Positions 1 to 47,382 of a stretch of 47,382 nt of DNA are shown piece by piece. The translations under genes were made by a program, and so were the position numbers. Under the pieces are notes generated by a model, which did not search any database, was not told the origin of the DNA, and saw nothing but the letters and a program-made list of their open reading frames with translations. Numbering within the stretch: position 1 is the first letter of the stretch; the number at the start of each line of letters is the position of its first letter. Location of the stretch: contig JARRQT010000006.1 of NCBI GenBank assembly GCA_037381445.1, positions 1-47,382 of the forward strand, given 5' to 3'. Source of the DNA: Calditrichia bacterium (GTDB lineage Bacteria; Calditrichota; Calditrichia; RBG-13-44-9).

Positions 1-386
1 GAGTAGGACGGTTTCATGATAACCCGAAAGGAGGGAGGCAGCGGATTTTCGCTGAGGATACCCTTCAGGTCTTCGCCAAATGTTTTCCGGAATTCCTCCA
101 GCGCCTGCTCCCGCGAGATGAATATGACATCATCGACCTGAACATTTTGCGAAATCCTGTTTTTTAGCTGATCAATCCGGGAAGCGGAAAGAGAAGGATC
201 CAGAAATACTTCCAATTGCACTTCCTTGTAAAAGCGCAGGAAAACATCCTTCACATTCTGACCCACCAGACCGAATATGCCGATTAAACTCAGGGAAAGA
301 CTAATGGAGAGAATGGTGACAAACGCCGATACCCTGGCGCGTTTAAGACTCACGATTCCTTCTTTAATGAGAAATGCAATTTTCAT
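1..386 (-). CDS. ftsX: Cell division permease FtsX (5' part; runs off window start)
   Basis: Manual translation from ATG at 386: MKIAFLIKEGIVSLKRARVSAFVTILSISLSLSLIGIF...LEVFLD...FISREQALEEF...ENPLPPSFRV. Contains the FtsX motifs (S-[KR]-E-x-A-L-E-x-F, NPLP) and lies directly downstream of ftsE. Confidence 0.93.
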   Translation of the reverse strand, partial: MKIAFLIKEGIVSLKRARVSAFVTILSISLSLSLIGIFGLVGQNVKDVFLRFYKEVQLEVFLDPSLSASRIDQLKNRISQNVQVDDVIFISREQALEEFRKTFGEDLKGILSENPLPPSFRVIMKPSY

Positions 387-394
387 GGAAAAGA

Positions 395-1075
395 CTATAG
401 TTTAAGTAATTTTTTCTGTTCAATTTCGCGGTGAATAAGACCGTTTTCCAATATCACGGTGCGGTGCGGAGCAATGCGGATCAAATCGTAGTTATGAGTT
501 GCCATACAGACAGCCGTCCCGCTTTTGTTAATTTTTTCGAGCAGTTCTACTATCTCCCGCGATGCATCGGGATCCAGGTTTCCGGTGGGTTCATCTGCCA
601 GCAGAATGAACGGTTCGTTGACCAGCGCCCGGGCAATTGCCACCCGCTGCTTTTCTCCTCCCGATATGTCATTTGGCATGCGGTACCGTTTGTGGTTGAG
701 GCCAACCTGGGTCAGCACATTGAGCACCCTGCTTTTGATCTCTTTTCTGCCGGCCCCCATCACCTGCAGGGCGAAGGCGATGTTGTCATAAACGTTCCGG
801 TCTTCAAGTAATTTGAAATCCTGAAACACGACGCCTACCTTTCGCCGCAGGTAGGGGATATGCCGTTTCCGGATGGTGGATGAGCTGTATTTATCCACCC
901 GCACACTCCCCTGCGAGGGGAAAATATCCATGTAAATTAAACGCAGCAAAGTGGTTTTCCCCGCTCCGGTCTTTCCTATTAAATAAACAAATTCGCCCTT
1001 GTTGATCTTAAGGCTGATCCGGTTAAGTATGAAGCGATTTTCGGAGTCTACAGAAACATTAAAAAATTCGATCAT
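395..1075 (-). CDS. ftsE: Cell division ABC ATPase FtsE
   Basis: Walker A GKTGAGKTT, IPYLRRKVGVVFQDFKLL, signature ISGGEKQRVAIARALVN, Walker B LADEPTGNLDP; adjacent to ftsX. Confidence 0.95.
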   Translation of the reverse strand: MIEFFNVSVDSENRFILNRISLKINKGEFVYLIGKTGAGKTTLLRLIYMDIFPSQGSVRVDKYSSSTIRKRHIPYLRRKVGVVFQDFKLLEDRNVYDNIAFALQVMGAGRKEIKSRVLNVLTQVGLNHKRYRMPNDISGGEKQRVAIARALVNEPFILLADEPTGNLDPDASREIVELLEKINKSGTAVCMATHNYDLIRIAPHRTVILENGLIHREIEQKKLLKL

Positions 1076-1083
1076 AAATTGTT

Positions 1084-1863
1084 CTATTTTTGCAGTATAA
1101 AATGCGCCCGGTTGCTGTCCTCTTCGGCATCGAAAAAAGTAAAATCTTCAAAGACGCCAATCAAGCGGAAATTGGTCATCTCGCGGATGATTGCTTTGAT
1201 ATCCCGGAAAGAAAAGATGGTCTGGACATGTTTTTCCTCAAAGATGCCCTCCGGGGTATAAATCTTGAATTCATTTATCTGCTGCTGATTTTTAAAATCG
1301 TAAAATGAACTGCGCACATAGGCAATTTTTTTATTGATGACATCCTGCTCGTTGAAGCCGTCAAAATAGTGCTGACAAAAGATGCGGCTCACCGCATCAA
1401 ATATAAATAGACCGTTATCAGGCAGAAGTTCATAGACCCTGTCAAGGGATCTGGTAATTTCTTCCAGCGAATTGAGGTAATTGATGGAATCATAGAGACA
1501 GGTCATCACGGGATAACGTCCCGGTTCAATATGCTTGAGCTCGGGCAGGCTGTCAATGCGGAATTGCGTGTCCGGCAGCCTCTGAGCCGCCACTTTTAAC
1601 ATGGCGGCAGAAGGATCACAGCCTTCCGCGGGGATCTTAAGTTTTGTCAGTTCGGCAATAAACCTGCCCGTGCCGCAGCCGATATCCAGCACGGTAACCG
1701 GTAGTTCATGGTGTGCCTGAATGATCTTTTTAATATAATTCGCCCATTTTTCGTACTCCACATGGTCCATGATCTTGTCATAAATGACCGCAAGCTGCTC
1801 ATAAGGAGGGCTGGCAAAATGGTCCAGGTTTTCTGAGTTTTTAAATCGTCGGGATCGAAACAT
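1084..1863 (-). CDS. Class I SAM-dependent methyltransferase
   Basis: Motif I VLDIGCGTG, plus CLYDSINYL and GLFIFD. Confidence 0.85.
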   Translation of the reverse strand: MFRSRRFKNSENLDHFASPPYEQLAVIYDKIMDHVEYEKWANYIKKIIQAHHELPVTVLDIGCGTGRFIAELTKLKIPAEGCDPSAAMLKVAAQRLPDTQFRIDSLPELKHIEPGRYPVMTCLYDSINYLNSLEEITRSLDRVYELLPDNGLFIFDAVSRIFCQHYFDGFNEQDVINKKIAYVRSSFYDFKNQQQINEFKIYTPEGIFEEKHVQTIFSFRDIKAIIREMTNFRLIGVFEDFTFFDAEEDSNRAHFILQK

Positions 1864-2101
1864 ATTCTTCAGGTAATTTTATCGGCATTTGAAAATAACT
1901 GATTGCACTGTTAAATATTCGGAATCTATTGTCTTCAGATCATTGAAAATATAAGAGAATTTTAGGCCTTTAGGGAGCTAAATTTTTCTTAAAAGGTGAT
2001 AAATATTCCGATTCTAAGCGGCTGGCTATTTGACTTTCTTTTCAGGCTCAGCTGCAGGCGGCCGCATTTTTCCGGCGGGAAGTGCTCCCGCGAATAAAGA
2101 A

Positions 2102-2135
2102 GCCGCTGTCAAAGATAATGTTATCTGACAGCGGC
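2102..2135 (-). terminator. Rho-independent terminator downstream of icd
   Basis: Stem GCCGCTGTC/GACAGCGGC with inner AGATAA/TTATCT, followed on the minus strand by TTCTTTATT. Confidence 0.7.
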
Positions 2136-2196
2136 GATATTCTCTTTGGGATTATTTTGCAGAATCCAAAGCTAAATTCTTACAATCCCAGCAGGT

Positions 2197-3438
2197 CTAA
2201 AAATGATCCACGATGGCCCTGCCGAATTCGGAAGTTTTCAGCGGTTTCACATCGGGTCCAAGCTGCCGGGCCAGATCGTAGGTGACCTGCTTGTTCATGA
2301 TCGCCTTTTCCAGCGCGGTCTCTATGGTGCTGGCGACTTCCGGCCAGTTGAGGTATTGGAACATAAGCACGCCGGAAAGAATGACCGAAGACGGATTAAC
2401 CTTGTCCTGGCCGGTATATTTCGGAGCGGTTCCGTGGGTGGCCTCAAACAGTCCGTGCACATCGCCAATGTTTGCACCGGGTGCCATCCCCAAGCCGCCG
2501 ACCTGAGCAGCACAGGCATCGCTCAGATAATCGCCGTTCAGATTCGGCGTAGCGATCACATCATATTCGTCAGTCCTGGTGAGAATCTGCTGCAGCATAT
2601 TATCCGCGATACGGTCTTTAGCCAGTTTTTTCCCTTCGGGCAGTTTACCGTTGTAGTTATCATAAAGTTTGTCTTCCGTGATAAACATATCCCCATAGTT
2701 TTCTTTCAGCCACTGATATCCCCAATCCTTAAAGGCGCCTTCGGTATATTTCATGATGTTCCCTTTATGGACCAGGGTGAGTGAGCTGCGCTTGTTCTGA
2801 AGCAGATATTCAACAGCCTTTTTTACCAGTTTTTTCGAGGCCGTTTCGCTCATCGGTTTTACGCCAATGCCGGAATCCGGTGCGATATGGGTTTTCAGTT
2901 CGCTGTTCAAAAATTCAATGACCCGTTTGGCTTCCGGGCTGCCCATAGGCCACTCGATACCGGCGTACACATCCTCGGTATTTTCCCGAAATACGATCAC
3001 GTTCATCCGCTCGGGATGTTTTACCGGGCTGGGTACGCCCCGGTAATATTTCACCGGCCGGATACAGGTGTAGAGATTCAAAACCTGGCGGAGGGTCACA
3101 TTCAGGCTGCGGAAACCGCCGCCAATGGGCGTGGTAAGGGGGCCCTTGATGGCGATATAATATTTGCGAATGGTCTCTACGGTTTCGGCCGGCAGCCACT
3201 CGTTGTAAAGCTGTTTTGCTTTCTCCCCGGCGTAAATCTCAGTCCAGGCAATTTTTTTCTTGTCGCCATAGACTTTTTTCACGGCGGCATCGAACACATA
3301 TTGTGCCGCATTCCAGATATCGGGTCCGATACCATCGCCCTCAATGAAAGGTATAATGGGGTAATCGGGAATCTTCAATTGGTTTTTTTCCAGTATAATC
3401 GGCTGTCCAAAATCCGGGACCGAAATTTTCTCAGGCAT
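2197..3438 (-). CDS. icd: NADP-dependent isocitrate dehydrogenase
   Basis: [72 protein letters not shown]. Confidence 0.97.
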
Positions 3439-3544
3439 ATTGACCTCCGTCTTTTTATGTAGGATCGTCTATAAATTAAAAAGAAGTTATATCATATCAA
3501 GTATAATTTCAAGCCTGATTTAGGCTCTTCCTTGTTCGTGTGAA

Positions 3545-4531
3545 TTAATTGGAAATTTTCAATACGATTTTTCCGGTATTGCGATTTTCTTCCATGTATT
3601 TATGGGCTTCTGCCACCGCTTCCCAGGAAAACACCCGGTCAATAACCGGATGGAGTTGTCCTTCTGCAAACCGCGGCATCGCGTATTGAGAAAATGCCGT
3701 GGTCAGCGCTACCTTGTAATCCAGCGGCCTGTTCCGCAAGGTTGATCCCATTATTTTCAATCGCTTTTTCATGAAGATGCGCAGATCAAAGCGATCGATC
3801 TGACTTCCGCTCATCATGGACAGGAATACCAGCTTCCCATCTATTGCCAGCACCGACAAATTCTGTTCCCAATAATTTGCACCGATAAAGTCAATCACCA
3901 GATCAACTCCCCGGCCCTGCGTCTCATCCAGTACTTCTTCGGCAAAAGTCCCATTATGGTAGTTGATAGCACCGATGGCGCCCAACTTTCTGCATGCCGC
4001 TAATTTTTCTTCCGATCCCGCGGTTATGATCGGTTTTGCTCCCATCTCCCGTGCCAGTTGAATGGCGGCGCTGCCTACGCCGCTGGCTCCGGCGTGAATC
4101 AAAACATACTGGTCCGGCTGAAGGTCTCCCAAAAAGGAGAGGGCCTGATAGGCGGTCAGGAATGCTTCGGGAAGTGAGGCCGCTTCTAAGAAAGTCAGAT
4201 TTTGCGGTTTTCGCATCGCCATCTTATGGTGAATGACGGCGTATTCGGCATAACCGCCCCCGGCGATCAAGCCCAAGACCGCCTCCCCTTCTTTCCATTC
4301 CGGGCAGTTTTTCCCTGCCCTCTCAACCACTCCGGCCAAATCCAGACCAAGAATAGGACTGGCGCCCGGGGGAGGCGCATAGTGACCCTGGCGCTGCAAA
4401 AGGTCGGCGCGGTTCAGCGAGGTTGCCTTTATCCTTATCAGAAGCTCAGTATCAGAGGGCTCCGGCCTGCCTGTTTCTCCCAGGACCAATTGGTCCGTTC
4501 CTCCGGGAGATTTTACAAGAACAGCTTTCAT
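3545..4531 (-). CDS. NAD(P)H-quinone oxidoreductase, PIG3 family (MDR superfamily)
   Basis: LNRADLLQRQGHYAPPPGASPILGL, GGGYAEY, VLIHAGASGVGSAAIQ, GSTLRNR, GKIVL. Confidence 0.92.
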   Translation of the reverse strand: MKAVLVKSPGGTDQLVLGETGRPEPSDTELLIRIKATSLNRADLLQRQGHYAPPPGASPILGLDLAGVVERAGKNCPEWKEGEAVLGLIAGGGYAEYAVIHHKMAMRKPQNLTFLEAASLPEAFLTAYQALSFLGDLQPDQYVLIHAGASGVGSAAIQLAREMGAKPIITAGSEEKLAACRKLGAIGAINYHNGTFAEEVLDETQGRGVDLVIDFIGANYWEQNLSVLAIDGKLVFLSMMSGSQIDRFDLRIFMKKRLKIMGSTLRNRPLDYKVALTTAFSQYAMPRFAEGQLHPVIDRVFSWEAVAEAHKYMEENRNTGKIVLKISN

Positions 4532-4776
4532 GATCTATCCTCGATTTCTGATTCTGAAAAAGCAAATATTAATAACTCATTTTCTACCAATATATTATGA
4601 AAGCGTTTCATTAAAAAGTTAAAGAATTGATGAACAAGCCAATTAATTGGAAAATATTGGAGAATATGCCAAATAGCTGTGCAAAATGCTGAGTGGTTAA
4701 TACTCTGAATTTCTAGCTGGTCGAACCGGCTTTCATGCTAGAAAATCGGGAGGATATTGGCGTAGAGCCAGTCTTT

Positions 4777-4953
4777 TTGTTTTTCGAATCGGATTGATGC
4801 CCCGACCACGGGAAGGACAGTCTGCTTCCGGACCAATAATTTGTGAATGTAAAAGGGGCTGATACGAGTTGAATCTCCCGATGGAGAGATGCATTCACAG
4901 CGGTCGGCATTTGCTGTCCTTACTTTTCAGAGAGGGAGCAACCCGAAAAATAA
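4777..4953. ncRNA. Candidate structured ncRNA with 6S RNA-like architecture (long rod with central bubble)
   Basis: Nested pairings found by eye: 4777-4786/4944-4953, TGCCCC/GGGAGCA, AAGGACAG 4813-4820/CTGTCCTT 4914-4921, CCGGACC/GGTCGG, TGTGAATG 4842-4849/CATTCACA 4892-4899, ATCTC/GAGAT. About 180 nt, intergenic. G-U pairs weakly favour the + strand. Confidence 0.4.
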
Positions 4954-5012
4954 GTTGCAGGTGCTTAAAACGGAACTATCAAGCCTATATCCTTGATGGA
5001 AAATTGCTGAGT

Positions 5013-5252
5013 CTATTCTTTTTTGTCGGACTTCTCGGATTTTGCAGAGTTGCTGGTATCCGAAAAATGTTTTTTACGGTAATCAGTGATGTAAAATCCA
5101 GATCCCTTGAATATCAGACCTGATCCGCCGGTGATGACCCGTTCCAGTTTTCCGCCGCAGGACGGGCATTTCTCGAGAGGAGGATCCACAATACTCTGAA
5201 AGCTTTCGAATTGCATGTTGCACTGCTTGCAATGATACGTATACGTTGGCAC
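5013..5252 (-). CDS. FmdB-family zinc ribbon protein
   Basis: MPTYTYHCKQC...CPSCGG...GLIFKGSGFYITDY; GTG start with a GGAG RBS. Confidence 0.92.
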   Translation of the reverse strand: MPTYTYHCKQCNMQFESFQSIVDPPLEKCPSCGGKLERVITGGSGLIFKGSGFYITDYRKKHFSDTSNSAKSEKSDKKE

Positions 5253-5264
5253 TTCTATACTCCA

Positions 5265-6470
5265 TTATGCTTTTTTTATTAAATCCATCATCTGGTCCAT
5301 GCCGTTAATTAAAAGCTTCATTCCTTTTTCGATCTGCGCTTCCGAGGTGGCGAAGGAGATCCGGATGTAATCGTCGGCGCCGAAGGCGGCGCCGGGCACG
5401 GTCACCAGATGATAGTTTTCAGTAAAATATGTGGAAAAATTTACTGAGTCGGTAATCAGATAATCGCCGCACTTGCAGCCGTACATGTCGGACACCCGGA
5501 TGAAAAAATAGAAGGCCCCCCTGGGATTGACATAGGAAAAATAGGGACGGCTGTTCAGTTGAGTGCAGATCATATTTCGCCTGGCTTCAAAGGTCTGGCG
5601 CATTCTTTCGATTTCCTGCTGCGGACCGATCAATGCTTCCAGGGCTGCTTTTTGCGAGATGGAAGAGGCATTTGAAGTATAATGGCTCTGGATTTTTGAC
5701 ATTCCTTTAACGGCGGCAGGAGGTCCGGCGGCATATCCGATTCGCCAGCCTGTCATCGCGTATGATTTTGAGACACCGTTGATCACAATGCTCTTTTCAA
5801 TCAGATTTCCGAAAGTGGCAATGCTGACATGTTTCAGATTGTCAAAAATTATTTTTTCATAAATTTCGTCGGCAATTATCCAGATATCTTTCCTGATAAG
5901 AATATCCGCAAGGGCCCGGAGTTCCTCTTCCGTGTAAACTACGCCGGTGGGATTACAGGGACTGTTCAATATGATTGCCCGGGTTTTGGAGGTGATGCTT
6001 TTTTCCAGACTCTCCGGGTTAATTTTAAAATTTGTTTTTGTGGTATCGATAATCCTGGGTACGGCGCCGGCAATTTTTACCTGCTCCGGATAGCTGACCC
6101 AATATGGGGAAGCGAACAGAACCTCGTCGCCTTCTTCTACCAGCGCGAACAGCGCATTCAGAATGGATTGCTTCGCGCCGTTGGATACAATGATCTGGTC
6201 TGCCGAGAATTCAAGATTGTTGTCTTTTTTCAATTTCCGGGCGATTGCTTCCCGCAGTTCCGGAATTCCCGTATTTGCCGTATAGCGGGTAAAGCCGTTG
6301 TTGATGGCTTCAATCCCGGCCTGACAGATATTCGCGGGGGTATTAAAATCGGGCTCTCCTGCCGTCAGGTCCACTACATCAATGCCCTGTGCCTTGAGCT
6401 GCAATGCCTTTTCTTTGACCTGCAATGTTTTCGATGCTTCGACTCTGGATAACCGGGATGCCAGTTTCAT
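5265..6470 (-). CDS. aspC: PLP-dependent aspartate aminotransferase (class I/II)
   Basis: AGEPDF, YTANTGIPELR, GAKQ, NSPCNPTG, DEIY, SKSYAMTGWRIGY (PLP lysine). Confidence 0.88.
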   Translation of the reverse strand: MKLASRLSRVEASKTLQVKEKALQLKAQGIDVVDLTAGEPDFNTPANICQAGIEAINNGFTRYTANTGIPELREAIARKLKKDNNLEFSADQIIVSNGAKQSILNALFALVEEGDEVLFASPYWVSYPEQVKIAGAVPRIIDTTKTNFKINPESLEKSITSKTRAIILNSPCNPTGVVYTEEELRALADILIRKDIWIIADEIYEKIIFDNLKHVSIATFGNLIEKSIVINGVSKSYAMTGWRIGYAAGPPAAVKGMSKIQSHYTSNASSISQKAALEALIGPQQEIERMRQTFEARRNMICTQLNSRPYFSYVNPRGAFYFFIRVSDMYGCKCGDYLITDSVNFSTYFTENYHLVTVPGAAFGADDYIRISFATSEAQIEKGMKLLINGMDQMMDLIKKA

Positions 6471-6521
6471 GTTTTCTTTCCGCTGTTTGGTGACTCAGTT
6501 CATCTATTCTTTAGATCGCCG

Positions 6522-6557
6522 TTAAATAATAAAGGAACGGATGAAATTCCGCTCCTT
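6522..6557 (-). terminator. Rho-independent terminator downstream of pta
   Basis: Minus strand AAAGGAGCGGA-loop-TCCGTTCCTTT followed by ATTATTT. Confidence 0.6.
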
Positions 6558-6606
6558 TTGTAATATAATCGAATAATTGTTTTAAAAGCCATAGCGAATA
6601 AAAATA

Positions 6607-7581
6607 TCAGGACAGAATGCTGCAAATGGCCGCGACATTCACAATGTCATCCACGCTGCACCCCCGCGAGAGGTCGTTGTAGGGTCTTGCCAGTCCCTGA
6701 ATAACCGGTCCCACCGCTTCCGCCCCGGCAAGACGCTGAACAAGCTTATATCCGATGTTTCCCGCATTCAGGTCCGGGAAAACAAACACATTTGCATCAC
6801 CGGCTACCGGCGAACCCGGCGCTTTGCGTTTTCCGATCTCCGGAATGAATGCAGCATCGAACTGCAGTTCACCGTCAACCTTTAATTCAGGGGCAGTTTT
6901 TTTGATGATTTCCGTTGCCTCAATGACCTTGTCCGCCAGAGGATGTTTGGCGCTGCCTTTGGTTGAAAATGAGAGCATCGCGACTCGTGGTTCAGTGCCA
7001 GCAAGTCTCCGGTGGGTATTTGCCGAGCTGATGGCAATGCTGGCAAGCTGCGGGGGATCGGGATCAGGAATGACCGCGCAATCCGCGAAGGTCAAGATAT
7101 CATTATTTGGTACTACCATTAAAAAACAGCTGGAGACCACATTGACCTTCGGCATTAATCCGACAATCTGAATTGCGGCCCGTAAAACATCACCTGTGGT
7201 GTTGACCGAGCCTGCCACCGCGCCGGCAGCCAAGTTTTCATGAAGCATCATGGCACCGTAATAGAGCGGATTTTCCATGCTTTTTCTGGCCGCGTCTTCG
7301 GTGAGCCCTTTGTGCTTCCTCAGTTCAAAATATTTATTGCTGAAGTCATTAAAATCCGGTTGACGGGCCGGCTCATAAATTTTTGCTTGCGACAAATTGA
7401 CATTCAATGCATCCGCTTTTTCCTGAATGGCATCAGCATTTCCCAAAAGAATGGGATTGGCGATTTTTTCTGAAATTAATATGTGGGCTGCTTTGATTAC
7501 CCGGCCTTCTGTGCCTTCCGGTAAGACGATTGATTTAAGGTTTTGCTGTGCCTGAGTGCGAATTCTTTCAATTAGCTCCAT
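6607..7581 (-). CDS. pta: Phosphate acetyltransferase (short form)
   Basis: [57 protein letters not shown]. Confidence 0.96.
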
Positions 7582-7710
7582 TTCCTACTCCTTCCGCCGT
7601 AATTATTAAAATTCTTGAAGGCGTAAATTTAATAATAATTTAAATTCAATCAATAGGATTATTTTTAAAAAGGGGCAGCAGGAGGGATGAGCGGAGCAGG
7701 ACTTAAAAAT

Positions 7711-8205
7711 TTATTTTGCTCCGATTTTCCTGAGCAATTCCGCCTCCACAACCCTGGGCACAAAATTTGAGACATCTCCGCCCAAACGGGCCACTTCTTT
7801 AACAATAGTCGAGTTCAGGTAGGTATGCTTTTCATGAGGCATCATGAACACGGTGGTAATTTCGTCAGCAAGCCGGCGATTCATAAGCGCCATCTGCAGC
7901 TCATACTCGAAATCCGAAACCGCACGCAGGCCGCGGATAATAGCAACCGCTTTTTTCTCTCTGGCATAATTAACCAGTAAGCCGTCAAATCCCTCCACTG
8001 AGACGGTGCCGTTAATATTTTTCTCTTTGCAGGATTTGCGGATCAAATCTGCCCGCTCTTCCATGCTGAAAAGGGGAGATTTGGATGGATTTATTGCAAT
8101 GGTGACAATGATATGATCAAACAGCTTTAACGCCCGTTCCAGTATATCCAGATGGCCGAAAGTGATTGGATCAAAAGTCCCTGGATAAATTGCCAAACGC
8201 CTCAT
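7711..8205 (-). CDS. coaD: Phosphopantetheine adenylyltransferase
   Basis: YPGTFDPITFGHLD, IIRGLRAVSDFEYELQMALMN, STIVKEVA. Confidence 0.97.
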   Translation of the reverse strand: MRRLAIYPGTFDPITFGHLDILERALKLFDHIIVTIAINPSKSPLFSMEERADLIRKSCKEKNINGTVSVEGFDGLLVNYAREKKAVAIIRGLRAVSDFEYELQMALMNRRLADEITTVFMMPHEKHTYLNSTIVKEVARLGGDVSNFVPRVVEAELLRKIGAK

Positions 8206-8619
8206 TCTATCCCCTTTCTTCCAAAAAAAGTGATAAGAGTTCTGTCAAATTTTTTCTGGCGTATTATTTCGTAAATGTTGGTTTCCCATTCAATGGTCTG
8301 GCTCTTTTCATTTTCCAGCATGAAAATGCCGTACTCTGTCAGATTTTCAGGCAGAAAGGCAAGTGGCAACAGTTCAATTAATTTGTCCCATTTATAGGGT
8401 GGATCAGCAAATATGAGATCGAAGGGTATTTTGTTCTGGCGGAGGAAGGTCAACACATTTTTTCGGACCACCTCATACGGTTCCTGGATTCTGACATGAT
8501 CCAGGTTTTTCTTCAGCACTTTAATCGAATTGAATGAGTTGAGCTGTTGTCGGACGGATAGACTGATTTTTGGCTGAGAAAAGGTGATGTCCTTTGTACT
8601 TTCCGGCTATTATTCGCAT
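8202..8619 (-). pseudogene. rsmD: 16S rRNA m2G966 methyltransferase RsmD, internally deleted and frameshifted
   Basis: N-terminal fragment 8619-8521 reads MRIIAGKYKGHHLFSAKNQSIRPTT then goes out of frame to a stop. The C-terminal frame reads NSFNSIKVLKKNL...FDLIFADPPY. The SAM-binding LDLFAGSG segment is absent. The rsmD-coaD arrangement is canonical. Confidence 0.85.
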
Positions 8620-8637
8620 AAAATATCTGCAGGCGCC

Positions 8638-9717
8638 CTATATTGAATTATAATAGGAGAGACTTAATCTGGTTGACAGGTTTTTCCCTGAAATCGTTTG
8701 TAAATTATATGGAAAAATTGACAATTTGTTTATTCGAATCATTGGGTAGGCGGATATTATGCCGGAAATGAATTTCATAATGTTGCCTTTTTGCCCGTTT
8801 AAATTAACATAATAGAGCGTTTCTCGGTATCCATTATGATCGATGATTTTTCCCTGCTTAAAATAGGGCAATTTGACCTGGTTTTTCTGCGCCAGTCCGG
8901 TAAGTTCCTTTTTAATGTCCTTGGGTTGGATATCAACGGAGATTTTTGAGACAGGGGATGCGATCTGCCCTGAGCTAATCGGAGTGCTAAGATCAGCATA
9001 AATTAGTTGATTCCCGTCTTCATATTTGTTTTGCACCGAAACCACATGAAAAGCAAGAGCCGGGAAAGCTTTTTTAAGATCCACGGTAAATTGCGCGATT
9101 TGATCGCGGGAATCCCCCAGCACAGTTAGATTAATTTCGGTGGGAGTCATAACGATTAATGAATAATCCGCGGAAGCTGGTTTTTTGACAAAAAAATCCT
9201 GCAATTGGGTATCCAGAAAATTATTGGAAGCAACATTGGTTTGATAGACGGGCATAATTCCCTGAGAAATAGCCGGTGATTGCGAAGTGGAAGTCTCCGA
9301 TTCAGTGCCGGGCACTGCTGGTTTTTCGGCGCCGCTTTTCATGAATTGAAAGATGAAGAAAATTATGACAAGTAGTATAGCCGCCGCTGCACCAAAGATG
9401 ATATAGATTCTTTTTTGTGATGATACCGGTCCGGGATAAAAATCCTTATTCGGAGTAATGGAGCGGTCCACTGGTCTCTCCTCGGTGCGAGCCCGGGGCG
9501 CTTCCTCAAATTCGGGTAGCTCTGTTTTTGTCTCCGGTTCCCTTTCCACATCGGCGCGCGGGAAAAATGATTCCGTTGATTCGAAACTCAAATCAATATT
9601 ATTATCTATTTGAGAAGATTTTTCTTTTTTGGTGAATTCTTCTTCAATTTGTTTGACATCTTCAGCTTCGGATGCAAACGTGACAGGTGAGTCAGACTTA
9701 AAATTTATCTTAACCAT
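8638..9717 (-). CDS. Bitopic membrane protein, putative PilN/PilO-like fusion
   Basis: N-terminal MVKINF (similar to the PilN INLLP motif), acidic linker, one TM helix (IYIIFGAAAAILLVIIFFIF), then two alpha/beta segments resembling PilN (LTVLGDSRDQIAQFTVDLK) and PilO (VNLNGQKGNIMKFISGI...IRINKLSI). Confidence 0.55.
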   Translation of the reverse strand: MVKINFKSDSPVTFASEAEDVKQIEEEFTKKEKSSQIDNNIDLSFESTESFFPRADVEREPETKTELPEFEEAPRARTEERPVDRSITPNKDFYPGPVSSQKRIYIIFGAAAAILLVIIFFIFQFMKSGAEKPAVPGTESETSTSQSPAISQGIMPVYQTNVASNNFLDTQLQDFFVKKPASADYSLIVMTPTEINLTVLGDSRDQIAQFTVDLKKAFPALAFHVVSVQNKYEDGNQLIYADLSTPISSGQIASPVSKISVDIQPKDIKKELTGLAQKNQVKLPYFKQGKIIDHNGYRETLYYVNLNGQKGNIMKFISGIISAYPMIRINKLSIFPYNLQTISGKNLSTRLSLSYYNSI

Positions 9718-9739
9718 GACCTATACCCCCCTTTTTCGA

Positions 9740-10678
9740 TTAAAAAATATTGGAAACAGACTCGATCATCTGAAAAATTTGGTCATCAGAAATATCCTGA
9801 CTCCGGTTTACTATTTGATAATTTGATCCATTTTCCGCATTGAAAATCCGAACCGGCATAGGTACTTGGGCCTTAATTAAATCTAACCATTGATTCTTAA
9901 AATGAAACCCGTAAAATAGAACTGACTGAATGTCGTAAAGCGGTTTCTGCAAAACAGGTGGATGTTTAAGCTCCTCCAACAGCACATCAAAACTGGAAAG
10001 CAATTCGCCCTCATCCAACTGTTCAATCGAGTCAAAATTTGTATTATAGGGGCGGAACATATAATTAATAAAATTATTTTTATCTGAGATAATTACATCG
10101 TATCCGCGCCGCTGCCAGCCGAGTATGAGCGTCTGACCTTCCATTCCGGTATAAATTTTCCGATAAAGTTCATCAATAGTAAAACAACTGGGTGCAATAA
10201 TCTGCACATTTAATTTAGCGGTTTCGGATATCTCATTAAAAAATTCCAGCACACTTTTTCGTATTGCCACAACCAGTAATTCTCTGTAATCCGCATTGTC
10301 TGATGCGAATTCGGGCATGTATACGTGGAAATTTTCCTGAGGTTCTTCAAGGGAATTCTCCAATTCGAAAAGAGCCAGTTCCTTATAATTCTCCTTTGGA
10401 ATTGACTGATCCACCATCACCTTTTTTATCACGGTAAATCTTCCTGGCAACGTCATCCGAACGGTTCCAGGAGAAAGCTCATATCGCTGCATTAAGCCGA
10501 TAAGTTGGTTTGCAATTTGTTTGGCAGTGGTAGATTGCTGAAAATTCTGGTAATTAATAGAAACGGGCAGTGATTCACTCACTGCCCTCTGTATATTTAT
10601 TACCTGTTCTTCAACTGCTAAATCTGTCCACGTAACAAAATCTTCCTGGAAGGAAATACTGCTGGTTTCTAATGACAT
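9740..10678 (-). CDS. PilM/GspL-like cytoplasmic actin-fold protein
   Basis: VRMTLPGRFTVIKKV, ELLVVAIRKSVLEFFNEISETAKLN and LILGW match the PilM pattern; lies between the pilin-like and PilN-like genes. Confidence 0.6.
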   Translation of the reverse strand: MSLETSSISFQEDFVTWTDLAVEEQVINIQRAVSESLPVSINYQNFQQSTTAKQIANQLIGLMQRYELSPGTVRMTLPGRFTVIKKVMVDQSIPKENYKELALFELENSLEEPQENFHVYMPEFASDNADYRELLVVAIRKSVLEFFNEISETAKLNVQIIAPSCFTIDELYRKIYTGMEGQTLILGWQRRGYDVIISDKNNFINYMFRPYNTNFDSIEQLDEGELLSSFDVLLEELKHPPVLQKPLYDIQSVLFYGFHFKNQWLDLIKAQVPMPVRIFNAENGSNYQIVNRSQDISDDQIFQMIESVSNIF

Positions 10679-10687
10679 AAAACCTCG

Positions 10688-12385
10688 CTATTTTTGTTCC
10701 CAACTTTTCTCACCATCTTTAATGTAGCCGTGATTTATGTGAGTTCTTTGGAAGATTACGTATTCGGTTTGGTTTACACCTTCCAGCGCATTCAATAAAT
10801 CCTTTTCCAGTTTTTCGGAAGCAGCCCGTAGCTCCTTGGCCTCCGCGGCATCAAAACCGGCACGCATTTGCTCGAGAATGTTGCTGGCGGGCTGGAAGGT
10901 TTCCGAAATGTTAACTACCTGACGTCGGCTTCTGGACGGCAACCTTATGGCAGCGATGGCAGAATCCAGGCTCGAAAATTTGTTGTTGAAGTAATCGATC
11001 TTTTGAGAAAGATCATTTAAATCTTTATTTTCAATTCGCGTTGCCAGTGTATCCATCGGATTGAGAACTTCCTCAATGGATGGCTTCAAAACAGATAGCA
11101 TCTTTTCCTGATCGATCAATTTCACGAAAGCCTGCAATTCATTAACGTACCGATAGAAAAATATGCTTGACATATTATCCATTTCCACAAGTAATTCCTT
11201 CACCTGCAGGAGGAGATCTGTATTTCTGCGGATCAGCTCTCTGTTTTGATTCAATGCGGCCTTTGTTTTCGTGAAAACCGTATCCAATTGGTCCATTTGG
11301 CCGTATAACTGCAGATTACTGATAGGCTGCACTGTTTCCACGAATTTCTCATGAAACCTATCCAGCAAATTGGGACATTCAATTGTCAGGTGCCTGCCTC
11401 CGGTGGTATCAATAATATAAGGTTTTTGATCGTCGGGGCAAACAAACATTTTGGGATCAAAATGAATAAGAATTGAATCGGTTTCGTTCAAAGAACTCAT
11501 CGCATATCGTTTGGTCAGCATAAAATAATCGGGTGAAAGAAACTTCTCATGCAGAGAACCCAGATTTTGGCGTTCCGAAACAAGTTGGGTTTTGTTCTGT
11601 TCAATATTGGCTGTCTGAAGCGCAGCCATACTGACATTGATCCGATCGGCGAATTTCTGCAATCTGTCCGATACACTGGATATTTTTACAATATCCGTAT
11701 TTTTTATATCACCAATCAAATTGGAAATGCTGGTAGCTTCGTTTTTCCAGAACTCATTGACATTATCGAACTCACTCTGTTCAAAATAATAAGAAATTGA
11801 ATCGGTGAAGTTAATGGCTTCCAACACTGCATTCTGCAATACGTAATCGGAAACCTTGTCACGCAAATTTCTTAAAGAATCGACAAATACTTTTGTTTTG
11901 CTGAAATTGGGAAATGCCTGGCTTGAATCAATCTTGTTCATCTCGCGCATGATCTGGTTTGACTCATCAAAAATATTCTGATATTTCCGGAAGTACCGGT
12001 CATTTCCCATCAAATCGCCGGTAATTTCATCGGTAGCCTGAGAGATATTTGAAATGTCACCGATCGCCGGAACTCCCAGGATATTGTTAAGCACCTGTTT
12101 AAAACTCTGTGTTAATGAAACAAGGGCCTGTCGTTGCTTTAGTGCCGAATCCGCCTGAACATAATTTAGCAGATTGGTCAGTGTATCTGAATAGGCTTCA
12201 TTAGTGCGGTAATAAAAGAGTTCTGCCTCATTAATTGTATTCATATTATTTCGACAGGTATCTGTTATTTGATTTTCTTCCTTCCAAATTCTATTTGGAA
12301 TGAGGATCACCGCCACTAATAACAAGGCCATCAGAACGATGAGAATTTCCAGGATGATTGAACCTTTCGAAGCTTTCGCAGCCAT
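10688..12385 (-). CDS. Very large type IV pilin-like protein with class III signal peptide
   Basis: MAAKASKG|SIILEILIVLMALLLVAVILIP has G at -1, E at +5 and a hydrophobic helix; CRNNM...ELFYY...YS pilin alpha-N; CPxxxKPY...IECP; C-terminal HGYIKDGEKSW. Confidence 0.7.
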   Translation of the reverse strand: MAAKASKGSIILEILIVLMALLLVAVILIPNRIWKEENQITDTCRNNMNTINEAELFYYRTNEAYSDTLTNLLNYVQADSALKQRQALVSLTQSFKQVLNNILGVPAIGDISNISQATDEITGDLMGNDRYFRKYQNIFDESNQIMREMNKIDSSQAFPNFSKTKVFVDSLRNLRDKVSDYVLQNAVLEAINFTDSISYYFEQSEFDNVNEFWKNEATSISNLIGDIKNTDIVKISSVSDRLQKFADRINVSMAALQTANIEQNKTQLVSERQNLGSLHEKFLSPDYFMLTKRYAMSSLNETDSILIHFDPKMFVCPDDQKPYIIDTTGGRHLTIECPNLLDRFHEKFVETVQPISNLQLYGQMDQLDTVFTKTKAALNQNRELIRRNTDLLLQVKELLVEMDNMSSIFFYRYVNELQAFVKLIDQEKMLSVLKPSIEEVLNPMDTLATRIENKDLNDLSQKIDYFNNKFSSLDSAIAAIRLPSRSRRQVVNISETFQPASNILEQMRAGFDAAEAKELRAASEKLEKDLLNALEGVNQTEYVIFQRTHINHGYIKDGEKSWEQK

Positions 12386-12959
12386 TATTCCTCCGTCTAG
12401 TTTAAAAATTTTTCATGGCTAATTGTTTTAATCATATAAATTTAAAACCTTAAATTATTATAATAAATACTGAAAAGTGTACTAAAATAACCATAAAATG
12501 TCAATTACTTTTTGAAAATTAGAATTAGCTCAAAACCCTGCATTTTCTGCCTTTTTCGGGAATTTGGCATCTGCTGGGGACATTGTCGCCGATGCATAAA
12601 TTTTACATTTCTTTCCTGCCAAACAAATTTGATATTCATGTCCGATGGAACTTCACCCTGTTTTGATAATTAATGGAATATAAAGAGTAAGCAGATAAAA
12701 AACCATAGCGAATGATTTTGTTCCGAATCTCGCTGGGAGGCGTTGGTTTAATTTTTTGTCTATTGCAGGTAAAAATCTTGATTTAAAGGTTTTTGTCAAT
12801 TATCAATATTTATACAGATGTAATATACGGGGTTAAACTTGGGATTGTAAACCTGTCTTGCAGAAAATTGAGGACGACCTGTTTCGTTGGGAACCAGGCT
12901 TTATTATTAGAAACGCCAGATAACCGTCAGATGTGCTTTAAAACAGAAAGGAGCGGACA

Positions 12960-13805
12960 GTGTTCAAAGAAAAAGTTCTGGAGGGCAAAGTTGCTGTTAT
13001 CACCGGCGGCGGCACCGGTCTGGGAAAAGAGATCGCAAAAACTTTCGCCGCCCAGGGAGCGAAGATCGCCATAACCAGCAGAAGCATGGATCACCTCAGG
13101 GCAGGGAAAGAAGACATTCTCGGAGTGACAAAAGACATCTTTACCGTTACCTGTGATGTAAGAGAACCGGACCAGGTCCGTCACATGCGTGAAGCGGTGT
13201 TGGGGTATTTTGGAGATATTAACATTCTCGTTAACAACGCCGCCGGCAATTTTATCTATCCCGCAGAAAAAATGCCGCTGAAAGGCTGGAAATCTGTTAT
13301 TGATATAGTATTGAATGGGACATTTTATTGTTCGCAAATTCTGGGCGAACATATGATCAAACAAAATGGCGGGAATATTATAAATATTCTGGCTACCTAT
13401 GCCTGGACCGGCGGTCCGGGAACCATCCACAGCGCCAGTGCCAAAGCCGGAGTGCTTGCCATGACCCGCACACTGGCGGTGGAATGGGCAAGGTACGGAA
13501 TACGTGTCAATTCTGTTGCACCGGGGCCCTTTGACACCACCGGGGCGCGGGAAAGACTATGGCCCACCCCGGAAATCGAAAAACGACTGATTGACGAAAT
13601 TCCACTACGCAGGTTTGCCAATCCGCAGGAGGTTGCGAATGCGATTCTCTATCTGGTTTCTCCCTTCGCCGAATACATTACCGGTGAATGCCTGACCATT
13701 GACGGCGGTGAATGGTTGGGAAAAGGTCTGGGACGGGCAGTTGAAATAATCGACCGCTTTGCTGAATTGCGGGAAGCCGGGAAGAAGAACAGCCGGAACG
13801 AATGA
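12960..13805 (+). CDS. SDR-family oxidoreductase, 2,4-dienoyl-CoA reductase-like
   Basis: ITGGGTGLG, NNAAGNF, VIDIVLNGTF, HSASAKAGV, LAVEW; GTG start after AAGGAG. Confidence 0.88.
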   Translation: MFKEKVLEGKVAVITGGGTGLGKEIAKTFAAQGAKIAITSRSMDHLRAGKEDILGVTKDIFTVTCDVREPDQVRHMREAVLGYFGDINILVNNAAGNFIYPAEKMPLKGWKSVIDIVLNGTFYCSQILGEHMIKQNGGNIINILATYAWTGGPGTIHSASAKAGVLAMTRTLAVEWARYGIRVNSVAPGPFDTTGARERLWPTPEIEKRLIDEIPLRRFANPQEVANAILYLVSPFAEYITGECLTIDGGEWLGKGLGRAVEIIDRFAELREAGKKNSRNE

Positions 13806-13883
13806 AGCCGGGAAACGGAATAAAAATAAGATAAAATGGAAGGTAGCGTACCGCTTGTTCCATTATCTTGAATGTATGAAAAC

Positions 13884-13961
13884 ATGCAAATTTTATTAAT
13901 TGGTATATGGGAATCAGCATTATTCGAATAATTGACCCGGTTATCCTGACCGGGTTTTTTT
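13884..13961 (+). promoter_or_regulatory. Putative Ile/Leu leader-peptide transcription attenuator of ilvE
   Basis: Leader ORF 13884-13931 MQILLIGIWESALFE*; terminator ACCCGGT-TATCCTG-ACCGGGT plus T-run at 13935-13961; competing antiterminator at 13908-13939. Confidence 0.55.
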
Positions 13962-14000
13962 ATCTAAAAAAGCTGAAAAAATGAAATAGAAGGAGTGTTT

Positions 14001-15038
14001 ATGTTTGATGTAAAGCATTTTCCGGGAGCAAAAAAGTTCTGGCACATGGGTAAAATTTATGATTGGGACACAGTGAATGTTCATGTAATGAGTCATGCTT
14101 TGCATTATGGTAGTTCGGTTTTTGAGGGAATTCGTGCCTATGACACTTCGGCAGGCCCGGCAATTTTCCGCCTGGAGGAGCACATTGACCGGTTTTTTAT
14201 TTCCGGTGAAGTTATGAATATGACGGTTCCGTATTCAAAAACCGAAATTATTGAAACAATAAAAGCGGTAATGCGGGAAAATAAACTTCGCGCCGCCTAT
14301 ATCCGCCCCAATATGTTCTTCGGCTATGGAAATCTGGGACTGGTGCCCAAGGCCAGTCCTGTTGAACTTAGCATCGCGTGCTGGGGATGGGGAGCATATC
14401 TGGGCGAGGAAGGTTTGGAAAAAGGAGTGCATACCCTGCTGCTTCCCAATAAACGGATTCATACCAGCCAGATGGATATGCGGGCAAAAGTGGGCGGAAT
14501 GTATGCCCAATCCAATATTGCCGGCAGTTTTGCCCGTAAACAGGGATTCGACGAAGGAATTTTCCTGAACCTGGAAGGCCGTATCGCGGAAGGCCCCGGT
14601 GAAAATATTATCATCGTGAAAAATAAAGTTGTCAAAACCAATGACATGAGCGAATCTATTTTAGAGGGAATCACCCGCACCACAGTTCTGCAGTTGGCCC
14701 GTGATCTGGGGTATGAGGTGGTTGTTGAGCCCATAGAGGTTGAAGAGTTATTATCTGCGGAAGAAGTATTTTTTACCGGCACCGCCGCCGAAGTCACACC
14801 GATTACCAGAATCACCGATGGCCGGGATGTCGGAAAACCGCGGGCGGAATGGGCGCTGCATACCATCGGATCCGGCGTACCAGGTCCTGTAACAAAACAG
14901 CTTGCTTCACGGTATTCCGATGTGGTGAGGGGTAAAATGCCGGAATACAGCTCGTGGATGACCTTTGTGTATGATTCGCCTGGCAGCGCGGACGCCAACA
15001 CGCATCAAAACGAATATGAAAAATCAACCAGCCTTTAA
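14001..15038 (+). CDS. ilvE: Branched-chain amino acid aminotransferase
   Basis: HALHYGSSVFEGIRAY, AYIRP, AKVGGMY (PLP lysine), EGPGENI, LEGITR, GTAAEVTPI. The ATG at 14001 follows AGGAG. Confidence 0.95.
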   Translation: MFDVKHFPGAKKFWHMGKIYDWDTVNVHVMSHALHYGSSVFEGIRAYDTSAGPAIFRLEEHIDRFFISGEVMNMTVPYSKTEIIETIKAVMRENKLRAAYIRPNMFFGYGNLGLVPKASPVELSIACWGWGAYLGEEGLEKGVHTLLLPNKRIHTSQMDMRAKVGGMYAQSNIAGSFARKQGFDEGIFLNLEGRIAEGPGENIIIVKNKVVKTNDMSESILEGITRTTVLQLARDLGYEVVVEPIEVEELLSAEEVFFTGTAAEVTPITRITDGRDVGKPRAEWALHTIGSGVPGPVTKQLASRYSDVVRGKMPEYSSWMTFVYDSPGSADANTHQNEYEKSTSL

Positions 15039-15055
15039 AGCTTCAGGAGGAAAAA

Positions 15056-16252
15056 ATGCCTAAAATTGCACAACGTGCTGAATACATGCCACCTTCTCCC
15101 ATCCGCAAACTGGTGCCTTTTGCCGAGGCCGCCAAAAAGCGGGGAGTTCATGTCTATCACATCAATATCGGCCAGCCCGATATTCATACTCCCAAAGTCC
15201 TGCTGGATGCATTCCGCAACCAGGAGATAAAAGTGCTCCCGTATGGCCATTCGGCGGGTTTGTGGGAATACCGGGACGAACTGGTCAAATATTACAGCCG
15301 CTTTAATATCAATATCACCAGTGATGAAATTGTAGTAACCAACGGCGGCAGCGAGGCGATCATATTTACCATGATGGCGACCATGGATCCCGGAGACGAA
15401 ATTATTATTCCCGAACCGTTCTACACCAACTACAATGGATTTGCGGTGGAGGCAGGGATTAAAATAGTGCCGGTCACAAGTCGTGTGGAGGAAGGATTTA
15501 AACTGCCGCCGCTGGACGAAATCGAGAGCAAAATTACTTCCCGAACCCGTGCCATCATGATCTGTTCCCCCAATAATCCGACCGGGTACGTCTATACCCC
15601 CGAAGAGATGGAAGGACTGCGCCAGCTTGTTCTCCGGCACGATCTGTTTTTCTTCTCTGATGAGGTCTATCGTGAATTCATTTTTGACGGCGCGGTATAT
15701 ACATCAGTGATGCATCTGGACGGTATTGAAGACCGTGCGGTTTTATTGGATAGTATCTCCAAACGATATAGTGCCTGCGGTGCCAGGATTGGCTGTCTGG
15801 TTACCCATAACAAAGACATTTTGAGCGCCGGACTCCGGTTGGGGCAGGCCCGGTTGTGTCCTCCCACCCTGGAGCAGATGGCAGCCAAAGCAGCGGTTAA
15901 TACGCCGCCATCGTATTTTGATGAGGTGGTCAGTGAGTATAAAAAACGCCGCGATGTGGTCTTTGAAGAGCTGGGAACAATCCCCGGCGTGGTGGCGCTG
16001 AAGCCCCAGGGTGCATTTTATACCATCGTGAAACTGCCGGTCGATGATGCAGACAAATTTTCCGCCTGGCTGCTGAATGAATTCAGCCTGGAAGGAGAAA
16101 CGGTCATGCTTGCGCCTGCCAACGGCTTTTATGCAACGCCAGGAAAGGGCAATGATGAGGTGCGCATCGCATTTGTGCTGAATGTAAATGATATGCGCCG
16201 TTCCATGAAAATTCTGCATGCGGCCCTCCAGGTTTACCCCGGAAGGAAATAA
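15056..16252 (+). CDS. PLP-dependent aminotransferase class I/II (second aspartate aminotransferase-like)
   Basis: NIGQPD, TNGGSEA, SPNNPTG, DEVYREF, SKRYSACGARIG. Confidence 0.9.
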   Translation: MPKIAQRAEYMPPSPIRKLVPFAEAAKKRGVHVYHINIGQPDIHTPKVLLDAFRNQEIKVLPYGHSAGLWEYRDELVKYYSRFNINITSDEIVVTNGGSEAIIFTMMATMDPGDEIIIPEPFYTNYNGFAVEAGIKIVPVTSRVEEGFKLPPLDEIESKITSRTRAIMICSPNNPTGYVYTPEEMEGLRQLVLRHDLFFFSDEVYREFIFDGAVYTSVMHLDGIEDRAVLLDSISKRYSACGARIGCLVTHNKDILSAGLRLGQARLCPPTLEQMAAKAAVNTPPSYFDEVVSEYKKRRDVVFEELGTIPGVVALKPQGAFYTIVKLPVDDADKFSAWLLNEFSLEGETVMLAPANGFYATPGKGNDEVRIAFVLNVNDMRRSMKILHAALQVYPGRK

Positions 16253-16300
16253 CCGCAAAGCTTGAGTCGGTCCTAATCTTATCTGTGAATTAAAGGAAAT

Positions 16301-16342
16301 AAAAAAGTCCTGTCTGCATCAAAAAGACAGGACTTTTCTTTT
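16301..16342. terminator. Bidirectional Rho-independent terminator
   Basis: AAAAGTCCTGTCT/AGACAGGACTTTT stem with A- and T-tracts on both sides, between convergent genes. Confidence 0.85.
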
Positions 16343-16362
16343 ATAGGTTGTTCCGCATTTTC

Positions 16363-17622
16363 CTAAAAGCGGAACTGGGTGGTAACAGCAAGCTCGATGC
16401 TGCGCGAACTTCTGAACCAGCGGAAGTTATGATTCAGATATCCGATATTTAGCTGCCAGTATTTCAAATCAATGCCGCTCCCTAATCCCAGGGCAAAGCC
16501 GTTGTTGCCCCCAAAGGCGGTTCCGATCCGCAGCGGGAAAACCGAAAACGGTTTATATTCTGCCCCGAAAGAAAGCCGTGGTTTGGTGAAGTTGCCCAGC
16601 GCATGATTCAATCCCTGCCGGTAAGCGGCGGTTAAAAGCAGGTTTGACTTCATTCTATATGCTGCCGAGAAACTGAATGCGCGCGGCAGCGCGGTAGTGA
16701 AACTCCCGGCGGCAACACTGGTATCATGTTCTACGGTGTTCATTGAGTCGGGACTGTTGAGCCGCAGGGTGTCCGACTGAAATTCAAACACTTTGATCTC
16801 GTTGTTTTTATTCCACCTCACAGATCCCGCAAGGTTTGTAAAGTGGAGGCCAAGGGTCCAGTCTTTCTGATATTCGGCCAGCACACCCAGGTCCAATCCA
16901 AATCCGCTGCCGCCCTCACTCCTCAATGTTTCCATGTAGCCGTTGGCAACAATAAAATCATCTGTGGTTAATAGCTGCCCGGTAGCTTTTTGGATGTTGG
17001 CATACTGAAGACCAATGATATATTTGGGAGCAATGCCGACCGAAACAAAATTGATGCGGTCGGATGTCAATGCCTTAATAGGAAAGGCGATCCCGAAATT
17101 GACCGCTGCTCCGGCCCATCCCTCGCCTTTCAGATCATCCAGGCTATATTCTCTGGAATTCACATTGCCGTAAAAAGGCAGTTCGAAAGGAGCTTTGGGC
17201 AGATTTACATAGCCGTTTCCCATTCCCGTTATGCTCAGACTGAAGGGATGCGCATAAAACGAAAAAGTTTTGAGCCCTAAAAGAAAATCTGCACGCAGTC
17301 CTTTGTCCGGGATGTGCCCAAGCAGATCGTCAATATCACCTGAGGTGAGCGAATCGCCGGTGGTGAAATAGCGGTCATATTCATTCAGGGACAGGCCGTT
17401 ATTTTGGACCATGGCATGTGCGGATAGCAATTGCATCTCAAAATTAAAACTTCTCGGTACGGCAAGGGTCGCAGGATTGCCGCTGATATATTCAGTCCCT
17501 TCGGTGATTGCAAGATTGCTCCCGGCCATACCCAGACTGCGGCCATCACCGATGGTCTGGGCCGGCAAAGCGGCCCCGCTCAAGAGAATTATAGCGAAAG
17601 CAAAAAATAAAACTCGTTTCAT
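16363..17622 (-). CDS. Outer-membrane beta-barrel protein (DUF5723/FadL-like)
   Basis: Signal peptide, GRSLGMAG...NPATL, GSGFGLDLG, LSFGAEY, PLRIG, C-terminal Phe (TQFRF). Confidence 0.7.
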   Translation of the reverse strand: MKRVLFFAFAIILLSGAALPAQTIGDGRSLGMAGSNLAITEGTEYISGNPATLAVPRSFNFEMQLLSAHAMVQNNGLSLNEYDRYFTTGDSLTSGDIDDLLGHIPDKGLRADFLLGLKTFSFYAHPFSLSITGMGNGYVNLPKAPFELPFYGNVNSREYSLDDLKGEGWAGAAVNFGIAFPIKALTSDRINFVSVGIAPKYIIGLQYANIQKATGQLLTTDDFIVANGYMETLRSEGGSGFGLDLGVLAEYQKDWTLGLHFTNLAGSVRWNKNNEIKVFEFQSDTLRLNSPDSMNTVEHDTSVAAGSFTTALPRAFSFSAAYRMKSNLLLTAAYRQGLNHALGNFTKPRLSFGAEYKPFSVFPLRIGTAFGGNNGFALGLGSGIDLKYWQLNIGYLNHNFRWFRSSRSIELAVTTQFRF

Positions 17623-17631
17623 GGTTAACTC

Positions 17632-19719
17632 CTAATTGTCATCCTTGACTAAAATACTGACCTGAAATTCACCTGATATCTCTAGAAAATCGCTTCCCTG
17701 CAGGACCACAAAATCATTGGTTTCCTCCAGATTGATAAGAAATCCGACGCGGATGGGAACGTTTTTGAATATCCTTAATTCGTCCGCATTCAACTGAAAG
17801 GTGATTTCGTTTTCTTCCGGAACCTCCACAAATCCCGTGGATGGATTGACCGCCGCCTTGTTCAGCCTGGCCGACTTAATAAATTCAAGCCGGGGATCCG
17901 TGCAAGATGTGCTGTCATAAAGGTCCTGCTGCAGAGAATCGGCGCACACGAATATTTTGACTTCACCACCCAGCGGACTGTGATTCAGCAATTTTGCTGT
18001 GAATGTTGCCGCCTGAATATCATCGCCGGCGGCATCACGGACATCCTGATCGATATCGGATTCATAAAGAGTGTCCGGATCAATCCTGATGGGATCGGGA
18101 TTTTCAATCTTAACCTTGAAAGGTGTCGCAAATGAATAATTGCCCGTTATCTCATCTCCTGCCTGCACCTGCGCCTCACCGCCATAAACAATATAACCGC
18201 TGCCTCTCAGGTTCGTGGGCAGAATATTCAGAAAGGCATCCACCTCAGGGCCCCGCAGCCGGATGATATTCTCGATATTTGACTGGAGCGGTTCATCTGA
18301 AATGTGAATGGTGGCTGAATCGGTAATGATGCCTTCGTCATTTCTGTGGAATCCGGTAATGGCAAGATTGGCCAGCAAATTTTCCATATTGATCTGGCTG
18401 AGCAACTGCACGGTTAGTTCAGCGCCCTGAAAGGTGAATCCTTTTCCAAAACCTTTGTAATCGACCAGATCTGTTTCTTCAAACGGATCGATGGTGAGGG
18501 TATCCGTTGCCAATCGTCCGGCAAACGATTGAAAGACAAGATCGGAAGTCCGGACGGTAGCCTCAAAATTATCGGAGGCTTTAACCGGAACAAAGCCGTC
18601 CGATTCTTCAGTCTCGACGTCCAATTCCATTACCAGGCTATCCAGAGTGCTGCCGGGATATTGGGAATTCTGTATCCGGTGTCCATCAAGCGGGAAGGAA
18701 TAATTTGTTGTCTGGCTTGGCGGCAGATCGAGCTGCATTGTCATGGGCTGGCCGGTTTCATCAAGAATGTCGGGAAAACTGGCAGTAATTTGTGCACCTA
18801 CCGCCAGATGATTGTCAAGCGCCAGATTGACACTGCCGCCGGCGATTTCACCGCTGATGATCTTATTTTCCTGATCTAGCTCAATACCAATATTTTTGGT
18901 AATGTATTGCGGCTCCACTTTTCCCACAATCTCGGTAACGGATAAATCAAACAGTCCCATTTTTATTTCATATCCGGCCGAATTTAACATCTCCTGGGTG
19001 ACCTGAAAGGTGGTATCCTCAGCGACCAAAAGTGTGTATTCAATCCGCAGGCGCGAATATATCCAACTGCCACCGTTTCCAATTGGCGAACTCCCGGAAG
19101 CGCTGCCGCCTGGCGGGATCATATCCGGAATATTGACTTCTGCGATTTGCGTATTGGTGGAGTCATTGAATATCCGGATGAACATGCCTTCCGGGGAAAA
19201 GCTGTTCGGTCCCAGTGTAAAGGGAAGATTATTTTCCATAGTGACACGAATTCGGCCATCCACAACTTTTACCTTCTCGAATTCGGTCGAAGAAATGGTC
19301 CTGGGTGAGGCGGCAAAAGTTGACTGGCGAATAGTGACATTCTTTCCGATACTATCATTCAAAAAGGCGAGCGTTTCGCCGACCGGGATAAATCCTGTGG
19401 TCATATTATTGAGTGAGTCGAGACGAAGGGTGTCAACTTCAAATGAGGAGGAAGACTCTTCGGCAGGAATCTTCAGGTCCGCTTCACTGATCGACTGGGG
19501 TTCCATTTCGCCATGTATATCAAGATACAGGCTGTCGCCGCGGGTGACAATGGTGCTGTCGTTTGCCAGATCCTCCTGAAAAACGATTTTTTCAGATTTC
19601 AGGGGGATGACAAAGGGGACCACCCACTTTGGCAGAACCGGTTTGTCAATGCTGCACTGCAGAAATATTGCGGATATTAAAATCAGCAAAACGGCGTGAG
19701 ATTTTGTTTTCCAATCCAT
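17632..19719 (-). CDS. Large acidic beta-rich lipoprotein, hypothetical
   Basis: Lipoprotein-type signal (hydrophobic stretch then LQC) followed by PVLPKW; beta-rich repeated segments; co-oriented upstream of the barrel gene. Confidence 0.7.
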   Translation of the reverse strand: MDWKTKSHAVLLILISAIFLQCSIDKPVLPKWVVPFVIPLKSEKIVFQEDLANDSTIVTRGDSLYLDIHGEMEPQSISEADLKIPAEESSSSFEVDTLRLDSLNNMTTGFIPVGETLAFLNDSIGKNVTIRQSTFAASPRTISSTEFEKVKVVDGRIRVTMENNLPFTLGPNSFSPEGMFIRIFNDSTNTQIAEVNIPDMIPPGGSASGSSPIGNGGSWIYSRLRIEYTLLVAEDTTFQVTQEMLNSAGYEIKMGLFDLSVTEIVGKVEPQYITKNIGIELDQENKIISGEIAGGSVNLALDNHLAVGAQITASFPDILDETGQPMTMQLDLPPSQTTNYSFPLDGHRIQNSQYPGSTLDSLVMELDVETEESDGFVPVKASDNFEATVRTSDLVFQSFAGRLATDTLTIDPFEETDLVDYKGFGKGFTFQGAELTVQLLSQINMENLLANLAITGFHRNDEGIITDSATIHISDEPLQSNIENIIRLRGPEVDAFLNILPTNLRGSGYIVYGGEAQVQAGDEITGNYSFATPFKVKIENPDPIRIDPDTLYESDIDQDVRDAAGDDIQAATFTAKLLNHSPLGGEVKIFVCADSLQQDLYDSTSCTDPRLEFIKSARLNKAAVNPSTGFVEVPEENEITFQLNADELRIFKNVPIRVGFLINLEETNDFVVLQGSDFLEISGEFQVSILVKDDN

Positions 19720-19932
19720 TGGTTTACGACTCCTTTTGATACCTTAATTATCCTGTTCCTTCTAAAGTGGTAATCGACCTTATGGGAGAATTCATGAAGA
19801 GAAAAAGCAAATTATTTTTTGAAAGCGGAGAATTCATTTATCTGGTTTAACGTAACTCAAAAGTAAATATAAAGATAAAATGGGGGATAATATTCTAGTC
19901 CGGCAGAGTGAGATTTTTGAGGATGAGATTGG

Positions 19933-19977
19933 GTTGGGGGGACAGAGGAAAAATTCGGTTCTTCCACTCCCCCCAGC
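19933..19977 (-). terminator. GC-rich hairpin just after the M23 peptidase gene
   Basis: TGGGGGGA/TCCCCCCA stem; no clear U-tract. Confidence 0.35.
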
Positions 19978-19983
19978 ACTTGT

Positions 19984-22305
19984 TTAGTTTACCCTTATCT
20001 CTCTTTGGGTAACATTGCCCGAATTGTCTGTAACTTTTATTTTAAGATGGGAATATTGGTCACCATTTTTGGCGATTTTAAGGCTGATAATATCTTCTTC
20101 CGGATCGTACTCGAAAAGATGCCATCTGTCATTTACATACACTTCGATCTGTGATTCTTTCTGAATGCCGGACATTTCATCTTTTACAACAAAGGTCAGG
20201 AAACCCTTGCGGCTCTGCAGGATGCCATTCTTAAAAGGCTGTGCGGGAAGGACGACCGGCGGGATGGTATCCTGCGCGAGAGTGAATTTTTCCATGCTGG
20301 TGACCCTTGCGGAAAAACGATGCTGCTGCTGATCATATTGGGAAGGAATGAAAACCCATTTTTTCGGAAAATCGAAGTAATAGAGTCCCAGACCGGGAGC
20401 GTTTTTCAGGGAATCCGGCACTGCTAACGCAATCCAAACACCATCATGCACGGGCTGATCGAAGGGCTGCAGATCGTAAATTTTTCCGATTCTGCAGTAG
20501 GGTTTTTCGATCGGAAGAATGTTTTCGTCGTTCTGATCTTTTTTCAGGTATACGGCAGTTTCCTCATATAGGGCATCCACCGGAAAGTCTACCTGAAACA
20601 GGCTGTCAGCGGAAATGAGTGCGTTTTTTCTGTTGGGCCGAATCACCTTTATTTCGGGCAGGGCGGATTCAAAAAATTGTGATAAAAAATCTTTCCGGAT
20701 TACGTATTCTTCAGCGGGAATATTAATGCAGTAAATGCTTTCGCTTACCGGAAACCAGTATAATGCCGGAACCTGTTCTTTCAATCCTCTGAAAATGCGG
20801 AACGGTTTGCGCTGATTTGACCGGATTGTCAATCCCACCCAATCTTTTTTGACCTGGCTCTGCAGCAGTGTCAATCCGGAATTGTCCGGCAGAGGGGAAA
20901 GACTACCGGATGGCATGATATAAAGCGGAAAGGTTGAATTACCGGATGGCGTAATACCCGTAATTCTGAAGACGGAGGTGCTCCTGTTTTCGGAATAAGG
21001 AACGGAAATCGCATATTGATAAACATTGTTATAATGCAATTCACCCATCAACCGCGTGCCCCGGGCGGGGCTCCAGTTGCCAGAATCCCTGCTGTCAACA
21101 ACGAGGCTGTCCAGTTTCCGGGAAGACTGGATTCTCAGGAAGAGGTCATTATCTATCCATCGCGACAGATCGTATTCCAGATGCGCCGGTTGGCCGCTTC
21201 TGAAATTCATATCGAAGGTCGACTGATTTCCCCAGAAATCCTCGATTTCAATTTTCAGATGATGAAGGCCTTCCTTCAACTGCCCGCAGTCCAGTATACC
21301 TCCGTTGTCGGGCGTATTCCGGTAATGGGGAAGCCGGTTACCGGGCAATTTGAAAAAGTTGTGGAAGATTCCGTCCTTTTTCCGCCACAGGGAAAAATTC
21401 TTATCCAGCTCGATGAGCGCCGTCTGCGCGTAGGAGAATGAGTCATATTGGATGGAATAAACCAGGGAATCATCCACCCACATGTGCGCTTTGTAAAAAG
21501 CAAAGCGATTTCGATAGCCGTTGGCATGGTCATAAACCTGCAGCGCCACGCCGATTTTTCCCGTAAATAGCAGCGTGTCCGGAATGTCACACTGACTCCG
21601 GCCTTTCAAATCCTGAAATACCGTATCCGGTTTCAGGTTTATCAATGAAGCATAATCGAGGGGGATGAACGCCGCATTATAGATTTTAGGCGGCACATCA
21701 TCCTTTATCACATCCCGATAAAAAGGAAGCGGATTGATGGGGTGATTTCTGGGATTACGCAGTTCGAAATGCAGATGGGGAACACCGATACCGGTTTTGC
21801 CGCTGTAGGCAATGAGCTCGCCTTTTTTCACCGGGAATTGATTGGATTTCAGATACAGGTCCACTTCATAGCGCTGCTCCCGGTTTCTGATCTCCGTAAC
21901 GTATTTTTCAAGGGCAGGCCAGAAGCGCTCCAAATGTCCATATACCACAATATTGCCGTCATGGAGTTTCAGGTAAATCGCTTTTCCGTAACCGAATGCG
22001 CCCACCCGCACCCGCATGACATACCCATCATCAATGGCGAATACCTTATAGCCGGTCCTGTTCCAGGTTTTTATATCGATTGCGGCATGATAATGCCGGG
22101 GACGGAACTCGCAGAAACTGCTGGTCATAAGCCGGCTGGCATTGGTCGGCCAGGCATAATTTTGAGCAAGCCCGCTCTGGATTTGTATAAATAAAAGAAC
22201 CAGCAGCGCAAAACCCGGTACATCTCGTAAAATAAATCTATGTGGCAAAATAAATTTCCTTTTCAAATACGAATATTTATTCAAACTGACTTTCTTCGTA
22301 GGCAT
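19984..22305 (-). CDS. M23-family metallopeptidase with C-terminal beta-sandwich extensions (true start may be downstream)
   Basis: HAAID (HxxxD), YGHL, PHLHFE, PINPL zinc-peptidase motifs. Confidence 0.87.
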   Translation of the reverse strand: MPTKKVSLNKYSYLKRKFILPHRFILRDVPGFALLVLLFIQIQSGLAQNYAWPTNASRLMTSSFCEFRPRHYHAAIDIKTWNRTGYKVFAIDDGYVMRVRVGAFGYGKAIYLKLHDGNIVVYGHLERFWPALEKYVTEIRNREQRYEVDLYLKSNQFPVKKGELIAYSGKTGIGVPHLHFELRNPRNHPINPLPFYRDVIKDDVPPKIYNAAFIPLDYASLINLKPDTVFQDLKGRSQCDIPDTLLFTGKIGVALQVYDHANGYRNRFAFYKAHMWVDDSLVYSIQYDSFSYAQTALIELDKNFSLWRKKDGIFHNFFKLPGNRLPHYRNTPDNGGILDCGQLKEGLHHLKIEIEDFWGNQSTFDMNFRSGQPAHLEYDLSRWIDNDLFLRIQSSRKLDSLVVDSRDSGNWSPARGTRLMGELHYNNVYQYAISVPYSENRSTSVFRITGITPSGNSTFPLYIMPSGSLSPLPDNSGLTLLQSQVKKDWVGLTIRSNQRKPFRIFRGLKEQVPALYWFPVSESIYCINIPAEEYVIRKDFLSQFFESALPEIKVIRPNRKNALISADSLFQVDFPVDALYEETAVYLKKDQNDENILPIEKPYCRIGKIYDLQPFDQPVHDGVWIALAVPDSLKNAPGLGLYYFDFPKKWVFIPSQYDQQQHRFSARVTSMEKFTLAQDTIPPVVLPAQPFKNGILQSRKGFLTFVVKDEMSGIQKESQIEVYVNDRWHLFEYDPEEDIISLKIAKNGDQYSHLKIKVTDNSGNVTQREIRVN

Positions 22306-22326
22306 ACCCGGATAAATAGTTGGAGA

Positions 22327-24441
22327 TTAACCATCGATACGAATTCGAATTCTGGCATCCACAATTTTGCATTTGTCTCTGTCCGGTGATACCACGAATG
22401 GATTCAGGTCCATCTCCACAATTTGCGGCCAGTCCAGAGCCAGTTGGGAAAGACGTTGAATGGTGTCCGAAACCAGCTCCAGGTTAATGCCTTTTTCACC
22501 CCGAACACCTTTTAAAACAGGGAAGCCTTTTATGCTCTCAATCATCTCCATGGCGTCCCTGTCTGTCACCGGCGCGACCCGGAAACTCACATCTTTGAAG
22601 ACTTCGATAAAAATGCCGCCCATGCCAAACATGATCATGGGGCCGTAGTTGGGATCGTTGTTCATTCCCAGGCCCACTTCCCGGCCGCCGCTCACCATTT
22701 CCTGCACCAGCACGCCGCCGATCCTGTCGCCGCTGGTTACCTTCAGCGAATTCTCCATAATCTCGTCAAAGGCATTTTCGATCTCTTTCGGGTCCCGCAG
22801 ATTCACGCGCACGCCGCCGATATCTGATTTGTGAACGATATCATCGGACTCTACCTTGAGAACAACCGGATTTCCCGATTTCTTAAAAAATTCTGATGCT
22901 TCGGAGGCCGACTGGACGACTGCACTTTCGGGCACCGGGAAGCCGTATGCCTTCAAAATTGCCTGTATTTCGCGGCTTCGCAGATACTCCCGTCCTTCCA
23001 CCGTCGCGCTCTCGAATATGTGCTTGAGGCTGCCCTGATCGACCTTATATCTGGTCACCCTGCCATTGGCCTTTTTTCGCCACTCCTGATAAGCAAGCAT
23101 GATTGAAATACTGCGGGCCGCAGACTCGGGGTAAGCATACACCGGGAGGTTCAAATCCTGGAAGATCTCCAGTCCACAGGTTTCATTCTGCTGCGCCATC
23201 AGGACAATAAATACCGGTTTCCTGCCGTTCTTTTTTAGGATGTCCCGGAAGCCTTCCGCTATCATGCGGGGAGTAGTATCAACCGGGGGACGGACAATAA
23301 TAATCATGACGGCGTCCACATTTTCATCCTTTATGACCGTTTCCAGCGAATCATGATAGGTCTGTTCGTTGGCGCTGGCAATCATATCCACCGGATTGCG
23401 GACGGACGCCTCTTCCGGTAAAAAGCTCTTCAGTTTCTCCCGGGTTTTTTCGGAAAGCGGCGCCATCTCCAGACCATAGCGTTCAATGGCATCGGTTGCC
23501 AGAATGGCCGGTCCTCCCGCATTGGTGATCACCGCCACGCGGTTTCCCGAAGGTATGGGCTGATTGGAGAATGCCAGCGAAATCTCGAACAGCTCTTCAA
23601 TGGAATCGGCGCGGATGATGCCGCACTGTTTGAACAGCGCATCCGTGGCGATGTCCGAACTGGCCAGGGCGCCGGTATGGGAAGAAGCGGCTTTTGCTCC
23701 GCTTTTGCTCCGTCCGGCTTTTAAAGCAATGACCGGCTTTTTGCGGCTCAAAGCGGAAGCGGTTTTGCGAAACCGGTCTGCATCCTCAATACTCTCCTGG
23801 TACAATGTGACCACTTTTGTATTCTCATGGGTCTGAAGATATTCCAGAAAATCCGTATCGGATAAGTCCGCTTTGTTGCCTTCGCTGACAAAGACGGAGA
23901 AACCGAGACGCAGCGCTTTGCTCATTTCCAGCACCGCCACGCCCAGTGCACCCGATTGTGACACAAAAGCGACGTTTCCCTGGTATGGTTCGGTAGGTGA
24001 AAAACTGGCATTCATGCTGCAGACCGGATCCGTATTGATAATCCCCATGCAATTCGGGCCGATCATCCGCATGCCATATTTCTTCACCACATCCAGCAGT
24101 TGTTTTTCCCGCTCTGCTCCGTCGCCGCCGACCTCACGGAATCCCGCCGTAATCATGATGATATTTTTTACGCCTTTTTTGCCGCAGCTGTTAACGGCTT
24201 CTATGGCCAGCTCTTTCCGAACCAAAATAACGACCATGTCGGGTATCTGGGGCAAATTCTCAATCCCGGCATAACACGGAATTCCGTTAATATCAGGTGC
24301 CTTGGGATTTATGGGATATATTTTTCCGGTGTAATTGTATTTGAATAGATTATCAAAAAAGACGCGCCCCAGACTGCCTTCTTTCCGGGAGGCGCCAATG
24401 ATGGCGATTGACTGAGGTTGAAAAAAGCCGTCAAGTTCCAT
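22327..24441 (-). CDS. ADP-forming acetate--CoA ligase (alpha-beta fusion)
   Basis: IAIIGAS, GPNCMG, SQSGALG, SHTGALA (phospho-His), ITNAGG, ATP-grasp HKSDIGGV, DLNP. Confidence 0.93.
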   Translation of the reverse strand: MELDGFFQPQSIAIIGASRKEGSLGRVFFDNLFKYNYTGKIYPINPKAPDINGIPCYAGIENLPQIPDMVVILVRKELAIEAVNSCGKKGVKNIIMITAGFREVGGDGAEREKQLLDVVKKYGMRMIGPNCMGIINTDPVCSMNASFSPTEPYQGNVAFVSQSGALGVAVLEMSKALRLGFSVFVSEGNKADLSDTDFLEYLQTHENTKVVTLYQESIEDADRFRKTASALSRKKPVIALKAGRSKSGAKAASSHTGALASSDIATDALFKQCGIIRADSIEELFEISLAFSNQPIPSGNRVAVITNAGGPAILATDAIERYGLEMAPLSEKTREKLKSFLPEEASVRNPVDMIASANEQTYHDSLETVIKDENVDAVMIIIVRPPVDTTPRMIAEGFRDILKKNGRKPVFIVLMAQQNETCGLEIFQDLNLPVYAYPESAARSISIMLAYQEWRKKANGRVTRYKVDQGSLKHIFESATVEGREYLRSREIQAILKAYGFPVPESAVVQSASEASEFFKKSGNPVVLKVESDDIVHKSDIGGVRVNLRDPKEIENAFDEIMENSLKVTSGDRIGGVLVQEMVSGGREVGLGMNNDPNYGPMIMFGMGGIFIEVFKDVSFRVAPVTDRDAMEMIESIKGFPVLKGVRGEKGINLELVSDTIQRLSQLALDWPQIVEMDLNPFVVSPDRDKCKIVDARIRIRIDG

Positions 24442-24443
24442 TT

Positions 24444-24821
24444 TTACTCCTTATTCTCCTTATAGCGTGTAACAATTTGATTAATAACCGAAATCAGTTC
24501 CGGAATGTTCAGAGGCTTGCGCAGGAATGCTTCCACATCCAGACTTAAAACATCCTGTGGGCGGTAGAGGTGCGAATAGCCGGTGATGAGCACGATAGGG
24601 AATTCAGGTTTAACCTTTTTTATCTCCGCGGTCAATTCGAATCCGTTCATTTCCGGCAGTTCAACATCGATGATCGCGGCATCGAATTCATTATTGTTGA
24701 ACAATTCCAGGGCCAGCAGACCGTTTCCGGCGGTCATCACCTGGTGGCCGAATGCAACGAAGGCATCCGTCAGCGTGTCCCTCAGATCCCGGTCATCATC
24801 CACTATGAGCAAATTGATCAT
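24444..24821 (-). CDS. Single-domain response regulator receiver
   Basis: LLIVDDD, D-VELPEMNG, ITG, KP. Confidence 0.92.
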   Translation of the reverse strand: MINLLIVDDDRDLRDTLTDAFVAFGHQVMTAGNGLLALELFNNNEFDAAIIDVELPEMNGFELTAEIKKVKPEFPIVLITGYSHLYRPQDVLSLDVEAFLRKPLNIPELISVINQIVTRYKENKE

Positions 24822-25072
24822 CTGTTCCTCTCACCATGCAGTCGAAGTCAACTGATAACTTTTGTAAGATTACTCAAAGGATATCATTTTTCAAATAATG
24901 ATTCAATTATTTTTTGACGGGAAATGCAGTGTCTCCACTTCCCTTAATGTTTTCCGCCGCACTGCGATTGCTGTCTGCGGGCAGTTCGCAGTGGAATATA
25001 AAAAATAAGCCGAATTTCAAAATGCTCAAAACAAAAAATTAAATAGGCGGGTTTTTGAAAGTGTTGAAAAAC

Positions 25073-25759
25073 TCAACTCCCGCGCGGAGGATCGGCAATC
25101 GGTTTTGGGCTTTGAATGTAAAAAGTCTGGAAAAGTCCGGTTATCATGAGCAAATATCCGGGAATGAAGAGCCACCACCAGAAATTTCCGGGATGATAAT
25201 TTGTAAACCCCTTCACTCCGCTCTGGCTCATCACGGTCACGGCAGGCTGCAGAAAAGAAATCAAATCCAAAACGGCGCCGGCGACAAAAAGACGAAGCGG
25301 CCAGCCGGAGAATGTGTGCTCTTTCTTTGAGCCCAGAATCATGCCGCCCCAGATGGCCATGGGAAGTGCAATGGCGGCCGGGGTGATCCAGGGGCCGAGC
25401 CATACCCAGGGAATGAGGAAAAGTATGTCCCATTCAGTCCATGAGACGGGCCAGCCTATCAAAGTTTTCAACCAGATATAATAAAAAATGTCCCAGATGC
25501 CAAACTGGTATACAAAGGCCGCAAAAATGCGGGTGCCATTCTTTCTTTCAAAAATAAACGCGACGCCCAGCATCATAATAATGGTGGCTGCTTCCCGTCC
25601 GATTTCCACCCAAAAATCAAACATGCTTAATGGCTGCGAAGGGAAAATCATTCGGATGTTTTCAGGGTGATAAAGTTCCCGGATGTAAATAACGACCGAT
25701 GCCTCCAGATAGGCCATGGCGATGGCGTAAACCGAGAGCCAGAATAGTTGTCGTCTCAT
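25073..25759 (-). CDS. Conserved hypothetical integral membrane protein
   Basis: About 6 hydrophobic helices; motifs AMAYLEASVVIY, EIGREAATIIM, WDIFYY, WDILFLIP; GGAGG RBS. Confidence 0.8.
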   Translation of the reverse strand: MRRQLFWLSVYAIAMAYLEASVVIYIRELYHPENIRMIFPSQPLSMFDFWVEIGREAATIIMMLGVAFIFERKNGTRIFAAFVYQFGIWDIFYYIWLKTLIGWPVSWTEWDILFLIPWVWLGPWITPAAIALPMAIWGGMILGSKKEHTFSGWPLRLFVAGAVLDLISFLQPAVTVMSQSGVKGFTNYHPGNFWWWLFIPGYLLMITGLFQTFYIQSPKPIADPPRGS

Positions 25760-25877
25760 TTTTTACCTCCGGATGTATTTGTTCCAAACCAGGGCAGTGT
25801 CAATTCCAAGATAAACTTGCTAAAATTTCAAAAATTTTCTATCTTATTCAAAATAAAAAAAGGATTACCTGAAAATT

Positions 25878-26933
25878 ATGAAAAAATCACTTTTGATATT
25901 GTTCTTCTTTCTGATGACTGTGCTTTTTTCTTCAGGTTGTGCCAGGAAAATCTATGAGATTGCTTATCCCACTTTAAACGATGGTAAATATGACAGCGAG
26001 TTTCCCTATAAAAGCGCCTCAAAAGAATTGGAGCAGATTTCCGAGACGGTGAAGAAACTGACTTCAATTGCGTATTACAAGAGCTATGTTTTTTCACGGG
26101 AAAGCCGCGTTGTTATGAATGATATTGTGAACGATATCTATACCCGCAAGGTCTCGGAAGAGATTTTTTACAATAGTTCTGTTATTGGAACCGCTACGGT
26201 TCTTTCCTATACAAATAAGCGGGTAATTTTGCTGACCTGTGCCCATGTGGTGGATTTTCCTGATACTGTTATCACCTATTATGATATTCCCGGGGAACCA
26301 AAACACCGCTTCATTCAAAGTGTCTCTTTCAAGAAAAGACAGAGCAATTACATCGCCGAATTTCCCGAAAAGGGAGAACTGGAAATTCTGGCTATAGATA
26401 AAGCCCTTGACATTGTCCTTTTGGGGAAGACGTTTTATCAAACTCCCACCATGCAGATTCCGGTGTTCAGTTACCCGATGGGAAAATCGCGCGAGCTTGA
26501 CTGGGGGACATTTGTCTATTTGGTTGGCTATCCGAAGGGGTATCAGATGGTGACCAAAGGAATTGTCAGTCAGCCGAACAGGGACAAAAACGGTTCCTAC
26601 ATTGTAGATGCCCTTTTTAATAGGGGATTTAGCGGCGGTATAGTGCTGGCCATCAAGGATGGAGTCCCCAATTTTGAGCTGGTAGGGATTGCCGGTTCCG
26701 TGTCCGCAGATTTTGAATATTATATCACGCCGCCTCCTGATATTGGTCAAATGGGATATGATCCCCGGCTTCCCTACAAAGGAGATGTTTATATACAATT
26801 TCAAAAGGAGATCAACTACGGGATCACCTTTGTGATTTCGACGGAAGAGATTTTATCCTTTATAAAAGAGAACCAGTCTGCCCTGAGGGACAAGGGGTAT
26901 GATCTGGGTTCGCTTCTGGCGAAATTCAAATAA
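25878..26933 (+). CDS. Trypsin-like serine protease lipoprotein
   Basis: Lipobox FSSGC; catalytic triad candidates LTCAHVV, DIVLL, GFSGG. Confidence 0.82.
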   Translation: MKKSLLILFFFLMTVLFSSGCARKIYEIAYPTLNDGKYDSEFPYKSASKELEQISETVKKLTSIAYYKSYVFSRESRVVMNDIVNDIYTRKVSEEIFYNSSVIGTATVLSYTNKRVILLTCAHVVDFPDTVITYYDIPGEPKHRFIQSVSFKKRQSNYIAEFPEKGELEILAIDKALDIVLLGKTFYQTPTMQIPVFSYPMGKSRELDWGTFVYLVGYPKGYQMVTKGIVSQPNRDKNGSYIVDALFNRGFSGGIVLAIKDGVPNFELVGIAGSVSADFEYYITPPPDIGQMGYDPRLPYKGDVYIQFQKEINYGITFVISTEEILSFIKENQSALRDKGYDLGSLLAKFK

Positions 26934-27084
26934 TGCCCCCGGCGCTTATTTCCTCAAATCCAAAGCTGTTTTTCGATCTTAAAACTTATTGAATCCCATT
27001 GGAAGACCATATTCCTGCCTTTTTGCTTGTTTTCCACTGTAGAATATTATACAATTCCTTGATGAAAAATTAAATCGGAGGGCA

Positions 27085-28221
27085 ATGTTGTCTGAAACTC
27101 AACGACAGCGACTGTGGCTGGCTGTTATTGTTTTTCTGGTGGTTCTCATCAGCATTCTTCACTATACCACTTCCACAACTAGATGGCAATACCATCTCAT
27201 TTACATGCAGAGCTATTTTATTCCGATTTTGATCGCTGCATTTCAGTTCGGGATCAAGGGAGGAGTGGGAACTTCTGTGGCTATCAGCGCCATTTATCTG
27301 CCGCATATCATGCTGCAATGGGGCGGATTAATAGATACGAACCTGATGAGATTTCTGCAGATTATTCTTTTCAATATTGTGGGTTTTATCATGGGGCTGC
27401 AATCTCAAAGGGAGAAAGAGGAAAAAAAGCGATACCAGGAAACGGCTCATGAACTGGAAAATTCCCTGAACTTGCTGCGCAGCCAATCCGAAAAATTGGA
27501 GGAAATGGAAGAACAATTGCGCTTAGCAGACCGGCTGGCGGTAGTGGGAGAACTGACGGCCAGTCTGGCGCACGAGGTCCGTAATCCGCTTGGCGCCATC
27601 AGGGGCGCGGTGGAAATATTACGTGACGAAATGCCGTCCAATGAGCATTCCGCGGAGTTTTTCCAAATCCTGATTGATGAAACAAACAGGCTGAATGCGG
27701 TTGTGGAAAACTATCTAAGTTTTTCACGGAAACAGCAAGAGATGAAATCCCGGGTCGATGTAAGGGAAATAATCCGGAATGTCCGCAATCTTCTTGCTGC
27801 CCGCGGCAGGAAAGAGAAAATTGTATTTAATCTGGATTTAGGCGATAAACCGTTGCTGATCGACGCAGATCCCGGACAAATCCGGCAGATTCTGGTTAAT
27901 CTTGCTCTAAATGCGATACAGGCGATGCCTTCGGGTGGGGCAATCACTATACAGGCGGGAATTTGCGGTCAGCCTGCCGAATCTGGTAAGCCGGAAACCG
28001 TCCATTCCAAAGCATATATTTCAATCCGGGATGATGGAAGCGGCATACCGGAAGGGGAGGTTGAAAATATTTTTAAACCTTTCTATACCACCAAAACAGA
28101 TGGAACCGGCCTGGGGCTGGCGATTGTAAAACGGATTGTGGAACAGAACAAATGGAGGATTTCAGTGGAAAGTGTGCCGGGGAAAGGCACGCAATTCAAG
28201 CTGGATATCCCGCTGGCATGA
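27085..28221 (+). CDS. Membrane sensor histidine kinase
   Basis: Four TM helices; H-box LAHEVRNPL; N-box NLALNAIQA; DDGSG, FKPFYTTK, GTGLGL. Confidence 0.94.
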   Translation: MLSETQRQRLWLAVIVFLVVLISILHYTTSTTRWQYHLIYMQSYFIPILIAAFQFGIKGGVGTSVAISAIYLPHIMLQWGGLIDTNLMRFLQIILFNIVGFIMGLQSQREKEEKKRYQETAHELENSLNLLRSQSEKLEEMEEQLRLADRLAVVGELTASLAHEVRNPLGAIRGAVEILRDEMPSNEHSAEFFQILIDETNRLNAVVENYLSFSRKQQEMKSRVDVREIIRNVRNLLAARGRKEKIVFNLDLGDKPLLIDADPGQIRQILVNLALNAIQAMPSGGAITIQAGICGQPAESGKPETVHSKAYISIRDDGSGIPEGEVENIFKPFYTTKTDGTGLGLAIVKRIVEQNKWRISVESVPGKGTQFKLDIPLA

Positions 28222-28283
28222 GGATATTCATTAAAAAGGCCGAGATGTTTCCCCTTGCTAAAAAAATATATGGGAAAAGACGA

Positions 28284-29618
28284 ATGCGAATTTTATTGAT
28301 TGATGATGATATTAATCTTTGCAAAGTCCTGAGCCATCAGCTGAAAAGAAACGGATATGAGGTTATTACGGCCAACAGCGGTATGGAGGGAATAAATCTA
28401 TTTGGGAAAAACCAAATTGATGTCGTCCTCACTGATATACAAATGCCCGATATTTCAGGCATCGAGGTCTTACAGGAATTGCGCCGGGGCAATCCGCAGG
28501 TGGTAATTATTATTATGACCGCTTACGGTAGCGTGGATAATGCTTTGGAGGCCTGCCGTTTGGGAGCGGATGATTATATTACCAAGCCTTTCGGTCAGGA
28601 GCAGATGCTGTTTGTGATTGAGAAAGCGGTTGGCATCCGGCGGATTCAGCAGGAAAATGTGCAGTTGCGACAGGAGCTGGCGGGGAAATATCAGTTTGAT
28701 AACATGGTAGCGCACAGTGCCATTATGGAGAATGTCCTGCAAATGGCCGGTCGTGTGGCAGCCAGCGATGCTACTGTCCTGATTCTGGGTGAAAGCGGGA
28801 CAGGCAAGGAACTGATGGCACGGGCCATCCACTATAACAGCCCGCGCAAAGACAGACCTTTTATTACGGTGAATGCTCCCTCCATCCCTGATAATTTGAT
28901 GGAAAGTGAGCTTTTCGGGCATGTAAAGGGAGCTTACACCGGCGCATTAAAGGATCGAAAAGGTAAATTTGAATTGGCGGATGGGGGCACCATCTTTTTG
29001 GATGAAATCGGGGATTTAAAGGAAGATGTGCAGGCGAAACTGCTGCGGGTGCTGCAAGAACAGGAGTTTGAGCGTCTCGGCGAGTCCGTTCCCGTGAAAG
29101 TTGACGTCAGAGTGATTGCCGCAACCAACAAAAATCTGATCGATATGATGAAAACAGGTGAGTTTCGCGAAGACCTGTATTACCGCTTGAGTGTGGTGCC
29201 CATTACCATTCCTCCCCTGCGGGACAGGACCGAAGACATCCCCTATCTTATTGATTTTTTCATCGGCAAACACGGCGGGGGCAGAAAAATTGACGTGGAT
29301 AGCGATGTTTACAAGACTTTGGCCGCCTATCCCTGGCCGGGCAATGTGCGGGAGCTGGAAAATGCAATTGAGCGGGCGATTGTCCTCTCCCCCGGAGACC
29401 GGATTGCCGTGGAAAATCTTCCTCCGCACATCGTTTCCACCGAAAGGTCGGATCAATTTTCGAGGGGAGATGGCATCCTGTCCCTCGATGATGCGGAGCG
29501 CAAGGCCATTTTGGCTGCGCTGGCTGAGACGGGCGGAAATCAGACCAAAGCAGCCCGGTTGCTAAAAATTCCCCGACACGTTCTATTGTATCGTATGAAA
29601 AAACTCGACATCGAATAG
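28284..29618 (+). CDS. Sigma54-dependent response regulator (NtrC/AtoC family)
   Basis: Receiver domain MRILLIDDD (ATG 28284), GESGTGKE, ESELFGHVKGAYTGA, FLDEIG, WPGNVRELEN, Fis-type HTH. Confidence 0.94.
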   Translation: MRILLIDDDINLCKVLSHQLKRNGYEVITANSGMEGINLFGKNQIDVVLTDIQMPDISGIEVLQELRRGNPQVVIIIMTAYGSVDNALEACRLGADDYITKPFGQEQMLFVIEKAVGIRRIQQENVQLRQELAGKYQFDNMVAHSAIMENVLQMAGRVAASDATVLILGESGTGKELMARAIHYNSPRKDRPFITVNAPSIPDNLMESELFGHVKGAYTGALKDRKGKFELADGGTIFLDEIGDLKEDVQAKLLRVLQEQEFERLGESVPVKVDVRVIAATNKNLIDMMKTGEFREDLYYRLSVVPITIPPLRDRTEDIPYLIDFFIGKHGGGRKIDVDSDVYKTLAAYPWPGNVRELENAIERAIVLSPGDRIAVENLPPHIVSTERSDQFSRGDGILSLDDAERKAILAALAETGGNQTKAARLLKIPRHVLLYRMKKLDIE

Positions 29619-29649
29619 AATTGCCTGAAGATAAATTCTGGAGATTAGC

Positions 29650-30108
29650 ATGAAGAAAAAGCTTTCGTATATCCTGCTGGCCCTGGTTATTATTTTTATT
29701 GGAATTCAGTTTATCCCGGTGAAAAAGACTAATCCGCCGGTGGAAAGTGAAATCAATGCGCCGACTAATGTTGTCAATGTTCTGCAGCGCTCCTGTTACG
29801 ATTGCCACTCTAATCGAACTGTGTGGCCGTGGTACAGCCATGTTGCCCCGATGTCTTGGCTGGTGGCAAGCGATGTAAATGAAGGTCGTGAGCACCTCAA
29901 TTTTACGGCCTGGAACAAATATGATACTAAAAGACGATCCAAAAAAATGCAAGAAATTGCCGAAGAGGTGGAAAAAGGAGATATGCCGCTGTGGTATTAT
30001 CTGCCCATGCACCCTGAGGCGAAATTGAGCAAAGCAGATGCACAGCTTTTGGTGAGCTGGGCAAAAACCCATGAGGGAGACACGCTGGGGACTTCCGCCT
30101 CGAATTAA
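29650..30108 (+). CDS. Haem-binding domain (c-type cytochrome-like) exported protein
   Basis: N-terminal TM/signal IQFIP, CYDCH (CxxCH), WPWYSHVAP, GREHLNF, MPL. Confidence 0.88.
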   Translation: MKKKLSYILLALVIIFIGIQFIPVKKTNPPVESEINAPTNVVNVLQRSCYDCHSNRTVWPWYSHVAPMSWLVASDVNEGREHLNFTAWNKYDTKRRSKKMQEIAEEVEKGDMPLWYYLPMHPEAKLSKADAQLLVSWAKTHEGDTLGTSASN

Positions 30109-30144
30109 TTTCTGACGAAATACAAAATTTTATGCCGGCGGGAC

Positions 30145-31272
30145 CTATTTCGGAGATGGCGCACTGATAATTTCAAAAGTCTTCAGGGCGCAATTTTCCC
30201 AGTCAAATATCTTTGCCCGTTCCTTTCCCCGTTTGATAAGCCTGGCCGCTGTATCGGGATTTTTTATCAGATATTCTATTTTGCGGGCTATATCTTCCGG
30301 ATCGCCGGGATTGCAATATAAAGCAGCATCGCCGCATCTTTCTCTCAGCGCCGGGATATCAGATACAATCACCGGGCAGCCGCAGGCCATGGCTTCTATG
30401 GGGGGCAGCGGTGATGCTTCATAAAAGGAAGGAAACACGAAACAGGCCGCCCCACGATATAGTTCAATTAAATCTTCCAGATTGTTGATCTGACCTTTGA
30501 ACTCGGTCAGGCCCTCATTTTGAGCATGGTCAACCATGGATGCGTAATTGAATGCTTTTCCGGCTGAACCTGCCACCACAAGTTTTGCTTTCACTGTTTT
30601 ATTCAATATCCTCACCGCCTCCATGGCTCCCTGGAAATTTTTGCTCCGGGTCAGTGCGCCTACATACAGGATGTAAGGTTCTTTATCTGTTTTTCTGCCA
30701 GTACTATTTTCTGCGGAACAGGAAACAGGGAGACCTCCGTTCTGAATCGCAAACAGTCTTGATCCGGCTCCCGGAAAATGCTCCGAAATAATTTTCTTTT
30801 CCGTTTCCGAAACTGTTATGACAGCGTTTGCCAGCCGCAGGATCGCCGGCGTCATCATGCGGTACCATAAACGGTAAAAAAGACTATAGGCTTTGGCGAA
30901 GTACAGATAGGACAGACTATGCACTGTAACAATGGTCTTGGCTCCAAATAGCAGTGTGAGGATCGGCGCCGTATTTCCCGGACAAAATAGGGTGTTTCTT
31001 TTTATGAAAAAAGGCAGTTCCAGCTGTTCCCAGGCATGCCCGCCAAGTCTTCCCGTGCGGACAATGGGAATGTTTTGTAATTCGGGAAATTCGTGGATAT
31101 TTTTATTAGGACACAGAATAACAATTTGATATAGTGATGTATCGACAACTTCTTTTTCGATGAGGACATCCAATGCCTTGATTATTTCTCCGGCATAGCG
31201 CTGAACGCCGCTGATGGGCTGGGTTAAGAACCTCCCGTTAATGTAAATTGTCTGCTTTTTGCCCGTATCCAT
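30145..31272 (-). CDS. Glycosyltransferase family 4
   Basis: INGRFLTQPISGVQRY, FVFPSFYEASPLPPIEAMACG (EX7E). Confidence 0.92.
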   Translation of the reverse strand: MDTGKKQTIYINGRFLTQPISGVQRYAGEIIKALDVLIEKEVVDTSLYQIVILCPNKNIHEFPELQNIPIVRTGRLGGHAWEQLELPFFIKRNTLFCPGNTAPILTLLFGAKTIVTVHSLSYLYFAKAYSLFYRLWYRMMTPAILRLANAVITVSETEKKIISEHFPGAGSRLFAIQNGGLPVSCSAENSTGRKTDKEPYILYVGALTRSKNFQGAMEAVRILNKTVKAKLVVAGSAGKAFNYASMVDHAQNEGLTEFKGQINNLEDLIELYRGAACFVFPSFYEASPLPPIEAMACGCPVIVSDIPALRERCGDAALYCNPGDPEDIARKIEYLIKNPDTAARLIKRGKERAKIFDWENCALKTFEIISAPSPK

Positions 31273-31287
31273 TATTCCAAAATATTA

Positions 31288-32436
31288 TTAATTTTGTTTT
31301 TGATTGAATAACAATTGGGAATAGACATCAATGGTTTTTTGGGCGATATTCTTCCAGGAAAACTCCGATTGCGCTCTTTTGCGACCTTTCCAACCCAATT
31401 CATTTCTCAGCTTTTTGTCCTCCAGCAATGTCCGTATTTTATTCCGTAAATCTTCCACGTTTCCTTCCTGAAATATCAATCCGCCATCGCCGATCACGTT
31501 GGGAATTTCACCCGAATCCGAGCCGATAACCGCAATCCCGCTGGCCATCGATTCAATAAGCACTCTGCCGAACTTTTCCACCCAGTTGGGCCGGGTCAGC
31601 GAAGGCAGTACAAAAATATCCATACAATTCATGTATTGGGCAACCTCCTCATGCGTTGCATGGGCAATAAAAACAGCATCCACATTGAAAGATTTTGCCA
31701 GCGTCGTCAGATTCTTTTTATAGTCCCCGTCGCCGACCAGCAGGAGTCTTGCATTCAGATTTTCAACCGCCCGGATTAAATGCTGCAGACCTTTGTGCTC
31801 TTCCATGGCCCCCACAAATCCGATGGTTAATTTCCCCTGCGGATTGATTTTGTTGCGCAATTCGGGAAGATGCCTAGGGGCAAAAGCATCGATGTTGACC
31901 CCATGGGTAACGATGGGCGTAAGTCCCCGGAAGCCTTTCCCGCGCAGAACATCCACTGCCATTTGATTGCGCGCCAGAATTGCATCTGTTTTTCGGAGTA
32001 CATGCTTTTCGGCAAAGTTAAACGGCGGCGGATAATTCTTAAATTGATGCTGCGAGGCGTGTAGCACAATTTTACTTTGCGGGGAATACCAGTCGCGGTA
32101 CAAGACCAGTTGAAGGCTGCCGAGATTAAAGGGCTCATTTTCCAGATCAATAATATCGGGATTATATGCTTGCAGCATCCATTTCAATTGGGAGCGGAAT
32201 AAAGAAAAATGAAGATTTCCGGGAAACCAGATCTTCCCTACCGTAATATCATACAGATCATCGAAGTCTTTTTCGAGATATTTTTTTCCTTTGCTCCAAA
32301 GCTCTTTCCAGTATGGAGGCACCAAAACCTTCACATCCCATCCCGAAATTTTGGCAATTTCATGCGGCAGCGTCTGATAAAATTTCTGTATAAATGAAGT
32401 ATAGGAGATCATTAAAATTTTGGGAGGAGTTACCAT
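31288..32436 (-). CDS. Glycosyltransferase family 4
   Basis: IGFVG...KG, VLPSLTRPNWVEKFGRVLIESMASG. Confidence 0.92.
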   Translation of the reverse strand: MVTPPKILMISYTSFIQKFYQTLPHEIAKISGWDVKVLVPPYWKELWSKGKKYLEKDFDDLYDITVGKIWFPGNLHFSLFRSQLKWMLQAYNPDIIDLENEPFNLGSLQLVLYRDWYSPQSKIVLHASQHQFKNYPPPFNFAEKHVLRKTDAILARNQMAVDVLRGKGFRGLTPIVTHGVNIDAFAPRHLPELRNKINPQGKLTIGFVGAMEEHKGLQHLIRAVENLNARLLLVGDGDYKKNLTTLAKSFNVDAVFIAHATHEEVAQYMNCMDIFVLPSLTRPNWVEKFGRVLIESMASGIAVIGSDSGEIPNVIGDGGLIFQEGNVEDLRNKIRTLLEDKKLRNELGWKGRKRAQSEFSWKNIAQKTIDVYSQLLFNQKQN

Positions 32437-32447
32437 CCGTGTACCTT

Positions 32448-33443
32448 TTAAATTTCCATGTGATTATTTTGGGTCCCGGAAGACAGATACTGACGTATCA
32501 ATTTCAAATAGGCGCTTCGTTTTTGAGAAATCGGCAGCTTTTCATTTCCCCTTTTTGCCATAAGCTGCAAAGTTAATAAAACCGCGGCTGCAAAATAACC
32601 TGAAATCACAAAAATTTTATAAATAGCTGCTGTGGCAGGCGAATAATGTTTTCTGTAAAAATAAAGGGTTGAATTCAGATGGCGCAAAAAACTTTTTTCA
32701 GGGAATTGCGCCAGGCTGCCGCCGCTGTGATGCAATATTTCATCCTCCCCCCAAAAAACAGCTTGCTTTCCCCTTTTGGCAGCCCGGAAACAGAAGTCAA
32801 TTTCTTCGCTGAAAAGAAAGAATTGTTCATCGAATTTTCCGGCTTCGAGGAAATCTTCCCTGCGCAAAAGAAAGTAGGCGCCGGAAACCCAGTCAGTCCG
32901 CTGAATGGTGAAAGGATCCCAGAGCCCGTATCTGTGGAAAAGCTGGCTGATTTCGGTACCCAATAATCGGGAAAGAATTCTGACAAGTGCTTTCATATGA
33001 AGCCGCAGCATGGCGGAATATATATTTTGGGAAATCATGCTCCGAAGCGACGGGAAATTGCCGGAGGAGACCTGGATTTTTCCGTCCGGCAGGCGCAGGC
33101 GGACACCCAGAATCACGAAATTGCTGTGCTCCATGTATTCCACGCTGCGGGCGAGGATGTCGGATTTGATTTCCGTGTCAGGATTCAGCAACAGCAAAAA
33201 CTCTCCGGAACAATATTGGAAGGCCCTATTGTTCGCAGCCGCGAAACCAATGTTTTTATCGTGATAAAATACCTGCACTTCAGCGAAGTTGCTCAAAATC
33301 TGCCGCGTATTATCTGTTGAGGCGTTGTCGAAAACAATGATTTCAAAATCAAAGGGCGGCTGATGGGCGGCAATGGAATCGAGACATTTTTTCAGCAAAT
33401 CCGCTGTATTCCAGTTGACAATAACAATCGATAATTTTTTCAA
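32448..33443 (-). CDS. Glycosyltransferase family 2 (rhamnosyltransferase-like)
   Basis: LSIVIVNWN, DNASTD, NIGFAAANN, LLNPD, DWVSGA, FDEQFFLFSEEIDFC; TTG start. Confidence 0.9.
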   Translation of the reverse strand: MKKLSIVIVNWNTADLLKKCLDSIAAHQPPFDFEIIVFDNASTDNTRQILSNFAEVQVFYHDKNIGFAAANNRAFQYCSGEFLLLLNPDTEIKSDILARSVEYMEHSNFVILGVRLRLPDGKIQVSSGNFPSLRSMISQNIYSAMLRLHMKALVRILSRLLGTEISQLFHRYGLWDPFTIQRTDWVSGAYFLLRREDFLEAGKFDEQFFLFSEEIDFCFRAAKRGKQAVFWGEDEILHHSGGSLAQFPEKSFLRHLNSTLYFYRKHYSPATAAIYKIFVISGYFAAAVLLTLQLMAKRGNEKLPISQKRSAYLKLIRQYLSSGTQNNHMEI

Positions 33444-33498
33444 AGCTTATCCATCTGAGTTTTTAAAATCTGCTTTTTCCGGGCGGATCCGAATTGCT

Positions 33499-34962
33499 TC
33501 AGTTCTCCTCCTTTTCTGTTTTCCTGCGCTGTCCAAATTTCTTTCTGAAGAGATCCATGAAATACCGCAAATCCTGTTTGGAAAATGTTTTCAGCAGCAA
33601 AATCATTGCGGAATAAATAACCACAGCGATGGCCACGAGAATAAAAATGTTCAGATTTCTTATCCAGAGAATGCCCAGGCACATGACTGCTGTGGCCAGC
33701 AGAGGTTTAAAAATCACCGCTAAAGAAGGAGAGTGATTAATCGCCCGCTGCACAAAAATATAGGTAAAAATAACCGCTGTCGCCTCCGATAGCACGGTGG
33801 CGAAACTGGCCCCGAACACCCCGAGTTTTGGTATAAAAAGGTAATTGAAGACTACATTCACGACCATGGATGCCGCAGCGATGCCTGCGAAAATATGCTG
33901 TTTGCCGATGGCGTTCAGGGTTGTGGCAAATAGAAATTTAAAAAACACCAGTCCCAGCGCCAGTCCCAGCCACTGCAGGGCAATGGACGCCGGGGAGTAT
34001 TCAGGCTGAAACAGCAGATGAATGATCTGCGGGGCAAGAATGAACAGACCCGCCGAAATCGGAAAGGCGAGGACGGACAAAAACAGAAAGGTCCTGTCGA
34101 ATGTTTTCTGAAACTGCAGCCGGTTTTGAAAGAACAGTACCGCGAAGGCGGGGAACAGCACCAGGTTGAGGTTTTCGGGAATAAATATCAGGCTTTCGAT
34201 CAGTTTGTGCGCGGCATTGTAAAATCCCACCAGCAGATCGGTGTGGAAAATTTTCAGCATCACCGTATCGATGCGTCCGGACACTGTTCCGAAAACAGCC
34301 ATCAGTGCAAATGGAAAAGACTGCCTGATGAGAGTAACTGTTTGGGGACCGAACCATTTCCATTCCACTTTTTTGAAAAAGCGCCGCATAAAAATAAAGG
34401 CAGTACCGGCTTTTATAAACTCGATGCCGGCGAAAATCCACAATAGCAGAAACAGGCTCTGATTGAACCGCCAGAGCAGGACTGCCGTGAGCAGCATGGC
34501 AATGCGTTCGATCAGGTTGGTATATGCCTCATACTCCATTTTTTCGAATGCGCGGAACACCGAAATGAAGTGGCGGCTGAAATTATCAAAAACCAGGTAT
34601 ACGCTAAAAATTCTGATGGCCGTCTTGCTGGCCTGGTCCCATGCAATGAAACTAACGGAGACATTAATTACCAGAAATGCCAGCCCCGATAACAAAATAA
34701 GAAACGGTATGGAATGGCCCAGAAAAGAGTTTATCCGGGACTTGTCCCGGGCCACATCCCGGGTAAGCAGCGAATTGATCCCCAGGTTTCCGATAACCAT
34801 AAATAGGGCCACGAATGCCAGAGAAAAGTTGTAGATGCCAAAACCGGCCGCGCCCAACATCCGGGTGAGAATGAGGACCAGCGCCAGATTTATCAGCTTT
34901 GTGAAAATGTGGCTGGAAAGTAAAATAAGACTGTTCTTAATGATTCGCTGGCTTGAGTTCAT
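33499..34962 (-). CDS. Wzx-type polysaccharide flippase
   Basis: About 14 TM helices; TRMLGAAGFGIY, RIDTVML, VGFYNAA, NYLFIPKLGVFGASFAT. Confidence 0.9.
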   Translation of the reverse strand: MNSSQRIIKNSLILLSSHIFTKLINLALVLILTRMLGAAGFGIYNFSLAFVALFMVIGNLGINSLLTRDVARDKSRINSFLGHSIPFLILLSGLAFLVINVSVSFIAWDQASKTAIRIFSVYLVFDNFSRHFISVFRAFEKMEYEAYTNLIERIAMLLTAVLLWRFNQSLFLLLWIFAGIEFIKAGTAFIFMRRFFKKVEWKWFGPQTVTLIRQSFPFALMAVFGTVSGRIDTVMLKIFHTDLLVGFYNAAHKLIESLIFIPENLNLVLFPAFAVLFFQNRLQFQKTFDRTFLFLSVLAFPISAGLFILAPQIIHLLFQPEYSPASIALQWLGLALGLVFFKFLFATTLNAIGKQHIFAGIAAASMVVNVVFNYLFIPKLGVFGASFATVLSEATAVIFTYIFVQRAINHSPSLAVIFKPLLATAVMCLGILWIRNLNIFILVAIAVVIYSAMILLLKTFSKQDLRYFMDLFRKKFGQRRKTEKEEN

Positions 34963-35131
34963 TACTTCCTGATGAATACAATCTGTTATGGTAATGCTTG
35001 TGGGAGTGTTTTTTGGGAAACGGCATATTCCGGATCAATAACTCACATCTTTGCAATTTAAAATATTATCAGATGCCATTTTTTCTTTCTTGTAAAGGCC
35101 GAAAGTCAAACTCTTCTTTCTGGCGTTGATT

Positions 35132-35728
35132 TCAGGAAGATTTCGGAAAAAGCTCCCGCTCCAAAATATCGCACATCACATGGGCAATCAAAATGTGAGT
35201 TTCCTGTATACGGGCGGTTGAAGCGCTGGGAACAATGATGGGCAGGTCTACCAGCTTTTTCAGCTTTCCGCCCTCGCCTCCCAGAAAACCGATAACATAT
35301 AATCCCTTTTCATGTGCCATGTTCACCGCCTCAATTACATTGGCGGAATTCCCGCTGGTGCTGAGGGCAATAAGCGTATCGCCAAGCCGGCCCAGCGCCT
35401 CAATCTGCCGGGAGTAAACGAAGTCGAAACCAAAGTCGTTGGCCCCTGCCGTTAAAATGGAAGTGTCTACCGTGAGCGCCTGTGCCGCCAGCGCCGGGCG
35501 ATTATTGGAGCTGGTCAGCCGGATGACGAGCTCAGCGGCAATGTGCTGGGCGTCCGCGGCGCTTCCTCCATTTCCGCACAGCAATATTTTCCCTCCATTC
35601 CTAAGCGTGATGAACAGTTGCTGGACCGCCTGCAGCAATATTCCGCCGGTTTCCCGGAGCAGGCGGTTTTGAATGTCAATACTCTCCGCAATGGCAGTTT
35701 CAAAATTTTTGTTCCAGTCAGATTTCAC
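35132..35728 (-). CDS. gmhA: Sedoheptulose-7-phosphate isomerase
   Basis: LCGNGGSAADAQHIAAEL, ANDFGFD, STSGNSANV, RIQETH. Confidence 0.95.
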   Translation of the reverse strand: MKSDWNKNFETAIAESIDIQNRLLRETGGILLQAVQQLFITLRNGGKILLCGNGGSAADAQHIAAELVIRLTSSNNRPALAAQALTVDTSILTAGANDFGFDFVYSRQIEALGRLGDTLIALSTSGNSANVIEAVNMAHEKGLYVIGFLGGEGGKLKKLVDLPIIVPSASTARIQETHILIAHVMCDILERELFPKSS

Positions 35729-35798
35729 TTTCTATTTTCCCCCGATACAAAAAATGTGATATGTCTTTTTACTGCACCCTTTGATTAAAGGCATTTTG

Positions 35799-36554
35799 TC
35801 AGCTTTTGGAGTGAATCGCCTCCGCAAATTCACGAAGCTTGCCGATATTATCACGTTCTTCAAAATGATTTCCGACAACCACAAAGGAAGCCCCTGCCTT
35901 CACTTTCTTTTCGGCTTCCTCCGGCGACCGGATGCCGCCGCCCACAACAGTGGGAATGGATATGGAACGGCTGACCATAGCAACCATTTCATCCGGTACC
36001 GAGAGCTGAGCTCCGCTCCCCGCCTCCAGATACAGCAATTTGAATCCCAGATACTGGGCTGCCAGCGCATGTGCGAGGGCAATATCAGGCTTATGCCGGG
36101 GCAGGGGACGTGAGTTACTCATGAATTCGGCGCTGGTGACCTGACCTGATTCAACCAGCATATAGGCGCAGGAGATGGCTTCGGTCTGCATCTGCCAGAT
36201 GATAGGCGCAGCCAGGACCTGGTTTTCAATCAGGTGGGCGGGATTACGCCCGCTGATTACGGAAAGATACAGAATCGCATCGGCATACCGGGAAATCTGA
36301 TAAACGCTTCCCGGGAAAACGATTACCGGCAGCTCTCCGGCGGTCTGTTTGATGTTCTGTACGTATTCATCGAAATTTTTCCTGAGGAGCATGGTCCCGC
36401 CGATGAAAATGGCGTCAACCCCATTCTCTTTAACGCGTAAAATAGTCTCCTCAACCTGGTCCATTTCCAGTTTATCCGGATCCAGAAGCAGGACGAATCC
36501 GGCGCCTTTGTTTTCGGCAATGTTCAATAACCTGTTGTAAGTATCCGACTTCAT
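35799..36554 (-). CDS. Geranylgeranylglyceryl phosphate synthase (PcrB family, group II-like)
   Basis: LLDPDK, IGG, FPGS, SVISGRNP, YMLVESG, YLEAGSGA, VGGGIRS, VVGN. Confidence 0.9.
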   Translation of the reverse strand: MKSDTYNRLLNIAENKGAGFVLLLDPDKLEMDQVEETILRVKENGVDAIFIGGTMLLRKNFDEYVQNIKQTAGELPVIVFPGSVYQISRYADAILYLSVISGRNPAHLIENQVLAAPIIWQMQTEAISCAYMLVESGQVTSAEFMSNSRPLPRHKPDIALAHALAAQYLGFKLLYLEAGSGAQLSVPDEMVAMVSRSISIPTVVGGGIRSPEEAEKKVKAGASFVVVGNHFEERDNIGKLREFAEAIHSKS

Positions 36555-36643
36555 GTGAAATTTCTTCTTTCCTCAGATATAAAAATTAGCAAACCAAAAT
36601 AACAATCCTGCTGAAAAAAATCAAGGCTTTTGGAAAGCCGCGA

Positions 36644-37255
36644 TCATTCGGGCTTCTGCTGTGATATGTGACGAAACCACCATTCCACAGCGTCCAGCAA
36701 ATTTTCCCTCACATGAGAAGGCGGCTCATCCCCGTTTTGCTTAATTTTATCCCGTTCAGCCTGACCATAACCCGTTAAGACCAGGATACCCGGAATACCA
36801 AGACGCCGGGCGGTCTGAACATCACTGTATTTATCCCCGATGATGGCTGAAGCTGCTATATCAATATTCAGCTCCGCGGCTGCTTTGAACACCAGACCCG
36901 GCGCTGGTTTGCGGCAATTGCACTGAATATTATAAGGCGGACTACCCTCGGGATGATGCGGGCAATAATAGATGCCATCGATTATTGCCATCTCTTGCCG
37001 GAGAAGGGTGATCAATTCGGCATTTATCCGGCGCACGGTTTCTTCGGAAAAGTATCCCTTGGCAACACCGGACTGATTGCTGATAATCACGCATTTCCAG
37101 CCGGCTTTGTTGATGTGACGAATCGCCTCAACTGCCCCCGGCAGGAATTCGATGTCCTCCGTTTTCTGCAGATATCCGACTTCGCGGATAATTGTGCCGT
37201 CACGGTCCAGGAAAAGCGCAGGCGCCTTATTGATTCCTTCGGTCAAAATGATCAT
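36644..37255 (-). CDS. gmhB: D-glycero-D-manno-heptose 1,7-bisphosphate phosphatase (HAD)
   Basis: FLDRDGTI, SNQSGVAKG, CPHHP...CNCRKPAPG, GDKYSD. Start set at ATG 37255 because the longer ORF overlaps a terminator. Confidence 0.9.
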   Translation of the reverse strand: MIILTEGINKAPALFLDRDGTIIREVGYLQKTEDIEFLPGAVEAIRHINKAGWKCVIISNQSGVAKGYFSEETVRRINAELITLLRQEMAIIDGIYYCPHHPEGSPPYNIQCNCRKPAPGLVFKAAAELNIDIAASAIIGDKYSDVQTARRLGIPGILVLTGYGQAERDKIKQNGDEPPSHVRENLLDAVEWWFRHISQQKPE

Positions 37256-37300
37256 CCTTATTTGTCTTTGTTGACAGTTGTTGGTTACTCCCGGTTTATC

Positions 37301-37340
37301 AAAAAAGAAAAAGCCTCCGGCCTGATTCACCAGAGGCTTT
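37301..37340 (-). terminator. Rho-independent terminator after glgA
   Basis: Minus strand AAAGCCTCTGG-loop-CCGGAGGCTTT followed by TTCTTTTTT. Confidence 0.8.
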
Positions 37341-37361
37341 AAAACTTGAAATTTGACTGCA

Positions 37362-38840
37362 TTATTTTGAAAGTGCTTTCTCGTAAAGTTCCATGTATTT
37401 CAGGGCAGACTGGCTCCAGGAATAGTCTTCGCTCATGCCTTTGAGCTGGATCTTCTTCCAGGTTTGGCTGTCCTTGAAAGTATTAAGTGCTCTTTTAATG
37501 GCATCTAGCATCTTTGCGGCCTTGTATTCCTTAAAGGTGAAACCGTTGCCTTCTCCTGTTTTGGGATTGAAATTCTGAACCGTGTCCGCGAGTCCGCCGG
37601 TTTCCCTGACAACTGGCACTGTGCCGTATTTAAGGCTGTACATCTGGTTCAGGCCGCAGGGTTCGTAATGGGAAGGCATCAGAAACATATCCGATCCGGC
37701 TTCGATCAGGTGCGCCAATTTATTATCAAAACGTAAATTGGCTGAGATTTTGCCCGGATGTTTCCTGACCAGCTCCTCCAATAATGTATGATATTTCGGA
37801 TCTCCCGTTCCCAGGACAACCAATTGAACATCAAGTTTGAACAGCTCCTCGGCGGCTTCTTCGATCAGATCGAAACCCTTCTGATCCGCCAGCCTGGAAA
37901 TCATGCCAATCACCGGAATACCGGGATCGAACTCGAGCTCACTTTGGGTACATAGCGCTTTTTTATTTTCAATCTTATTTTCAAGGTTCTCGGATGTGTA
38001 ATTTTCCGGGATCAGACCATCGGTTTCAGGATTCCACGCGGTGTAATCTGCCCCATTCAGGATGCCGTAAAGATCGGTTTTCCTGGTTTCCAGGATTTTT
38101 TCAAATCCGTAACCATATTCGGGATCCGTACTGATCTCTTCCGCATATTTTTCGCTGACGGTATTCAACACATCCGCAAAGTGGATACCGCCTTTCAACA
38201 GATTCAAACGTCCATAAAATTCGAATTCGTTACCCAATTTAACATATTCGGCAGGTATATCCAGTTTTTCTGCCTTCTCCAGGGGAAAACTGCCCTGGTA
38301 GGCGAGGTTGTGTATTGTCAACACCGTTCTGGTTTTCTGGAAGAAATTATCATCCTTAAATTGAGTTTTGAGATAGAATGGAATCAAGGCGGTCTGCCAG
38401 TCGTTGCAGTGTATAATATCCGGCTGCCAATACAAAAGTTTCAGCGTTTCCAGAACAGCCTTGCTGAAATAGGCAAATCGTTCGGCATTGTCTTCATAAT
38501 CCTTGCCGGTAGTTGAATCGACATAGAGGTCTTTACGGTCAAAAAACTCGGGCAGGTGCAGGAAATAGACATGTACTTTAGAATCTGGCAGAAAAGCGGT
38601 TTTCCCGTCCGCGATCTTGGTTTCCCCGCCAAGCGTTACATTCACTTCCTTAAGCCGGATTACTTCCCGAAGCGTGTATTTCCGTTCATTAATAGATTTA
38701 TATTTTGCCATCATTGCGCGAATGTCCTGTTCCATGTCCTTGAGCGCTATGGGTAGGGAACCGGCTACATCCGCCAGACCGCCCGTCTTTGCAAAAGGGA
38801 CAACTTCTGAGGAAACGTAACAGATTTTGAGTTGCTTCAT
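37362..38840 (-). CDS. glgA: Glycogen synthase
   Basis: KTGGLADV, HCNDWQT, TIHNLAYQG, SRLADQKG, PSHYEPCGLNQ. Confidence 0.96.
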   Translation of the reverse strand: MKQLKICYVSSEVVPFAKTGGLADVAGSLPIALKDMEQDIRAMMAKYKSINERKYTLREVIRLKEVNVTLGGETKIADGKTAFLPDSKVHVYFLHLPEFFDRKDLYVDSTTGKDYEDNAERFAYFSKAVLETLKLLYWQPDIIHCNDWQTALIPFYLKTQFKDDNFFQKTRTVLTIHNLAYQGSFPLEKAEKLDIPAEYVKLGNEFEFYGRLNLLKGGIHFADVLNTVSEKYAEEISTDPEYGYGFEKILETRKTDLYGILNGADYTAWNPETDGLIPENYTSENLENKIENKKALCTQSELEFDPGIPVIGMISRLADQKGFDLIEEAAEELFKLDVQLVVLGTGDPKYHTLLEELVRKHPGKISANLRFDNKLAHLIEAGSDMFLMPSHYEPCGLNQMYSLKYGTVPVVRETGGLADTVQNFNPKTGEGNGFTFKEYKAAKMLDAIKRALNTFKDSQTWKKIQLKGMSEDYSWSQSALKYMELYEKALSK

Positions 38841-38855
38841 TTGATTACCCCGAGT

Positions 38856-39854
38856 TTATAGATTGATTTCTTTCATGTATTGAGCGGCATCTTCCGGACT
38901 GGTGGGATTAATATGAAATCCGGTTCCCCATTCAAAGCCAGCCACGCGGGTTAACTTGGGCATAAACTCGATGTGCCAATGATAATAATCTACGGCTGCA
39001 TCCTGCAGTGGAGAGGTATGAATTACAAAGTTGAACGGAGGTGAATTTAGTGCCGCGTTGGTCCTGACCAAGACTTCTTTCATAACTATTGCAAGATGCT
39101 GGAGCATATCGTTGGAAATTGATTCATAGTGAGAGCTGTGATTCTTGGGGAGAATCCATGTTTCGAAAGGGAAACGGGGAGCATAAGGTTCCAGGGCAAT
39201 AAAGAATTCCTCGTCAAATACCACCCGCACATTGTCTTTGATCTCCTGACGAACAATATCGCAAAAGATGCACCTTTCCTTGTACTCGTAATAGAGCTTG
39301 GAACCCTCCATTTCCTCAACTACGGTCTTTGGAATTATTGGAGTAGCAATCAGTTGCGAATGGGTATGCTCCAAAGATGCGCCGGCACTCTTGCCATGGT
39401 TTTTGAAGACCATGGCATATTTCAGTCGGATGTCTTTTTTCAGGTCGAGCACTCTTTCCCGGAATACCCAGAAGACATCCCTGATTGTATTTATTTCCAG
39501 ATCTGCCAGATCTTTGAAGTGATCCGGAGTTTCGATAATGACCTCGTGGGCTCCCACTCCATTCATTTTGTCGTAGATTCCGTCTCCCTGCCGGTTGAGC
39601 TGTCCTTCTATGCGCAACGCGGGATATTTGTTGGGAACAACCCGCAGCGTCCAGCCGGGCCTATCTCTGGGAGATTTATCGGGACGAAGGGAGAAAATTT
39701 CGGGTGGGGTTTTATCTTCATTTCCATAGCAAAAAGGGCAGAAGCCGCCCTTTTTCTTCTCTTCAACATCCGCAAAATCGGAAGGTCGTTTTCCTCGCTC
39801 TGTTGAAATGATGACCCATCTGCCTAGTACCGGATCTTTTCGTAATTCGGGCAT
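38856..39854 (-). CDS. galT: GalT-family hexose-1-phosphate nucleotidyltransferase
   Basis: ELRKDP, CPFC, VVPNKYPAL, FKNHGKSAGASLEHTHSQ, YHWHIE. Confidence 0.85.
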   Translation of the reverse strand: MPELRKDPVLGRWVIISTERGKRPSDFADVEEKKKGGFCPFCYGNEDKTPPEIFSLRPDKSPRDRPGWTLRVVPNKYPALRIEGQLNRQGDGIYDKMNGVGAHEVIIETPDHFKDLADLEINTIRDVFWVFRERVLDLKKDIRLKYAMVFKNHGKSAGASLEHTHSQLIATPIIPKTVVEEMEGSKLYYEYKERCIFCDIVRQEIKDNVRVVFDEEFFIALEPYAPRFPFETWILPKNHSSHYESISNDMLQHLAIVMKEVLVRTNAALNSPPFNFVIHTSPLQDAAVDYYHWHIEFMPKLTRVAGFEWGTGFHINPTSPEDAAQYMKEINL

Positions 39855-40033
39855 ATCCTGTAGAAAATTTAGTTTATTTAATAATTTTTAAACACTTATA
39901 AATATAAGAATATTCCAAAATGTAAGCAAGCGGAAAAAAATGGGAGGAACCGGGTGGAATTCTTTTAATAATCTTCCCTTTCCCAGCGGCGAGAAAGCAA
40001 TGGCAAGGAAATTTGTGCAAATTAATTCGCAGG

Positions 40034-40062
40034 ATGGCAGAAGTATTCCATAGTTCTGCCAT
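40034..40062 (-). terminator. Hairpin downstream of the large secreted protein gene
   Basis: ATGGCAGAA/TTCTGCCAT stem 8 nt after the stop; weak U-tract. Confidence 0.45.
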
Positions 40063-40070
40063 TTACCAAA

Positions 40071-43000
40071 CTAACGAAGCAACAACATTTTTATGATCCC
40101 GCGAAATCCGTCGGCCTGAATCCGGCAAAAGTAGGTGCCGCTGGCCAGGTTTTCGGTTTTCCATTCTATCGAGTAGTAACCCGGGGCCTGGAAGGAGTCC
40201 GCCAGGCGGCAGATCTCCTCTCCAACCAGATTATATATGATCAACGTAATATGCGAGTGGTGCGGCACAGCGTATTTGATTCTTGTGGATGGATTAAAAG
40301 GATTTGGATAATTCTGGAAAAGAACATAACGAGCGGGCATCAAATTATTCTGATCTGTAACTGAGTTGGTTGGCGCTGCGGCGTAATTTTGCTCGCTTTG
40401 GTGTGAACCGACACTCAGGTAGGTCCGGGATAGCGGGGAAAATTCCCAGCCGGCTTTTTGGGGAGTTATGGACCCTGACCAGTTATATGCAACATTGGAT
40501 TCATAGTAACCATCTTCATCTGTAATCGATCCCAGGTCAGGCCCCAGGAGCGTTACGCCTTCAATGGGATTTTGATCGGCATCGAGGATATGCCCGGAAA
40601 TGGTGAAATGGATTGAAGAAGCCATATAATCCTGCCCGGACTGATCTCCGGTCACTTGCTGATATGTAATTGAGGTCGGATCGAAAGTCCAGCCGGCCAG
40701 GAGAGGAGTAATTGTTCCGGACCAATTGTAAGGCACCAAAGCGGAATAGCTGCCCGCTTCATCGGTTACTGATTCGTCCGGAAGTCCGGTCAAAATAACA
40801 TCCGGGAGTGGCGTCTTTTCTGATTCACCAACATATCCTGATATGGTCAGCCGGATGATAGAACCGGTATAGTCCTGACTGGTCTGATCTGCGGCAACAT
40901 TTGTGTAACTGCGGGATTCCGGCGAAAACTTCCAGCCGGTTCCGGAAGGTGTGACTGTGCCCGTCCATCCCTGCGGCACGCTGGCGGAATAAAACCCCTG
41001 GGAATCTGTACTTGGATTTCCGGGAAGACCATTGAGAACAATTTCGCTGAGAGGATTATCATCTGAATCCCGAATATATCCCGAGATGGCATATATCACA
41101 GCCGAAGCAATATAATCTTGTCCGGCGCGGTTTTCCCTGATCTGGCTATAGGACAGTGAGGCCGGAGAGAAAAACCAGCCCTCCTGAGAGGGCGTGACGG
41201 TTCCAGACCAGTCAAATGGAACTATGGCAAAATAGGCTCCTTCATTATCCGTGACCGGATTTCCCGGCAAGCCGTTCATCGCCACGCCGGGGCGTGGGTT
41301 TTGGTTCAGTTCCAGTACCGCGCCTGAAATGGAATATTGATTCAGTGAGCCGGTGTAGTTCTGATCGGCCTGATCTGACTTTAAATCGGTATAGGTTCGT
41401 GATTCCGGAGAGAACTGCCAGCCGGTCCTGCCGGGAATTACCGTTCCTGACCATCCCTGGGGCACATCGGAAGAATAAAATCCCCGGGAATCTGTAGACG
41501 GATTTCCGGGCAGGCCTACGAGGACAACTTCATTGATGGGATTGCTTTCAGAATCGCGGATGTATCCGGAAATTCTATATTGCACCATAGAGGCAAGGTA
41601 ATTTTGGCCAGTGTGGTTTTCCCGAACCTGCTTGTAGGTAAGTGAGTCCGGAGAAAAGAGCCAGCCTTCCCGGGAGGGTGTAACGATACCGGACCAGTCG
41701 AATGGAACCATGGCGGAGTAGATACCCTGGGCATCCGTGACCGGATTGCCCGGCAAACCGTTCATCGCCACGCCGGGGCATGGGACCTGGTTCAGCTCCA
41801 GCACTGTACCTGAAATGGAATATTGAATCACGGACCCGGCATAATTCTGGCTGATTTGATTCGATGTAATGTTTGAGTATGTGCGAGAGACGGGGGAGAA
41901 TTGCCAGCCGGCCCCTGTTGGGGTAGCAGTGCCAGACCATCCATGGGGCACTGATGCGACGTAATAACCGGCTGCATCCGTGACGGGCGAACCGGGAAGT
42001 CCGGATACCGTAATGCCGCTTATGGGGTTGCCGGTTGAAGTCTGCACATAACCGGAAATTGAATATTGAACCACAGACCCGCTATAATTCTGGTCGTTTT
42101 GGTTCGAACTAATATTTGTGTAGGATCTGGAAGCCGGAGAAAACTGCCACCCGGCTTTCACCGGTTTTACTAATCCCGACCATTCTGCATGAATGACACC
42201 CTGGTAAAAACCATTCTGGTCAGTTTCTGGTGAACCGGGTAATCCTTCCATAATAACACTTTCAAGCGGAGTACCGTCTGCTGATATAATGTAACCGGAG
42301 AGCTCCAAATCCATGGGCAGCCATGATGCATTAAAATAGATATCGGTGTTATCACTCATCAGGCTGCACCAGGCAATTCCCAGTCCCCGTAAGCCTGCCG
42401 GGGTATATTTGGGCAAAAGGGCAGGCGGATCGTCCTGGCTCAGGGAATTTTGAGAATTATTTATTTTCGAAGGTTCGGACCAGCTTGTGGGAGCAACATA
42501 CAGGGTTTTGGAGGTCAATACAGAATTATCCGTTAGATTGAGAAATGCTGCAAAAACATCCGGAGATCCATGCAACCCCTTGACCTGAGGATACCTCTCA
42601 TCACCGTCGCTGTATGCAAGTGCATTCCCGATGTGCCAGGATTTACCGGCGTTCTCTGAATACGCATAATAAATATCCCGGTCTGTTTCCCTATAGTAGT
42701 ATTCGTAGAAAACAAAAATGGTATTTTCATTTATGACTGCAGCTTCAGGGTTTCTTTCTTCCTGTCCCGAGAAAGCGATTAGTGCTAAGTTGTTCCAACT
42801 GGATCCGCGGTCCGAAGAGGACAGTACAGCAATATTATCGTCATCACCGGTATTGAATGAAAAGGCGATTACCAAATTGTCATTTGCATAAGAAATCGAG
42901 CAGTGGAGGATACCAGGCGTGTACAAGGTTCCCATTTCCTGTGATGACCATGATTTTCCACCGTTTGTACTTCGTTTGAAAATAATCTTTGCACTGGCAC

Positions 43001-43713
43001 CCTCCAGTTGATAACAGACCAAATAAATATAAGGATTATCTGGATAGTAATTATAGTCACAGGTTATTGAAGGATAAACTTGATCATTGGGTGAGAGATC
43101 AATCGCCGTAATATTTGTATTCGAAAGGTCACGGTTAAATTTGGCAAACAAAATATCATGATCTGAACCCTGCCGGTCCTCTGTCAGTACCACTCCCAGG
43201 CTGGAATCTGATATTTGTGCGATTACCGGGTGAGAAAGTGGTGATTGGGAACTTCCGATATACAGCGATGAATCCGCAGGCCAGGTCTGCCCGTGGTCAC
43301 TGGATTTCCTGATTATGACCTTGCCTGGAGTATCTGTCCCCTCCCATTCCTCTGCAGCAAGAAACATTTCGGGAGAATTTTGATATCCGGAAAATGCTGT
43401 GATAGATGGATTCTTTTCGTGATTTGGCGAGACTGCAACCGGTATATCATCATCCCACAACCAACTTGTTTTTTCCGTCCGAACAGAAGTATGGAAGTAG
43501 TAGGAAGCAAGTCTTTCCGAAATTTTTCCATTCGGGCCTTCCGCTTGCGATGTCAATAAATTTTTTTATTTCCCCTATATTTGTGGAGGGAATATTTACG
43601 GAAATTATTTCCATCGGGTTGGATTTTGGTTTTTCGGGGATTGACTGACCATAATGAGGTTGTACAAGCACCGAGAAGAATAAAACTATTGCGATAAGCA
43701 ATGAGCGTTTCAT
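40071..43713 (-). CDS. Large secreted protein: BNR/sialidase-like propeller, 8 tandem 81-aa repeats and T9SS-type C-terminal domain; frameshifted at an A7 run
   Basis: Signal peptide MKRSLLIAIVLFFSVLVQPHYG (ATG 43713, GGAG RBS) is in a different frame from the 1161-aa ORF. Asp-boxes SSDHGQTW, STNGGKSW, SSDRGSSW, SENAGKSW. C-terminal QNYPNPFNPST...LASGTYF...KMLLLR. Confidence 0.85.
40375..42305 (-). repeat. Eight tandem 243-bp (81-aa) intragenic repeats
   Basis: Recurring ISGx...GLPGxPxTDxxGxY...WSGTVTP...GWxFSPxSxxY...QxQxY; high DNA identity at 486-bp offset (e.g. 41275 vs 41761). Confidence 0.9.
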
Positions 43714-43998
43714 ATCTGTCTCCATTGAAAAAAATATAAATCTATATCAAATCTGAATGATAGAGGAAAACCGAAAAAAACAGACAATCCTGAAAAGGTG
43801 TGCTGCAATGGAGTTTTAAAAATATCCGGACAAGATAAATATAAAGAGCATTTGCTTAATTAGATCTCTGTATGCTAAGTGAGCCTCAACAGAAAACAAT
43901 TTGTTTTGTGCTGCAATTCAAATTAGAAATTATATGAAAATATAAAATATATATTCAAATACAACACTATATTAATGCATGAAGCTGAACTGAAATTG

Positions 43999-44014
43999 TG
44001 TGATTTGAGTCACA
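43999..44014. promoter_or_regulatory. CRP/FNR-family binding site
   Basis: TGTGA-TTTGAG-TCACA is an exact match to the CRP core TGTGA-N6-TCACA, in an AT-rich divergent intergenic region. Confidence 0.55.
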
Positions 44015-44630
44015 GCCCTGGTGTCTTCAAATATGTACATAGTCTATAGCTTGATTATGGCTTTAGGGAAAATATATCAGATATAAATAATATAACCATC
44101 GAAAATGGTAAGTAACATAGTATAATAATTAACAGTGATTTGTCAACAACTTGAAACTTCTGTCGGTTTGTTTGATTAAATATTTTATTAATTCTTTTGC
44201 GCTTGAGCTTGAATTTTATGTTGCCTCTTATTTATAAATATAAAATTGGTCTTCTAAATATTTTTAACATATCCAAGTTGTCAGTATCGATTTAGCTTAT
44301 TCTCCGTTTAATATTTTTATTTCATTAGACGTTTTATACTTTGATGTTCTGTTTCCTGTATAAAACGATCGGGTGATTTTTCTTTTGGTAGAATGCCTTA
44401 AAAGAAGATGATTGTCTTTTTAAATTGAATGTTTTCCGGGGATATAAGTCGGAAAATCGTTACCGCTCGTGAATGTATTTGTCAAGAAATGCCAACGATT
44501 TTGTTCCTTTTGCGGAACCTTTGCATATTGACTGCGATTCTTCAGGAAAATTTCACTTCACACGGATCGTCAAAATTTATACCCTCAGGGACGATACAGG
44601 GAGATTACATTACATTTTAGAAAATTGAAT

Positions 44631-47382
44631 ATGGCAAAAAGAAATATTGAATCCCAAAATTTTGAATTCCACCCCTCTTCATTGCTTGATATCTTATCTT
44701 GGCGTGCTTCTCACCAGTCCCATAAAATCTCTTACACTTTCCTGAATGATAGCAAAGGCGCTAAACTTTCTGTTACATATGCAGAATTGGATTTGCGGGC
44801 GCGCGCAATTGCGGCAGTTCTGCAAAAAATGAATTTGCGGGGAGAAAGAGTTCTTCTCCTCTACCCGCCTGGTTTTGATTATATAGCCGGATTTCTCGGC
44901 TGCGTGTACGCAGGTGTAATTGCGGTTCCTGCTTACCCGCCCAATCCCAGGCGCCTCGCCCGCACATTGCCGCGATTGGACGTGATTGTGAAGGATTCGC
45001 AGGCTAAAGTTGCATTAACAATAAATTCCATCCGTTCATCAATTAGACTATTTACAAAAAGTGCACAGATCTATAATTCGCTTGAAAAAATTCCTCTGCT
45101 GAGGAAGGCAATGGACAAGGTCTCTCCCGCTGACCTGAAAGTATCCGGATTGAGCCATTTTAATGCGCTTGAGTGGATTGCTACGGATGAAATTGAGGGT
45201 GATATTGCCGACAAGTGGGAAAACCCAAATGTGGGCAGGGACAATCTTGCTTTCATACAATATACTTCCGGCTCTACCGGCGAACCTAAAGGCGTCATGC
45301 TGACCCATGGTAACCTTTTATACAATCTTAGATTAATGGCAGATACTTTCATGCTTCCCGGTTGCGAAGCTGTAATTTGGCTACCGATGTACCATGACAT
45401 GGGACTAATCGGCGGCGTACTTCAGCCGATTTATTATGGAATAACCTGTCACCTGATGTCTCCGCTGACCTTTCTGCAGTGGCCGCTCCGTTGGTTGAAA
45501 GCGATCTCAGAAGTTAAGGATGCGCCGGTGGTGAGCGGGGGACCTAATTTTGCATATGATCTCTGCATCAGAAAAGTTGATCCGGACCTGCTCGAAACAT
45601 TGGATCTCTCAAACTGGAAAGTGGCGTTTTCTGGTGCGGAACCGGTCAGGGCTGAGACAATCGAAAAATTCACGGAAAAATTTAAACCCTGCGGCTTCCG
45701 GCGAGAAGCCTTCTATCCCTGTTATGGGCTCGCGGAGGCAACCTTGTTTGTCTCGGGCGGTACGGTCGAAGATGAACCCCAAGTGCGCTCATTCGAAAAA
45801 GATGCATTGAAAGAAAAACGAGTGCGGATCAATTCAGGAAAGAATCAAAACACGCTGGTTGGTTGCGGGAAAAACCTTGGGGAACAGCAGATTCTGGTTG
45901 TTCATCCCAATTCCAAAACTGTTTGTCAGCCTGACGAAATCGGTGAAATCTGGGTAAAAGGTGAAAGTATTGCAAAGGGATATTGGCAAAAACCGGAAAA
46001 ATCCCGGGAAATATTTCAGGCCTATACATCGGATACCGGGGAAGGACCTTTTCTGCGAACCGGCGATCTCGGCTTTTTTTACGGGGACCAGATTTTCATC
46101 TCAGGCCGGGCCAAAGACCTGATTATTATCAGGGGGCGGAATCATTATCCACAGGATATTGAGTTTACGGTTGAAAACAGCCATCCAGCTCTGCGGCCTG
46201 GCTGTGTTGCTGCCTTCTCTATGGAAATTGATAATGAAGAACGGCTGGTTATCGTTCAGGAAATAAGACCAGGCAATAATCACAATCTGGATGAGATTTT
46301 GAATACTGTCCTTCAAAATGTAGTCGAGACTCACGAACTGCAGCCTTATGCGATTGTGTTGATCAAAGCCCGGACGATCTCCAAAACATCCAGCGGGAAA
46401 ATACAACGCTGGGCTGCCCGGGAGGCTTTTGTGAATGGTGGCCTGGAGATTGTTGCAGAAATGAAATTTGAAGATGCCGCGCAAGATGATTTGTTGAAAA
46501 AGCAGGGCATAAGCCGCGAAGAGCCGGATCAATGGTCCGATATTAGAAATAATCCGGGCATTGAGGTTCTGAAAAAGTGGCTGGCTGCCGTTATTGCCGG
46601 TTTGATTAAAAGTGATATCCGGTCGATTTCCTACAGTAAACAGCTTCCCGGTTTCGGCCTGGACTCGCTTATGATGGTTGAGCTTAAGAATGAGATTGAA
46701 GAAAAAGCCGGGATTCATTTTCCATTGAACGATTTGTTCGAACCGCTGACGATTTCTCAAATGGCTGGGAAAATTTTGGACAAAATAGCAAACGAAAATT
46801 CCCGCCATCGGATTTCCATTGGACCTGCAAACGGTCAAAAGAATGAATATCCCCTTTCTTATGGCCAAAGGTCCCTGTGGTTTATTCATCAATTGGCGCC
46901 CCGAAGCGCCGCATATAACGAATATATAAGTGTTAAAATTTTATCCGGACTTGATGTCGAATCTCTAAAAAAATCCATTCAGATTTTAATAGACCGTCAT
47001 CCATCTCTCAGAACGACGTATCCGAGTAAAGAGAATGAGCCCTATCAGCGCGTCCGTGAACGGATAAAAGCGCCATTTGAAGTTATTGAACGATTGAATC
47101 AAACAGAAGAGCAATTCCGTGAGGAGATGATATCAGAGATCCACCGGCCATTCAATCTTGAAACCGGACCGGTTTTGCGTATCACACTGTATCACCTCCA
47201 AGCTGAAGAATATGTTTTGCTAATCGTATTTCATCATATTGCCATAGATTTATGGTCGATTTTGGTGCTTCTTGATGAACTCAACGCAATTTACCCCGCT
47301 GTTATGGCAAACGAAAGAGTCCCTTCCGCCTCGGCAAATTTGAGCTACTCGGATTTTGTCCGCTGGCAGGCGGAATATGCTT
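44631..47382 (+). CDS. Lipopeptide-type NRPS start: fatty acyl-AMP ligase, carrier domain and condensation domain (runs off window end)
   Basis: Manual translation from ATG 44631: RVLLLYPPG, AFIQYTSGSTGEPKGV, WLPMYHDMGLIG, CYGLAEATL plus FAAL insertion, LRTGDLG, KTSSGKIQR; carrier FGLDSLM (~46650-46675); C domain PLSYGQRSLWF (~46850), RHPSLRT, HHIAIDLWS (~47233). Confidence 0.93.
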   Translation, partial: MAKRNIESQNFEFHPSSLLDILSWRASHQSHKISYTFLNDSKGAKLSVTYAELDLRARAIAAVLQKMNLRGERVLLLYPPGFDYIAGFLGCVYAGVIAVPAYPPNPRRLARTLPRLDVIVKDSQAKVALTINSIRSSIRLFTKSAQIYNSLEKIPLLRKAMDKVSPADLKVSGLSHFNALEWIATDEIEGDIADKWENPNVGRDNLAFIQYTSGSTGEPKGVMLTHGNLLYNLRLMADTFMLPGCEAVIWLPMYHDMGLIGGVLQPIYYGITCHLMSPLTFLQWPLRWLKAISEVKDAPVVSGGPNFAYDLCIRKVDPDLLETLDLSNWKVAFSGAEPVRAETIEKFTEKFKPCGFRREAFYPCYGLAEATLFVSGGTVEDEPQVRSFEKDALKEKRVRINSGKNQNTLVGCGKNLGEQQILVVHPNSKTVCQPDEIGEIWVKGESIAKGYWQKPEKSREIFQAYTSDTGEGPFLRTGDLGFFYGDQIFISGRAKDLIIIRGRNHYPQDIEFTVENSHPALRPGCVAAFSMEIDNEERLVIVQEIRPGNNHNLDEILNTVLQNVVETHELQPYAIVLIKARTISKTSSGKIQRWAAREAFVNGGLEIVAEMKFEDAAQDDLLKKQGISREEPDQWSDIRNNPGIEVLKKWLAAVIAGLIKSDIRSISYSKQLPGFGLDSLMMVELKNEIEEKAGIHFPLNDLFEPLTISQMAGKILDKIANENSRHRISIGPANGQKNEYPLSYGQRSLWFIHQLAPRSAAYNEYISVKILSGLDVESLKKSIQILIDRHPSLRTTYPSKENEPYQRVRERIKAPFEVIERLNQTEEQFREEMISEIHRPFNLETGPVLRITLYHLQAEEYVLLIVFHHIAIDLWSILVLLDELNAIYPAVMANERVPSASANLSYSDFVRWQAEYA

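Follow-up and report, generated by a model that had tools for sequence, protein, structure and literature searches.

A conserved Calditrichota locus encoding a giant pilin-like protein, a PilM-family protein and a PilN/PilO-type fusion, kept in genomes without filament machine genes

What does a giant pilin-like gene do beside genes of PilM and PilN/PilO type at a locus that carries no motor? The question is raised by a 47,382-nt stretch of a Calditrichia genome (the window, by which we mean the whole stretch analysed), for which the original prediction was a reduced alignment module, accessory in nature, serving one unusual pilin and borrowing its core motor from elsewhere. The three tightly spaced, co-oriented open reading frames behind this proposal are all present (Table 1), separated by 9 and 22 nt, with the start of rsmD 18 nt past the end of the third. 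They are also AT-richer than their surroundings, as had been noted, with 40.3% GC against 46.5% in the remainder of the window and a GC3 of 0.39-0.46 against 0.49-0.56 in six neighbouring genes. The locus does stand alone, in that no ATPase, platform, PilP, secretin or prepilin peptidase gene was found within the window, and no Pfam or NCBIfam model attains its cut-off on any of the three window proteins.

Table 1. Features of the trio locus, in positions of the window.
Feature	Position	Strand	Basis
Pilin-like gene, 565 aa	10688..12385	minus	ORF
PilM-like gene, 312 aa	9740..10678	minus	ORF
Bitopic PilN/PilO-fusion-like gene, 359 aa	8638..9717	minus	ORF
Leader (class-III-signal-like) and alpha1, codons 1-69 of pilin gene	12179..12385	minus	Stretch aligning to solved pilins
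N-terminal peptide MVKINFK of bitopic protein, codons 1-7, PilN-type x-[I/Y/F]-N-[L/I/F]-[L/I], cytoplasmic	9697..9717	minus	
Single TM helix of bitopic protein, codons 100-127	9337..9420	minus	AF2/DSSP helix
Periplasmic ferredoxin-like domain 1, PilN/GspL-periplasmic type, codons 155-246	8980..9255	minus	
Periplasmic ferredoxin-like domain 2, PilO/GspM type, codons 268-358	8644..8916	minus	
Intergenic region upstream of pilin gene, 32.9% GC, shared with divergent SDR gene	12386..12959	unstranded	
rsmD-coaD, same orientation, immediately downstream of trio	7711..8619	minus	Pfam Cons_hypoth95 and CTP_transf_like

The intergenic region is likely the promoter region of the trio operon. On its minus strand it holds sigma-70-like hexamers (TTGACA, 17 nt, TACACT; positions 12504-12476), which are consensus matches only, and the number of such hexamers upstream of the pilin gene is not above that in shuffled sequence; no Rfam family was found in the region. 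At the other end of the locus, rsmD is split in the window into pieces of 32 and 105 aa, with 134 nt missing at 8540/8541. A pseudogene is ruled out: a contig of run X1 has the 134 letters, so that the break is an assembly loss; related contigs of X2 and X3 carry 142 letters there.

The first gene encodes a giant type-IV-pilin-like protein. It consists of a short basic leader ending at G8, a hydrophobic alpha1, a long family-specific middle and a C-terminal part that is conserved, contains the pair Cys316/Cys337 and closes with HINHGYxxxGxKSWE. The predicted prepilin-type G|SIILE is present, and in profile searches it lines up with solved pilins at their mature N-terminus, such that E13 corresponds to pilin E5 (+5) and P30 to P22 (+22); our A3 profile matches Myxococcus xanthus PilA (8tj2_C, E 1e-6, query 12-69 on chain 4-61) and GspG (5wda, E 1.1e-3). 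In the alignment G8, P30 and W34 are invariant and S9 almost so. Among the 189 family members with the motif, 111 have E at +5 and 74 have K. Lysine at this position fits canonical filament packing poorly, and large minor pilins of the GspK/PilX type lack E5. Like PilA, GspG and ComGC, the protein thus has a leader ending in Gly, a hydrophobic alpha1 and both landmark residues, and like pilins it carries a C-terminal Cys pair, kept or lost jointly. Unlike them, it matches no Pfam family, N_methyl included, reaches the NCBIfam ComGC and GspG models only far under cut-off, has Ser at +1 and either E or K at +5 across the family, and ends in a family-specific NHGxIxxGxKSWE. Of the 86 clusters found, nearly all that are full-length measure ~560-575 aa, and length in the wider family ranges from ~150 to 670 aa as the middle part varies; short members, at ~154 aa, are of ordinary pilin size.

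The second gene encodes a PilM-family protein with the anticipated actin-like (ASKHA) fold. Its AF2 model (pLDDT 89.2, pTM 0.89) finds PilM structures as its best Foldseek matches in pdb (5eox_B, E 8.6e-18; 5eou_B, TM 0.74; 3jc8_Ma, TM 0.72; also 2ych), followed by FtsA and then by the cytoplasmic domain of EpsL/GspL, and our A1 profile matches M. xanthus PilM at E 4.5e-7. The window's protein scores 24.3 bits with Pfam PilM_2 against a cut-off of 27, which all four PilM-like proteins from wider-family loci exceed. Elsewhere in this genome, contig C25 holds a third PilM_2 match, a weak one.

The third protein is, as had been proposed, a PilN/PilO-type fusion on one TM helix. Residues M1, K3, N5 and K7 of its N-terminal peptide are invariant in the A2 alignment; distant relatives begin MAKYNLLEDDD, MINLNLLDIP or MVDINLIG, and most of the 28 bitopic proteins printed show the PilN-type motif. 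An acidic stretch of ~98 residues precedes the TM helix, and AF2 pLDDT is below 50 for residues 1-98. Beyond the helix, two domains of the predicted ferredoxin-like fold were found. With VIA-align, the first domain matches XcpY (6ghu_A, Z 8.0, rmsd 2.0, 74 aa, model 167-246), EpsL (2w7v_B, Z 7.5) and Thermus thermophilus PilN (4bhq_B, Z 6.8), which is moderate evidence since these values fall in that program's 'common' range. The second matches PilO (2rjz_B, Z 12.1, rmsd 2.0, 92 aa, model 264-359), 5uvr_A (Z 10.5), PulM (7ze0, Z 8.1) and EpsM (1uv7_B, Z 7.8), and PilO again with Foldseek (2rjz_A, E 6e-4). Pfam, NCBIfam and PDB-sequence searches with the bitopic protein returned no match; one of four bitopic proteins from wider-family loci passes the T2SSM_b cut-off.

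How does this set compare with known systems? It resembles the PilM-PilN-PilO(-PilP) subcomplex of type IVa pili (Pseudomonas aeruginosa, M. xanthus, T. thermophilus) in its actin-fold protein, in a bitopic partner whose N-terminal peptide is of INLL type, in the PilN-like and PilO-like periplasmic domains and in the gene order M then N/O. In contrast to that subcomplex, where PilN and PilO are two bitopic proteins, the trio has both in one chain, places ~90 acidic, poorly modelled residues between peptide and helix, has no PilP, PilQ, PilB, PilC or PilD at its locus, and is kept in genomes without those genes. Type II secretion offers similar parallels, as the two periplasmic domains resemble those of GspL and GspM (EpsL/EpsM, XcpY/XcpZ, PulL/PulM) and adjoining platform parts are known to fuse in such systems; GspL itself joins PilM-like and PilN-like parts, however, whereas the trio joins N and O, has no GspE, GspF, GspC, GspD or pseudopilin set, and has a partner pilin of 565 aa rather than the ~140 aa of GspG. 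A structural analogue, though only that, is FtsA with the FtsN peptide, where a membrane-associated actin-fold protein binds the N-terminal cytoplasmic peptide of a bitopic partner (7q6i, FtsA with FtsN 1-29, is among the matches). PilM structures nevertheless match better (E 1e-17 vs 1e-13), the periplasmic domains are PilN/PilO-like with no SPOR, and the gene does not lie in a division cluster.

The distribution of the locus bears on whether it is 'accessory', and does not favour that word. Of the phylum's 86 species genomes, 80 carry the pilin gene (51 among the 53 of high quality), each at a single locus. The predicted co-location is conserved: 54 of the 58 genomes that gave a hit have the PilM-like gene directly downstream of the pilin gene and co-oriented with it, and 10 of 12 analysed metagenome loci have a PilM-like gene directly downstream. 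The order trio-rsmD-coaD is kept in 5/5 related and 11/12 distant loci, and rsmD-coaD are constant neighbours in every relative examined. Together these form a conserved, vertically inherited block in housekeeping synteny, phylum-wide and in neighbouring uncultured lineages. The suggested reach to KSB1 and Marinimicrobia finds support in NCBI labels, one of the metagenome contigs with the same gene order but shorter pilins being labelled as candidate division KSB1. There is also a lead for the module's presence in Fidelibacterota.

The idea of a borrowed motor is weakened by genomes that have none to lend. Absence here is called from HMM scans of draft metagenome-assembled genomes, of 91-94% completeness for the five tested deeply and only 52-79% for some other platform-less ones. 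No T2SSF platform was found in 12 of the 86 genomes, 10 of which still match the pilin profile. The five tested deeply (G041, G045, G048, G024 and G027) have no T2SSF, Peptidase_A24, Secretin or N_methyl match and no T2SSE above cut-off; the trio is intact in the last three of these, and also in platform-less G022 and G042, the five intact cases representing five genera. The block is thus kept in genomes without the type IV filament ATPase, platform, prepilin peptidase, secretin or canonical pilin. No Peptidase_A24 was found in 26 of the 86 genomes, 24 of which carry the pilin (24 of the 80 with it); the single-contig, pilin-bearing G082 and G065 have neither Peptidase_A24 nor A24_N_bact, and in closed G082 the pilin reads KG|SILLE. 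Between platform-less G041 and G042, the pilin gene has a dN/dS of 0.10 and the bitopic gene one of 0.055 (rsmD 0.125, coaD 0.034), rough values because dS of this pair is saturated (~2 or more). Between G043 and G044, which have no platform and no pilin match, it is 0.073 for the PilM-like gene (coaD 0.058, pta 0.065). Trio values in platform-less pairs (0.05-0.10) therefore match the level of housekeeping neighbours, and that the PilM-like and PilN/O-like genes persist in the latter two genomes tells against a module serving one unusual pilin.

We give an even chance to the reading that the trio forms a complex of the inner membrane, ancient and passed down vertically, which stems from the type IV filament machine and has a core role independent of a motor. 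By analogy with PilM on PilN, the cytoplasmic PilM-like protein would clamp the x-(I/Y)-N-(L/F)-(L/I) peptide of the fusion, whose two ferredoxin-like domains may pair within one chain as those of PilN and PilO do between chains. This membrane unit might then hold the hydrophobic alpha1 of the pilin-like protein, which would remain tethered to the inner membrane and expose its large periplasmic part. Clamp, paired domains and held alpha1 would together make a self-contained envelope complex, descended from a pilus alignment subcomplex, whose core role proceeds without filament polymerization.

Several observations count against motor independence and are what a second reading, in line with the original prediction, would lead one to see, namely that the trio is an accessory loading or alignment module whose giant pilin is processed by PilB, PilC, PilD and PilQ encoded elsewhere and built into a type IVa pilus, for instance as its tip or a minor pilin. 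The present genome carries canonical pilus genes away from the locus: contig C49 has the complete set for a type IVa pilus in one cluster (PilB, PilD, PilC, four pilins, a PilM(N) fusion, PilO, a PilP-like protein, PilQ and PilT), and C26 holds a further filament cluster. Yet these canonical clusters have their own PilM, PilN and PilO. The invariant G(-1) and P(+22), and in the window's pilin E(+5), resemble features of prepilin processing and assembly, and +5 is K or V, never E, in 7/7 platform-less genomes sampled; K is common at +5 also where the machine is present, however, and pilins persist where no A24 peptidase was found. Finally, the module is broken or pilin-less in 4 of the 12 platform-less genomes (pilin and PilM-like genes both split in G040; pilin truncated and PilM-like gene split in G045; no pilin in G043 or G044); a split in the PilM-like gene also occurs in G041. 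Such decay is what dependence on a pilus machine predicts, whereas the five intact trios, the housekeeping-level dN/dS and the survival of the other two genes without a pilin are not. We regard this second reading as possible but rather unlikely.

Less probable still, and in our view doubtful, is a competence module in which the three proteins act with ComEA and ComEC to move DNA through the periplasm. The pilin is annotated 'ComGC' in some sources, from its N-terminus alone. A gene with a TM segment and HHH_3 (ComEA-like, E ~1e-21 to 1e-23) lies directly upstream of the pilin gene, co-oriented, in 5/5 wider-family loci, and both this genome and 4/4 filament-less genomes tested have ComEA-like and ComEC genes. 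Here, however, the ComEA-like gene sits beside hrcA-grpE-dnaJ on a different contig from the trio, which implies that comEA travels with the dnaJ block and that its adjacency to the pilin gene elsewhere may be incidental. Moreover, Pfam and NCBIfam revealed no DNA-binding domain in the trio, the filament-less genomes also have no secretin for outer-membrane passage, and ComEC and ComEA occur widely among bacteria, irrespective of pilus state. That the three are functionless chance or decaying frames in an AT-rich, horizontally acquired stretch, as their low GC and want of a Pfam family at cut-off might suggest, is refuted by conserved length, phylum-wide synteny, dN/dS and confident structure models, and its probability is close to nil.

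For the motor-independent envelope complex, a genome such as this one, with a type IVa machine present, might still allow the pilin to be handed over to it, but this would fall outside the conserved function. As the trio is kept in members of the phylum without any other pilus gene, it probably serves something other than ordinary pilus building, candidate roles being an envelope scaffold or a periplasmic receiving platform.

The three genes that the original prediction singled out as a type IV filament-like module are all present as minus-strand ORFs, co-oriented and tightly spaced, with intergenic gaps of 9 and 22 nt and 18 nt from the third gene to the start codon of rsmD (see table). They are also visibly AT-richer than their surroundings, as had been noted, with 40.3% GC versus 46.5% in the remaining window and GC3 values of 0.39–0.46 versus 0.49–0.56 in six neighbouring genes. 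The frequency of promoter-like and terminator-like matches did not exceed that in shuffled sequence, and Rfam gave no meaningful match between window positions 7000 and 14000. Among the window's other 29 large ORFs, a Pfam scan revealed neither ATPase nor platform, secretin or prepilin peptidase of a type IV filament, in keeping with the claim that none is adjacent; the ORFs that did have Pfam matches are metabolic and envelope genes.

Features of the window and of three further contigs of the same genome (C49, C26, C1)
Feature	Sequence	Position	Strand	Length or content
Pilin-like gene	window	10688-12385	-	565 aa
PilM-like gene	window	9740-10678	-	312 aa
Bitopic PilN/PilO-fusion-like gene	window	8638-9717	-	359 aa
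Codons 1-99 of the bitopic gene, with second conserved cytoplasmic motif	window	9420-9717	-	IDLSFDSTESFFP in the window's family
rsmD, one piece	window	8521-8619		32 aa
rsmD, other piece	window	8202-8519		105 aa
Zn_ribbon_8 gene downstream of pta	window	5013-5252	-	79 aa, MPTYTYHC...
Envelope gene run	window	16363-22305	-	DUF5723/TraF_2-like (419 aa); familyless 695-aa protein; 773-aa protein with Peptidase_M23 fragment
Sorting-domain protein	window	40071-43556	-	1161 aa; BNR and CarboxypepD_reg domains, Por_Secre_tail C-terminal sorting domain
NRPS-like gene, running past the window end	window	44625-47381	+	AMP-binding, PP-binding and Condensation domains
Type IVa cluster (locus L014)	C49	26.0-39.0 kb		PilB, PilD, PilC, four pilins, PilM(N), PilO, PilP-like, PilQ, PilT
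Second filament-type cluster (locus L015)	C26	1.6-12.9 kb		PilC-like, 620-aa ATPase, 414-aa ATPase, secretin
hrcA-grpE-dnaJ-comEA-like block, without the trio	C1	56.0-60.2 kb		

Elsewhere in the window lie an envelope gene run, an NRPS-like gene and a 1161-aa protein that is likely type IX secretion cargo. The rsmD gene next to the trio is read in two pieces in different frames, its SAM-binding middle gone, while its relatives are 181–194 aa long. The corresponding contig of X1, a public run and the likely source of the assembly, carries 134 extra letters exactly at 8540/8541, and related contigs of runs X2 and X3 carry 142 letters between 8537 and 8546. The gene is therefore probably intact, its apparent break being a loss of 134 nt in the assembly, and the reading as a pseudogene was rejected.

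Gene order around the trio is strongly conserved. All five genome loci recovered with the PilM-like profile had the order pilin, PilM-like, bitopic, rsmD and coaD, with 31–59% identity to the window in the trio versus 64–83% in the flanking genes. Across the phylum Calditrichota, the pilin profile matched 80 of 86 species genomes (eight families; 51 of the 53 high-quality genomes) at one locus each, and the PilM-like profile (E <= 1e-10) matched 58, in 54 of which the gene came immediately after the pilin in the same orientation; as these genomes are related and not independent, the counts are descriptive only. The four exceptions comprise a contig break, a genome without a pilin match, and genomes G043 and G044. 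Among 12 loci from the other seven families, 11 kept the full order followed by rsmD-coaD, including that of G041, in which the PilM-like gene is split; the twelfth, from G043, lacks the pilin. G006, a closed genome, is among the carriers of the trio. Co-location of the three genes thus holds among relatives, as expected of a module, and the phylum-wide synteny rules out a horizontally acquired island. In almost every related locus examined, pta is followed by a small ORF homologous to the Zn_ribbon_8 gene, which is therefore part of the same long synteny block.

The arrangement extends to a wider family. A metagenome scan with a 10-sequence alignment of ~300-aa pilin-family members yielded 20 loci, of which the 12 of at least 4 kb were analysed and the eight shorter ones dropped. 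In 10 of the 12, a PilM-like gene lies directly downstream of a 223–310-aa pilin, and in most loci a bitopic gene (N-terminus xDINLIG or MNLL) comes next, followed by rsmD, coaD and pta; for L034 and L038 our crude ORF filter retained an opposite-strand ORF at this place downstream of the pilin. Source labels in this wider family include 'candidate division KSB1 bacterium', 'Calditrichota bacterium' and 'bacterium SM23_57', and a protein atlas points to Fidelibacterota clusters, which we treat as a lead only.

For the 312-aa protein, described originally as PilM-patterned, a word-indexed search gave 15 homologous clusters, from which an AlphaFold2 model of high confidence (pLDDT 89.2, pTM 0.89) was built. 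This has an actin-like (ASKHA) fold closest to PilM, upholding the description: the nine best Foldseek rows are all PilM chains (E 8.6e-18 to 1.1e-14, TM 0.64–0.74), among them Pseudomonas aeruginosa PilM (5eox, 5eq6, 5eoy and 5eou; E 8.6e-18 to 4.6e-16, TM up to 0.74) and Myxococcus xanthus 3jc8_Ma (E 1.1e-14), followed by FtsA, Thermus thermophilus PilM (2ych) and the cytoplasmic domains of EpsL/GspL. The family profile reaches M. xanthus PilM by sequence as well (E 4.5e-7). With curated family models, the window protein scores 24.3 bits for PilM_2 (PF11104), just under the cut-off of 27, and 17.2 bits for TIGR01175 (cut-off 133); all four wider-family orthologues exceed the PilM_2 cut-off (36.5–102.7 bits). 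An hhalign comparison with the canonical PilM(N) of this genome was uninformative (probability 4%). By eye, the first strand (ISFQEDF) and an LGWQRRG stretch look unlike the phosphate motifs expected for ATP binding.

The bitopic protein, with 10 homologous clusters, gave a model of mean pLDDT 70.5 in which residues 1–98 are of low confidence, in an acidic stretch, followed by one helix (100–127), the single transmembrane segment, and two well-modelled alpha-beta-beta-alpha-beta-beta domains at 155–246 and 268–358. When these were compared with 48,161 chains by VIA-align, domain 2 best matched PilO (2rjz_B, Z 12.1, rmsd 2.0 over 92 aa; 5uvr_A, Z 10.5), both well above unrelated rows, and then PulM (Z 8.1) and EpsM (Z 7.8); Foldseek also placed PilO first (E 6e-4, probability 1.00). 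The models thus point strongly to a PilO/GspM-type ferredoxin-like core in domain 2. Domain 1 best matched the periplasmic domain of XcpY/GspL (Z 8.0), EpsL (Z 7.5) and T. thermophilus PilN (Z 6.8), and we assign it to the PilN/GspL-periplasmic type with moderate confidence, because Z values of 6.8–8.0 fall within the range that the tool calls common. Sequence searches were largely silent: Pfam gave no match for the window protein, including to PilN (PF05137) and PilO (PF04350), a profile search of PDB sequences gave no relevant match, and one of four wider-family orthologues exceeded the cut-off of T2SSM_b (26.4 versus 21.7 bits).

Apart from domain 1, the PilN traits of the bitopic protein are its single transmembrane helix and its N-terminal motif. 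The N-terminus, MVKINFK, has invariant M1, K3, N5 and K7, is replaced by MAKYNLLEDDD, MINLNLLDIP or MVDINLIG in distant relatives, and is of the type by which PilN binds PilM (compare solved entries 5eou and 2ych). The protein thus appears to be a PilN-like protein with a PilO-like domain in the same chain, and the proposed PilN/PilO fusion gains support from its two predicted periplasmic ferredoxin-like domains; a separate bitopic PilO is not what is found. A second conserved cytoplasmic motif, acidic-aromatic in character, is present as IDLSFDSTESFFP in the window's family, and its counterpart in distant families, EDDDIF or DDFF, directly follows the YNLL peptide.

The 565-aa pilin-like protein has no named family. 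Pfam gave chance-level coiled-coil matches only and no N_methyl (PF07963), and NCBIfam models matched residues 7–74 far below their cut-offs (ComGC, 20.2 versus 75 bits; GspG, 15.4 versus 88.85 bits). A word-indexed search found 86 clusters, labelled 'hypothetical', 'ComGC' or with Calditrichota or KSB1 names, whose full-length members are mostly 561–575 aa long, with a few slightly shorter or longer and 11 of 323–453 aa. In an alignment of 28 of these sequences, no change occurs at G8, P30 or W34 and hardly any at S9, Cys316 and Cys337 are retained or replaced jointly, and the C-terminus HINHGYxxxGxKSWE is nearly constant. The profile from this alignment reaches the M. xanthus major pilin PilA (8tj2_C, E 1e-6), with query residues 12–69 on 4–61 of the mature chain, and GspG (5wda, E 1.1e-3), so that G8|S9 lines up with the mature N-terminus, E13 with pilin E5 and P30 with pilin P22. 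The protein accordingly has two hallmarks of a type IV pilin, namely a short basic leader ending in Gly(-1) and a hydrophobic alpha1 of ~20 residues in pilin register.

An exhaustive profile search recovered 460 proteins at E <= 1e-3, about 40 of them full-length representatives. Many more, of about 150–670 aa, resemble the 565-aa protein over the first ~80 residues only, and many of these also have its C-terminal part (CP...CP...NHGxIxxGxKSWE). Because these terminal parts are common to relatives of such different lengths, the 565-aa protein is, on sequence grounds, best read as one of the large representatives of a pilin family that has no name and in which the length of the middle part is highly variable. 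Its 154-aa members resemble ordinary small pilins, and their profile matches PilA and GspG in the same register. None of 10 members scanned (the window protein and nine from the wider family) had a Pfam or NCBIfam match above cut-off. A low-confidence atlas model (pLDDT 0.56) aligns both ends of the pilin-like protein to small pilins, with a T2SSG row at TM 0.74, and serves as a lead only. One partial member, P0108, is labelled 'Candidatus Hodarchaeales archaeon' by its source; as every other source label in the family is bacterial (Calditrichota or KSB1), it is probably a binning contaminant. Filament-forming pilins have Glu at position +5. Among 189 family members with the motif, this residue is E in 111, including the window protein (E13), K in 74 and other in four. 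The choice of E or K was rejected as a marker of a pilus machine, K being also common in machine-bearing genomes.

The missing filament components are found outside the window, elsewhere in this genome. Contig C49 carries a complete type IVa cluster, including a 560-aa PilM(N) protein. A masked or N stretch breaks up its PilB, after which comes a response-regulator domain, and its prepilin peptidase reads as two ORFs (139 and 118 aa), one match containing an in-frame TGA, which may be another assembly error rather than a broken gene, given that the rsmD break was an assembly loss. A second filament-type cluster on contig C26 has no peptidase, and Pfam found no match there for the small N-terminally hydrophobic proteins or for the 526-aa and 293-aa proteins. 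Judging from ATPase size and a weaker platform score, the closed genomes G082 and G065 seem to have no filament cluster other than one of this type. It was considered as a hidden partner of the trio and rejected, being also absent from the 12 genomes of the phylum that lack a platform.

The trio also occurs where this machinery is missing. HMM scans of the metagenome-assembled genomes, on which all absence calls rest, found the T2SSF platform in 74 of the 86, and 10 of the 12 without it still match the pilin. Peptidase_A24 occurs in 60, and 24 of the remaining 26 carry the pilin; two of the pilin-bearing genomes, G082 and G065, are single contigs without Peptidase_A24 or A24_N_bact, and the G082 pilin still reads KG|SILLE. 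Five platform-less genomes that are 91–94% complete (G041, G045, G048, G024 and G027) were searched further, and with controls behaving as expected, the scans found no T2SSE above cut-off, Peptidase_A24, Secretin or N_methyl. All five match the pilin profile, and three keep an intact trio. As a complete filament system the trio therefore fails, since neither ATPase nor platform nor peptidase is a necessary companion.

The fate of the trio varies among the 12 platform-less genomes. It is intact in G048, G024, G027, G022 and G042; pilin and bitopic genes are intact and the PilM-like gene split in G041; the trio is broken in G040 and G045; and G043 and G044 have no pilin and an intact PilM-like gene, the bitopic gene being split in G043. 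G023 and G028 are known from profile matches, that of G023 cut at a contig end and that of G028 a full-length pilin. Where genes remain, Nei-Gojobori dN/dS is low: between G041 and G042, 0.10 for the pilin and 0.055 for the bitopic gene (rsmD 0.125, coaD 0.034), ratios that are rough because dS is ~2 or more and saturated, and between G043 and G044, 0.073 for the PilM-like gene (coaD 0.058, pta 0.065).

We take the identities of the three parts and their inheritance as established. The retention of the trio at low dN/dS without motor, platform, peptidase, secretin or ordinary pilin, together with Lys at +5 in many members where filament-forming pilins have Glu, suggests a conserved role as a self-contained envelope complex that is not a filament, a reading to which we give an even chance. 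By analogy with known systems, the PilM-like protein would bind the N-terminal peptide of the fusion protein, whose two periplasmic domains would pair like PilN and PilO, and this unit would hold the alpha1 helix of the pilin in the inner membrane. More tentatively, we envisage a pared-down descendant of the type IV filament machine that would act as an autonomous envelope complex lacking ATPase, platform, peptidase and secretin, made up of a PilM clamp, a single-chain PilN-PilO and a membrane-retained pilin whose large periplasmic domain differs in size among members. Its vertical inheritance would predate the split of Calditrichota, the KSB1-labelled lineages and their relatives, and pilins and alignment proteins would have a conserved non-filament job, possibly as a periplasmic receiving platform for DNA uptake of the ComEA/ComEC type.

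The main rival is the original prediction of an accessory alignment module with a borrowed motor, read here as a loader that uses the type IVa machine. Decay of the trio in four genomes (G040, G045, G043 and G044) speaks for such a loader, and so do traits of the 565-aa protein that recall pilin processing. The idea of a borrowed motor is weakened by G048, G024 and G027, in which the trio is intact and platform, ATPase, peptidase, secretin and N_methyl pilins are all absent, and we regard this explanation as rather unlikely.

Less likely still, the trio might be a DNA-uptake module. A ComEA-like gene lies directly upstream of the pilin in all five wider-family loci tested, and ComEA and ComEC are kept in filament-less genomes; against this, the comEA of our genome stays with hrcA-grpE-dnaJ on another contig, so that the adjacency may be incidental and comEA was rejected as a part of the module. 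In the wider family, an ftsE-ftsX-hrcA-grpE-dnaJ-comEA-like block lies directly upstream of the pilin in L031, L036, L042, L043 and L046 and, by ORF pattern, in L032, L037, L038, L040 and L047. As block and trio are adjacent in the wider family and apart in our genome, they must have been separated or joined during evolution.

Two known systems come closest to the proposed envelope complex, the PilMNO(P) alignment subcomplex and the GspL/GspM platform, and both have the same folds, gene order and N-terminal peptide. The trio differs from both in its fusion of N and O, long acidic cytoplasmic linker, pilin family, fixed housekeeping neighbourhood and persistence without the rest of the machine. 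To our knowledge, no role of pilins and PilM/N/O is understood other than in motor-driven filament machines. A full-text literature search found no description of the trio, though supplementary gene tables may list its genes, and a passage in the genome paper of Caldithrix abyssi (PMC5317091) names no more than a 'Pili IV cluster'.

As a gene block, pilin, PilM and PilN/O are inherited vertically and almost universally across a whole phylum. The block is present also in neighbouring uncultured lineages, and it survives at low dN/dS where every other filament gene has been lost. If our reading is correct, pilin and PilM/N/O folds would have a filament-independent role, and genome scans that infer pili from pilins or PilM would over-call. 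The pilin family, if real, would join common N- and C-terminal parts through a middle that ranges from almost nothing to ~500 residues, and would give names to hundreds of 'hypothetical proteins'.

Follow-up and report, generated by a model that had tools for sequence, protein, structure and literature searches.

At the right-hand end of the analyzed window (the whole stretch of 47,382 nt from contig JARRQT010000006.1 of a Calditrichia bacterium), the ORF listing gave a forward-strand open reading frame of 919 codons (44625..47381) with an open 3' end, in line with the open frame of more than 900 codons that an earlier sequence-only reading had described. A TAG stop at 44619-21 precedes the frame, and its candidate start codons are TTG at 44625 and ATG at 44631, the latter being the coordinate used in that reading. 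The complete gene, NRPS gene 1, encodes 1818 aa in the order FAAL-ACP-C-A-T and ends at contig position 50081 (Table 1). The region upstream of it has a GC content of 0.38-0.42, and an Rfam scan there returned a single match, mt-tmRNA at 43547-43617, which scored 22 bits, where the gathering score is 65, and was taken as chance. The genes farther upstream are all housekeeping genes, and the left flank holds a T9SS-sorted protein.

Table 1. Features at the right-hand end of the window
Feature	Position	Strand	Basis or remark
Non-coding A+T-rich region, left cluster edge, presumed promoter region	43726..44624	.	short ORFs only
NRPS gene 1, first 919 codons	44625..47382	+	remainder beyond window
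FAAL N-terminal (adenylate-forming) domain	44703..45986	+	Pfam AMP-binding, phmmer, Foldseek
Clade-specific basic insert, A2-A3	45042..45170 (residues 140-182, ~30 extra aa)	+	FAAL comparison
FAAL-specific insertion (FSI)	45756..45824 (residues 378-400)	+	gap-free alignment to 7r7e segment
FAAL C-terminal subdomain	46116..46454 (residues 498-610)	+	Pfam PF23024
Acyl carrier domain	46578..46769 (residues 652-715)	+	Pfam PP-binding, E 6e-9
First condensation domain, N-terminal part, acyl-ACP donor type	46839..47382	+	Pfam Condensation

The N-terminal domain matched Pfam AMP-binding at residues 27-454 (E 6e-64), with 428 residues spread over 381 model positions. All motifs of the ANL adenylate-forming fold were located, namely A3 (TSGSTGEPK, 45264-45290), A5 (YGLAEAT, 45723-45743), A7, A8 (GRAKDLII, 46104-46127, just 5' of the PF23024 match), and A10 with its lysine in SSGKIQR (46389-46409). 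Motif A5 is followed by the FSI, an insertion given as the defining feature of FAALs in the available sections of PMC11837247 and PMC12820801, and this segment has the same length as its counterpart in the solved FAAL 7r7e. The solved FAALs 7r7e-g were also the top sequence matches in phmmer (E about 1e-172 to 5e-172), and a Foldseek search with the predicted model (pLDDT 84.7) gave FAAL or FadD32/FadD23 structures at all of ranks 1-33 among the matches listed. The best NCBIfam match was PRK05691, an acyl-ligase-primed NRPS model (residues 16-918, 704 bits), the score lying below the whole-model cut-off for its 4334 positions. The NCBIfam FAAL models likewise stayed below their cut-offs (PRK05850, 426.7 bits versus 775; FadD32, 410.6 versus 975), these being subfamily models, with the A2-A3 insert dividing the match into two parts. 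Considering the E-values, chance is no issue for the domain assignments.

The phosphopantetheine serine of the carrier domain is Ser681 within FGLDS (677-681; codon 46665-46667), and it is invariant in the alignment. The motifs that the sequence-only reading had quoted were all found where it had placed them. Directly after the carrier, the Condensation match covers residues 739-918 (E 1e-39, model positions 2-185 of 456) and is cut by the window end; the domain itself extends to contig position 48167, with a short run of N just past the window end, across which the frame is kept. Its HHxxxD motif is HHIAID (870-875), within HHIAIDLWS at residues 870-878 (47232-47258). This string had been reported as a variant and is indeed present, but it represents the norm of its class and no peculiarity of the gene: the residue after the Asp is L, F, M, or I in 24 of 25 first C domains including the query, P0035 with a G being the exception. 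In the tree, the domain falls within a 23-member clade made up of first C domains (SH-aLRT 98), apart from second C domains, and adjoins those of three relatives (98), two of which are named Ignavibacteria by NCBI. A separate tree of the C domains of the cluster placed it as sister of the cluster's own elongation C domains (96/93). By its position directly behind an acyl carrier, its motif, and its grouping, it would belong to the acyl-ACP-accepting (lipoinitiation) C domains, for which HHxxxD(L/F/M/I)W is the rule.

The extra segment of about 30 aa ahead of A3 that the sequence-only reading had pointed out (residues 141-172, 45045-45140) is real in comparison with 7r7e, the nearest solved FAAL, in which only chain residues 128-139 lie opposite query residues 141-182; yet it turned out to be the norm of a clade and not peculiar to this gene. 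Among 96 FAALs compared, an insert of ~30 aa was present in 15, a 19-aa form in three, and none in 78, with all 18 insert-bearing proteins forming one clade (SH-aLRT 100). The insert has the conserved motif S-L-E-K-x-P-L/F-L/F-R/K-K, its Pro157 is invariant in a six-sequence alignment, and seven K/R face three D/E within the segment. The predicted model shows helices at 134-154, 157-163, 169-175, and 177-180, at a pLDDT of 56-71. On these comparisons, an insert between A2 and A3 is the hallmark of a FAAL clade of the FCB group (Calditrichota/Ignavibacteria) and a derived character shared by its members. It sits in subdomain A, which holds the variable loops forming the alternative phosphopantetheine pocket of FAALs (PMC8460268); owing to this position near the loops, the insert could steer the docking of the fused ACP, or it could tether the enzyme to the membrane, the place of origin of free fatty acids.

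Beyond the window, the NRPS genes continue on contig C6 and on three overlapping contigs, C218, C184, and C181. A profile search assigned 16 Condensation matches to these four contigs, together with 12 of the 21 AMP-binding and 12 of the 14 PP-binding matches, and one strong TE match, on C181. As assembled, this amounts to 11 C, 11 A, 11 T, three E, and one TE domain; the tree of the cluster resolved three E domains, three C domains following an E, and seven elongation C domains. The TE gene is followed by an MFS_3 exporter gene and an MbtH gene, 35 nt past which the right flank stops, and the genome has two PPTase-family genes at other sites. Exact end overlaps of 119 nt connect C6 to C218, C218 to C181 (reverse strand), and C184 to C181 (reverse strand). 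A direct order C218 to C184 was rejected, since the end of the former and the start of the latter both encode A9-A10 and cannot abut; the beginning of C184 corresponds instead to an internal part of C181 (C184:1-244 being 98.4% identical to C181:7390-7147). The path probably leads from within C181 into the beginning of C184. The module count is 11 or 12, with the logic of the contig ends suggesting 12. Two small contigs with AMP-binding domains (C391 and C373) have no DNA in common with these four and were not counted. With C-A-T elongation modules and a terminal release domain, and given the probable link from C181 to C184, the genes make up a complete modular NRPS. The claim that the FAAL-ACP-C start heads a large NRPS cluster was hence borne out by A-T modules, E domains, and a TE downstream; the lack of A-T modules, on which that claim was to be given up, was looked for and the modules were found on the joined contigs.

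Residue positions for the A-domain specificity codes were picked by motif anchors that we take to follow GrsA numbering, and since three or four published codes were recovered exactly, these anchors seem to be right. Codes agreeing with published ones predict two Phe modules and one Orn module, a D-configured Glu/Gln-like residue at module 3, and a D-configured Asn in the repeated module. For five of the 11 codes (DAENIGAITK, DGALIGAVAK, DAGVVAGVGK, DGAVVGIVGK, and DGALVGAVAK), our literature search gave no published match. The expected product of the cluster is a peptide of about twelve residues that bears a fatty-acid cap.

Taken together, we consider the gene to be the putative loading end of an assembly line for a non-ribosomal lipopeptide, at a probability of roughly 0.8. 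Domain order, motifs, cluster continuity, and clade memberships are direct observations, and the chemistry of each step is deduced from what is known of the families. The FAAL would activate a free fatty acid as acyl-AMP and, as other FAALs do, load it onto the phosphopantetheine arm of the ACP fused to it instead of onto CoA, for which the fusion and the invariant serine speak. The first C domain, of the class for acyl-ACP donors, would then join the acyl chain to the amino acid of module 1, held by the A-T of the same protein. Ten or eleven more modules would lengthen the chain, three of them with E domains followed by D-specific C domains, before the terminal TE would free the product, probably as a ring, for export by the MFS_3 pump.

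In a protein database search covering proteins of 999-3182 aa and in the Calditrichota genomes searched, the best relatives have 44-54% identity over the matched stretch, and identity reaches 62% over the FAAL domain alone. One alignment was made without loci L033 and L079 (stop codon in a locus). Neither among these relatives nor in a literature search on Calditrichota NRPS was a characterized match or product found, which agrees with the expectation that the cluster is probably uncharacterized. Among the closest known systems are the MAG proteins P0018 and P0050, named Ignavibacteria by NCBI, and P0085, which share the FAAL-ACP-C-A-T order (P0050 with 1817 aa compared with 1818 aa for the query), show 47-48% identity across the full FAAL-ACP-C query, and carry HHIAVDLWS in the C domain nearest to that of the query, but have the insert in its shorter 19-aa form. 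Five hybrid starts from other Calditrichota (G003, G017, G023, G038, and G040) have the order FAAL-ACP-KS-AT-DH-ER-KR-ACP-C-A-T, with G003 cut after KS-AT and G023 after KS. They belong to the same FAAL clade, bear the same ~30-aa insert, and are 47-54% identical over FAAL-ACP; hybrid starts also show HHxxxD(M/I)W in their first C domain. Unlike the query with its direct ACP-C fusion, G017, G038, and G040 have a complete reducing PKS module between ACP and C, and the C domains of the hybrid starts form a clade separate from that of the query. The closest solved structure, the Synechococcus olefin synthase FAAL (7r7e/f/g; 46% identity, Foldseek E 4e-72), is likewise fused to an ACP heading an assembly line, but feeds a PKS instead of an NRPS and lacks the A2-A3 insert. 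The chemistry proposed here corresponds to daptomycin-type lipoinitiation as described in the available part of PMC9113097, in which a FAAL activates the fatty acid, an ACP carries it, and a specialized C domain condenses it with the first amino acid; there, the three act in trans as separate proteins, whereas the query unites them in one polypeptide.

The acyl chain might also be a transient handle that is cut off after assembly, in which case the mature product would be no lipopeptide. Such handles occur in pyoverdine, with PvdL/PvdQ, where the acyl chain is removed, and in saframycin. The best NCBIfam model, PRK05691, describes a subfamily of non-ribosomal peptide synthase/polyketide synthase proteins and matches FAAL-carrier-C at its N-terminus; we take it to stand for PvdL of pyoverdine, and NRPSs of this type share the N-terminal ligase-carrier-C-A-T order with the query. 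The genome furthermore has one penicillin-amidase-family (Ntn hydrolase) gene (C273:2716-4794). This gene lies on a separate 4.8-kb contig without overlap with the NRPS contigs, though, and the seen cluster flanks contain no acylase or peptidase (a T9SS-sorted protein on the left; MFS and MbtH on the right), where a linked gene could be missing since the right flank ends so shortly after MbtH. We regard a removed acyl chain as unlikely and retained lipidation as the preferred reading.

Somewhat less likely still is a decaying pseudogene array without any product, a reading that draws on three breaks in the reading frames of the assembled NRPS genes: near 570-620 on C218, near 4030 on C184 (~43 aa missing, including motif A5), and near 7391 on C181 (~23 aa missing). 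At 4027-4030 of C184, independent contigs obtained in two studies (three runs) have 128-130 additional letters, which restore ~43 residues including A5; the break in C184 reflects 128 nt lost in assembly and is thus an artefact. With one of the three breaks checked in this way, the cluster looks functional. The C181 break coincides exactly with the repeat edge where C184 begins, a position typical of a mis-join. In addition, a second population from another study carries the same genes (91-97% identical in longer pieces), and all catalytic motifs seen are intact. Among the sequencing runs listed as containing the cluster, none was an RNA run. We therefore treat the assembly line as apparently intact. 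As a warning, this MAG assembly silently loses >100 nt within repeated NRPS genes, mimicking pseudogenes.

Regarding the origin of the cluster, a FAAL tree computed with the insert columns removed placed the query in an 18-member clade (SH-aLRT 100), adjoining a genome of the same family (82). This clade comprises Calditrichota, the three relatives of which two are named Ignavibacteria by NCBI, one 'Cytophagia' MAG, and further proteins; the remaining 78 FAALs, among them those of cyanobacteria, myxobacteria, acidobacteria, and planctomycetes, all lie on the opposite side of the tree. A recent horizontal acquisition from a cyanobacterial or myxobacterial lipopeptide producer, raised by the sequence-only reading and in line with a close FAAL homologue in only one of 16 other genomes of the own family and none of 16 in family f3 of the same order, as well as with full-length FAAL-ACP-C matches at 44-46% identity from Acidobacteriota and cyanobacteria, is highly improbable in view of this tree, the derived insert shared by the clade, the grouping of the first C domain with those of the same three relatives, a cluster GC of 0.44-0.50 versus 0.477 (sd 0.028) for the genome, tetranucleotide distances ranking at 0.19-0.94 among 150 random chunks, and a close FAAL homologue in 35 of the 86 Calditrichota genomes searched, its own included. 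The phylogeny proposed as a check thus put the query among Calditrichota/Ignavibacteria FAALs instead of cyanobacterial or myxobacterial ones, and the transfer gains no support from the tree or from GC and tetranucleotide make-up, both of which stay inside the range of the genome. By these placements, the gene is judged native to the FCB-group FAAL lineage, a transfer inside the FCB group being possible.

A housekeeping gene assigns the genome to Calditrichia, which confirms the presumed Calditrichota-like host. Its description as an under-explored lineage holds insofar as it is little studied, but NRPS clusters have already been reported in metagenome surveys, as far as their accessible parts go. 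These surveys merely count clusters, and no characterized Calditrichota natural product was found in the literature searched. The cluster itself is of an ordinary kind without a close characterized relative, in a little-studied sediment bacterium. It provides two sequence rules, neither found stated in the available portions of the literature: a hydrophobic residue after HHxxxD marks acyl-ACP-donor C domains, and the A2-A3 insert marks the FCB-group FAAL clade. Only tentatively do we suggest that the insert is a functional add-on of this FAAL lineage and that, with five unmatched A-domain codes, the product may be a structurally new lipododecapeptide containing D-amino acids; if so, it would be a new lipododecapeptide from a phylum without a known natural product. 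Large, apparently intact, and present in two independent sediment-type samples, the cluster is ready for heterologous expression and offers a reasonable entry to Calditrichota chemistry.

A FAAL-ACP-C open frame of more than 900 codons, proposed by the sequence-only reading for the end of the window, was confirmed by the ORF listing, by four Pfam domains and by all quoted strings lying at their claimed sites. The frame at 44.6 kb is a genuine FAAL-ACP-C start; it opens a large lipopeptide synthetase of a Calditrichia MAG and, judged from its sequence, this synthetase is probably functional. The description of the genome as "Calditrichota-like" was also right. The ADP-forming acetyl-CoA synthetase encoded in the window retrieved, after its self-match, relatives at 56-77% identity; NCBI lists "Calditrichia bacterium" for all four that carry an organism name (73, 70, 58, and 57%) and just "bacterium" for one more (63%), and the named FAAL loci (46-53% identity) belong to Calditrichaceae or Calditrichota MAGs.

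Coordinates of the synthetase start, its continuation and further features (residues refer to the gene 1 protein; C and L numbers denote contigs and loci)
Feature	Location	Strand	Basis or remark
FAAL-ACP-C open frame, 919 codons	window 44625..47381	+	ORF listing; open past window end
Upstream in-frame stop TAG	window 44619-21	+	
Candidate starts	TTG 44625, ATG 44631	+	
AMP-binding	residues 27-454	+	Pfam, E 6e-64
Extra pre-A3 segment	residues 141-172	+	string location
FSI	residues 378-400	+	string location
C-terminal ANL subdomain	residues 498-610	+	Pfam
PP-binding	residues 652-715	+	Pfam
FGLDS	residues 677-681	+	string location
Condensation, model positions 1-185 of 456	residues 739-918	+	Pfam, E 1e-39
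HHIAIDLWS	residues 870-878	+	string location
Gene 1, FAAL-ACP-C-A-T, 1818 aa	ends C6 50081	+	
Gene 2, C-A-T-C-A-T-E	C6		
Gene 3, begins C-A-T-C	C6		extends past contig end
Frame break	C218 near 570-620		simple shift or short loss
Frame break	C184 near 4030		~43 residues lost, motif A5 among them
Frame break	C181 near 7391		~23 residues lost, exactly at repeat edge
Three consecutive ORFs (359, 312, 565 aa)	window 8638-12385	-	no Pfam match at E <= 1e-5
ADP-forming acetyl-CoA synthetase	window 22327-24441	-	
T9SS-sorted BNR/CarboxypepD_reg protein, 1161 aa	window 40071-43556	-	no signal peptide
91-aa ORF	window 43450-43725	-	signal-peptide-like start MKRSLLIAIVLFF...
A-T open frame, 777 aa	C373:129-2459	+	fills 2.5-kb contig
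Penicillin-amidase-family (Ntn hydrolase) gene	C273:2716-4794	+	4.8-kb contig; reaches contig end
FAAL-ACP-C-A-T gene in G054 (L113), 1816 aa	C4:4343-9790	-	single gene

The contig (C6) measures 61,313 nt, with the window as its positions 1-47382, and belongs to a genome assembly of 5.1 Mb and 401 contigs, with completeness at 91.9% and contamination at 2.2%. A short N run directly follows the last window base, and the reading frame continues through it. Exact 119-nt end overlaps link C6 to C218, C218 to C181(-), and C184 to C181(-). Besides the FAAL and the ACP, profile matches on these four contigs gave 11 amino-acid A domains, 11 T domains, 14 condensation-family domains and one TE. The NRPS start does lead into A-T modules, as the claim of a cluster start had implied. 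An MFS_3 transporter gene and an MbtH gene lie downstream of the TE gene, and two PPTase-family genes are found elsewhere in the genome.

The first 244 nt of C184 match C181:7390-7147 at 98.4% identity. Since an A9-A10 region is encoded both where C218 ends and where C184 begins, these two contigs cannot abut. The sole path using every contig would run from C6 via C218, C181 (10552 to about 7391) and C184 back into C181 (10552 to 1), passing a 3.1-kb T-C-A(Asn) segment twice as a collapsed repeat and giving 12 modules, compared with 11 as assembled. Contig C373 carries a separate A-T frame and C391 an AMP-binding frame interrupted by one internal TAG; no DNA common to these and the four NRPS contigs was found.

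Within the window, the NRPS is preceded by housekeeping genes throughout, for glycogen synthase, glycosyltransferases, PcrB, a sigma-54 two-component pair and a T9SS-sorted surface protein, placing the left cluster edge at 44.6 kb. The 91-aa ORF overlaps the start of the gene for this 1161-aa surface protein in another frame, and a frameshift or assembly indel near 43450-43556 has probably divided what is one gene. The three ORFs lacking Pfam matches sit in the part of the window lowest in GC (0.375-0.41).

As assembled, the NRPS genes contain three frame breaks. We compared C184 with Logan contigs from four public runs, among them X1, a salt marsh metagenome holding 93% of sampled words and possibly the source sample, as well as X2 and X3, both from one sediment sample of a different study. 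The X1 contig has 128 additional letters between C184 positions 4029 and 4030; for X2 and X3, the insertion is 130 letters long and falls between 4027 and 4030. The C184 contig of the MAG therefore lacks 128 nt present in independent contigs from X1, X2 and X3; with these letters the frame is open again and the lost residues return, which makes this break an artefact of assembly. The gap imitates a frameshifted A domain devoid of the motif. Other frame breaks in the assembly may have arisen similarly, and the one in C181 has the look of this error type. The X2/X3 population shares these NRPS genes, at about 91-97% identity over the longer matched pieces and with two mutually compensating 1-nt indels at 3607-3612 of C184; consequently, the cluster is retained in a second population.

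When the condensation-family domains of the cluster were placed in one tree, three E domains grouped together (100/100), as did the three C domains each following an E domain (100/99), while the first C domain was sister (96/93) to seven ordinary elongation C domains. Specificity codes were taken at GrsA positions, located by motif anchors. DAWTIAAVCK occurs in two modules; excerpts of the literature give DAWTIAAICK as the GrsA Phe code (PMC4831472) and link DAWTIAAV to Phe (PMC10744761). DVGEIGSIDK, found in one module, is an Orn code in an excerpt of PMC3992020, and DATKVGEVG of the repeated module is an Asn code (Table 2, PMC3547906). The module 3 code DAQDLGMVDK differs by one letter from DAQDLGVVDK, listed for Glu/Gln in an excerpt of PMC12283262. 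For five A-domain codes, literature searches yielded no match.

The extra pre-A3 segment is present, exceeding its counterpart in the nearest solved FAAL, that of the Synechococcus olefin synthase, by about 30 residues, but is not an oddity of this gene: 15 of 96 FAALs carry it, three have a 19-aa form (two NCBI-named Ignavibacteria) and 78 have none. The 15 comprise the query, six Calditrichota genomes (same family, order or class), three named Calditrichota MAGs, one "Cytophagia" MAG and four other proteins. In a tree built without the insert columns, all 18 insert-bearing FAALs formed one clade (SH-aLRT 100), within which the query grouped with a same-family genome and database protein P0005 (82). 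The insert is basic (7 K/R versus 3 D/E), amphipathic at its start, and appears as a helical excursion (local pLDDT 56-71) in an AlphaFold model of overall pLDDT 84.7.

A FAAL homologue (E <= 1e-150) occurs in 35 of 86 Calditrichota genomes, own included. By family, own genome excluded, these are 1/16 in its own family, 3/4 (f2), 0/16 (f3), 0/10 (f4), 8/10 (f5), 19/26 (f6), 1/1 (f7), and 2/2 (f8). With one exception (G054), the homologues match over FAAL-ACP alone, and a PKS module follows the ACP in all five inspected; the uncut G017, G038, and G040 have a complete KS-AT-DH-ER-KR-ACP, then C-A-T. The gene of G054, another Calditrichia genome, shares 40% identity with the query and is followed by non-NRPS genes; it has HHIICDMWS and its own long pre-A3 insert, forms a single stand-alone module, and its product might act as an N-acyl amino acid synthase. 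The two ORFs after it are presumably branched-chain amino-acid genes.

In the first-C tree, the first C domain of the query stands apart from the post-PKS C domains of Calditrichota and groups (98) with those of three FAAL-ACP-C-A-T proteins, of which two are named Ignavibacteria. GC is unremarkable (0.44-0.50 versus a genome value of 0.477 with sd 0.028), as is tetranucleotide distance, which ranks at 0.19-0.94 among 150 random chunks. Nothing in the FAAL tree, the first-C tree, GC, tetranucleotides or the Calditrichota distribution points to a recent import from cyanobacterial or myxobacterial sources, and the suggested horizontal acquisition is unsupported, the FAAL lying in the insert-bearing clade with a same-family genome. 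The gene may have lost a PKS module or been exchanged among members of the FCB group.

The cluster belongs to an already known type of FAAL-primed synthetase, and by analogy would follow the chemistry known from FAAL-primed lipopeptide and hybrid pathways. FSI, FAAL-specific helix, ACP loading and FAAL-type initiation are described in excerpts of PMC11837247, PMC12820801, PMC8460268, and a bioRxiv preprint. The best database proteins share 44-48% identity over the full FAAL-ACP-C, or 53% over 78% of the query. Metagenome surveys have counted NRPS clusters in Calditrichota, among them a Shark Bay mat study cited by PMC7960500 and work on cold seeps (PMC11051675); in Arctic vents such clusters were also transcribed (PMC13635244). 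Literature searches found no characterised product from Calditrichota, and survey supplements might list similar clusters. The penicillin-amidase-family gene, the only one in the genome and as assembled without linkage to the NRPS, is relevant to a rival reading in which the FAAL-loaded acyl chain is later cut off and the mature product is not a lipopeptide.

The motif HHIAIDLWS is present as well, but calling it a variant did not hold, since 24 of 25 first C domains, query counted, share HHxxxD(L/F/M/I)W(S/T), whether they follow FAAL-ACP directly or a PKS ACP. These first C domains form one clade (98), and 8 of the 10 second C domains of the same proteins with a readable motif have HHxxxDGWS. 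From these sequence comparisons, neither the insert nor HHIAIDLWS is an anomaly of gene 1. Across the 25 FAAL-primed synthetases, 24 acyl-ACP-donor C domains have L, F, M or I in place of Gly directly behind the HHxxxD Asp, and Gly is kept there in most second C domains. L/F/M/I at this position could be a simple sequence marker of lipoinitiation C domains.
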